The position numbers and the translations under genes were made by a program. Below the pieces are notes generated by a model. The model did not search any database and was not told the DNA's origin. It saw only the letters and a list, made by a program, of their open reading frames with translations. DNA of 62,457 nucleotides, counting the filler, from Hausera hauseri (taxonomy: Eukaryota), in the NCBI GenBank assembly GCA_046269625.1. It is 9 parts of 9 records of this genome, joined end to end, with 100 filler letters (N's around TTAATTAATTAA, not from the genome) between each part and the next. Parts side by side here need not be neighbours in the genome. Positions count along the whole stretch, not along the records: positions 34,993 to 39,897 come from JBJURY010396256.1; positions 39,998 to 48,842 come from JBJURY010523236.1; 7 more parts are not named here. The stretch is one strand, 5' to 3'. The number at the start of each line of letters is the position of its first letter. Position 1 is the first letter of the stretch. Of the stretch, positions 1 through 62,457 are shown in pieces.

Positions 1-74
1 GAGACATAGCAGACACTAGTCACTGCACTAAACGTGAGTGCACTATGTGAAATGACTTTTCACTCATAAATTCC

Positions 75-415
75 AAACATTTAGCCAAATATTAGATGTA
101 TATAGATGGACAAAACACAATTAGTTAAATATTAGATGGATGGACAAAACACAATTAGCTTCCAAATATTAGATGGACAAAACACAAATACCTAAATATT
201 AGATGGATGGACAAAACACAAATATTTGATGGATGGACAAAACACAATTAGCTAAATATTAGAAGGATGGACAAAACACCTGGATATAGATGGACAAAAC
301 ACAATTAGCTAAATATTAGATGGATGGACAAAACACAATTAGCTAAATATTAGATGGGTACTTATTAGATCGACAAAACACAATTAGATGGACAAAAGAT
401 CAAAACACAAATATT
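75..415. repeat. Degenerate minisatellite, ~34-bp unit (ATTAGATGGATGGACAAAACACAATTAGCTAAAT), about 10 copies
   Basis: GGACAAAACACAA and AAATATTAGATGG recur at roughly 30-35 bp spacing with indels. Confidence 0.9.
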
Positions 416-1437
416 TCATTTAATATGTAGTTTATTTTTTTTGCATTATTTTGTGTACGGTAGCACTGAAAAAATTATTTATTACGGACTTAACCGCTGT
501 AAATTACATTCTATAATACTATTTTTCTGCTATAGTCAAAATCTTAGAAATTCATAAATTCATTACTAGCATAAGCAATGAAATTAACACCCAAAAGCTT
601 ATTTTCATTAAATAATTTTACGTACATGAAAAATAGATGTTAAATAATATTAAAAATAATTTATATAAAAATATTTTCTCAAGTGGTTTTCGTTAAAAAA
701 TTAGTGAAAAGTGAAATTTTCTGTTTCTACTGGCAAATTTGGCAGTAGTAAATTTCTAATATAGATTTTTGGACCTTAATTCGAAGGTGTATTGTAACGT
801 AACCATGAAACTTTCCAACCAAAAATTTTTATGGGCGATAGAGGAAGATTTGAGCTATCAGATGCAAATGTTTTCACCAAGTTAGCATGTTCAGAAATGT
901 ATAAAAAATAATTAAAAAAAATACACGATTTTTACCAATTTCTTGTGAAATCAAAAAATTAAAATTTTGCAATATGATCTACAATTGTAAATATCAATAG
1001 TATAAATTTTATACTTAAAAACCCCCAAAATAATCTTATTAAGTGAAATTCATGCATATAAATATTTCGAATTAACGATGTTCTCTAAAATAAATTTCAA
1101 ATTACCAAGTTCACAACAACACAAATGTATTCATGTCAGTTACACAATTTTTCTAAATTTCGAAGAATCGCGGTTTTCCTGTATAAATAATCGAAAAAGT
1201 CCAGGTCATGAAATCAGCTGATATATAAGGTGCAATATTTTATTCAATCACTCTACCTGATATTTCAAAAAGACCACAACAAAAAGTGAAAGGAAAACAA
1301 AAAATTTATATTAATAACCTTGACGTATAAATAAAATAATATTACTAAAAAGAAAACTAATGAAAATAAGTTTATTGGCAGTGGAAACATCTGATGTCGC
1401 TAGGAGAGCACAATCCAAATAAAACAGAAATGCACTG

Positions 1438-1987
1438 TTAAAACCATTGTTCACGAGGGTTCATGGCTATATCAATGATCCTCCAAGCAGCCCAAGGATT
1501 GTATTCGGCGGGATCTCGACAAAGTGCCCAATGGTTCATAACTCTTATACATTTCTCTGGATTGCCTTCAACAACTTTTCCAAGACTGTCTTTCACCAAA
1601 TTGATTTGTTGACTCTCGAATCCTATCAGTATCATCGGACCTTGTTCCATCATACTGCCAGTAACCACATCAACGTTGTGTACATCGAGTACTCGAGATT
1701 CAAATCTGTAATTGAGTTTTTTGGCTTCGACAATCGGAGTTGTGAGTATGTTGTAAACAGCTTCATGACACCAATCTTTCAAAATCACTGTATCACCGCG
1801 TACGATGGCCTATAACGTGTACAACGACCGTCAGCGACGAAATCATCAAATAAAAATGGCACCTCCAACACATTCGGTATGAGTTCGAATTGACAAAATT
1901 TGTTAAACGATTCCAAAGTAAATGAGGAGTCCATTTTTAAAATTTCCTCTAAAACAGTTTGTAGTTCGTTTTTGCTCACAAATCCCG
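1438..1987 (-). CDS. TIMM44: Mitochondrial import translocase Tim44, last two exons only (1987-1863, 1809-1438; 53-bp intron); 5' exons not found
   Basis: Spliced translation ...ILKMDSSFTLESFNKFCQFELIPNVLE|AIVRGDTVILKDWCHEAVYNIL...MMEQGPMILIGFESQQ...VVEGNPEK...WALCRDPAEYNPWAAWRIIDIA...QWF* matches the Tim44 C-terminal domain; GT..AG intron at 1862-1810. Confidence 0.9.
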
Positions 1988-1989
1988 CT

Positions 1990-2387
1990 GAAAATTGCAA
2001 ATCATACCAGGGCTTGTAAAGGATTTTATCGAAATATGGAAAACATTTTTGGATTTGTAACGATGTTAGAATAACGTTAACAACTTTATTCGATCCTTGA
2101 TGGACGACTTTCGTGCCGGATTTACTCCAAATTCCACGAATTAATATCACTTGTGAAATACATTTTAATGTTAATGCTTGTTCATTTTTCAAAACACATC
2201 GACAACCTTTCTTCATACAATGGATTTTGACGAGAACTGATTTCGATTCGGAAAATGTTCCGTATTCGTTGTTGATTAATTCCTGAATCGTATACCGGTC
2301 CTTCGACCAAAGAATTGAAATATCACTGGAATTCGACGAAACACCAGACATTGGAGAAATGCACAGAATGGTCTTTGTACGCAACAA
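1990..2387 (-). CDS. Unidentified open frame (~130 codons) abutting the Tim44 exon; not Tim44-like
   Basis: Stop-free frame in AT-rich DNA (MSGVSSNSSDISILWSKDRYTIQELIN...); no Tim44 N-terminal similarity recognised. Confidence 0.3.
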
Positions 2388-3415
2388 CAGACAATTACAG
2401 TTGAGTCATAAAAAAACGTGTTTAAAATTCAACTGAAACAAACAAATCAATGTTTCTTCAGTCTGTACGACGTACAAAAATTCTCGCCACCCATCGTCCA
2501 ATCAGATTTGCCGGTGTGTGTCTGTTGACAGTGGCTAGAGATTCAACCGAAGTTGGTTACTAGTTTCCGGAATTTTTGTAGATTTGTCACATTTGTGACA
2601 GATGAAATTGTTGGTAGAAATAAACGTTTGTCTATTGATTTTTATTTGTATAATAATGAAGGCAGCAAATTGTTGGACGAACAAAAATTAATACAAATTT
2701 TGCTTAATTTTTATGTATATATAGTTAAAATATGATATGCACACAAACACATCACTAAAACATCAACATCATATTCAACTGATGGAAATGTATTTTTTAC
2801 AAAATGTCTATTTCCTATTACTATACACATACTAATTAATAATAATTAAAATTTTTATTACATCAATAACATGCTGATTATAGATTTGGCCTATTTCTAT
2901 ACCATAATAAGCAAAAAATTCTGTCTTACAATTCGATGAAGTTTTCATAACTTTTAAAATATTCAACTGCAACGACAAAAAAAACCAGTCCGACTAAATA
3001 CCACGCTACATCAATGAAATCAAAACGTCAAATCCAACAATGCAGTGTGCAGTAGTCACCAATAAACGTGAATGAATCATCAGAATATTTTTCAAAATTT
3101 TCAATCGAAATTTTTAATCAATTGGACATGAAGATCGCCATGTATAAACTGGTGAGTGAGATGAAGTTGACAATTCATGCACACAAACACGCTTCTGTAC
3201 TCACACACACACACAAACAAACAAAAGATAAACTACAGCTTTTGTTGTTACTAAAAATAACACTATTTTTATTGGCTGGGTAATAAAATCAAGCCAGGAT
3301 ATTTTGATGAAAGTTACCGTTATCGATGAGTCATTAAACGTTAAATACGCAGAAAAATTCCCATTACAATTGATGATAAAATTTCTTTTTATCAATGAGA
3401 TTTTTTAATTTTTAC

Positions 3416-3808
<393 letters not shown>

Positions 3809-6524
3809 TCATTTTGAATGAGTCAAAAGACGAAAATCAAAATAATTCCAAACAAGGCTTTTTATATCAATTATCTAATATTAAAATATCATGTACAACA
3901 AATCGATAGATAAATTTCCATGGACTTATTTTTCCCTAATTCATCCGACATGCTAAAATTACGTCGCGTATTAAAACACAACTAATTATCATAATCATCA
4001 AACAAATCAATTTTCAAATCAATTTCATGTCCAATTTCTGAAAATAAAAAATTAAAGCCCATGTTTTCTGTTCTCAATTTTCTTTGTTTTTCAAACATTC
4101 TATAAAACCACTTAACCGATTCATCGTGTATCATGAAACATCGGCGAATAAAACAACGTAAATACAGAGCTGGTTTATATTATGTCTAACAGAAAACCAC
4201 AGAACCAATGGGAATAATAATCTATTGTTTTTTAGACTAAACCAAAAAGAGGAAATTCTACAAATATTTCCCTGTTGAAAAGAAGCCATACAAAGCTATT
4301 GAAGAAATGAATTAGAAATCCAGTGAAATATGAGATTGAACTGAACGGCAATGCTATTATTAAAATTTAAATTGATAGCTGCATCCAGTAAATATATCTG
4401 AAAATTGATTAGTTAATGCATTTCAATGAGCAATAAATAACCTTGTACAAAACAACAACAATTGGATTTCGTTGTCGTGATTCGGTTTATTAAAACTTAA
4501 CAAACAATTCAAATAACCAAATGAAAGAAATGCTGCGGTATCAATTCAACTAAAGTTCAGTGAAATTGTTGTCGGAAGTTTTGTTTTATACATAGTCGAT
4601 ATTCGATTGATGAAAATCAGCCTTTGTGTTAACAACGACAATTACCTGTCTGTTAAGTTAATTGGGACACTAAGTCAAAATTTATTCAATTCAGACTGTG
4701 TGTGTGCGTGCGTTAGTGTGTGTTAGGATTGAAATCTAGCGACCATTTAGACTTTTGATAATTACTTCAGTTACAATGAAAGCAATTGTACAACTAACTC
4801 ATTTGGAAACGGTTAATTGTCGTCAACATTTTTTATATAAATGTAAATTCAAGTTATGTACAAAGTGCAAAATTTCTTCGAGTGTTACGAGCAGTACAAT
4901 ATTTCAGTATTTTTATTTTAATATATTGATTTCAATTTAAACGTAAAATATTTCATGCTCATTACATTTCAGTGTTTCTACGCATATTGTGCGTTATACA
5001 CTGTAAAACCCATGCATATTATTACTAAGTTTTGTCAATTTTTCATGAATTTTTAACAAAACAATTAAAATTCTACGAAATTCAGTATTTCACTCTTATT
5101 TACCATAATATTTTTAAGACAATTAAATTTTTAAAACATTCTTTGTCAGAATTAGTTTTGAATTAAATATATAATTACGTAATTAGCACAATATAGCTTA
5201 TTGAAATCCAATTTTAAAGGGTAAATTTTAATGGCATTCTATGAATATTATGAATAATCCAAATAAAATATTGCCTTTAAACGCCACAGAAATTTATTAC
5301 TGACATGGAGAATAATTTTGGATGACTATGATGATTTTTACGTATTATTTGCGTTGGAAATGTCTTTTACAAATATGAAATAATAAACTGGAATGGAATT
5401 AGTTGATAAAGAACTTTTTTTGTTATTGTAATTTATAGGTTGCGACTTGTCGAGCAGAATAACTAATGGCTGGAATTACATTAAATAACAATTGTGATAT
5501 TTTCTTTGATTTGATTAACGAGTCCGCATTGATATAAATGATATTTATATTTTACCTATAGTACATACATATTACATGTATTGCCTACATACCAATACAT
5601 TACCCATATTACCAATATTTACATATATAATCTCACAGGGAAAAGCAGTAATCACAGGTTCAAAAAACTTAGACTATTATAATATTGTTAAAACTGTAAT
5701 CGAAAGTAAATTGTTATTTATTTAATTTGTGTTAGTCTTTTCTATTTGAGCATAAAACTGAACTAATTTGTAATACTCATGTTGATGAAATTATTAATAC
5801 TATGAGAAAAGGTTAACACTCTTCGTTTAAATCTAAAAAACAATGGCCAAATTTCAAATTTATTTATTTTCATATCCATACATTTCAACAAAATTTTCAA
5901 TAACTTTATAGTTATCTAAAACTTTAACTAATTGTATATTTTATATAATGCAATATGCCAACAATTGAATAATTACCGTTAGTCTAAGACGTTTACAAAA
6001 CACTATTGAAAGATTTTCTTGTTCATATTCCTTTTCAAAGCAATATGTAGAGCGTAAATAACCTAGACCTAAAATGACCTTCACTTCACCGTAAACTACC
6101 TTGACACATTGTGTCAACTGACAGGGTTTTATCCAGAATGTCCATTCTTACATTACTGATATTTTATATTGTTAAATATTCCCACAGACTAACATACGGG
6201 ATGAATTAAAATTAACCAGTCAATAAGTAGCATCAAAATTTTCAGATTGGACTATACACGCTTCTTTTAAAATCACGCTGTAAGTGCATTAGAATTAATG
6301 GAGCTTCTGTTGAAAAATATTAAATTTTGGTAAATAATTGTTGCCGAGAAATATTTTTCAGTCTTTACTTAGTTAATGTAAAGTGATCAATCTTTTTGAG
6401 GACAATAATGCGTAGTAATGAAAATATTGAAAAAATTACACAATTACCATTCACAATTTTAGAAAATACAACTAATGATGTCATAATTAAATAACGAACA
6501 TATTTATTGCACAAACAAACTTAC

Positions 6525-6779
6525 ATGAGGTTCGCTGACTTTAGCTCCAAAAGCTTCTCGAAATAACTTAGACGCTTTTTCAAGGTCATGGACAGCAATT
6601 GCAATGTGATTGAGACGAGTTACTTTCCAATTTTTCGAACTCTAAGTCAATTTAATCCGCTAAACTTTATAATTAAACGATACCATCGAACGATAACATT
6701 TAATACTGTTACCTAACTGAGAAACGCAATTAATGTGGACATACAGATAAAGTCACGTACTAACCAGATTTTTAAACAT
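6525..6779 (-). CDS. MCEE: Methylmalonyl-CoA epimerase, first three exons only; 3' half not found
   Basis: Spliced translation MFKNL|LGNSIKCYRSM|SSKNWKVTRLNHIAIAVHDLEKASKLFREAFGAKVSEPH| matches the MCEE N-terminus (W..RLNH.AIAV.DLEKA...GA.VSE); ends at a GTAAGT donor. Confidence 0.85.
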
Positions 6780-7317
6780 TTTGAACAATTTAATATTAAA
6801 TAATGAATTTCTGAGAAACATAAAAAGCATGTCTGTATTCGCGTGGTGTATGCAATAAAACTGTATATATAGTTTATTAAATTAATTTTTTCAAATTATT
6901 TTCAAAATAAAGTTTTCATAAGATGTAATATGCGACGACAAAACTTTTATTTAACAAACGACAACTTGAATGTAATGTTAATATTAGGAAACATAGTTAT
7001 TGATATATACCATTTATTATGAATTATTGCATTTGGAACATTAACTACAAATCAATTATTTTGTATTAGAGTATTTATCAATAAAAATATTTGCAGTTAA
7101 ATGAAATAGAATATGCCCATCATGATAGAACTAACAATACTTTTATATTTCATAGTGGAGTTTAAAATTTAAAAAAAGAACACAGACAACCAAAAAAAAT
7201 CTATTTAATCATCGTTCAATGTTGAAACGAAAAACTGCTTACATCATCGTATACATAATAAAGAACTAGCACACACACAAATACTAACAAAATGATTCAC
7301 ATATTTACATAAAAAAA

Positions 7318-7673
7318 TCAAAAGGTAGCTACTTGAAAACCAAAAGTCGCATAATACCTAAATGACAATAAATTAAATCATCAAACAGCAACCTACATTT
7401 CTCAATGCCCAAATGCTGTCTCAATAATTCACTAATCTTTAACGAATATTCGGTATTTTTTTTCGGACTGATGCCTTCAATAGACTGCAACGACACAATT
7501 GCACATGGTTCCATCGAGTCACCAAATGCCATGGCGCTATCACCAGAAATGGAGCAAGCCATATAATTTACCGGTTTTCTGATTAATAGCGCTAGTTCTT
7601 TGGAAAATGTAACAGCCAAATCCCTTGGGATTTTCGAATTGGGAACATTTGTAACAATTTGCAACAGCGGCAT
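7318..7673 (-). CDS. MIF: Macrophage migration inhibitory factor family protein (exons 7673-7393, 7357-7318; 35-bp intron)
   Basis: MPLLQIVTNVP...RKPVNYM...MAFGDSMEPCAIVSLQSIEGI...N...ISELLRQHLGIEKCR|YYATFGFQVATF*; N-terminal Pro, KP and SI motifs of MIF; phase-2 intron in the Arg codon. Confidence 0.88.
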
Positions 7674-8943
7674 TTGACTGAATTTACACGTGGTATGAAT
7701 AAGAAAGTTAAACCAATTAGTAAAACAAAATGATTATAAAATATCACGTAATGAAATTTATATGGATATTGAATAATTCTGGAATATCGGGTAATTCCGT
7801 TAAATTGACAACAACGACGCATAATATAGGGTTAACCGTTTTTAATTATTTCTTTTCGATAAATTTATCTAGCATAATTATTTAACGAATATATGTAAGG
7901 TTCCATTGGAAATATATTGGTTTCAAACTTATGAAATTTGGATACATCTATAACGTTAAATCATTAGTCACATTTGCTATAAATAGTAATACACAATTTA
8001 CTGAACAATGTCACAGAATGAAACAAAACTGATATTTGATATAGGATTGTTGTATGACATTATCGATCTCACAGAAACGATGTGAAATTGATTCGGGACG
8101 ATGACGAGGAGTTTGATCGTTTGTACCCCCTCACGAAGAAAGAGTATTGTTGCTCCCGGTTTTCTCAGTTGGTAAGCAACAGTTAGGATTGCCAAAAGAA
8201 ATAAAAATGAAATAAACGCAAATATGACAAATTTATCTCATTTGTATATTCAACCAATTTGGACGGTAACTGCAAATTCCTACATTATCTTTTGCAATGA
8301 ACTTTTGGTACATTAACCCCATTACTCAAAAAATCCTAAATATATGAATTGTAGAATCTTCATTTCAGTAGTTAATTTAGCCAATGGCAATCAACTATTA
8401 TACATTAAATTTGGTTGTTTTATTGATAAAAATAACATGACCGATTCACCCTATGTCATTAAAATTTTCTCCAATAAATGACTTGACAATGAAAATTAAT
8501 TCTTATTTGCTATGGAATAATATTCACAACAGAAATCAATAAATCAATAAACCGGCACAGAAAAATTGATATGAAACATTTACCCCATTTTAATATTTAG
8601 TTGTAAGAGTAATAATTTTGCAATAGCATAAAATAACAATCAGCATTCCATCGTAGCAAAACGAACTTCATTACTTAGCCATCTGTAAACAATGTGTTAT
8701 AAACGAAAGGTCGCAATAGTAAGGTCAGACAAATTCTCAATTTGACCTATCAAATGTCAATATCGCATTAATTTAAGGTAAACAAAGAAAATGACAAAAA
8801 ACTTATAAAAAACGAATGCGTGTAATTTAAACAGTACTATATTGTATCAATTGACGTTATAAAAAATACAAACCGATTTATTCGACAAAAATACAAAGAA
8901 AATCTATATTTGAAAAATATAGATATCTCAACGAGAGAGATGA

Positions 8944-9797
8944 TCAAGCAATCATTTTCAAACAGGGAGCATTTTTGAGCCACTCGTTGACCATCGTCAG
9001 AATACCCCATGAAACGACAGATCTGACACAATTTGCTGGTGCTCCACGATAAATCAACAACATGGACTGTCCGCGTTCTGCGTAGATCTGCCGGAAAATG
9101 AAACGAATCGACGAAAACGGGCCACCGATGATGCTCTGCTGTCGAGTTTTAATGACATTCAACGGGTAAATGATGAGTGCGATGCAAGCACCCAGTAATC
9201 CGCCAACGAGGAAATTGTGGAAATGCATCGATGCGCCGACAGATGAGCGATGCCGATAGACGAATTTATCGCACACGGAGAAATAGACGACATTTCCCAG
9301 AGAGTTTCGCAGAAGGACCGTTAAAAATCCCCGATAAAATTCAGCACCGCCATGCGTTGAATGGAGAACAGCAAGTGTGTTGTGTGTGCCGGAATTTTTC
9401 GTTGTACGATTTATTCTGAAGCAGAGTCTGGACTCGCTCAAATGGCTTGAGAATGGCTTCCAGCATTCCGTCTGCTGTTGAAGATATCATAATCCGAATT
9501 TTGGCTTCGCTGATCCATCATGGCCCTTGTTCGTCCGTATCCACCGAACGTCAGCGATTTCGTCGTGGCTGTCTGCAGCAATGGCGGCAAGAGTCCGCGG
9601 TACAAATTACGCGGCCCTTCACGGAACAATCGGCGTACGGCTTGGTTCCATGAAATATTATCCAATTGCTGAAAGAATATCGTTTTATAGAACGGATACA
9701 TGACACAGATGTTTATCATTGCTGCTGTTCCACCGCACAGAAAATCCCGATATTTCGACGGAATGGCGATTTCGCTCTGTCCGTTCGCTCTGTCTGT
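8944..9797 (-). pseudogene. Mitochondrial carrier, SLC25A51 (MCART)-like, with two frameshifts
   Basis: DFLCGGTAAMINICVMYPFYKTIFFQQL...LYRGLLPPLLQ, then GMLEAILKPFERVQTLLQNK in a second frame, then EFYRGFLTVLLRN...YPLNVIKTRQQS...IYRG...SWGI in a third frame. Three Px[DE]xx[KR]-type carrier repeats. Confidence 0.82.
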
Positions 9798-10500
9798 CTA
9801 ATTTGAAACATTGGGCAATTAGTTCGATCCACTTGATAAATCAATTCCAAACCGACGTAATTGGCTTATGTCACAATGGATTATCCGTTTGAAATTCGAC
9901 TTTGAAATAAATTTGGTAAATGGTTTGTAAAATAATTTTAATTAGTTTGCCATTGACTTTAGATAATTTAAATAATTTTGATACGCAACCAGTGTTTGGA
10001 AGACGTCATTTTCGAATAGACGAATCCGTGAATATTGAAAATACAAGTTTTAGAACTTGTGCATCATAACCTAAACTGATTCAAGAGTCAGAATTTTTTT
10101 TTATTATACTAAAAATCAAATTATTTTGAGGATTACCCAGTATTGTCGGATATTTTTTGATCCACTGTTCTAACTGATAGCCGAACTTTCAAATCCATTA
10201 AATATCATACTGCATGCACTTTATTTTTATTTTTAAACAAATTTCAACAGAATTTAAAGTGGTTATTTCTGATTTATCGAGGAAGAACGACAGTGTATTA
10301 ATGGTTACAAGCTACAAAATGAAGATTAGTAGAAATAAGGCTCATAAAATAGGCAAAGTTGGAGGATTGAAAAACCAATCAGCAAAATTTCCCTATCGGC
10401 ATCAGTTGATTCCGGCAATGGGCTAATCCGTCTCACGAATTTATCTGATCAATAAAATAAGAACGAAATACAAAAATTTTCAAACTGGTTTTATCCAATT

Positions 10501-11169
10501 TCAATTTGTCGATTGATGCAATTTTCCAACAACGAAATCTTCCTCAACAGCAACAATTTTCTCCAATTTCCCCAATAAAATTCCCAACGAAACCCAACCG
10601 CAATTATTCATGGAAACCAACAAATCTTTCATTTTCAATATTTCCTCATCGGAAAACCGATTTTCAATGATTTCCAGAACGTTTTCGCGCAATTCTTTTT
10701 GCTTCTTCTGTTGTTCAATCAACAACGGACAAATCAAATCACGATTTGATTTTCCCTGGCCTAAAAAATCTAATTAAAACGAAACCAATCAAATAAAACG
10801 TTACAAATCAATTTAGCAGAAATTCCTTCATCCACTTTTGCAACACAATCACAAATCGTCTGAAAATCCGAATCAGAAATGGTCAAAATGATGGAGTAAA
10901 CACCATTGTAGATATCTTGGTCATTCAACAAACATAAATGACACGAATTTCTAAATGACAAGGCTGTTGTCGGTACAAAAGCCGTGCTGTAAATAAAAAG
11001 ATTTAGCGACTAAATAACGATAATTGCTAAGAGAAACAATAACAAATTGTTTTACCTTGATTTGTTTTTCAATAAAACGTAAATTATTCCATGATGACGG
11101 TAAATTGTACAAAACAATCGAAATCAAATTGACGTTTTTCTGTAATTTTATATCCCGAAATGATTTCAT
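10501..11169 (-). CDS. Probable short-intron gene of unknown function
   Basis: Three adjacent same-strand ORFs separated by short AT-rich GT..AG-like segments; no family recognised. Confidence 0.35.
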
Positions 11170-13066
11170 TTTTCAGTAAAATTAAAATACGCTTTGGAAA
11201 CAAAGACTTTTATTGAAAATTCGAAACACAAGAAAATTTCAAAATTCGTTGAAATAAGCGGTGTAGATAAACAAATTATTAACGGTTTTCAATGAATCTG
11301 GAAGAATATATAAAAATCTAAATTTGTTCGATGAAATTTAACTGAACATGACCAAATGTACAATAAAATTATTGTATATGTATAGTCAAGAAAGTACCAT
11401 ATTGTCTATTTTAATTAGATTTTATACAGCCAATGAAGGGTAAATAGATCATAAGTTTTCATACATAATTTATGAGCCAAATTTTGATGTTCCTTCCATC
11501 ATTTATTCAGTTTCATGTAACATGTACAAGATGTGAGAAAACATTTCCTTTATTAATATTTACAGCTGTATTTAAAATCATAAAATTGGAGAAAATATAT
11601 TGATAATATGTCGATAAATTCAATGAAAATACTACATAAGGTAAATTACCCACTGCCCGGGTTTCACAAAACTGAATAACTACTATTCGAACAATTTTAA
11701 TTTAAAATGACAGATTTCAATTTAAAATTCTTATTTCAATAATGACTTTTATATTACTGGAATGATACATTATACACAGGAGCGTCCCTATGATTTTTCT
11801 AAATGGGATCTACGTAATATCTACGATTGTAGTACTACGATGTTACACTCTACTTCTTGCATACGCGATTCTACACGTGAAACTTTTGTAAATTTCAAAT
11901 TTACTCAATTTTAATTGATTTACAAAAAGTATAATAGTAATAAATTTTTAAGCGTCACTCCCTTCGGCACGCAATTGATTCTTTACGCAATGTTATCATA
12001 TTCTAACTACTTCTTATTTACAGACGATAAACAGAAATAGTATATTTCTTAGAGTCTATTGTATTTTCTCAATTACAGTAAATATCTGTATGGACTTGAA
12101 TATGACTTGATAAAACCAATTCAATAATTTCCTTGACTTATATGAAATCATGTACATTCTACCCTATGGTACAATTTTAATAAACACTGAAATTATACTG
12201 TCGGTGATAATTAAAATTTAGAATTTATAGTTGAAACAATAAGTGGTTATGATTGTGATAAAACTTTAAAATCAAGGGTTTCGACTTAAATAATTAAATA
12301 ATTATTTGCATGCACTGAATTTAATCAACGGTATAAAAATATCACCATAAACAATATGGATTATTTTAAATGCACGAACATACAGGCTAAGCTGTACTGA
12401 ATATTGATACTTAATTTTCAAAAATTGCAATAATTTGGATAATTAAAACAAAGCACACTGTCCTTAAAATAAAATTTCGATAAATATTTTTAAATTCAAT
12501 GATTATTGAAATATCAATAAAGTAAAATTCTCAAATCCTCAAAACAATCATTTCATGGTAATTTTGATTTAAATGTCCTCAACAATTGCGGAACAATGTC
12601 AATGAACACCTGAAAGAACTAGCCAATAGGATAAAAGTTTTTAGCACACTGGTCAACAGCACCTAACCAAATTGTCTTTTATTCGTATGGTAGAATATTG
12701 ATTTCTAAACTTGATGTTTGTCAACTGTTGAAAGAACTGATTTTTAAACGAAATCAGTAGACGTTGTATGTTATCTTGAAAGATGGAATATATTCCAATT
12801 AAGGATATATTTTCTAAACTTATTATTATTTTATATCTCAGTAGAATACTTCAAGCACAAGATCAAAGTAATTTCATAATCTTTTTGGACTGGAATATTA
12901 CGGATGACTTGTAGGTAAAGGTAATATACAAAACCAGCAATCAGTACCGGTTACGCTAACTGCAACAGAACAGTATATAAGTAATATGAATCTTATTATT
13001 ATTATTATTGTAATTTAATAACAAATAGTTATTGGATGTGTCAGTGGAATTGTTATTGGAATTATC

Positions 13067-13166
13067 NNNNNNNNNNNNNNNNNNNNNNNNNNNNNNNNNN
13101 NNNNNNNNNNTTAATTAATTAANNNNNNNNNNNNNNNNNNNNNNNNNNNNNNNNNNNNNNNNNNNN
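13067..13166. other. Artificial contig spacer N44-TTAATTAATTAA-N44 (repeated at 17714-17813, 22452-22551, 27148-27247, 34893-34992, 39898-39997, 48843-48942, 57829-57928)
   Basis: Identical 100-bp linker with stops in all six frames, eight times. Confidence 0.99.
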
Positions 13167-13194
13167 CACCTCCTTCAATATTAACGAAGCCAAC

Positions 13195-13342
13195 CGAAAA
13201 ATTAGACTTCTGTGGGGAGTAGGGCCACAACGTCTTTGCCAGCAATAAAATGTCTTAAACATTCTTCTTGTTCCGACTTTAATATTTCAATAAGGTTTCT
13301 CAACACAGACTGAATAGCTTCCTTCATTTCATCCGCTGCCAT
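13195..13342 (-). mobile_element. RecQ-like helicase N-terminal fragment, probably from an Academ-type DNA transposon of the fish contig
   Basis: MAADEMKEAIQSVL...LKSEQEECLRHFIAGKDVVALLPT then broken; this is the Q motif leading into motif I (LPTGxGKS). Confidence 0.5.
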
Positions 13343-14209
13343 TGTTAAAAAAAACTACAGACAGATAACTGCGCAGAAAATCGACGTCATTCAAAACTCT
13401 GCCTTCTGTTCGTTGAAGGTAAACTAGAACTAAGCGGAAATATTTATTATTATATTTATTTATGACAGATAAGACATAATATATATATTTTATTAAAATT
13501 CATGGTTAACTCACAAATTTTACAACTAGCTAAAAAGTCTAAGTTTAGAGTTGGTTTAGATAATGGTTACTTATATTTTTTCTTGTATATATCGAGCAAT
13601 TTTACATGATTGTTGAAGGAAATGAACATTATGAACTATTTTAATGATAATAATAATAACATACATCAATCCAAAGAAACAGTATATTTCTATGTGACAT
13701 TATCAACTTTAGCAATAATTACCAAATTATAGATTGTAACAATAAAAAATAAACATGGATCAAAATGAAAATTAAAATTGTAATTACCGTATTGGACTAT
13801 CAAGATTAAATTGGATAAAAATGAAAAATAAAAGCAAAATACTGTTCAGAAAATATGAAATTACAGGAAAAAGAAAGTCATGACAGACTCCTGATCAGAG
13901 GAGGTGTGCAAAATGAGCCGAACTCAAGTCTCTACAAATTGATTCAATTCATCATTACCTCTGTGTTCCAGTACAGGAACAATTACCACTGGTTATTATT
14001 TATGTAATGATTGGGAGGTAGTTATTCTATGTCCAAAAAAAAACATGGATGCTTATCAAGTTTGTTGGGAGCAGTGATGGTTGTAGTGTCTAACAGCTGA
14101 TGGGAGGAATGATCTGCGGTAATGTTCTTTTGTGCATTTAGGTCCATTTTCTCACTGTGCGTGTCACTACTGGTTCCCTGCGTACCAGAGGTTTATACAC
14201 TGGGTGGAG

Positions 14210-14700
14210 ATAAATTAGCCTCATCTTTGTCAGGCAGATGAGGCTGGCCTCTCGGTAGCTCCTTTGATGTTGCGCTAGCACCATTAGTTCGTCTAGTTTC
14301 TTATGAAGCAATCTCATGTTTCTCATGATGATGGACGGTATGGCGGGTCTGTATCACCTTCCTGTGTTGTGACGCCTGATGCCTGCACGCCTGCTGCGTC
14401 TCTTCCTTCTCAGTTCGCGGGGGATATCAGGTAGTTCAGGAGGAGCTATGGGAGAGTTCTTTATGGAGAGCAGCTGTTCACAGCTGTAAACAATGGAAAT
14501 GTGGGTGGTTGTAGAGTGAGTGTGGTGGCTTAGTCTGTTTCCTGACATGAAAACCAGAAGAAGAGAGAGTAAAAACAGCATCTCAGAGAAAAAATTTGGC
14601 TCCATTGTGAGCACAAACGTTGTAATATCCAAATAATAATAAAAACGATAGCATAGAAAAATAAGCTAAAACTAGAAAAAACAGAGTTCTTGCTGAGCTG
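14210..14700 (-). mobile_element. Rex1/Babar-type LINE 5' fragment (start of the APE endonuclease)
   Basis: IVYSCEQLLSIKN..PPELPDIPRELRRKRR..RAG...PAIPSIIMRNMRLLHKKLDEL..L...QRSYREASLICLT, the typical Rex1 ORF start in teleosts. Confidence 0.7.
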
Positions 14701-14726
14701 CTACAATGGCTGCATGCTGGTGTGGC

Positions 14727-14853
14727 CCATCCATCCATTATCTGTACACGCTTAATCCTTACAGGGTCCCGTGGGTCACTGGTGCTCATATCCAGCATTC
14801 ACAGTGGGAAGGGCGGGGTACACCCTGGACAGGTCGCAAGTCCATCACAGGAC
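14727..14853 (-). mobile_element. Teleost SINE-like repeat fragment (V-SINE/HE1-like) with (TGGA)n tail
   Basis: CCATCCATCCAT...GGCGGGGTACACCCTGGACAGGTCGC.AGTCCATCACAGG, a widespread fish repeat motif. Confidence 0.6.
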
Positions 14854-15478
14854 TGGTCTGGCCCCATGTTGAAAAAAATAAAATAAAATAAACATGCTCA
14901 AAAACTCACCATTTTGAAAACTTTTAATCCCCCACGTGTTAACAGCATAGTGACCAAGTTGAAGCTGACAGATCAAAATCCCTAGGAGGAGGAGTTCACA
15001 AAATTTTGTGTCAGCAAAAATGAGACTCAGCCAAAAATTAACTTTTGACCAAAAATGGCCGACTTCCGTTTGGTTTTAGAGCATAGCTCCAAGAGACTTC
15101 TTTTATTGACTTGGGGGGATCTACATATGCCCTGAATGTCATCTCTTTACAACTGACCAGTTCCTCTATTTTATGTTAGGTGTCGCTGTCAAGTCATTTG
15201 GCCACGCCCTTTTAAACTTCCAATGAAGTGATGTGATTTTTGCCAGAGACAATTTTGGGCAAAGTTTGATGAGTTTTTTAGTATGTTAAGGCCTCCAAAT
15301 NNNNNNNNNNNNNNNNNNNNNNNNNNNNNNNNNNNNNNNNNNNNNNNNNNNNNNNNNNNNNNNNNNNNNNNNNNNNNNNNNNNNNNNNNNNNNNNNNNNN
15401 NNNNNNNNNNNNNNNNNNNNNNNNNNNNNNNNNNNNNNNNNNNNNNNNNNNNNNNNNNNNAGCATTACTTCCACACAG

Positions 15479-17570
15479 GTTTCTCACACACGACCAGAGG
15501 AGATTGCTTTTAAGATTCATCAAACGTTAAAAGTGGGCGTCTTACAGCCTGCAACTGTGTCTGTTTATGAGTATTACGAAAGTAAGTTTAAGAAAAAAAA
15601 GTGATACTTTGTTGGCTTTTTTGTTAGTTTCTGTACATTTTGATGTCTCCTTTTTTGTGAAATGTTCTATATAAAAAAATTAACTTGACTGGATTTTTTT
15701 GTAAGAACTGCATCTGTTTTAATGTTACAAAAGGCAGCAAGTATTCATTTTATTGATTGATTGATTTCTTTTCATTTCAGGAACACCTTGTATAAAATTC
15801 TACCATCCAGAGCGAAGGGCTGAACACTTGCTGCAGCTCTGTAGAGGAGAAGAATGCACATGTGCAGAAGGTAAACAAGATTAGTAATATAGTAGTAGAC
15901 TTGATAATGGAAGCGATTTCCATCAAACACAACACATTACATGTAATCTTTTCTGGGCACATTCATTTTATAACAGCAGTAGAATATGTTGACAATAAAA
16001 CAAAGGATGAGAAAAGATCAAAGGTTATTTATTCAGATTAGACAGCTAATTAAAAATGTAGTAGGTCTCGCATTTCTACCTTTGTAGGGGCCCTATGCAA
16101 ATTGCTGTTTGAAGGCCCTTCATTTACCAAACTACAAACAGAATGGCGTTGTTTGGAATTGGGTTTAGTGTACAGTTTAAAATAAAAGATAGTCATATTA
16201 CATCAAACTGACGTTGCTCATATAACAATATGAAATCATCAGTCTAAAAAAAGAACATAAAAACTTGATAACTGCAAATCACAGTTAAGCAAAACAAAGT
16301 GGAGGAGGATCCTAAAAATGATGAGAAGTGAGGGCATCTCTCTTAAACTAGGTTTTATTCAGACATTGGCTAAATCTAAAATGATACTTTTTTAACATTC
16401 TACCTAACATAAAAAAGGTCTAACTTGCAATAAGAGATTGGTCTTTGGCTATGTCCAATCCTTAAAATGACAGAATTTGTGTATGATATTTAAACAAAGA
16501 CATTCTAGGTTAAAATACTGTGAGCTGAGTAATTGACAAACTGTCATAAAGAAAGTGATTTTTTTCTTTTGTAGATTCTATTAGTATATCATAAACTGAT
16601 ACATTTCAAATACATAGCTGGGACTGAATGTTTTGCTTTGAATTAGTTGTTTCATTTTATTCTTAACAATTTACTTTGAACTTTTGGCTGCCAGCTGCCC
16701 TCCTATGCATTGTACATTTGATTTTATTATTTCAGAGAATTGCAGCATGCAGAAGAGCGGAAAAATTGATAATGATGAACGGACAGCTAAGATTTGTGAA
16801 AGTACGGAGACCAGCAAAATTGAATATGGTAAAAACAATAAGTGTGCTGCATTTCTGACTAATGGGATTAAGAATAAGTACTGGAGCTCATATTCACTTG
16901 TTTGTCCACAGCCTACAAAGTTATGGTAGAAGGCACTGACTTCGAGTTGTCTACAGACTCTTACATAATGCGGATCGTTGACGTCATTAAGGAAGGTAGG
17001 TGCTGATTGTTGGGACTGTTAGTACTTTATTTGCTGTTTTCCAAAGTCGCGTATTTCACATTTGAGTACAATGGATCCAGTTGAGCCAATTGTTTCCTAT
17101 CAATTCTGTTACATTTTATTTACAGGAAGTACTGATGTTGGTTCTAAGGGTAAACTGCGCACATTCCTCAGTTATCAGCACTGCAGAGAAGCTTTGGGTC
17201 TAAGAAAGGGCAAAACATACCTTATTATGGGCTCATCCAGTGATACCCACAGAGATGACAAAAGAGAAACGTAAGTAAATACAAACAGTTTGCACAAGCT
17301 TTTATTTTCAATTTGTTCCAGTGGTTTATTTATTAAAAATTAAATCTGTCTGTTCTACTTTAAGTTCTGCTATTACCAAAAACTGGTCATATCAGCTTTT
17401 AATATATTTCTGTTGTTCCGTTTCCCAGGTTTCAGTATGTGCTTGGGGAGAGAACCTGGGTTGAGTATTGGCCGACACCAGCAGAGTGTCAGGGTGATGA
17501 ACACCGACTCACCTGTATGGGCATGGAGGAGATGGTTGACCAGTACGTCACCTTCGCTTGTCAGCAATAA
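15479..17570 (+). CDS. c3: Teleost complement C3, last six exons (15479-15581, 15781-15870, 16736-16828, 16912-16995, 17126-17270, 17429-17570): end of MG8, anchor and C345C domain
   Basis: Phase-consistent splicing gives VSHTRPEEIAFKIHQTLKVGVLQPATVSVYEYYE-RTPCIKFYHPER...CTCAEENCSMQK...AYKV...VIKEGSTDV...CREALGL..GKTYLIMG...YVLGERTWVEYWPTPAEC...FACQQ*. Confidence 0.95.
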
Positions 17571-17989
17571 GAAGATTCAAGAAAATAAAATGTGTTTTGT
17601 TTTATTTGGATTATTTGTACGACATCTGGTATCATGTCAAGATTTAAACAGGACAGAATAAAACTGCTTTAACTGAAATAAAAACACTCTTTGTTCCAGA
17701 GTCTCGATCACCGNNNNNNNNNNNNNNNNNNNNNNNNNNNNNNNNNNNNNNNNNNNNTTAATTAATTAANNNNNNNNNNNNNNNNNNNNNNNNNNNNNNN
17801 NNNNNNNNNNNNNGAGTTGCCCATAATTTCAATTTGAATTTTGTCGCCAATGCTACCTAATCGTTCAAAAATAATATCACCTGATGGATCAGTAATTGTA
17901 ATAAAGTGTCCATCTTCTTAGAGATATTCAGCAATGACGTACAAATCACCAGGAATATTATCATCATTTGTTTCGGCGTCTGAAAAATA

Positions 17990-18139
17990 TTTTTTAGATT
18001 GACCCTCCTTCACATACAATGGCACGATAGCACGTGGGCTGGATTCTCCAGAAAAACCAACTTTTGTATAAACTGATCCAATATCGAATATAACAGCACT
18101 TCGGTAATTGATATTAGAAAAAGAAAAGTCGTACGGCAT
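17990..18139 (-). pseudogene. Actin-related protein (Arp11/ACTR10-like) N-terminal fragment
   Basis: MPYDF...SAVIFDIGSVYTKVGFSGESSPRAIVP is the actin-fold phosphate-1 motif; similarity ends after about 50 aa. Confidence 0.65.
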
Positions 18140-18319
18140 TTGATGTTTGTAAAAGCCACAATAAAATTTATTTATTTTATAGTATTCAAACAAACAGGGT
18201 TTTTATCAACAAATCACTATGGGCATTCTGTTCAACAATTGCTTGTAACAATTCGTATAAATTCGATACATTTGATATCGTGCAAATGCCGATTTGGTCG
18301 AGTGGCAACACAGCAGGAG

Positions 18320-21300
18320 GGTACCACATCACCCCCCGTGGTAAAGATGAAACTATCAAGCAACAAAAAAGGAGGAAAAGTGTTTGTACCCTATTCGGTT
18401 TTTGTGTGTACAAGACGTTGTTCTTTGTCAAAGTTTTGTTCTTTACTGTACTTACTAAAAGTAACTGCACGTGTTGTGCTTGCGTATTTTGAGTTTACTT
18501 TCCCGAGTGTCAGTTGAAAAAAAATGTAGGATTTTATCCTGGGTATTATTTTGGTTGAGGAAGGTGAAGGTTGCAAAGGGTAGTTAGTGAAGGTTGAAGA
18601 TGAAAGAAGAGGTGGAGATGTGAAAGACTTAGGATTTGGGGAGGGCTCAGACGTGGTCGAGGATTGAGGAAAGATATGAAGTGAAGCAGAATTTGAAGAA
18701 TGCGTGTTTGAAGAAAGCTGAAGATGTGAAGGAGACTGCAAATTTTGAAAAAGTTAAAAGGAAGAATCAAAAGAACATTTGTCTTCAAATGAAGGTCGTG
18801 TGTAGTTAGTTAAATTTGATGAGGGTGAAATGGTAGCAAAGGAATCAAGAAAGGTGCCAGCAGGTTTGTTGTTCGTTCATGTATCTTCTGGAAATTCATC
18901 AATGAAAAAGGCTGGTTTTACGTTAGTGATGTGCACATTTCGTTCTTTAACACTTTTAAGAATGGTAGCTGTATGAGAGGATAAATGTAAAAGTTTGAAT
19001 GGGCCCACGTATTACGATTGGAAACCACTAGGTGAAGGATTGCGAAGCCAGACAAACTTGGCGGTATACAAATCACTTGGTATATTTGACGTGTTATAAT
19101 TTACTATTTTGCAAAATGTCTTTGTTTAGTGTGACAAAGTGATTTTGCACATTACGAATCAGCTCGTCCGTTAGTGTGTCGTCCAGATCAGTTAACTCAT
19201 AAAGTGCTCGAATCGGTGTTCCAAACAGTGCTTCAGCTGGTGCACAACCTGTGGTGGTGGAGGGTGTGTTTCGCCAGCCAAGCAGAACGAGCGGTAGAAG
19301 AGCTGTCCATTTGCTGTGTGATTCAGTAAGGATTTTAAGTGAGGTCTTTATTGTGCGGTGAAATCTTTCTAGTAAACCGTTCGCTTGGGGATGATATGCA
19401 GAAGTGTGTACATGTTTAATCGCCAAGCGATTGACTACGAATTTAAAGCGATTTGACTCAAATTGTGGACCTTGGTCCGTAATTATGAAGCGAGGGGAGC
19501 CAAATTTGCTGATCCACGTTATGATAAAAACCTCAGCGATAGTGTCTGTGTTGGTAGAGCGTAATGGAATGGCTTCTGGCCATCGAGAAGCACGGTCCAT
19601 CATGGTGAGTATGAACTGATGACCGTTGTCTGGACGAAGAGGGTTGACTAGGTCTATATGAACGGATTCAAAACGCGATGTACGTGGGAAGTGATATAAT
19701 GGTGGCTTTAGATGCTTGTGAGTTTTGAATTTTTGGCATGCCACGCATTCCTTAACCAGAGCCTGTACGTCTGATCTCATCGACGGCCATATAACGCTAC
19801 GTTGCAGATGACGAAAAGTCGCTTTGGCACCCGCATGATAAAGAGAATGTACGTTATGAAATGCAGTTTTCTGCAAAGATGAAGACAGAATTGGTTTGTA
19901 ATTACCGGGTTTAGACGTGTCATAGGCTTTCTGTCGATAATTTTGTGCCATTTAAAAGACTTAAGAATTTCCTGTGCTGGTACGTTTTTCCGAAGCACTG
20001 CCTGTGAGAAAATTGGAGTGATTCCAATGATGTTAACCGATCTCGACAGAAAATTGGCAACCAAATGATCAGTGCCTAAAATATGTACCATTTTAAAACT
20101 GAATGTCGACAAGTACGATATGTGCCCTTCTTGTTGAGATGAGGGAGTTTTCATATCCATGATGAGAATAACAGGTTTGTGGTCAGTTTGAATCGTAAAA
20201 GACCTGGAAATTAACAAATGCGAGAAATGTTTCACGGCTAATACTATAGCTAGGAGCTCTCTGTCGAACGTTTAGTAACGACTTTCTGGTGATGTAAATT
20301 TCCGAGAATAAAAATGCAGAGGCTCGTTTACGCCATTAAAAATTTGATGCAGTATTGCACCGACTGCTGTGGTAGAGGCATCTGTTGTTAATATGAGCTC
20401 TGCGTAAGGCTTGGGATAAGCTAGAATCTCAACATTTTTTAAACCTTCACGTAAGTGGTCAAACTGGTTGACAAGTTCAGGAGTCCAGTGAATTAATTGT
20501 TTTTTTTCTTCCAGATGATAAAAATGCAAACGGTGCGGTTAATTCAGAGCAATGCGGCACATATTTGTGAACAAAGTGGAGTGTGCCAAGAACAGAGCGC
20601 ATTTCAGTTGTTGTTCGTGGCAATTGTATGTCCCTAATCTGAGTTATTCGGTCTTTCTGAGAAGAGTGGCCAAATTTGGTGATAATATGGCCAAGGAAAT
20701 GGATGTTGTGTTGGAAAAATGAGTATTTGGCGAAATGTACTTTTATATTATTTTGGTGAAGGCGTTGAAAGACTATGCGTAAATGCTCAGAATGTTGTTT
20801 AGAGGATGGCAAGGCTATGAAAATGTCATATATGTAAGGGAATTCAAAGTTTAGACCAGCAAGAATTGTGTCTATGTACCTTTGAAATGTTTAAGAGGCA
20901 TTAAGCAGACCACAGGGCATGACGACATACTCAAAAAGTCCAAAAGGTGTTGTTACAGCAGTTTTCGGTATGTCAGCAGATGAGACAGGAATCTGATGGT
21001 AGGCTTTATGAAGATCGATGGATGAAAATATGGTGCTTCCATTGAGTCTGTGTAGGATATCATTGATGAGCGGTAATGGATATACGTCCATTACCGTGAT
21101 GGTGTTTAATAGGCGATAATCACCACAGGGCCTAAAAGTACCGTCCTTCTTGGGCACTACGTGTAGAGGTAAGGCCCAAGGCGACTTTGATCTTCTTATA
21201 ATTCCTGCCTTTTCTAATTCATTGAATACCGATTCCACAGCTTTGCGTCTGCGTGGAGAAAGTGGCCTAACCTTTTGTTTGATTGGTCTTTGATGTTTAG

Positions 21301-22451
21301 TGACGATGTGATGGTACGTCGTAGAAGCAGGCTTGAAGTTTGGGTCTTTCTTCAATGTTCTAGGACAAGAAGTTGTAATATAATAACGAAGGGCTATGTC
21401 CAGTTTCATCAATGGGGAGATGAGGCGTGAGGTTGTGTCGGTGTTGGCAACTGCTTTTGTTATTACTGTATTAATAGAAACGTCACAATCGGAGTTACTA
21501 ACATTCAGTTTGTCTAGTTTGACAAAGGATTTCTTTAATATAGACTCCGGAGTTGCAGCCAACTGCGCGACAAGTGGTGCATTATTTGGTGATTTTATAT
21601 GATTAATTTTATTTTTGATCACACAATGCTGTCTTCAGTCGACACGTAAATTGTAATGCGATAGAAATCAGAACCTAAGATGGGAGATGTGATATCGGCA
21701 ACAATAAACTTCCAATGAAAAAGTTCAGAGAAATGTGCTAAGGTGAAGGAGAGTTCTGCAGTGCCAGAAATGCGTAAGGATTGCCCATTGGCGGTAAATA
21801 GCCTAGCAGAGGTGGGAAGAATTTTTAGAGAATAGAAAAATGAAGGTAGTAAAGAGACAGCTGCACCCGAATCAATCAAGAATTTTGTATGGTGTGGAGA
21901 AGATGTGAGTGCAGCGTCCAATAGGAAAACAGCATGAGTACGGCTGTTAAGTGATGAAAGATGGCCTTTGCCGCAGTTTGCCTTAGTTTCTGGCGGCTTT
22001 AGGCGTTTTTTTGATTAGATGAAGAAGTTGGAGTGTTCTGGGTGTAAAACGTAAACCCAGATAAGCAGTGCTTTGCACCGTCTTTGAACTTACCGTGATA
22101 GATGCATACTACATAGTGTAATTCGAAATTCTGCGTATAGAATTTACAGCTTATACAGCATTTTTTTGGCATTTCGATTGAATTTGGTGTGATAATAGCA
22201 CACCAACTGTCGCGAAGGCGACTGGCCACCCCTGGAGTTTACATACGACTGTCTGCTCCGATTTGCACTGAGTCGCTCACGACGCGGAAAGGGAAGAGCG
22301 TCGAGTCTGCTGAATATAGCCGAAATAACCTGATGTAAAGCCGAATTTTCGGCTTGCAGATGTTGAATTTTATTAACTAATTTGTTTGTGTTGCTTGGTG
22401 AGTTTGTTAACTGTAGATGTGTAACTGTTGTTGGTCACTGCGTTGCTTGTA
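18320..22451 (-). mobile_element. Decayed Ty3/gypsy LTR retrotransposon, CsRn1-like family, copy 1 (gag end-PR-RT-RH-IN-tail-PPT)
   Basis: CHCC knuckles ~22060-22205; FLIDSGA/ILGSDF protease; SPWALPLHVVPKKDGTFRPCGDYRLLN RT; LTTDAS/TDHKP RNase H; HHCC and VHIDLV..DQG..NGLLERFH integrase; PPT ACGGGGGGTGA then TGTGG at ~18325-18340. Many stops and frameshifts. Confidence 0.95.
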
Positions 22452-22551
22452 NNNNNNNNNNNNNNNNNNNNNNNNNNNNNNNNNNNNNNNNNNNNTTAAT
22501 TAATTAANNNNNNNNNNNNNNNNNNNNNNNNNNNNNNNNNNNNNNNNNNNN

Positions 22552-25500
22552 GATTCATTGTGCTATGTTATAGAGTTAATCACGTTGTACCACGTGATTC
22601 ATTAAGCGATGTTATGTAATTGGTCACGTTGTGTCACGTGATTAATGAGGTGATGTTATATATCTGGTCCCATTGTGTCACGTTATTCGTTATATGATGT
22701 TATATGATTGGTCACGTTGTGTCACGTGATTCATTATGTTAAGTTTTGTGATTGGTCACCTTGTCTCACGTCATACATATTTTGATATTATTTGATTGGT
22801 CACGTTGTGTCACGTGATATATTACTTCATATTATTGGATTGGTCACGTGATTGGTCACGCTGTGTCACGAGATTCATTATGTGATGTTATGTGATTTGT
22901 CACGTTGTTTCATGTGATTAATGAGGCGATGTTACATATCTGGTCCCATTGTGTCACGTTATTCGTTATGTGATGTTATATAATTGGCCACATTGTTTCA
23001 CGAATTTCATTATGTGTTGTTATGTATTTGTTCACGTTGTGTCATGTGATTCATTGTGTGATGTTATGTGATTGGTCACATTGTGTCATGTGATTCATTA
23101 TGTGATATCATGTGTTAGGAAATGTTGTGTCAATTGATTAATTATGTGATGTTACGTGATAGGACGCGTTGCGTCATATGTTTCATTAAGTGATATTATG
23201 AGAGTGGTCAAGAAATTTGCTAGTAGTGTTACGTGATTCATTCTGTGATGATATGTGATTGGTCACGTTGTGTCACGTGATTCATTATATGATATTATGC
23301 GGTTGGTAACTTTGTGTCACGTGATTCATGACGTGATGATATATGAGTGGTCACGTTGTGTCATGTGATTCATTATGCGGTATTATGCGGTTGGTCACGT
23401 TGTGTCACGTGATTCATTATGTGATTGTTCACGTTGTATCATGTGATTCATTGTGCTATGTTATAGAGTTAATCACGTTGTACCACGTGATTCATTAAGC
23501 GATGTTATGTAATTGGTCACGTTGTGTCACGTGATTAATGAGGTGATGTTATATATCTGGTCCCATTGTGTCACGTTATTCGTTATATGATGTTATATGA
23601 TTGGTCACGTTGTGTCACGTGATTCATTATGTGAAGTTTTGTGATTGGTCACTTTGTCTCACGTGATACATATTTTGATGTTATGTGATTGGTCACGTTG
23701 TTTCACGTGATACATTACTTCATATTATTGGATTGGTCACGTGATTGGTCACGTTGTGTCACGAGATTCATTATGTGATGCTATGTATTTGTTCACGTCA
23801 TGTCATGTGATTCACTGTGTGATATTATGTGATTGGTCACGTTGTGTAACGTGATTCATCATGTGATGTTAATGGTTTGTCACGCTATATCACGTGATAC
23901 ATTATGTGATGTTATCTGATTGGTCACCTTGTATCACGTGATTCATTTTTTGATGTTAGAAATTTTTCACGTTGTATCACGTGATTCATTATGCGATGTT
24001 AGGTAATTGTTCACATTGTGTCACATGATTCACTATGTAATGTAAGTGGTTGGTGAAGTTGTGTTACGTGATTCATTACGTGGTGTTATGTGATTGTTCA
24101 CGTTGTGTCATGTGATTCATTATGTGATGTTATATGATTGGTCACATTGTGTCATGTGATTTATTATATGATATCATGTGTTATGAAATGTTGTGTTACG
24201 TGATTCATTATATGATGTTATGTGATAGGGCCCGTTGCGTCATATGATTCATTAAGTGATATTATTAGAGTGATCAAGAGATTTGCTAGTAGTGTGTCGT
24301 GATTCATTCTGTGATGTTATGTGATTAAACATGTGGTATCACATGATTCATTACATGATATTATGAGACTGGTCACCAAATTGCCACTTGTGTCACGTGA
24401 TTCATTATGTGATGTTATGTGTTTGGTCACGTCGTGTCACGTGTTTCATTATGTGATATTATGTGATTGGTCACGTTGTGTCACGTGATTCATTTTGTGA
24501 TATTATATGATTGGTCACGTAATCACACGTGATATATTTCTTGATATTATGAGATTAGTCACGACATTGGTCACGTTGTGTCACGTGATTCATTATGGAC
24601 GTTCTGTGATTGGTCGCCTTGTGTCACGTGATTCATATTGTTATAGTAGTGGAGGGGTCACGTTGTGTCACGTGATATATTGCTTGATATTATCAGACTG
24701 GTCACGTGTTTGGTCACGTTGAGTCACGTGATTCATTATTTGATATTATGTAATTGGTCATGTTCTATCACGTGATTTATTACATGATGTCAAAACATAG
24801 GTCATATGATTTGTCCCGTTGTGTCTCGTGGTTCAATTGGTGATGTTATGTGATTGGTCACGTTGTGTCACGTGATATGCTACATAATATTATGAGATTG
24901 GTCACGTCATTGGTCACGTTGTGTCACGTGTTGCTTTATGTGATGTTATGTGATTGGTCACGTCGTGTCACGTGTTTCATTATGTTATATTATGTGATTG
25001 GTAACGTTGTGTCACGTAATTGATTATGTGACGTTATGTGATTGGTCACTTTGTGTCACGTGATTCATGTTGTGGTATTATGTGATTGGTCACGTTGTGT
25101 CATATGATTCATTATGTGATGTCATGTGATTGGTCACGTTGTGTCACGTGATTCATTATGCGATGTAAATGTTGGTAACTTTATGTCACGTGATTCATTA
25201 TGTGATGTTATATGACTGGTCTTTTTGTATCACGCGGTTCATTTTTTGATGTTAGCTAATTTTTTACGCTGTAACACGTAATTCATTATGCGATGTTAGG
25301 TAATTGTTCATTTTGTATCACGTGATTCACTACGTGATATTATGTGATTGGTCACCTTGTGTCACTTGATTCACTTCGTGATATTTTGTGATTGGTCACG
25401 TTGTTTCACGTGATATGCTACATGATATTATGAGATTGGTCACGTGATTGGTCACGTTGTGTCACGTGTTGCTTTATGTGATATTATGTGATTGGTCACG

Positions 25501-27147
25501 TCGTGTCACGTGATTCATTATGTGATATTACGCGGTTGGTAACGTTGTGTCACGTGATTCGTTATGTGATGATATATGATTGATCACGTTGTGTCATGTG
25601 ATTCATTATGTGATATTACGCGGTTGGTAACGTTGTATCACGTGATTTTTTATGTGATGATATATGTTTGGTCACGTTGTGTCATGTGATTCATTATGTG
25701 ATATTATGCGGTTGGTCACGTTGCGTCACGTGATTCATTATGTGATGATATGCGGTTGGTCACGTTGTGTCACGTGATTCATTATATGATGATATGTGAT
25801 TGGTCACGTTGTGTCACGTGATTAATTATATGGTGTTATATACTTGGCCACATTGTGTCACGAGATTCATTATGCGATGTTATGTATTTGTTCGCGTTGT
25901 GTCATGTGATTCATTGTGTGATGTTATATGATTGGTCACATTGTGTCACGTAATTCATTATGTGATATCATGTGTTAAGAAATGTTGTGTCACTTGATTC
26001 ATTATGTGATGTTATGTGACTGGTCACCTTGTATCACGTGATTCATTATGTGATATTATGCGGTATATAACGTTGTGTCACGTGATTCATTACGTGATGA
26101 TATGTGAGTGGTCACGTTGTGTCATGTGATTCATTATGTGATATTATGCGGTTGGTCACGTTGTGTCAAGTGATTAATTATGTGGTGTTATATATTTGGT
26201 CACGCTGTGTCACGTGATTCATTATGTAATGTTATGTGATCGTTCACGTTGTATTATGTGATTCATTGTGCTATGTTATAGAGTTAATCACGTTGTACCA
26301 CGTGATTCATTAAGCGATGTTATGTAATTGGTCACGATGTGTCACGTGATTAATGAGGTGATGTTATATATCTGGTCCCATTTTGTCACGTTATTCGTTA
26401 TATGATGTTATATGATTGGTCACGTTGTGTCACGTGATGCATTATATGAAGTTTTGTGATTGGTCACTTTGTCTCACGTGATACATATTTTGATGTTATT
26501 TGATTAGTCGCGTTGTGTCATGTGATTCACTGTGCTATGTCATGTAGTTGGTCACGTTGTACCACGTGATTCATTATGCAATGTTATGTGATTGGTCACG
26601 TTGTGTCACGTGATTCATTATATGATGATATGTGATTGGTCACGTTGTGTCACGTGATTAATTATGTGATGTTATATATTTTGTCACGTTTTTTCACGTG
26701 ATTCGTTATGTGATGTTATATGATTGGTCACGTTGTGTCACGTGAATCTTTATGGGATATTATGCGGTTGGGCCCTTGTGTCACGTGATTCATTATGTGA
26801 TGTTATGTGATTGGAAATGTTGTGTCACGTGATTCATTATATGATGTTATGGGATTGGACGCGTTGTGTCACATGAATCATTTAGTGATATTATGGAACT
26901 GGTCAAGAAATTTGCCACTAGCGTCACGTAATTCATTATGTGATGTTATGTGATTGTTGACGTTGTTTCTTGTGATTCATTATGTGATGGTATGTTATGG
27001 CTCACGTTGTGTCACTTGATTCATTATGTGATGTTATGTGATTGGTCACGTTGTGTCATGTGATTCATTGTGTGATGTTACGTGATTGGTCACGTTGTTT
27101 CACGTGATTAATAATGTGATGTTATATATTTCGTCACGTTGTTTCAC
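22552..27147. repeat. Satellite DNA, 44-bp monomer GATTCATTATGTGATGTTATGTGATTGGTCACGTTGTGTCACGT, about 100 copies, with higher-order structure
   Basis: The whole contig is tandem monomers; a distinctive variant block recurs at 22552, 23445 and 26260. Confidence 0.97.
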
Positions 27148-27275
27148 NNNNNNNNNNNNNNNNNNNNNNNNNNNNNNNNNNNNNNNNNNNNTTAATTAAT
27201 TAANNNNNNNNNNNNNNNNNNNNNNNNNNNNNNNNNNNNNNNNNNNNGAAAGATATTGAGTTTTGTTACCCTAAA

Positions 27276-28600
27276 AGTAGATAGAAGTGTCCTCACTTAA
27301 TCACATCCCAAAAAGTGCTCAAATAGACCTGAAAACCGGTTTTCCCCACCTATCTCGCAATTATGAGCATTTGATGTCTGATGGTCGGTGACCCCTGCCC
27401 AGGGCGGAAGAAGGTCGGGCAATGGACTTTGAAGCAAGACCAATCGGTCGAGCCGGACAAAGCGAACAAGAGTTAACAACGCCGCGAAGACGAAAAATGC
27501 AACCAGGTGGCACAGGAGACGGAAGAAGAAAAACGGGCAGTGTGCAACTGGCAACGCAACACATGTTCCTGGTATACCGAAATTTTGTACAGATGTAAAA
27601 TTGATGTTGGCAAGTCGAATGGATACGGTTTCGTTGTCGTCCGACCAAGGGAACATGGGGAAAACCGGTTGGGAAAATTTCCGTCGGGTAAAATATCCCC
27701 ATGTTCAAGTCTGCCGGTGATGGAAATGGGTCCCGTACATTGCCCATAAGTTGAGGAAATTTTTACATTATAACCGCCTCACGATCAGACGATTGTAAGT
27801 CGGTGAAAAACGTCGTTAAAAATCATCATCATCATCATTATTGTAAAAAGTTCCGTTTCAATATGCAGGTATCCGAAACTGGGTCAGTCCAAAACTTTTT
27901 CCCGACTCAACTCATTCTCCTTGTGAGTAGTAGTACTCAGTTATGAGCTCGTGGTAATTTGTGCGTTGGGTTTTAAGCGTCGTCGTCGTCGTTGTCGTAC
28001 AATATAAAATTCACGATTTTTCTACAAAAAATCGAACGCATTTACAACGATGACTTTTTAACAACGCGTTTTTCGATTGCATTTTCCACCCGGATCCATT
28101 GGTCTGATCGTCAGATGGTTATAATATGAAATTTTTCCCAACTTATGGGCAATGTACGAGACCCATTTCCATCACCGGCAGACTTGAACATGGGAAATGT
28201 TCCCAACCGGTTTTCCCCATGTTCCCTTGGTCGGACGACAACGAAACCGTATCCATTCGACTTGCCAACATCAATTTTACCTCTGTACAAAATTTCGGTA
28301 TACCAGGAACATGTGTTGCGTTGCCAGTTGCACATTGCCCGTTTTTCTTCTTCCGCCTCCTCTGCCACCTGGTTACATTTTTCGTTTTCGCGACGCTGTT
28401 AACTCTTGTTCGCCTTGTCCGGCTCGACCGATTGGTCTTGGTTCAAAGTCCATTGCCCGACCTTCTTCCGTCCCTGGGGGAGGGTCGCCGACCATCAGAC
28501 ATCAAATGCTCATAATTGCGAGATAGGTGGGGAAAACCGGTTTTCAGGTCTATCTGAGCACTTTTTGGGAAGTGATTAAGAGAGGACACTTCCACCTACT
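27276..28600. mobile_element. Non-autonomous foldback/MITE-like element with ~500-bp inverted arms (27276-~27790, ~28100-28600)
   Basis: The arms are diverged reverse complements (AGTAGATAGAAGTGTCCTC... vs ...GAGGACACTTCCACCTACT); flanked by CCTAAA at 27270-27275 and 28601-28606. Confidence 0.85.
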
Positions 28601-29081
28601 CCTAAATATTGAAATGGTTGTTCACAAAATTATCAATGGAATACACAGAATGTATGACATATTTGAAAGACACCTAAATGAAAAAAAATGTTTTAGACAA
28701 TTTTACAAACTCTTTGTACGAAAGAAGATGATGCTAATTTTGAAAAGCTGTGTGAAACGCGCCATTTGTTTCTGAAAGACCATGAAGTAACTGAATATAT
28801 TTCTGTACTGTTGATATTTCTGGTATTTCAGACAGGACTAACTCTGTTAGATATGATCATTAACTCCAATTGTATGAAAATTATCGAAATAGTTAAACGA
28901 CTACTCGTCACTGAGAATGTTAGTAAAATTTACCCCACTGATATTCATATTCGTCTGTAGGATATAACCAATCTTTTTCCTTCAAACAAAGATTCTCTTC
29001 CAGTCGAGTCGTATAATTTTATTCGTCAAGTAAACATTTCATTCATTTATCAAATTTGGGATTGATGATGTAATTATTCAG

Positions 29082-30225
29082 TTGTCATTGGTCAATGGGG
29101 CTAGAAATGGTAATGTTAGCATTTTTGAGAAATGCTATAATAATTGTGCGTTGTGGTCGATGTTTGAGGGTTCAACATTACTGGATGATATTTTGATGTC
29201 GAATTCTACATCTGTTATGGAATTTGTTAGAAAAATGCCAATTACTGATGAGGATGTGTCTGAATTTATTTCACTGGACAAAGAGCAATTTTCTGTCAAT
29301 TCCTATCGTGTTTTGTGCCAGGTAGAAATGAGTTCTATTTGACTGTGGTTATTATTTAGTGGTTTCTGAATGGCTGTGTTCAACAAAATTGCCATTGGGG
29401 ATTTCTGAAGTTGTGTCGTGCTGGTATGGATGGATTAACTTGTTTGGAAACAGCTGTAGAGAGTCGAAATGGGGTGTATGTACAATACATTTTACAGAAA
29501 TATTTCAAACAAGATGACGTAATTTATTTGGTAATAGAACATAATAGTCGGTAACATTTAGTCATGGGAACGTGCCTATAAATTGGCAGTAGAGAAGGGA
29601 TATGAGGAAATTGTGAACATCATCAAACATAGACAGGAAGAATTGTTGAGAAATGAGCAGGTGTGTAATTTGATATTGTGTCAATAATTGCAGTTAGGTG
29701 GGCCTTAGTAGACTGCATATGGCAGTGATTGATGATGATCCTGATATGGTGGAATACATTTTGAGTAATGACCTTGTTGACCCTGCATTGGATGGTCAGG
29801 TTGGAATGGAATTGGATGGGACAAATTGATTACGTTTATGTACAGGGTAAAGGTACCGCATTGAGTATGGCTGTGAGTTACAAACGTATTGAATGCGTCA
29901 ATATATTCGAAAAATATGCAGGAAGATCATTGGATGTTACAGACAAAGTAAATATTACAAAATGTATCATTTATACTGGCATTCAGCATGGCCAGACTGT
30001 CCTTCATGCAGCAGTTGAAAGTAGAATGAATGATCTGCCTGACTGGATGGTCAGTGAATCACGACAACTTGAAACCAAAGATTGCGTAACCCATTTGAAT
30101 TTCATCCTTTATTGATCTAAACGCAGATGAATTTAACAGCTCTGCAACGTGCCGTGCTGATGAATTTAGAAGGAATCACATCCAAACTTGTGTCGTTGGG
30201 AGCGGACTATCGGACCATAATTCCG
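29082..30225 (+). pseudogene. Multi-exon ankyrin-repeat gene with at least one frameshift
   Basis: Short exons encode GLTCLETAVE, KLAVEKGYEEIV, LHMAVIDDDPDMVEYIL, GTALSMAVSYKRIECV, GQTVLHAAVE and TALQRAV...LVSLGAD; frame break near 29570. Confidence 0.7.
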
Positions 30226-31309
30226 GTAAATGAAAATTTGACTATCATTAGCAATGCTATTTAAAAGTAATCGAAAAACAAAACTGACAAAAATTTACTC
30301 AATTGTACTCAATAGAAAATTTTCTATTCATATTTGATTCATTTACAATAGAATAATCATTGTTATGATCAACTACCAATCGTGAAAATATTCATATACG
30401 TAGAATCCAGGAAGTTGTTAGAAATATTTCACGGATTCTGGGTCAGGCAATAAAAAAGTAATACGAATTTTGCTTAATTTTGAATGTATATAGTTAAAAT
30501 ATGATATGCACACATACACACATCATTTTAGAATTTCAATCAAATCACCATTAATTAAAAAGTATTTTTCAATATTTTTTATTGTTTCATAACTTTTTAT
30601 TTGTTTAAATGTAATATTTAAATAAATTAGCTAGTAGAATTTTGAAAATTAACCTTTGAAAATTGGCGATGAATGTTACGGGGACATTAACTGTAAAATC
30701 AATTTACAAAATCCAATTAAATAAAACATTTAAACAAACGAAAGGTTATGAAATTGTATAACAAATCCAAAAATTACTTATATTAATTAAAATTAAAATG
30801 ATGATAAATAATTCTCAATCAAAATTTTGAGATATTTGATCTCGTAGTCCTACACAATGGCCAACATTTTGTGAAGGTATTTGTCCAACGACATAAAATC
30901 AACCATAACGAAAGTTACTGTTCCTGTAATTGTTTAATATGTTCATTTTCGTTTCAGGAAAATTCGGCTTCACATTTTGTCAAATCAGGTAATTTAAAAA
31001 TTAATCATATTTTAATCACATTCATGATAAATAAATTAATATACTTCAGAAAAACGGATTTTCGTTCACGTCTTCTTCATAGTTCTCCTGTGTTCTTCAT
31101 TCAAAATAATACGACCATTGAACTTTGTTAACACCGTCGTTACAAACTAGCCTTCACATCAGACACTAATCATCATCGTAACAATGAAAGACCGTGGGTA
31201 TTTCGTAGATCACCTTTTCAAGTTCATTAATACGTATTCCAGTATCTTGACGACAATACTTGATTCTATAATCGATTTATAGATTAAAAATAATTCCTCC
31301 ATACATTTC

Positions 31310-33030
31310 AGAGTCCGTCAAATATGGAGAACATTTAGCTGTAACATCAGTAGAAAATGCAATCAGTTTAGGCTTTAAATTGCATAACCGTTTCTATCAA
31401 TGTTTCGTTGATAACTTTAATGAAGACGATGCGAAATTCGTCGATGGGAATTTGAATACTTTGCTTCATTTGGCGGCAGTTTCAATGGATTTAGAAAGTT
31501 GCAAAGGACTTTTAGAAAAGGGTGTTAAAACTAAAGTTCGAAATATTTTTGGAAATACTCCATTGGTGGAGCTGCTACTGAATTTGGTCCATTCTAGGAG
31601 AAATATTGTAAAATATTCGTTTGGATGATCCACTAAAGTTTTCTCAGGAAGAAAATGTTTTGTTGACGATAAGAGTATTGATTGATGGTGGAGCGAATAT
31701 TGAGGATGAGGATTGTACGGGGAAAACAGCCTTACAAATTGCGTTAGAGTGTCGAAATGAGAAGTACGAATAAAATTCGTCATAAATTAATATTATTTGT
31801 TGGGCAATTTAGGTTGCTGTTAGAAATGGTTCACCGCGACCCACCTGTTAATAAATTGATGTATTGAAGAAGACATGTACCAATTCATCGAGAAAATCGT
31901 ACCAAAATTGCCAAAATCATTAGCCCATGAATACATAACGCATGACGTAATCACGCATTGTATGGGAACATTTCCAATGACGACAATCAAAAAACTTTTC
32001 TGTTTTGCTAAAGACGGCACAAAGGAGGAATTTGCTAATGAATTACTGTACGCGGCAGCTGGTATGGATGACAAAGATTGGTTCAGTGACATATTAAAAT
32101 GGAATTTTGCTCATTGGAAATGTATGGCTAATGGTGAAACAGTCTTAACTGGCTTGTTGAAAGAGAAGAAATGGAAATTCTGTGAGTTACTTCTAAAATC
32201 TCGATTGGCGTCCAAATTGATCCAATTACCCAACATAAATGGCAGTTCTTCTCTTATGGTTGCCATTGAAACAGAAGCAGAAGAACAAATTGACGAACTG
32301 ATATTTGAAACGAAGTCAGTTAACTCAGAAAATGATTCTGGAGATACTGCACTGACGTTATTATTTGACAGAATATCGTCGGCTAGTGGGGTAAAATTTT
32401 GTAAATAAATGATCTTCAAATTAATTTTTCTAAACCATTTTGTTATATGTATTCTCTTCAGACTCATGTTTTTTTTAATGACCATTAGTTGATTATTGTT
32501 TATTAATCCCAATGGAATTCAATTCAACTTCAATAGAAGAAAAAAATGAAATAGTGCCGGAAACATAAACACAGTGTGAAGATCAGTCGATAATTTGCAA
32601 TATTTAATTGTACTATCGGGTTGTCAACATCAAAATTATGTACACTCACTGATGTAGTCTCACCCTGTCAGTTAGTATGCATTTATGCATTACCGATCTA
32701 ATCAATACTTTATTACGCAGCATATTGCATTCATAATCATAATAGTTAATAGTTGAAATATTAATATTTTTCTTCGTAGAAATGAATAATAATAATTGTC
32801 TTAAGGATAAAGAAAATCGAATGAAAAGATGGATCAAAAGTCTTATTAAAGGTTCAGCAGATATTTATCGAGTCAACAAATTTAAAAAAGCAGCAATTGA
32901 GTTTTGTTCATCGAGAAAATTGAGATCGGAATTTGAATTATTTTTCTACAGACAACACATGGGCGAAAACAATTTGTCGAAAGAACGTGACTCAACGGTG
33001 ACAATAGAATCAATAAATGTTATTGACTAA
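31310..33030 (+). CDS. Second multi-exon ankyrin-repeat gene (intactness uncertain)
   Basis: NTLLHLAA...LLEKGVKTKVRNIFGNTPL, LIDGGANIEDEDCTGKTALQIA, GSSSLMVAIE and GDTALTLL ankyrin motifs in exons separated by short introns. Confidence 0.7.
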
Positions 33031-34992
33031 TATTCCTCTCGAGTTAATTTGTAATTTAGATTTGCATTGTATGTAAAGATCGAGTATTTAATTGCGTACT
33101 CGAATGTGGTCACAATTTGTGTATGGAATGTGCTGAGATTTTACCAAAATGCCCCTACTGCAGGTCGCCTTCGATGCATCCGATACGAATTGAGTTTTCG
33201 TGATTTGATTATCCTCTTCTGCTGATCATATAATTATTTGGCTTTTGCTTTATTTGATTTCATATTTATGTCATATGATATTTCATTTTATTGAATATTT
33301 ATTAATATGGTGTTGCAAAGGGTTGATTAAATTAAACCTATGATTATAAATGACATGGTAGCAACAGTCCTAATAAAATTTATGTCTATATTAATCTAAA
33401 GCGGAACTGCCTAAGCAATGCGAATCGGCGTACTATTGTTGGTATTGTCATTGTATTTATGCTTTGGAACACGTGAAAAGAATATTTAGTTAAGTAATGA
33501 TGAAATTTATTGTTTAGTAGACTGCATACGGCAGCGAATTTTATTAATTTTACTACACGGGTGAATCCGTGGTAATTCGTTATTTCCATTTTTCAATTGG
33601 TTTTCTGCTGTTTTTGTTCTATTTGATTTCCAGTCGTATCGTTGTTTAAGAGTTCGTTAACCTCAGTTTGAAGATTTTGTCGTAACATATTTTCCGTAGT
33701 TGATTGCAAGTTAAGCTTGTGTGATTTATTAATGGTGTCAGATACAAACTCCCTCATCTGGCCAATGGATGGTTCGATAATTGCCTTTGTTCTTGAGCCG
33801 CGTAAAACACCTTCAATATCAATTGTGTACTTCTCTAGTATCATCCAACCGTTATTAAAAACAGTTTCAATTTCTTCAAGGGTACGTTCCGAGACATTTA
33901 TGTATGAAACAGATCTGGCTCTACTTCTCATATCCGTTCACATAGTAATCCCATAATCAGATCGATAGTTCTGATAAACATATGTGTATCACAGAATGAC
34001 ATATACTTAATTTCATCATGAGCTGATGGTTGAACGAGTTCATTCTTTTCTTTCTCCGGTTCCAACCCATCCTGACTAATTGCTGATATTGTAATGAGCT
34101 TAGTAATGAAATGAATTTTATGTTCAAACAGGTAATCAATAACGACACCACTTAATTTAACGCTAATCCAACAGTCCAGTTTAAATATCGATCTTAACAG
34201 TAGGTAAAAAATGGAAAGTCAGCGCCACCTCTCGGGGGATACGAATCGATAAAATCAATATAGCACATGTGCCAATCGATAGTGCACATGGAGCACTATC
34301 GATCGGTAGTGTGCCAGGCAACTGTGCCGTTAAGTACCGTTGCTGAGCACATTTTTGCACATCACAAATCGATCGCTGCACATTGCACATGTGGTCGAAT
34401 CGATCGGGTCAAAGTGCTAATCGATAGTACACATCAAGGCTCATCTTGATATGCACTGTGCAGATGCACAGCACATGTGCAAGTCTGCAAAAATCAATAA
34501 TATCCGTTTTTCGATATTGCCAATATTGATGATTAGGACATGATACTGATTGCAATCGATTGGAAATACAGTGCACTACGTGAATGTGCAATTAGAATTT
34601 AAATCGATCGAGTGGATTTCGAATAATATCTTTGGTTCTGCTTTTGCAATTAAATTCCACTTCTGGCGACAATTTAACTGTTGAGTCTGCGCTTTGATTT
34701 TACGGAAATACAAATAAAATGTCTCGTTGAGTTGAAGACTTCTTTTTATTTAAACAAATTTTTTTAAAAAACTCTGTCGCAAAAATACATCACGATAAAA
34801 ATAAAAAAAACTAATCACTTGTTTACAAACAGCAATACATGAATGAACAAAGTTAAGTAGAGTTCACTGTACATACTCAGGATGGATTAAACNNNNNNNN
34901 NNNNNNNNNNNNNNNNNNNNNNNNNNNNNNNNNNNNTTAATTAATTAANNNNNNNNNNNNNNNNNNNNNNNNNNNNNNNNNNNNNNNNNNNN

Positions 34993-37900
34993 AAAGAACA
35001 ACAGTACGCTGAGAGGCTATATAAAAGTTTGAAATTATGCAGTGAAGGAAAATTCGCTGAAGCAATCGACTTAAGACAACCTGAAGAGGTATTACCTGAA
35101 ACATTGTTAAAATGGAAGCATGAATTAGAATCATGGATTAAAAGCGGAGTCGAATTTTCGGAGGGTTGGAGTAAAAACGAAGAGAGTGTGGATGTGAAAG
35201 TCGCTATTGTCTACCTTAGAAACCAATCCAAAAATGAAGAGAGTAGTCCGTAATTTACAGCGTATGATGGATGAAATTCTCTGTGCAATGATCAATCGGC
35301 TAAGAGAAAAACCGGTTCACAATCGAAGTAATATTTATTTAGAAATATTGGGTATAGATCCAGTAGATATTCCGCCCTTAATGGAGATGATAAAGATCGC
35401 TTTCGCTGTACCTAAACAATACACGAATCTAGAAGACCGAATCAAAGTGGAAAATGAAAAGCGAACACAGATTTATAGCTTAAAAAACGGAATTATGTTT
35501 CCGAACCACGAAGAAACCTAATACGTAATAAAGGCTTGTATCGTAGAATTTGACGAATATAAGAACGAGTTTAGTTATGTCGGCCGGGTCATGAATTTTC
35601 TAAGATGGCCGGATGATGAATTAAAAGATGCATATAAGATGCTAGAGAAGTCTATAACGGCAAAGCCAATAATCGCCAATCAATTGTCGGAATGGTCCGA
35701 ATTAGTAATGTGATTAAGCAAATTAGTGGAAATCCGAAAGAAGGAATTTCCAGAAAGCGAACCTTCTGTAAAGAAACAGTTGGAAGAAAGTGCACGTAAT
35801 TTAGATACAATACTAGCAGAAATAGACATCCGAACGCGATTCGAAGCATTACGACGACTTAATTTTATGAAGAAGAAACAAGAAGCGACGATACTGGAAG
35901 AGATATATAAAATGGTCAAAGAGACAGATTTTACAGAAAAGCGAAATATGACTTGCAGTTTTTACCCGACTAAAAGGAGTTCAACATCTAACAGATTAAC
36001 CTATCAACAAAGTCTCTGCTCAAGATATTGAAACCCTAGACATTTGTCCGGAACATCGAGCCGCTTTTACGGACACGATAAAATTTCTGCATAAACCTCA
36101 AGAATGGATGACCGGATCAGATCAGAACTTCCATACCGAATTGATAAAGATAAGAAATGACAAGCATCTTAGTTTTCACGAATCTAAGTTCGTAAAGAAA
36201 TTGTCAGATGCAATAGATCCCAACTCAAAAATTATAAATGAAATGTATGTATTATTGGTAGAAATGGTAGAGATTAATGATGAGCGGATGAGGCAACTGA
36301 TGCCAAAGTTGCAGCAAGTCAAAGAAACGTGCATCAAAACAAAACAAAGAACAATGAGGCTAGATGAACTGGCAAAGGAATTCGAAATTTACCGAAACAA
36401 ATATGCGTTTACCGAATCAGAGATTAAAAATAAAGGAGAATTCGTACAAAGATGGCAAAAAGATGTAATTATTGAATTAACAGATTACCACCAAAAAGGA
36501 CTTATCAATTTTAATGAATTAGGCAAATTACTTCAAATGATTCAGTATGCCTGTGGAAACGGAGTAGGTTTCCGAACTACACAGATGAAGGAAATCCAAC
36601 CTAGATTGAATGAAATCCGAGAAAATGTGCAAAAAACAAACACAGCCTTAGTAGACTATCAACTTCCAGATGCCGCGAACGAACCCGAATGGAATGCGTA
36701 CTTTGACGCAATACTAGCCGAGAAACCCGTGACTCCAGTGCAATTAAATGAGATAGAAACATGTGCGCAGGACAGGAGATTCAATGTGGAGATGCTTCTG
36801 GATTCAGCGCTAACTGAAAATGAGTTAATCGAACTAATTAACGTAAACATTACGGAAAGTAAGTTAAGACAACTTATTCCAACATTAACTAAATTATTCA
36901 GCGAGAATACGATTTACAGCACGGTGTCGAAGCTTTTCATAAGGGAATACGCTAAAATCTTGAGGGCTAAACCAGAGGTAGCGATGAAAGTAATTATATT
37001 ATTTGAGTGGATGGACAAAAAAGAATGTGAGTTAACTACATATTCCTATGTAAATGACGTAAGAGAATGGTTATTAAATAATGGTGGGATAAACGAGCAA
37101 AACTATAATTTCTATTTTAGAGGTAGAATACTCGACGACCTAGAACAACCAATAGATGTCGGAATTATTTTCGACGAAACAAATCGCCTAGTAGCAACAA
37201 TAGCAAATGAACACACAAAACAAGAAGCTACATGTAAAGCCAATGCGGAACAATGCGTAGGACAAATTATGGGAGTCCGAGACGCTGCAATGTATTTTGA
37301 GTATTTACAAACAGATGAGGATAAGGAACAGTACGATATAAATTCAGTGCCACTAAGTGAAATAAGGACAAAAGGCCCAAGGCCGAAACGTCCAGTTGGT
37401 AGGCCTAAGAAAACGCGAGAAGAGGTGGACTATAATGGGGAGTTGATTAGAGAACTGAGGCAGATGTCGATTCCGACTCTCAATACAAATAATAAGGAAT
37501 TAAGTGAGTTAATGAACAATTTAATACGAATTGTAAATTATTTGAGCCTTCGAGGTGATGTACTAGATAATAAAGAAAAGATAATATTTGATGCAGCCAG
37601 AATGATGCGAAGTTCACGTTTTAAGTTATCAAAAAGTAACCTAACCGATGAAGCGGTAATCGAAAAGATCATGGTAAAAAACACCAATTAGGAACTGAGA
37701 AAAGTATTACTATACTTAGCTGTCAAAATAAACCCTAATCGAGAGAATGAAATCAATAGGGCTATAAGCTTGGCACGAAAAACAGCAAGAAGATTACCAT
37801 GCAAAGTAAATTAGTCAAGATTGTTTGACAAGGAAGAAGACAGACGGACCAGTATTAAACTCGACGATATTTTGCGTAATTTGACAACAACGGACGTTGG

Positions 37901-39897
37901 CTATCGGAAAAATGAATCAAATTGGTTAATCAGCCTACTCACCTTGATGATGCTAATAAAACACATAGGCGCTGTTACCGTATACGACTGCGATAAGTTT
38001 AAGCTAGGGCAGAGATATTCCATAATGGATCTGGAAGTGTGCGACGATTCTAGACCACACAAGTTGGAAACAGAAGAAAAAAATTACTTCCTGTACCAAC
38101 AACAAGAACTGATATTATTGGATGGAATGGAATGTATGTTGAGACGATCTCGCAGCATTTTCCACTGTGGATTATTGAACGGGCATTCATCAATAATTAA
38201 ATCGACAACTCCGCTAATCACTATGAACTTAGAACACCAGCACTGCAAACAGACTAAGGAGACCGGAAGAGTATAATGGGATAGTATGGAATTAGAAATG
38301 CAACCAGGAAAGATAATTAAGGCGTACAAAGTAGTGGCCGGAAGGTTAGATATGCACAGCGGACACTGTTACGGAGCAGAATACGATACTGGAAAGGGAT
38401 TGAAATCGAATGTGGTAGTCGTGAATTTCTGCGAATCGAAAATGCGATCAGAGAAAGTAATGTTCTATAGTGTCACCAATGAAAATCAGAAATGCCATTT
38501 ACAAGACGGGACCTGTGCTTTTAGAAGTTCTGTTATAATATGGGAACTTCTTTTCGGAAGAAGTTTTAATTTTATTAAAATTAAAGAATTGAAGTTTAAT
38601 GAGACTAAGGGAAAGCGATATGTGGATTAATCGGATACCAACTCAAGGACACGTGAGGACGTATCTGAACACCCTACACTCACTATATTAATCTCAGATC
38701 AGCATGGGCTGAAATTTATTAAAAAGGAGATGATCTCTCGCTGCGATGTAGTGATGTTCGCTACCAACTATGAGACATTTTTAATTGCAGAAACGGAAAT
38801 AAATGCAAAAACCTACAAATTAGAAACACAGAATGTCCGAATTGAAGATTACTTGAAGAACAGAGACTATTACTTCTATTATAAAGGGCAAGTCGGAATA
38901 ACGGAACTATATCACAAAATGATAATGAATGACTGCAAATTAGATACTGAAATCATGAAGACGAAATTGGCTCTTATATATGCAAACCCGGAATTGGCTT
39001 CTCCAATAATTCCTATGAGAGAGGGAATGTTCGGTCGAGTCACAGGCGAAGTACTGCTAACCTACGAATGCGAAAAGAGAGATGTACCCATTAATGTAGA
39101 GGAAAATGCTGCATTCAGAAACTTCCTGTCATTTATCAAAATACTCCCAGATTAGCTACACCGTTGACGAGAGTGTTACTGGACAATGCGACCCAACCAA
39201 CCATCCTTAGAGATTGCAAGGCGAGCTTAGGAGAGCCCATGCTTAGACGTAGTGAGACAGATAGGGTTAGTTTGCCAAATGGAGGCATTACTGCCTCCCC
39301 AAATAAATTAACAGGAACCAATCTCGCGAAAGGAATTGCTGACAATAAATTTCAAGATGCCTCGTCAAAAGACATATACAAGCCAAAGGAAATCAAAGCT
39401 TTCAGACAATTCTTCGCTTTCCCGCGACAACGAACGCACGAATTAAACCGAACCATGGCCTCAGTAGTAGACGATACACGGTATCAGGCTAAATGGGAAT
39501 CTTTATTAGGCGTAAATCATTAGTACATTTAATAATTAGTACACATGAAACGGAAGAATTACACTTAGAAAACAATGAGTTATATCCAAACAAATAATTA
39601 AGACAATTATCATAGAATATAGTATCTTCCCCCGAAATCCAAATCAATGGACATAAAATATCGGCGACCAAACGCCCAAAACTTGCATCAAACTGTTTCG
39701 GAACAGTAATAGAAGAAAGACCCTTCGCCAAAATCATTATTGAAGATTGGAAAGTTTATGCCTTAATCTATACAGGATCCAAACTGTCTTACATTAAAAA
39801 CGAGTCTATACCTAAATCGTTAAGGGGACAATTATATCCACCATCCACAAAAGATCCAGGAAGTACGGGAGCTTTTGGCCAAATGTCGAAACCGATG
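34993..39897 (+). mobile_element. Decayed copy A of a large env-bearing Ty3/gypsy element: helical region, internal signal, class III glycoprotein ectodomain, protease start
   Basis: ORFs at 36108, 37821, 38286 and 38730 share one frame broken by four single stops; the glycoprotein and the VYALIYTGS protease segment align with the pol-bearing copy at 39998-48842. Confidence 0.85.
37920..39523 (+). pseudogene. env: Chuvirus-like (class III, gB-type fold) envelope glycoprotein ectodomain, copy A
   Basis: Signal NWLISLLTLMMLIKHIGA then VTVYDC..SIMDLEVC, ECMLRRSRSIFHCG..HSSI, VAGRLD..GHCYGAEY...NVVV, CDVVMFATNY, DCKLDTEIMKTKL, GMFGRVTGEVLLTYEC, LPVIY...PLTRVL; this is the cysteine/motif pattern of chuvirus glycoproteins. 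Confidence 0.85.
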
Positions 39898-40039
39898 NNN
39901 NNNNNNNNNNNNNNNNNNNNNNNNNNNNNNNNNNNNNNNNNTTAATTAATTAANNNNNNNNNNNNNNNNNNNNNNNNNNNNNNNNNNNNNNNNNNNNGTA
40001 GTTTGTATATAGGGTTTTTAGGTATTCATTCATGTGCCC

Positions 40040-40661
40040 ACTTTAACATCTTATAAATCTCCTGTAAATATTGGTAACGCTGGCTAGCCGTTAAAAGTCT
40101 CGGAATTCTATTTGGGTTGTTGGTCATCGACTGTTATCTTGAAGAAGGCTTCTGGTGCGGTTGGTCGATTTCTTCCTTGTACGATTTTCTCCATTCGCTC
40201 TGGGACTACTGGATGGGTGCTATTTCCCTAAGTCCGGCAATATTTGCATCGGATATCTCTAATAGCTCAATTTCCCTTTTTACATTGTATCCTGTTATCA
40301 TACAACCATAAAGACAATGGCTTAACTCTGAACGGGCCTGTAGAATATCTTTTCCATTTATCAGTTGTTCTTTCCTTAGACCAGTTACTTCCACATGTGA
40401 TTCCTGAACATATTTCCGAGGGTTTATAATGGATGCGTATAATTCAGTCCCATCTCTTTCTCGAATAGATACCTCGATCGGTATTCCATATCCATCGTCT
40501 CCTTTATCATAGATCGTGGCCAAGATCCTTATGTTGCGATTGTCTTGTACTAACCTATACGATTGCATATGTTCATCCTTTTCTGCCTCTGTTGGGGTTT
40601 GTTTGAACTGTAGAACTGGCAAGTCTAAGTTGCAGCTCTCTTTATAAGTCATTTCGAACAT
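40040..40661 (-). pseudogene. DEDDh 3'-5' exonuclease-like domain (REX4/ISG20/DnaQ fold) with degenerate catalytic positions
   Basis: IEVSIRERDGTELYASIINPRKYV....EVTGLRKEQLINGKDI...L...LYGCMITGYNVKRE..LL...LREI follows the DEDDh core pattern (V.I...G..L....V.P......TGI....L......L.G.ILVGHN...D). Confidence 0.7.
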
Positions 40662-41213
40662 CAGTTTAACCGGTAAGGCTTATACTCGGAATTCTAATCC
40701 ATAATCAGTAGCTTCTAAACCTTGTCCACTTATTCTAAACGTGCTAAATCGGTATTGGCGCCATTTGTTACAGTTCCATTGCTGGTTCTTTATTCTGTAG
40801 TAAACTTCTCCGTCGGCCAAATGAATAAATATATATTCCACTTGGGCAGTTCTATTCTGGATTAGTTCCTTAAGATTATACAATTTGGCATGATAGTTAT
40901 CGCGCATTACGTATAGCAGAACTGTGCGATTCCTTTCGGTGGTTCACTTTAAGTCGTTGGGTATTTCATTTACTTTTCGATATCCGACATATGTTTTTGT
41001 CCGCAGTGCATTGTTTATTCTTCGGTATATGGTTTTCGATATGGGGACCAAAACTGTTCCGTATGTCTGTAAGAAGTTGTCGATTCTAGGTCGGCTGCTC
41101 GTACTTACCACTCTGAAAGAAAATACAAAATAAGAGTCAATCCTAAAACAAAGCACTGTTCGAAATTTGAACCAATTCTTTGTTTGAAGGTAGAATAACT
41201 CGATCTGTAGTTG

Positions 41214-42460
41214 TCAGGTTACTCCATCATTAATTCCATCCTGTGGTACCATAACCCTTAATTCCTTATCATAGATTTTAGGGCGTTTATTATAGCAGTT
41301 TTTGGTTATCAATCGACAAAACGCAATTAAGATTATGAGAGTGAATATTGATGTTTCAATAATTGATATTAATGACAACGTTGTCCATTTAGTTAAATTT
41401 TCCATTTTGACGGTAGTCGTAGTCTCATCATCTGTTCTCTCAGCTGTTACCGCTTTCCTTACGACAATCTCGTTCAAGATTCGTATTGTAAACACTCTAC
41501 CTTGTTTGTTTTCTGCACCCATTTGTATTATATAATCTGTTTTGGGTTTCAACCCAACTCATTGGATTTGATAACTGCCTTTTTGCAGTGTTACCTTCTG
41601 ATTATCGTGTAATGTTCGGCAGCTTATTTCTACGTCGTAGTTAAGTGTTTCCTTCATAATGAAAGTTATTTCTGGTTGTTGTGCCCCATATTTTACAGGA
41701 ATTATTTCTAAATTCTTCTGGGACGATTTGTTCGTTGAAATGATTTTAATGAGTGTAGGAGTAGTGGACTTTGTTTCCGTATTTGTAATTCTACTCGTTG
41801 CCATTCCCAGTGAATTCTGCTCGATCGGATTTCTAAATCGGTAGCTTCCTAGATAAATACTCGACTAGTTTGGTTTGACTTCATAAAAGTCTAACTGAAT
41901 CTTATATTTATATTTCTGGGGTAATTTACAACATCTTTTCGGCTGCTCCACGTCGATTTGACAGTACTGTTGGTTGCGAGTTTGTATGTTTTCTTTCAGG
42001 AACTGGACCGTGATTACTTGACAGTTAATGAATTGTCCTTTTGTGTTTATTTGAAGACAATTGTCCTTTGGATTTTCCGTTATACTGGCGATATTTTCCT
42101 CCAGCATTCGCTTTACTGGGTCGACGGATTGGAGCATTGGGTTTTATCCCACGATGCCTGTTCCAAGCAGGGACGACTAATTTGAATTGTGGTTTTATTT
42201 CATAGATTTTAAATAATTTCGGTAGATATAGTCGATAGGTAAGGTTATAAGTGTGTCCGAAATCTGTATTGCAACATTGCGTATGCTCTCCAGGCTCAAA
42301 ATCACAATTCTTTGCTCCTTTTGTTATTACGTCATCTAGGACAATTTAAAATCTTCCAGAATTGTGATGTGATTTCTTTGCCATAAATTCAACGCATGTG
42401 GAGCTCGGCGAGTAATAATGAATTAGGACTAATTGTAATAACGTAATATCTTCTTCTATT
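41214..42460 (-). pseudogene. Post-integrase type-I membrane protein relic (signal-like segment, Cys-containing ectodomain, Thr-rich stalk, TM)
   Basis: ITLLQLVLIHYYSPSSTC; CDFEPGEHTQCC and CQIDVEQPKRCC motifs; TTTT stalk; LSLISIIETSIFTLIILIAFCRL followed by basic residues. Confidence 0.55.
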
Positions 42461-42699
42461 GTTGGGGTCTTTTCTGTTCTATTACCCTCTGGTTTGGATC
42501 CACTTTTCCGCGTTCCGTATACGTTCTTTAGTGTAGATCCGTCGTGCCACAATTGAGTTTGTGTTCTCGGAATATAAGATCAGTTAGCGATAACGCTAAA
42601 ACTATCTGAACGTATGATATCGGTCTGGTGATAATTGACGAAGTCTTGTTTTCTGGTTGTATTAGACTGTAATGTTTAGCTGGCCTTATATCCGTTTTA

Positions 42700-45600
42700 A
42701 CTACTCTTTAAATCGATACGACTTCCTCTTTTCCGTTTTTATTGACATAAACCGTGGTTGGTATTGTATGGATGATTTCATATAGTCCTCTTCCAGTACG
42801 CGTTAATTTCAAGGATGTACCTTTTTTCGCGACTGGGTAATGTATATAAACCCAATTTCCTTTTTCCAGATCACGAGGCTTAGCCTTTTTATCATACTGT
42901 TTTTTAATTTGCCCTTGATATTCAAATGACAATGTTTTTGCAAGGTTCCCAACATTTCTGCAATCTTATCTGTAAGACTTCCGCAAAGTTTTGCTCTAAA
43001 TCTTGGAGATTCTTTTCGTACGATGTCATACCTAGATCTGTGGGTAGGATCGCCTCTCGTCCGCACATCATAAAGAACGGTGTGAATCCTGTTGCTGAAT
43101 GTGGTGTCGTATTGATGGCGGAATTCGTCCCAATCCTTTTGGTCTTTTGCCACTACTGTTGATAATATCTGAATAACTGTTGCGTTCATTCGCTCGACCA
43201 TCCAATTACATTGGGGGTGATACGCGGTAGTAGTTAAGCGTTCGATTTCGAATATCTTGGTAATTTTTTCAAATAATTCGCTTGTGAAGTTCCTTCCTCT
43301 ATCTGTTAGGATTTGTTTCGGTGGTCCGTATCTGCAGACAATTTTTTTTACCACTGCGTCAGCTAAGGTTTCCGCTTTTTGATCCAATAGTGCCCCCAGT
43401 TCGACAAAATGCGTTAATCGATCAATGCATGTTAGAATATATCTGTTATTTTTGTGGGTTTTAGGCAACGGTCCTACTATATCCATAGACGTAGCTTGCA
43501 TGGGCCTATCTGGTACGTTTATGGACTCTAATTGTGCTATGTAGCCTTTCATTTTTTTTTGTTTTGTTGCGCAAACTTTGCATTCTTCCACCCAATTCTT
43601 TACATCAATATAGATACTTGGCCAGTAGAATTTGTTTAATATTTTTTCCAATGTCTTCTTCAAAGGCATGTGTCCGGTTAAGTACGAATCGTGTTCGGCC
43701 ATGAATACTTCAGTGCGTAATCCTTTTGGAGTAACTATTAGTCTTCTTCCTTTTCGCTCGTAGTATAAGATATTATCTTGGTTTGATGCGCGATATTTTT
43801 GCCCGTATCTCTGCAGGTGTTTCTTGAGTTGTCGTCCTTTTGGTATTTTGTCGTTTTGTATGAATTCTATAATTTGTTGAATAACCGTGTCTTTAGCCTG
43901 CTCGGCTGTAATTCTAATGGTCTTATCCGATATTAGAGTTCTTTGTCGTTCAATCAATTGTTCGAGTTGTAGCTTTTTTACTATGACGATGGCACTAGTC
44001 TTTGTCTTTAGTCTTGATAGGGCGTCGGCGTCGACGTGTTTATTACCCGGTTTGTATTTAAAATTCAATGTTATATCGTGAGATTTCCTTTATCCAACGG
44101 TTTAATCTACATGGTGGGTTATTACCTCGTCCTTTAATGTTGTAACTGCTTTATGGCCGGTCACTATTATAATCTTTTGTCCATAGACATAGACATTAAA
44201 GTGTCATATCGCTTCCTTTACAGCTAACGTTTCTAGTTAGGTAACCGAATAATTCTTTTCTGCCTTCTTTAACGAGAGCCCTGCATAGGCTATTGGGTGT
44301 TCTACTTCTTCGTCTTCTCGTTTCTGAGTTAATTTGTATCCTGTGCCTTCTTTACTTGCATTTGTTTTGATGATGAATGGTAAATTAAAATCTGGATATC
44401 TTAAAACTGGTTCGCTTGTCAAAATTTTCTTGATTTCGTCGAATGCTTTTTTTTTCACTTCTGTCTATCTCCACTTAATTCCTTTTTTAAGTAGGCGATA
44501 TAGTGGTGCGTTAATTTTCGAATTGTCCGGCACATAGGTGACATAATACCCACATAGGCCGAACCAATGTCTTAACTCTTTCTGGTTTTGCGGTTCCATG
44601 CAATCGGATATTTTATTTAGTAATAATTTATCTGGTTTAGATCCTCCTTCTCCGACTATATATCCGACGTATGATACTGCGTTCTGTGCCCATTTACATT
44701 TCTTTGGATTTTGTTTTAATCCTGCTTGTTCCAATCGCATGAGTGTATTTTTAATTTCATTTAAGTGTTCTTCTTCTGTTTCTGATGCTATCATCACGTC
44801 GTCTAAGTACGCGAATGCATGATCAAGTCCCATAAGCATTTTATTCATCATTCGATTAAAAATAGCTGGTCCTAAGGTGATGCCAAAAGGCACAACATTA
44901 AATTCGTATACACAATCGTGTGTTTTGAACCTTGTCTTATATCAATCCTCTTCTTTGATTTCCACTTGCCTGTATCCCGATTGTAAGTCGAGAGTGGTAA
45001 ACCATTTCGCTCCTGATGGTCTACCTAATGCCTCTTTTACCGATGGTAAGGGGAACGAGTCCTTCATCATAAGCGTATTTAAGGCCCGATAATCTATACA
45101 AAATCGATGTTTTGTAGTTCTTTTCTTTTTAACCATAAGTATAGGTGAGTACCATGATCGGTAGCTTTGCCGGATTATATCGGCCATCAAAATTCGCTCT
45201 ACCTCTTTATTTATCTCCGGTCTCAATGAATGAGGAGGCGGGTAACACTTGGGCATTTTCTGTTCTTCTAGATCGATCTCGTCATTTGAGCCTGGTATCT
45301 TCCTTAATGGAATTGTTAATCTCAGAGCCTTTGCTCTACCTATATCTTCTTTATTTGGCGCTATTATCGAACGGTATTTACACAATAATTCGTAGAACTT
45401 GCAATACGCTTTGGGAGAAAATTTGGTTTCAACATGAGATGGAAATTCAGCACACTTGTACGGTTTCTCTTTTATTGTCACTGCCGATACTCTACAAGTG
45501 TGACCTAAAGGAGTGTTAGCGTGCAATCGTACGGGAATTGTTGCATTGTTCACTAATCTGATAGGTATTCGTCCCGTCACTACTCTACATAAAATATTGC

Positions 45601-46900
45601 TAAACATAAGGTTTGGATCAGTATTCTCTTGAGGCTCGAAATATACCGGCAAATCCTCGTCCTGTCTAATCTGTGCGAAAATTATCATTTCGGTTCTAGG
45701 GGAATGTTTTCATCTACCGGAATCCATACTTCTCCCGATTTCCTTTCCTTTATCATGTTTGTCCCTTTTATTGGTTCGAGCTCAATTAATTTTCCATTAT
45801 GTACATCGATTGCCATACCTGGTATCTGTTTCAATATATCACAACCGTGGATTCGGACGCCACCACTATACACCTGCCACAAGTCAAATGATTTACGATA
45901 GTCCCTCAAACAAAGAATGTTTTCAATAATTTACATTTTCACGGAAGTTTACCAATTAACAATCTCGGAATACTAATTGCGATTATTGTTTACTCCAACG
46001 AAAATTATGAAATTATCAGTGGAGTTCTACATCGAATAATGATGAAATTAAATAACGACTGATTGACAGCTGCTGTGTTATCCAACAATTTTATTGACTC
46101 GAAATTAATAATCAACTAGTACAGTTTCACTGATGTACAGATTCAATAGAAAATTAAATTAATCTTTCTGTAAAAAATGGCACGAAAGATGACATGATTC
46201 CAGAATATCTAGCTGACTGTACGAATGTAATTTTATGGATGTTTTCGTTTACAATTTCTGTTATTTACAAATTTGGCGTAGAATGAGATAAAGAGATAAT
46301 CAACTACTGTGTAGATTCTCAAGAAGCTCGGAAATTACTTCATTGTGTCACTGGCTGTGTCTAATGTTTCGTCGATCCTACTCGTGATGCCTTTATATAT
46401 ATATGGACCGAAGTTCGATCAAATCCTCAGACTATGTATATTTATATGTATGTAAATTTGTAGATAGATATGTAAAAATCGATAATAATTGAATTTCTTG
46501 TAGTAAAGAAATAAACGTAATTGTTTACCGTTGCAATTACTTTTTGGAATTTACAACATTATTATTTACCGTTTCATATACTTTTTACCGTCTCATTGTT
46601 ACCGGAATTGTTCGTCTCATCGTTTTTGGATTATATCTAAATAAATTAACAACATCGTCTGTTAACTGATCCATTATCGCAAATTCGTGTTGAAGTGCTT
46701 GGCTCATCGTATAAACGGTAGGAGTCCATTTAAATTTCGGCTTTGATACTTGCCCAAATGCTCCTACGCTGCCTGGGTCTGATGATAATGGTGGACGCAA
46801 TTGTTCCCGTAGTGTAGTCGGTGTCGATTTGTATTTTATAAACGATTTTTCTTATCCTGTGTCGATTAAGGCGTATACTTCTCAGTCTTCAATGTATATT
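42700..46900 (-). pseudogene. pol: Ty3/gypsy pol (PR, linker, RT, RNase H, integrase); protease interrupted by an insertion
   Basis: LIDTG and IHGCDIL halves of retropepsin; YLDD at ~44798-44809; ADALSR; H-x6-H...CKVC; MDIVGPLP, TDRG and VERMN integrase motifs. Confidence 0.93.
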
Positions 46901-47433
46901 TTAGCGGACGGTCTGCCTTCTACTACTGTTCCAAAGCAATTTGATGCTGCCTTTGATTGTTTTGTGGTAGAGAATCTGTATCCATTTATTGTTATCTCTG
47001 GCAATGAGAGGACGTTTTCCCTTAACTGTCTTAATTCTCCGTTTGGGTATAAATTATTATTTACCATCTCCTGGGTGCGACTGTCAATGAGCGGTTCCTG
47101 GGGTAATGGACCCAAATTTGAGCATAGTTTTGGGTTTTCCCAGATCGTCGATTTCAATTCTATGTGACGCGGTATCCTTTTTGAAGATAATATCCCGTAC
47201 ACATTTTCCGTTGGTCCTTGATTGATAGCGTTTATTTTTCGTAGTACTCCATAATGTTTTGTTTTTTTCGTAAGGATCCTCGTAATTAATAGGTTTTTGA
47301 TAGATTTCGGACCTACACTATACTATCAATTTGCGGTCGCAGTCTTTATATATTGGTGCAGTTGGTTGCATGATATAAATAATGCGTTAATTACCGAGTA
47401 CATTTTGTGCATCTTCATTCTAGAATTCCCTTC

Positions 47434-48842
47434 TCATCCCTTAGGCTCGTCATCGTCCGAATCATCTTTTCGTATTATTGTCTTATTCTTACGTCTATAC
47501 AAAATCGAGGGTCTTTCTCGTCGTTTTCGGTTACAGTATCCAACATGACGGTCTATGTCGTTTTTCCAGTGGTTTTCTTCATAGGCCTTAAGCATCTTCC
47601 CAAAGTATGTGATAATTGCAGTCAAAATTTTGCAAGAAAATCCTGTTAACATGAATATTTCATATCCGTTGATGATGGCTTAGATTACTGCTTTAATTAG
47701 CTGGACTAAAAAGTAGATAGCTAAGAATCCAGATGCGGCTTGTCCAAAAATTAGAAACCTTCCCCAAATTTTGTACAGTATTTCTGAAGTTACTCTTTGA
47801 TCGTGATTGGCGCCGAGTAATGACTCCCATTTCGCTAGAAAGCGGGTGTCATCCATGACCATTGATATGGCTCAATTCATTTCATAAGTTCGCTGTCGTG
47901 GAAATGCTAAAAATTGCCTAAAAGCTTCTATGTCTTTTGGTCTGTAAATTCCTTTGTTAGCTGTATCTTCTAATTTATCTTCCGATAATCCTTTGATTAG
48001 ATTTGTCCCCGTTAGCATACTAGGGACTGCGGTAGTACCTCCGTTTGGTAGACTTATCCAGTCATTTCCACTGCGTCTAAACATTGGTTCGACTAAGCTT
48101 GTTTTGCATTCCTTCAATATTGTTGGTTCGGTGAAATTTGCCAATAATACTCTGGTGAGTGGCATCGCTAGTCTCGTCATATTCTCATAGATGACCGGTA
48201 ATTCTTGCATGCAACTTTTTTCTTCTATGTTGATCGGTACGTCTCTTTTCTCGCATTCGTAAGTTAATAGGACTTCTCCAGTAACTAGCCCGAAAACACC
48301 GTCTTTCATTGGAATAATTGGTGATGCCAATTCTGGATTGGCATAAATTAAAGCCAGTTTGGTTCTCATGACTTCAGTATCTAATCTGCAGTCATTTTTT
48401 ATCATTTTGTGATATAGTTCCGCTATTCCGGTCTGCACTTTGTAATAGAAATAGTCGTCTCGGTTTTTGGGGTAATCCTCAATCCGCAAATCTTGTGTTT
48501 TTAAATTATACGTTTTCATGTCGATTTCTGTTTCTGCTACAAAAATGCTTCGTAGTTAGTGGCATACATAACTACGTCGCAGCGTGATAACATATCTTTT
48601 CTACTACATTTTAACCCGTGTACATCTGATATTAATATCGTCGGTATGGATTGTTCTATTACATCTTCCCTTGATCCGGTAGTTTCATTAAACTTTAACT
48701 CTTTGATTTTGATAAAATTGCAATCCTTCTTGGAGGGTGGATTCCATACGATAACCGAACTTCGCAACGTGCAAGCACCATCATGAATGTGGCATTTCTG
48801 ATTTTCGGTGAATAGTTTGGTAACGCTATGAAACATCGCTTT
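47434..48842 (-). pseudogene. env: Chuvirus-like envelope glycoprotein C-terminal half with membrane anchor and tail, copy B
   Basis: CRLDTEVMRTKLAL...GVFGLVTGEVLLTYEC...CMQELPVIY...PLTRVL...C...PMF...W; then IWGRFLIFGQAASGFLAIYFLVQLIKAVI...INGYEIFMLTGFSCKILTAI, the typical chuvirus-G membrane region. Confidence 0.87.
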
Positions 48843-48989
48843 NNNNNNNNNNNNNNNNNNNNNNNNNNNNNNNNNNNNNNNNNNNNTTAATTAATTAANN
48901 NNNNNNNNNNNNNNNNNNNNNNNNNNNNNNNNNNNNNNNNNNTACAAGAAAAATAAAATCCACTCTTTGATAAATGGTCTAATGAAGCA

Positions 48990-49265
48990 AAAGCGTGCAG
49001 AAGAGTTCACATGGGTTATGTTCATATTCCTAAAGCGGAACTGCTTTTGTTATTGGTTGATGCCCATAATGAATGAGCAGATGTCATTCGAGTTAACAAT
49101 AGGAATTTATCTATCATACAAACAGTATCTCATACATTTGTCTCGAATAATGCTCCTGAGTTTTGTGCACAGATCTTCATTGAATGGTTCAATAGGATTG
49201 GATGTAAACATTACAAAACAACACCTCACCATTCACAGTCAAATGGAATTGTGGTAAGAATGGAC
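48990..49265 (+). mobile_element. Degenerate Ty3/gypsy integrase core fragment from a third family
   Basis: RVHM...LLLVDAHNE*AD...TFVSNNAPEF...WFNRIG.KHYKTTPHHSQSNGIVVRM. Confidence 0.7.
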
Positions 49266-49545
49266 CATGTGACAAAATAGAGGTGTTTCTAGTTGGAACC
49301 ATAAACAAGAAAACTTAAGTGGATATGCGGGTAAATTTGTATAAAGTTATAGAGCAATCCCAAATGAAAAAAAACTGAACGATTGGTTTGAAATCGGCAT
49401 TGAACATTAAAATTGAACATTTTTTTAACTGAGGTCATTCCAACGAAATTACACTCATCAATTATGAAAATTATGTAATCCATAATTTTGTATGTATGAA
49501 ACAATTACTCCATTCAAACTGTCAATTCAGATCGAAAATCTTTAC

Positions 49546-49835
49546 CTTCAAAATCATAACTTCTTCTGACGTCGCCTCATATTTCGCTTTCAACTCAGAA
49601 TATTTGTGATCTAATAATTCCAACGATTTATTTTGTTCATTTATAACGTCCCGGAGGGCTTCTATGCAATTATGAGTCTGATTAGAAATCAACAACGGCA
49701 AAAGAGAATTTCAAACCATTAAATTTTTCTTCGACATTATCACACCGCAGCCTTTCTGACAGATAATTGGTTTCATCGGATTGAATTCACATTCCCGAGA
49801 ATGAATCGCGAGATTTTCCAATTTAACAATCAAAG
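49546..49835 (-). pseudogene. RNF41: RNF41/Nrdp1-like E3 ligase, two internal exons (zinc finger and coiled coil; 39-bp intron 49678-49716)
   Basis: IVKLENLAIHSRECEFNPMKPIICQKGCGVIMSKKNLM|THNCIEALRDVINEQ...EL matches the Nrdp1 SIAH/TRAF-type finger; RING and C-terminal exons are absent. Confidence 0.75.
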
Positions 49836-50039
49836 CACCGACTTCTTCTCGATCGGTCGGAGAATTTCCGAATGCCGTTTTTTCATGAATTAAAAAGTTT
49901 ATCAGATGATGATTTGACTTAAAATCTAGACATTTGTTCAATTAATTTATCCTTTTTACCTAACTCATCCTGATAAGCTTTGATTTGTTCTTGTAGTTTG
50001 AAAAGATGCAACTGCTAGTTGGGGAACGGCGATTATGCA

Positions 50040-53000
50040 TAGGATGCTCGGCTACCTGTGTTTAACAGGAAACAAACCAAAATTCAGTAGTGCTCGCTCC
50101 TGTCAACGAATCTTGGGAAATTTTCGAGGCGGAGAATCGGGCCCAACCAGGGGCCCGACAGGGCGACAACGGACGCCCGGTCGTGCCCGACGAAATGGGC
50201 CAGAGGGCGCCGGCCGCTGTGGGCACCATATCACCGTCCCCGTGACAAAGTGAAAACTATAAAGATTAAAATAGACGGAAAGAAAAAATCGCTAAACTAA
50301 AAAGTGTCTGCGTCAGCTGGTCTTAGTGTGGACAAGACTTTGGGTGCCTTTTACTGATTTTTCCCTGCTATTCTTGATAAATGTGACTCTGCGTGTATTG
50401 TCTTTATGCGATGTGTTTGCTTGCAGAGTTTGAAGTTGGGGAAAAACATTGCCGGATTTTGTTGTGAGTGTTGTGTCGTGCGAAGATGAGTTAGAATAAA
50501 GAGAAGAAGACGGTGAAGGAGGACGAGAGGTTGTTGGAGAAATACGGTTGAAGGTGTTCAAGAGAGTTTTGGAAGACAAAGGACTGGAAAACGTTGTAGT
50601 GGTAGATGAAGGAGGAGAGACAAAAAGTGGTGTAGAAATTGAAATTGTATTAGGTGAAAGCGTAGAAGTAGAGGATGAAACAGAGGTAGTAGTAGACAGA
50701 GGAAGAGAGATAGGGATAGGAGTAGAGAGAATGAAGTTGCGAAGCGGAGAGGAAAGGTGTAAAAGACGATGTGTGAGGAGAGAAGGAGGAAGCGAGCGCC
50801 GAAGATGAGGAAGATGTGGAAGGAGAAAGAGAGAGAGAAAAGATGGCGAAGAGGGACAAAACAGAAGAGAGCAAGAAGATGGAGAGATTAGTGAAGTCGA
50901 ATTGGTGTTTGATGGAGTAGGTCTTGTAAAAGGAGAAAGCAAGTAGTCACCAAGGAATGAAGGACGTGTGAAAAGGTTTGAAGATGCAAAATCGGATGAG
51001 GAAAAAGAGGCTGAACTGTCAGAAAAAACTGAAGTAGAAGTCTTGGGATAAAAGGTAGGGGAAAGTGGGTTAAAGAATTGAGCAGAGATGGAAGGTGAGT
51101 TGTGATTGCCGCGTGTCGTGTAAAAATGTTGAAACTACGGTGGGTAGCAATTTAAGAGAAGGTTCGAGCTGTTTGACAAAGCTGAAGGACGTCCGTGTAA
51201 AAGACTAGATGAAAGACTGTTTGACAATGTACAAGCGTAATTTTGCAGATGGCAATTTTGAGTCTGTCTGATAGCCGTTGTGGTAGAATTGGCATTAGTT
51301 GAGTTGGCACCATCCGGTAAATCATCAGGAATAATGAGACTTTCCAAAACACTTGGAAGAGTGGAAAATTTCTCGGCAATCTGAGACACTTTCGAGAAGG
51401 GAGATCGGGACCTGCCTATGGGCCCGACGCGACGGCAACGGACGCCCGGCCGTGTCCAACCAAATGGGCCGGAGAGCGCCGGCCGATGTTGGCACCATAC
51501 CCCCCCGTGGCAAAGTGAAAACTATGAAGGGTAAAAAAGAAAGAGAAAAAACCGAAAAGCGTAAAAGTGTCTATGTCAGTCGGTCTTAGTGTGGACAAAA
51601 CGTTGAGTGCCTTCTACTGATTTTTCCCTGCTATATTTGCTGAATGTGACTCTGCATGTTTTGTCTTTGTGCGGTGTGTTTGCTTGCAGAGTTTGACGCT
51701 GGGGAAAAAATTGTCGGATTTTTTTTAGTTTTATGTTATGGAAAGACTAGTCAGAAATAAGAGAAGATGAAGGTGAAGGGGGAAGGGAGATTGTTGAAGA
51801 CGGATAGTTAAAGGTATTCAAGAAAGTGTTAGAAGGTGGAGGATAAAAGAAGAGAAAAAGAAGTTGCAATAGAGGTTGAATTTGAATTGTGTGAGGAAGT
51901 GGAAGTAGAAGATGGAACAGAAGTAGTAGTAGAGAGAGGAAAAGGGATAGGGAAAGAGGTAAAGAGAGGAGGAAGTTGTAAAGCAGAGGTGAAAGGAGTA
52001 AAAGATGATGTGTGAGTAGAAAGGAGGAAAAAGCGCTGACGATGTGGAAGGTGTGAAAAGGCAGGGACAGGGAGAAAGAGAAGGCAGCGAAGAGGTACAA
52101 GGCGAAAGAGAGTGGGAAGATGAAGAAGGCAAGGGAAAGTAATTGGAGGGTGGTGTGCAATAGGTTGGAATGATGAAAGGTGTGGATGGAAAGATTTGTG
52201 AAGTCGAAATGGTGTTTAATGGAGGAAGTGCTGTAAAAGGAGAAAACAGGTTGTTGTGGGGGATGAAGGAAGTGGTGAAAGCCTTGAAGGTGCAAAATCG
52301 GATGGGGAGAAAGAGGCTGAATTTGAGAAGAAATTGAAGTGGAAGTTTTGGGAGAAGATGTAAGGGAAAGTAAATTAAGACATTGAGCAGGGATGGAAGG
52401 TGAATTGTTGGATTACTGCGCGTCGTATAACGATGTTGGTGTAGAAGTGACTTCGGTGGGAGACGTATGGTTGATGAAAAAGTCCGGTTTAGCATTATTG
52501 ATGTGAACGGTTACTTCTTTGTCGTCTTTGAGAATGATGATGTTATGGGAGTGTAAGCGAATTACTTTGTATTGGCCGATATACTGAGGTTGAAAGCCAC
52601 ACTGCGTCTCATTCTTTAACCAAACGAACTTGACAGTATATAAATCGTCGGATATGTAGGATTTAGTTACGTGTAACAGTCTGCAAAATGAGTCTTTGCT
52701 GATCTCAACGAAGTTTCTCTGTGCCGCTTAAATGATTTCATCTGTAGGAGTATTGTCCAGCTCAGTTAGCTCGAATAATGATCTGATGGAAGTGCCAGCT
52801 GCAATTGCACTGAGCAAAAATTTTAAGAGAAGTTTTCATCGTTCGGTGAAAACGTTCGAGAAGGCCATTCGATTGGGGAGGATATGGTGATGTGTGAATG
52901 TGGTTAATTCCCAATCGATTAGCAAGAGCTTTAAACAGGTTGGATTTGAACTGTGGACCTTGATCCGAAATGATGCGGCGAGGTGATCCAAACCTGCTGA

Positions 53001-56000
53001 TCCAAGTGCGGATAAAAACGTCTGCGATGGTTTCTATGTTAGTGCTCCGAAGCAGGACGGCTTCTGGCCTTCGCAAGGAACGGTCCATCATTGTGAGGAT
53101 GAACTGATGACCGTTGTATAAGTGTAATGGGCCTACATAGTCAATGTGAACAGATTTGAAACGAGACGTGCAGGGAAAGTGAAGCAGTGATGTCTTTGGC
53201 TGCATAGTAACTTTGTATTTTTGGCATGCCACACTGTCTAACCCAAGCCTGCACGTCAGAGCGCATCGACAGGCATATTACTTGCGGGTTGTAAGAGGCG
53301 AAAAGTGGCCTTGGCACAAGGATTATGCAGCGAATTTATGCTGTGGAACGCTTTCTTTTGAAGCAACTCAGAAAAAATGATTTGGGGATTATTAGGTTTG
53401 GAAGTGTCAAATGCCACACCGTCGATGGTTTTGCAAGATTTAAAAGATTTAAAGATGTCAAGCGGTGGCTGGTTTTGCTGAAGTTTGGATTGAGGAAAAA
53501 TTGGAGTAAAATCAATCGAGCTGACCGATCGGAACAAAAATTCAGCTACCACATTGTCGACTCCGTTTAAATGCTTAATTTGAAAATCAAATGTTGACAA
53601 ATAGGATATTTTGACTCTCCTGACGTGGAGAAGGCCATTTTGTGGTGAGAATTTGAAAGAAAGGCTTAAGGTCTGTTTGTATGGTAAAAGTTCGTGCAGT
53701 TAGGAGATGTTTGAAGTGTTTTACGGCAAGAGCCATTGCAAGCAACTCTCGGTCAAAGTTGGAATATCTTTGCTCTTGTGCTGTGAATTTGCAAGAAAAG
53801 AATTCCAATGGCTCACGGGATCTATTTTTATCTTGATGGAGGACAGCACCATCAGCTGTTGCGGATTCGTCGATTGTTAAGAAAAGTTCTGCATGGGAGT
53901 CTGGATAGGCCAGGATTTCCACAGTTTTTAAATTGTCTTTGAGGTGTTCGAAAGCGTTGAGTAGCTTGGTGGTCCACTGAATAGGCTGTTTTTTCTAGCC
54001 AGAGCTTAGTAATGCAAATGGAGCGGTTAGAGTGGAGGAATGTGGAACGTATTTATGAATAAAGTGTAAGGTTTCAAGGAAAAACGTATCTCCGTTGATG
54101 TACATGGTAGCTGAATGATTTTGAGCTGTGCGATGCGGTCTGGCTGAGGTGAGTGTCTGGAGGAGCAAATAACATGTCCTAGGAAGTTGACCTTATGTTG
54201 AAAGAAAGAGCGTTTGGAGAAATTGATTTGCAAGTTGTTTTGGTGTAACATTGGAAGATCAAACATAGGTGTTCTGAGTGCTGCTTAGAGGAAGATGATG
54301 TAATTAAGATGCCATCAATATAGGGACAGGCGAAGTCTAAATCTGAAAGAACTGTATCGATATGCCTTTGGAAGGTCTGGGAAGCACTACGGAGTTCAAA
54401 AGGCATAAAGAGGTACTGCTGGGGCCACCGGGATTTGGTGGTATGCTTTGTGTATATCAATGCAGGAAAAGATGGTCGAACCATGGAGTCTGTGTAGAAT
54501 ATCGGTGATTAATAGTAAAGGGTAGGCATCCATCGTTGTTATGGTGTTAAGTTGGAGGTAATCACCGCATGAGCGAAAGGTGCCATCTTCTTTTGCAACA
54601 GATGCGTGCAGGAGGAAGAAATGTATTGTTGTAAATCAGAAGGCAACAATGACAAATTATCCGATGTTGACGATGCATCGTGACTGGATGCAGTTGAGGT
54701 ATGAGTTATAGACGAGGTGTTGTGACTGGGTAGTATTTTTGGCAGGATGTTCGTGTTGAAGATGGTGTTGGCAGCTGTGCTATTAGTAATAAGTGCCACG
54801 CAGTTGGCAATATCGCATTTGTCACTGTAATAAAAATTTGTGTATAATAAATAATTATAAAAATAATTCAAATCGGTAGTCGTTTTCCTTAGTATTGACT
54901 TACTGGACGCGATCGCCTGGGAGGTCATCGGAATGCTGCTGATTTGATTAAGATTATTTCCGCTCTTTAAGGAACATTGTTTGCAATCTACAAGTAAATT
55001 GTTGTGGGGCAGAAAGTCTGAACCCAATATAGGTGTGTGTACATTGGCTATTGTAAATTTCCATGTGAATGTGTTTGTAAAGTGTGCGAGAGTGAGTATC
55101 AATGTGGTGACTCAAAAAATTTGTAAAGGTTCACCGGACGTAGTAAATATTTGTTTTTGTGAAGTGTAATTGTGTTAAATGTGGGATAGATTGCTGCGCC
55201 GCTATCTATAAGAAAGTTTATTTTTTGCTTTGTTGGAGTGATGACTGTTGCTTTCAACGTGAATACAGCAAAAGAAATGTGTCGGCTATGTTTCTGCTGG
55301 TTGTTGCCTTTGCTAGGACTTGTCGTGTGTCCTAGAGGCGAAATTAGTTTTTTGGAGCTGGTGAGTTTGTCCTACTGTTTTGTGTGAGCTTATTAGTGTT
55401 AGTCTTATTGTGTGTGCTGTAAGTACAGCCAGGTGGGCATTTTTGTGCTTTTGTGCCAAATTTTGAGTGATAGATGCAAACGATGTTGTTTGATTTAAAA
55501 TCAGAAGAATAGATTTTACAACCGATGCAAAATTTCTGAGCATTGTTGTGAAATGTGCTATGATAATAGCAAATTAATGACGGCGCTGGCGAAGGCGACC
55601 GTCTTTGACGTTGATTAAATAGATTGGGGGAAACAGGCCTAAAAAACCCCGTAGAAGTAGTGTTAATGCGTTTAGTTTGTCGTTAATGTTGATGATTGTT
55701 TTCTGCAATGTTTCATTTTTTGTGCGTAATTGCGCAATTTGTTGCTAAAGCATTGCATTTTGTTGTTGTTGATCTGCAGAGATAGTTCGTGCTGCATGTG
55801 AGTGCAGTACTTCGTTTTCCTTGTCTGCCAATTCGGCTAACTTGCCCAGAGCCGTGGAATCCGCAACCACAGTTAGCAAAGCTCTTATTTGAAGGGGCAG
55901 TGCATTTAAGAAATAGCGACGAAAAAGCTCGGCACTGTGTTCAGAGGTTACGCCAAGGGTGTTGAGGTCAGACAAGGATGTGCGTATGAATTCAGAAGGC

Positions 56001-56810
56001 TTCTGAAGGCCCATGGAGTTGTCGTTAAAGAACCTTTGAATGATTGAATCGATTGAAGGCTTAGTAAGCTTGAGAACGGCATTCTAGATTTGGGTATATG
56101 GGTCAGCGTGCTGAAGGATATCGATTATATTGATGATTTTAGTTTTGATGGAAGCTAGTAAGTGAAAAAAGAGGCTGTTGGCTTTGGCTAAAGAGCCGAC
56201 GACGTTTTGCGATTAGAGCCAAAATTGGTGCAGTTTTAACTAAGTTTGAGTAGTGTTTTGGCTATCGAGAAAATATTCGGTGCAGGGTGAATGAGGAGGG
56301 TATATTGAGTAGGGATGTTGGAAGCGCTGTGTTTGGGTACGTGAATGATGGGGATCTGTTGTTTAGTGAGTTTGTCCATGGTGTCAATTGTGGGTGACGA
56401 ATCTATGCCACCACGGATACGGAAATTAATATGAAGACAGATGTGGGTTGAGGAAGATTGTAGAGTTCCAACGAGGGGTACTAGAAATCCGTTGTGTGTA
56501 GGGTAGAAATCAGAGTAGTGGAGTAAGATGGAGATGAAGCTATGAATGGTTGCAGTGTGTAAATTCAATGTTACACATGTGTGTGTTTATTTAGAAAAAG
56601 AAAGATAAAGAGGGTAGAAGTAGTATGTCCGGAGGCGTGTTGCGGGGCTGAAGCGAAGGGCGCCGTCCGACCCACTGGCGCAGGGTGGGCGGCCGGGACG
56701 TCAGCCTCGTGGCGGCGAGTCCCAAATTTCGGGGTGATTGATGACCCCTCTGGCTGTTCATCGTAGTCGTTAGATGTAGAGGCAAGTTGCTGGGCGTAGC
56801 GGGCATGGTT
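50040..56810 (-). mobile_element. Decayed CsRn1-like Ty3/gypsy element, copy 2 (gag-PR-RT-RH-IN-tail-PPT-LTR start), followed by the 3' end of a further copy (50040-51250)
   Basis: gag MGLQKPSEF...FLNALP..IRALL...LAELADK and double CHCC; FLIDSGA; deleted RT; RNase H; integrase; two PPT+TG junctions at ~51490-51510 and ~50225-50245, each followed by a related GC-rich LTR-like sequence. Confidence 0.92.
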
Positions 56811-56959
56811 ACAAATGATTTCAACTGCGGAGAATGAACAGAATAGTTTTTATAGGCAAATTTAATCAAAATATTCATATAGCACTTAATGTGTATTGCA
56901 ACAATAATTGGATTGCCTTTGTATGAATTACTCAGTGTCTCTATCGGATACACTGGAAC

Positions 56960-57262
56960 AGAGACGCTTAATTCCTTCGATAACTGAGGATGAATTGTTA
57001 TTGGGAAATTGGAAATCTACATTGAGCTCATCAGTATCGCTAGCAATGCTTTCCTGATCTTCGTCATGATTTTTCGATTTTTTTATTTTTTGCTGAATCA
57101 CGGGGCTGATAATTCGACATTTCAATAGCATTCTCGAGGAAATTATAGCTGACAGGATGTGTTCGATCTTCAATTTCAAGAAGGAAAACTGAATGAAAGA
57201 AGTTTTTGAATATTTTGACATCAACAGTAGCACTCATAAGAATAATTTTCAATTGTGAATAT
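56960..57262 (-). pseudogene. DEAH-box RNA helicase fragment (DHX9/Maleless-like), motif III region
   Basis: YSQLKIILMSATVDVKIFKNFF...EIEDRTHPVSYNFLENAIEM followed by a basic then acidic stretch, as in RNA helicase A. Confidence 0.7.
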
Positions 57263-57329
57263 GTCATTACTTCTGCTAGACGAGTAATTTTCTGATTGTT
57301 CCTTATTATCAGCATCCCGCGAGATCTCC

Positions 57330-57828
57330 ATAAACAAACTCTCCATACTGAGTGTGTATATCTTATTCCTGACAGATTCCAGGAATTTCGGGTCAATATC
57401 CAGTCTTACTGCGGTACTGACATACTCGTCCTCTGACTCTGCTGTCATTTCTGGACAACAGAGGGTGTTCATCTGGCTGGAAGCCACTCGACTAGCCAAT
57501 GTCTCCCCGGGCAACGTGACCATTGGACCACCAGACCACAAAACGTCCATTCCTGTCGTGTGTCCATTACACAAAGGAGTGTCCAGACAAATGTCAGCTG
57601 CTTGCCCTCGTCGCACGTGTTTCCCCTTTGGTACAACGTAACTGAAAATTACACGCAAGTGCGCATCTTTTAGACCGAAATCTGAAAATGACTTGAACAC
57701 GTTTTCCTCGCCGGCAGCGGGAAATCGCAACAACCATGGAATGGATCGCAAACAATTCTTGAGTATTTTCACCCACATGCGAAGTGTTTCTGGGCCGATT
57801 TTATACAGCTGATTGAAATTGCAGAACA
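57330..57828 (-). pseudogene. OGT: O-GlcNAc transferase C-terminal catalytic domain, truncated and diverged
   Basis: FCNFNQLYKI.PETLRMW..IL...WLLRFPAAGE...HVRRGQAADICLDTPLCNGHTTGMDVLWSG.PMVTLPGETLASRVASSQ; similarity stops before the normal C-terminus. Confidence 0.9.
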
Positions 57829-58379
57829 NNNNNNNNNNNNNNNNNNNNNNNNNNNNNNNNNNNNNNNNNNNNTTAATTAATTAANNNNNNNNNNNNNNNN
57901 NNNNNNNNNNNNNNNNNNNNNNNNNNNNGTGAAAGGAAAATGTCTGAAATTCCAGAAAATCAATTTATTTCACAATTTGTACAATTCTGTAATAAAAACA
58001 TTATTACCATATTCAAACAAAATTTTTTACAAGCATGCACATACACGGCACTAAACTGATACACGATTTATATACAAAATAAATATCCATCTCATGAAGA
58101 GGTGAGCATTTTCGAAAACTTAATCCCTAATTGTATATCTCCGGTATGACAAAGTCATGACGCAAAAGCAATATTGCTACTTCTGTGTGGGGCAATATTG
58201 GCACCACACCTTGTTTTGTAAATTACTGAAGAACAATATTATTAACGATTGGAGTTTGCACGGCGATAAGAGTGATTCCGTTATCACTACCAAATCATTA
58301 TATAAAACTACCAGTTACAATACCATCTTTAATACTACCATCCCCCATCAAATACCACTTCATTTTAGATTAGCAAATA

Positions 58380-61300
58380 ACGTCCAAATTACAACAGTTA
58401 CCGATAAAACCATCTCGCTCCCAGCAAATTTCTCACAATTACCTAAAAGTCTGTAGCAATTCATTAACGTATCCTATTCTAAAATAATTAAAAAAGACAG
58501 GTCCTTTACTCCAGCAAATACCACTTTTCACCACATTGTGACATAACATAAAAGACCTATCTGCCAAAAAGTGCGTCCATTATCTGCTCGTCGTAGAAAA
58601 GCAGTTGAAGCCGAATTTCTAGAACTCGAACGTTCCGGTATATTACGCCGCTACAAATTTCCATGGTCATCACTATTACATGTCGCGAAAAAGAAGGACG
58701 GAACTTTTCGACCATGTGGCGATTATAGTCAGTTGAACACTTTGACAATAATGGATGCATACCCGCTACCACTCATTAAGGATATCTTACACCGTCTTAA
58801 CAACACCACAATTTATTATACAATCGATTTATTCAAAGCCTACCAGCAAATTCCGGTAGCACCTGAAGATATCGAAAAAACAGCCGTAACTAATCCTTTT
58901 GGCCTTTATGAATATCTGTACATGCCTTTCGGCCTACGAAATGCCGCGCAGACATTTCAACGCCACATTGACGCTATCCTTTCTGATATTCTATATGTTC
59001 ATCCATATATTGATGACATTAGTTGTATCCTCTTCGAACCAACAACACGAGAAACACTTCAGATCAATCTTTCGACGTTTACACCAGCATAATCTGCAGA
59101 TCAATTTCGCCAAATGTCACTTTTTCTAGAAGCGCATAAATTTTCTTGGTCACATTATTTCTGCTGAGGGTCATTCGCCTCGACCCGATTGAGTTAAAGC
59201 CTTAAAAATCGTGCAGCTGCCTCGAACAACAACAGAAATAAGAAGCTTTTTGGGAACTTTGTACTTCGTTCACAAGTATGTGCCGTACTGCACTGAACTT
59301 ACTGAACCATTTACACACTTAAGCGGCGGAAAAAAAATCAACCAATCCTGTGGACACATGAACTGGTTGATAAGTTTGATAAGCTACGCGAAGAAATTAA
59401 TACCGTAGACATTCTCGCATTCCCTAAGCCTGATGCGGAACTCATACTATACTACAGACGCTTCAATTACTGTGGTAGGTGCTGTGCGTCACCAAATCCA
59501 CAAAGGTGAAAATCAACAGCTAAAATTTTTCTCTCGTAAGCTAACATCTCCTGAAACTAGATATTCAACGTTCGATCGAAAATTATTTACCATCGTTTTC
59601 GCTTTAAAGCATCTCTCCCACCTTCTTGTCGCTCGCCATTTTACCATACAGACCGATCACAAGCACTTCCTAAACATCATGGTTATGAAACATCCTTCCT
59701 CACACCAAGAACGACAAATATCATATCTGTCGGCATTTAACTTTGACATAAAACATATTAACGGGGTTAATAATTTGGCTGCCGATTTCTTATCTAGGAC
59801 GGTTGGTTCGATTAATTTTTCACAAATCTTCACTCAAGTACAACTTCAACAGAACCAGCCACCTCAGGACATGCTTAATTCTTATAAGTCTTGAATAATT
59901 GTTGATGGCGTGGCTTTAGACACTTCCAAACCAGGTCATTCCTTAATAATTTTCGCACCATCTTTACAACGGCAAGCGTTTAACTCTGTACATTTGTTAC
60001 ACCACCCTGGCGCTAAACCACTTTTCGTTTACTCCACCGACAAGTCGTTTGGCAGTCAATGCGTTCCGATGTGCAAACCTGGGTTAAGACGTGTGTGGCC
60101 TGCCAAAAATACAAAACAACTAAGCATTTAAAGCGACCCCTATTTCACTTCCCATGCACATCGCGTTTCAAATCCGTGCATATTGACATCGTCGGCCCTC
60201 TTCCTCCGGACAACAGTCATCAATTCATTCTCACTATGATGGATCGTTCTTCGCGATGGCCAGAAGCCATCTCTCTACGGAGCCCAAATAACGACACCGT
60301 ACATGACGTTTTCATTCGTACATGGATTAGCGGGTTTGGATCACCTCGTTTCATCATCACGGACCAGGGTTCACAGTTTGAATCCAACCTGTTCAAATCC
60401 CTTGTTAACCGATTGGAGATCCAGCACATACAAAATACGCCTTATCACCCCCAATCGAATGGCTTTTTAGAACGTTTCCACCGAACATTGAAAACGTCAC
60501 TAAGAATACTTGCCGAGTCAAACACTAGTTGGACGAATGTTCTTCCGTTTGTTCTGCTTGGCTGGCGAAACACTCCTTCTACTTCTATCGGCTGTTCACC
60601 CACTGAAGCCTTATTCGGTGCTCCTGTACGATCATTATTCGAACTTACTGCCGTGGACGACACCCATACAGATGAAACAATACGAGCAGCGCAAAATCAC
60701 TTTGTTACGATCAGTAAAGATTTATTCTGCAGGTTAATTCATAAAGACAAAACATATTTACCTGAAGACTTGTATTGGGCAAAATTCGTTTGGCTAAAAA
60801 GTCAAATGCCGTGTGGTATTCAACCACAGTATTTGGGGCCTTACAAATTCGTTCAATTACACTCCCACAACGCCATTATTTCTAAAGACGGTAAGGAACT
60901 TTCGGTGCATATCACCAACGTCAAACCTGCCTTTTTCGTAGACTATACCCCCAATTTGAATCTTCTACCCCTTTCTGACTCCTCCGCCTTTTCCCCTTGC
61001 AGTTCCTACAATCCCTGCACCGCCTTTCGTTCCTACCCCTATTCATACTCTTTTACCACACCCTATTCTTAAAACCCCTTCTCCTAACCTTACAACTTGT
61101 CCTTCTTTTTCTCATCATCTCTTCCAGCTCCTTCTTCGTCCCCGAATAACACAACACCTTGCACCACGATATCCAATATTTTATTATCTCCAACAACTCA
61201 TCAGCCAGATTTAATGACACTGAAAAAGCGCAAAATCGTGACATTTAGTACGTATAGTAAAGAGATTAACACTGCAGGAGTTCAACGCCTTACTCACACG

Positions 61301-61410
61301 AAAACCACCTAGGCAGCCTGTTTCTTTTAGACACATTTTCTATTTTCTTACCCTCTAGTCTTCGATTTGCCACGGAGGAGGAGGTGATGTTGTGCCCAAC
61401 AAGGAGCTGA
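58380..61410 (+). mobile_element. Decayed CsRn1-like Ty3/gypsy element, copy 3 (RT-RH-IN-tail-PPT)
   Basis: KKDGTFRPCGDY...MPFGLRNAAQTFQR...YIDD; TTDAS/TDHK; VHIDIVGPLP..TDQG..SNGFLERFH; YLGPY; PPT ACGGAGGAGGAGGTGA then TG at ~61372-61390. Confidence 0.95.
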
Positions 61411-62457
61411 TGTTGACCTGTAAATACCCTTTTATTGTTTTTCTCATATTTTGTTATTTGTCTTTGTTTACTTCTCTTCGCAATTGCCGATAGGTTAGTA
61501 CACTTTTGTCGTTTTTGTCTCATCGTGCCAGAATATAGTAAATGTGTGGTCTATTATAAATTTGACCGGTTACTGATTTTTAACGGCTGTCATCAAACAT
61601 TGGGAGCATTACTCCAGACATATGAAGACGTCGACTTAATTTCCCAAGATGCGTACGTAACATGCACAAACGGTGGAAAGACAATAGATATCACTGAAAT
61701 GCCATGTTGATTTAATTTATTATCGTTGGACCAATGTAAAAAAGAATACAATTTTGGATATGATAGAGCAAAGCTTTGTGCAATATTAAAATTGAACAGA
61801 ATTTACGGATGGTTTCCGTATGTATCAAAGTCGTCGTTCTCTAATGACACCCTAGCCTAATGTCACATAGTACATAAAGAAGAGATCGTGGAAATTCTTT
61901 ATTTTAATGCAATCTAAAATAACATACCACCCAAAAGCGGAAGGAATCCAATCGTGAAACGGTAGAACGATTTACTGGGAACATTTTATCATGAAATGTA
62001 ATAATTTCTGTAACCTTTTGTGGTGGTCTGTCCGACGTAACGAGCGCAATTACTGAAACATTGGAAGATGACATGATGGATGAAATATGTGACACAAAAA
62101 GAATCCCGATTGCCTCCCCGATGAAATGAAAGACAAATTGACACGGCATTTAAAGCACGTTAAATCGGGGGATGAATATACTGTTGATTCATCGCTAAAT
62201 ACCAATAAAAGTCTAAAGATAGCCAAAACCCTGAAGTTGAAGGAAATCGGTTAATTTACAGTATGCCATCTGCAGACTACGAGTCTCACCATAGTATCAA
62301 GTCTGATCCAATGATTGCGTCTCATCCGTTGTCTTCTCATGCTGCTTCGCTTACTTATTACTACTGTCACAATGACAATGATAACAATAATAACAGTGAC
62401 ACGAGTGCAAAAAATTTCCGCGGGGAAAAACCAACTGAAACACATCCAGTTAACAGT

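Follow-up and report, generated by a model that had tools for sequence, protein, structure and literature searches.

Decayed copies of a probable Burro-like Ty3/gypsy element with a gB-type envelope glycoprotein ahead of Pol in Hausera hauseri

Two contigs of the Hausera hauseri assembly GCA_046269625.1 carry a viral-type fusion glycoprotein gene in front of a retroelement pol, which raises the question of whether env and pol belong to one element and to one polyprotein. We analyzed them within a stretch of 62,457 nucleotides (the window), where copy A occupies 34993-39897 on the plus strand and copy B 39998-48842 on the minus strand, exactly the limits given by an earlier sequence-only reading. 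That reading had described two diverged copies overlapping in the glycoprotein and protease, and nucleotide alignments agree, with 69% identity between A 38481-39519 and B 48806-47804 and 67% between A 39570-39895 and B 47062-46737. Both are probably what decay has left of a Burro-like Ty3/gypsy (Metaviridae) element that is present in many copies and whose lineage encodes a single polyprotein, in the order Gag-cargo-signal-Env(gB-type)-TM-PR-RT-RH-IN-signal-FN3-like ectodomain-TM.

Two copies and their reading frames

The features from the upstream region to the integrase are as follows.

34993..36824, plus strand: copy A, upstream coding region, cargo before Env (sense-frame stops)
36825..37202, plus strand: copy A, helical segment and ubiquitin-like (beta-grasp) domain, the latter at about 36984-37202 (profile)
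37398..37412, plus strand: copy A, GRPK motif, which we take to be AT-hook-like (same motif in relatives)
37926..37974, plus strand: copy A, internal Env signal sequence (sole hydrophobic stretch in this copy)
37971..39541, plus strand: copy A, Env ectodomain, Monjiviricetes/gB-type (PF24664, E=6.8e-24)
39580..39855, plus strand: copy A, end of the Env tail with an LYP motif, then the N-terminal half of the aspartic protease (contig ends)
47590..48842, minus strand: copy B, the last two thirds of Env (C-terminal), with the TM at 47670-47757 (PF24664, E=3.5e-41; hydrophobic scan)
47023..47052, minus strand: copy B, late-domain-like LYPx3L motif on the cytoplasmic tail of Env (motif scan)
46654..46911, minus strand: copy B, N-terminal part of the aspartic protease with DTG motif (RVP, E=0.011; lineage PR profile, iE=0.006)
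45847..46651, no strand: AT-rich (31% GC) secondary insertion of about 0.8 kb, interrupting the copy B protease
44129..45130, minus strand: RT and RNase H, Ty3/gypsy type (RVT_1, E=3.7e-33; RT_RNaseH_2, 3.4e-29)
42723..43729, minus strand: integrase with H2C2, core and C-terminal part (Pfam Integrase_H2C2, rve)

In every segment of both copies, the sense frame held far fewer stops than the other two frames: 2 versus 73 and 60 before env (642 codons), 7 versus 56 and 33 from env to PR in copy B (634 codons), where env, tail and PR share one frame, 6 versus 84 and 53 in pol (860 codons), and 5 versus 29 and 26 at the 3' end (400 codons). Upstream of Env, copy A is read in three successive frames (34993-35250, 35198-36028 and 36000 onward), with 0, 2 and 2 stops versus 5-73 in the other frames. 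The last of these had been described as running from 36108 through the glycoprotein with four point stops. The stops lie exactly where they were placed, at 37689, 37812, 38274 and 38628, and the frame is long, but it opens at 36000, 36108 being its first ATG, and it does not span the whole glycoprotein: besides its point stops, copy A Env shifts frame once, near 39100 (model position 391 of 653), and env continues in another frame from there. The integrase of copy B is broken near 43119 and 42920.

Differences between the two env copies fell mostly at third codon positions (47 versus 17 and 10 at the others over 106 codons; 84 versus 34 and 20 over 137 codons in a second stretch), indicating that the copies diverged while coding and decayed later. 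Both are dead, broken relics, and the one-ORF layout is known from relatives, not from these copies. Neither end of the element is reached, as had been stated: neither Gag nor an LTR falls within the window, and both contigs stop within coding sequence.

The element is high-copy. Contigs of one read run (20,969) reach every one of the 30 bins of copy B; their depth is not a copy number, and the run shares only 0.27 of the window's words and may come from a relative of the source. A MIF gene on a neighboring contig gives no information on the host. The secondary insertion had a depth of 77-174 versus thousands elsewhere, and nine contigs, in four rows representing other copies, join across it. 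All three of its minus frames are closed, and a search for repeat ends that would identify it found none.

Env, Pol and upstream cargo in one polyprotein

The Pfam family PF24664 (Monjiviricetes_fusion) matches both copies, and a lineage Env profile matches that of copy A at iE=1.8e-80 and 2.2e-15. In the Env tree, the window Env falls in a 21-row branch (support 99) together with all 17 Env-then-PR proteins; the label "chuvirus-like" is loose, the Env having its own branch of the gB-type family. PDB sequence searches returned no solved class III relative of the window Env, and the class III fold of such Env proteins rests on PMC13524379. The TM and tail reported after the glycoprotein are visible in copy B only, because a deletion of about 0.7 kb has taken the TM, and the tail for the most part, out of copy A Env.

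The protease directly follows env with no Gag in between, as had been noticed: the same Env-tail-PR junction occurs in both copies and in 20 relative proteins. The RVP matches are weak (E=0.011-0.015), and the C-terminal part of the copy B protease lies at about 45790-45846, beyond the insertion. The proposed order PR, RT, RH, IN after env in copy B was confirmed by RVP, RVT_1, RT_RNaseH, Integrase_H2C2 and rve. Between PR and RT, a segment of ~130 residues aligns with relatives and has no Pfam match; a dUTPase would be expected there in Burro. Against PDB, the window RT matched Ty3 RT at E=4.9e-64, the next other family at 3.3e-49 and the best retroviral chain at 6e-28. By sequence comparison Ty3 RT is therefore its nearest match, ahead of RT from retroviruses and caulimoviruses, as expected of Metaviridae, within a reference set that contained no BEL/Pao RT. 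It is 41-48% identical to the RTs of 13 Env-Pol relatives, with which it groups, and 32% identical to those of two plain gypsy copies in the same window.

The relatives are natural proteins from metagenome assemblies and contigs. Env is followed by PR in 20 of them (17 clusters at 90%), none with Gag in between; 12 relatives carry Env-PR-RT-RH-IN in one chain, and four carry Gag-cargo-Env-TM-PR-RT-RH-IN in one frame. These single-ORF proteins strongly support the layout proposed in the sequence-only reading, namely one polyprotein with Env before Pol, no intervening Gag, and Pol facing the cytoplasm beyond the TM of Env. A hydrophobic stretch equivalent to the copy A Env signal also precedes Env in the relatives. 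At the level of protein sequence, it is established in which order the domains stand, that intact single-ORF relatives conserve this order, and that the hydrophobic segments are conserved. No relatives turned up in locus scans of viral and metagenome contigs, and a word-index search with a window env piece gave no match.

Upstream of Env, an element of the form X-Env-Pol had been proposed. The upstream region is present, but it is best read, from the relatives' domain order, as cargo between Gag and Env, because six relative clusters have Gag upstream of Env within one ORF; a Gag-less element was rejected on the same ground. Several relatives (P0006, P0152, P0156, P0159, P0161 and P0164) start 125-500 residues before Env without Gag, so that in these Gag may be encoded by its own ORF or have been cut off. 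Within copy A, 34993-36824 matched no Pfam family below E=0.01 and no Gag profile, and its ORF had no relatives in the databases by word-index search and none usable in the ESM Atlas.

This region had been called helical over more than 900 residues; a helical segment is present, but profiles place a ubiquitin-like domain inside it. A profile of nine relatives, with the window excluded, matched copy A 36825-37202 at iE=3.5e-11 among 54 window frames, and profiles identify the domain before Env as common to the window and the Env-then-PR relatives. With an eight-sequence profile that included the window, only ubiquitin/ISG15/NEDD8-family chains appeared among the 60 PDB matches listed, the best single-domain E among them being 0.0015; the single window sequence found no ubiquitin match in PDB, the profile alone giving one. 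A single-sequence AlphaFold model of the region (pLDDT 44) was too poor for use, and an NTF2-like fold suggested by a fold search on it (Z<=4.6) was rejected.

In P0005/P0152, P0006, P0156 and P0010, too, the GRPK motif stands a short way ahead of the Env signal. Other cargo among the relatives includes BCL-2-like and ankyrin domains (P0011, E=0.00096; P0152), the former type recognized in P0011 by Pfam and in P0002, P0164 and P0022 by similarity. No BCL-2, MATH or BIR domain was detected in the window, the BCL-2 search using a four-sequence profile on decayed copies.

Motifs of the form YPx(1|3)[LI] were present in the Env tails of 12 of the 17 relatives (shuffle mean 1.7, maximum 6 in 2000) and in 0 of 14 control stretches; the relatives are kin, so these counts are not independent. 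The motif also occurs in 35 of 67 stand-alone Env tails and is therefore not special to the Env-before-Pol design. The literature searched describes no YPx(n)L late-domain-like motif in such tails.

A second membrane protein behind the integrase

Beyond the integrase, copy B carries four further features.

42572..42620, minus strand: second internal signal-like hydrophobic stretch (hydrophobic scan)
41382..42571, minus strand: beta-rich ectodomain of the second membrane protein, its last domain (41466-41669) FN3-like
41300..41381, minus strand: TM helix of this protein, then a tail of ~55 residues (hydrophobic scan)
40245..40499, minus strand: exonuclease-like segment, SDN1/ISG20-like and presumably DEDDh-type (PDB matches)

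The ectodomain matched Pfam Pur_ac_phosph_N (E=0.0013) and fn3 (E=0.018), both below curated cut-offs. It was the best match in the window of a profile of the relatives' post-IN regions (iE=5e-4); an earlier three-sequence profile had picked no convincing window region. In a single-sequence AlphaFold model (pLDDT 40) the TM helix was the only confident element, and recognition of FN3 in the Atlas was low (1626). Among the 11 relatives that extend past IN, 10 have at least two hydrophobic segments there, including a counterpart of the second signal-like stretch. The ectodomain is FN3-like in the window and most relatives, the exceptions being P0159, without a post-IN protein, and P0023 and P0164, unmatched by the FN3 profile. 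From these comparisons, the lineage appears to carry a previously unremarked second surface protein behind the integrase; the literature searched describes no second signal-ectodomain-TM protein in that position.

The exonuclease-like segment shares the frame of the second TM region, is covered at family depth and matched SDN1 (E=0.0068), ISG20 (0.033) and ISG20L2 (0.037) in PDB; its first acidic motif is not evident in copy B. There is an appreciable, though not favored, chance that neither this segment nor the FN3-like protein has a role in the particle, both being incidental passengers specific to a lineage, or else separate ORFs downstream. The post-IN ectodomains are indeed very divergent, with few pairs that align, no counterpart of the exonuclease was found in 107 long relatives, and DEDD exonucleases are optional ORF3 cargo of rotifer LTR elements. 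Against this, the signal-ectodomain-TM arrangement follows IN in 10 of 11 relatives and recurs across the whole Env tree. For the exonuclease-like segment itself, an incidental passenger or separate ORF is the likelier reading.

Possible function and comparison with known systems

If the lineage encodes one polyprotein, this is probably threaded through the ER membrane like that of a flavivirus. The first signal would send Env into the lumen, the Env TM would return PR-RT-RH-IN to the cytosol, with Pol tethered to the Env tail, and the second signal would begin a type I surface protein. Because all parts derive from one chain, Gag, Env and Pol would be made one-to-one and gathered on one membrane, where clustering could let PR dimerize and release Pol from the tail of Env by cleavage. 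The YPx(n)L motif of this tail may recruit ALIX/ESCRT for budding. Fusion of the particle with a target (germline) cell could be the task of the gB-type Env, and attachment or host-surface mimicry that of the FN3-like protein.

A bolder version, which we offer only tentatively, is that the branch comprises true two-glycoprotein viruses, Burro-related and widespread, whose polyprotein crosses the membrane four times and would supply the capsid, the gB-type fusogen with an ESCRT late domain on its tail, the enzymes and, dedicated to attachment, a protein of FN3 type. We know of no reverse-transcribing virus in which fusion and attachment are split. Alternatively, and somewhat doubtfully, the same architecture may act inside the cell, with Env as an ER anchor for assembly (IAP-like) or for fusion between neighboring cells and no free infectious particle. 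Retroviral Gag:Pol stoichiometry is not 1:1, so a 1:1 ratio would be unlike retroviruses, and the window family is known from sequence alone; the proviral status of Burro is itself a hypothesis in the available part of PMC6431247. However, a complete gB-type ectodomain under selection, as the codon pattern and Env tree suggest, together with a late-domain-like motif and a second surface protein, would be costly for a purely intracellular cycle. That env and pol are separate nested insertions (a glycoprotein EVE or BEL/Pao env beside an ordinary gypsy pol) is extremely improbable and in effect refuted by the single-ORF relatives: although the copies are fragmentary and B holds one secondary insertion, the Env-tail-PR junction is shared by both copies and 20 natural proteins, the window groups with the Env-Pol lineage in the Env tree as well as in the RT tree, and the BEL-type env protein P0128 lies elsewhere in the Env tree.

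Nematode endogenous retroviruses with a continuous gag-env-pro-pol ORF were reportedly described by Sacco et al. in 2022. Nematode non-canonical ERVs, as far as they are covered where PMC13524379 cites them, share a metavirus RT and a captured RNA-virus glycoprotein before pol. Anakin-type BEL/Pao elements share the same Pfam glycoprotein family in the part of PMC13524379 concerned, but have a BEL/Pao pol with env after it, whereas the window has a Ty3-type RT and env upstream; its Env matched P0128 at E=4e-7 versus 1e-37 to 1e-24 for the lineage Envs. Given this RT, env position and distant Env branch, Anakin/BEL identity was rejected. In the available part of PMC5408684, the bdelloid elements Vesta and Juno also have a DEDD-family exonuclease downstream of pol; theirs is a DEDDy ORF3, whereas the window match is to SDN1/ISG20, weak, degenerate and beyond the second membrane protein.

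The closest designs show that Env before Pol is not a new class, contrary to the novelty that had been considered. GAG-ENV-POL errantiviruses with HSV/gB-type ENV, catalogued in Nematoda, Bryozoa and Platyhelminthes (PMC13524379), share the Ty3/gypsy pol, the gB-type Env (PF24664) and env before pol; in that paper there are 0 occurrences of polyproteins, of ALIX, of the tail, or of cargo that is fibronectin-like or an exonuclease. According to the available part of PMC6431247, the planarian element Burro/GYPSM1 (Jurka 2007; Grohme 2018) is a single giant ORF in which env stands in-frame after gag and before pol, with cargo that includes Ubi/SUMO and BCL-2 domains and an Env matching mononegavirus fusion glycoproteins; a Burro-like giant would be expected to exceed 25 kb and to have a BCL-2-like domain just before Env and a dUTPase-like domain between PR and RT. 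The relatives here likewise read from gag through env into pol without leaving the frame, with BCL-2-like and ankyrin cargo likened by description rather than by sequence, and the ubiquitin-like domain upstream of Env in the window recalls the Ubi2/SUMO-like domain before Env in Burro. Unlike Burro, the window yielded no BCL-2, MATH or BIR, and the available text of PMC6431247 mentions no post-IN membrane protein or exonuclease. The 17 protein clusters of this analysis are evidence that the Burro design is a wider lineage whose fuller plan is conserved, in which the late-domain-like motif of the Env tail and the second, FN3-like surface protein are conserved, testable features that bear on whether env-before-pol elements make infectious particles and on how a one-ORF retroelement buds.

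The two window copies and their family

The window consists of short contigs separated by spacers. Copies A and B, decayed members of one Ty3/gypsy retroelement family, lie in it among the following features.

34993-39897, plus strand: copy A
39998-48842, minus strand: copy B
17814-22451, 48943-57828 and 57929-62457: three copies of a separate, plain Ty3/gypsy family, 65-71% identical in nucleotides among themselves
7329-9486 and 57221-57826: host genes (MIF, a mitochondrial carrier and a C-terminal piece of O-GlcNAc transferase)
22552-27147: diverged satellite throughout the contig, unit about 44 nt
27276-28600: inverted repeat pair (516 nt, 91% identical), possibly a fold-back or TIR element

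Given the host genes, gypsy copies and satellites on the neighboring contigs, the source is a repeat-rich eukaryote, in all likelihood an invertebrate animal.

Copies A and B share 67-69% nucleotide identity across the C-terminal part of the glycoprotein and the start of the protease (PR), and their env differences are concentrated at third positions. Frame-by-frame counts showed stops strongly depleted in the sense frames all along both copies. Pfam matched the Monjiviricetes fusion glycoprotein (Env) in both and, in copy B, a weak RVP followed by reverse transcriptase (RT), RNase H (RH) and integrase (IN). The four stops in copy A lie exactly where the sequence-only reading had put them; its single frame through the glycoprotein does not hold, the frame changing inside env near 39100. 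Copy A also lacks about 0.7 kb that would hold the Env transmembrane helix (TM) and most of the tail, and in copy B an AT-rich insertion of 0.8 kb interrupts the protease.

From one public run, which contains only 0.27 of the words of the stretch and may come from a relative, 20969 contigs were placed on copy B, mostly 80-95% alike. They covered 30/30 bins, at depths of 77-174 over the 0.8-kb insertion versus 1600-41000 elsewhere; the family is therefore abundant, and the post-integrase cargo belongs to it. Nine contigs join across the insertion site, which together with the depth drop indicates that the insertion is private to a few copies.

Env ahead of Pol in the relatives

A HMMER search with the copy B env piece found 330 proteins at E<=0.001, 150 of them listed, and a further search, with the Env-PR portion of P0003 as query, found 8 long proteins. 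Among the matches listed, 107 proteins of 600 aa or more entered a domain-order census: 84 carried Env alone, 20 (17 clusters at 90%) carried Env then protease, two were without Env, and only in P0018 did RT-RH precede Env. None of the 20 Env-then-protease proteins listed had Gag in between, and these natural proteins bear out the earlier placement of env directly ahead of pol. Env-PR-RT-RH-IN formed a single chain in 12 of the listed proteins, and Gag through IN in four (P0021, P0155, P0157 and P0158); the Gag profile matched six clusters, which include three of its own building proteins.

All relatives derive from ENA, JGI or Logan contigs, with the exception of P0003 (NCBI HBK71150.1), a full Env-Pol-FN3 polyprotein whose entry reads hypothetical protein and assigns it to a Flavobacteriaceae MAG, a label most likely due to eukaryotic contamination. 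The protease domain is multiplied inside single polyproteins (P0152, P0010, P0002 and P0155-P0159), with up to 7 copies in P0152 (4844 aa); some copies lie 3' of the integrase, alongside ankyrin and C2H2 zinc-finger cargo.

Env was placed in a FastTree phylogeny with 96 rows, from which 9 near-duplicates and pieces shorter than 330 aa were excluded. Both window copies nested in a 21-row branch (support 99) containing 17/17 Env-then-PR proteins and two truncated ones, and a BEL-type env protein fell outside it. The Ty3-like RT of copy B shared 41-48% identity with 13 RTs of this lineage, against 32% with two plain gypsy copies of the window, and grouped with the former on a long branch. Separate, nested insertions of env and pol, which would have undone the earlier reading, are rejected because the single Env-then-PR chains, the Env branch and the RT grouping agree.

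Domains flanking Env and integrase

The first 1.8 kb of copy A matched no Pfam family below E=0.01 and no Gag profile, and the copy does not extend as far as Gag. A pre-Env domain profile from 9 relatives matched copy A at 36825-37202 (iE=3.5e-11). Against PDB, a profile of 8 such sequences had, in its best 60 rows, no chains other than those of ubiquitin, ISG15, NEDD8 and ubiquilin type. Poly-ubiquitin repeats inflate the smallest E-values there; the best value for a single domain is 0.0015. After this ubiquitin-like region, copy A carries a motif that we take to be AT-hook-like. Some relatives have a BCL-2-like domain ahead of Env; a profile search detected none in the window.

Past IN, 10/11 relatives extending that far have two or more extra hydrophobic segments (signal, ectodomain, TM), P0159 having none, and copy B shows the same pattern. 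The last post-IN domain of the window matched Pfam fn3 (E=0.018) and an FN3-like family (E=0.0013), and a profile of 10 post-IN domains from 8 relatives found its best window match at 41466-41669 (iE=5e-4), with no match in P0023 and P0164. In the ESM Atlas the P0003 domain lay among FN3 clusters at 0.90-0.92, with 10/10 named matches FN3 and low recognition. These matches are leads only toward a possible FN3 ectodomain. About 55 residues past the second TM, copy B has a stop codon that may be the true polyprotein end; farther 3', the unchanged frame gives a weak match to exonucleases of the SDN1/ISG20 type, with no counterpart among the long relatives compared. By eye, P0023 has a DEDD-exonuclease-like segment ahead of Env, which does not match the window exonuclease.

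Env tail motif, proposed assembly and known systems

Between Env and the first protease, the tails of 17 relatives (three same-cluster proteins left out) carried YP in 16/17 (mean 5.5, maximum 12 in 2000 shuffles) and YPx(1|3)[LI] in 12/17 (mean 1.7, maximum 6 in 2000); the full motif occurred in 0/14 equal-length control stretches. LYP is present in the tail region of both window copies. Among the matches listed, the 84 Env-only proteins of the first search yielded 67 stand-alone Monjiviricetes/gB-type cytoplasmic tails, some near-duplicates, of which 35 also carry YPx(1|3)[LI]; because of this, the motif seems to be shared broadly by gB-type Envs of retroelements and viruses, which suggests that fusogens of this class widely carry a late domain. 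In retroviral Gag, YPXL serves as the late domain that binds ALIX (PMC8952333), and the Env-tail motif of the lineage may act likewise.

In the proposed mechanism, one mRNA would yield one polyprotein crossing the ER membrane four times (signal 1, Env TM, signal 2, TM2), with Gag and cargo cytosolic, Env luminal and the FN3-like protein as a second surface protein. Pol would be tethered to the Env tail, assembly at the membrane would concentrate PR and so release RT and IN, and the tail would recruit ALIX/ESCRT for budding. We regard the identity and architecture proposed for the element as highly probable; the case for an extracellular infectious phase is evenly balanced.

The second membrane protein and the Env-tail motif may be new, neither being found in literature searches or the consulted parts of the main env-before-pol papers, including PMC13524379; this evidence is weak, because Repbase, Dfam and subscription journals lay outside the search. 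Env-before-pol is real and well supported here, and the headline design is known. Sacco 2022 reportedly described a continuous ORF. GAG-ENV-POL elements with gB-type Env are described from Nematoda, Bryozoa and Platyhelminthes (PMC13524379), so the design as such, as put forward in the sequence-only reading, had precedent. DEDDy exonuclease cargo has been described from bdelloid Vesta/Juno LTR elements (PMC5408684); the window has a weak SDN1/ISG20-like match.
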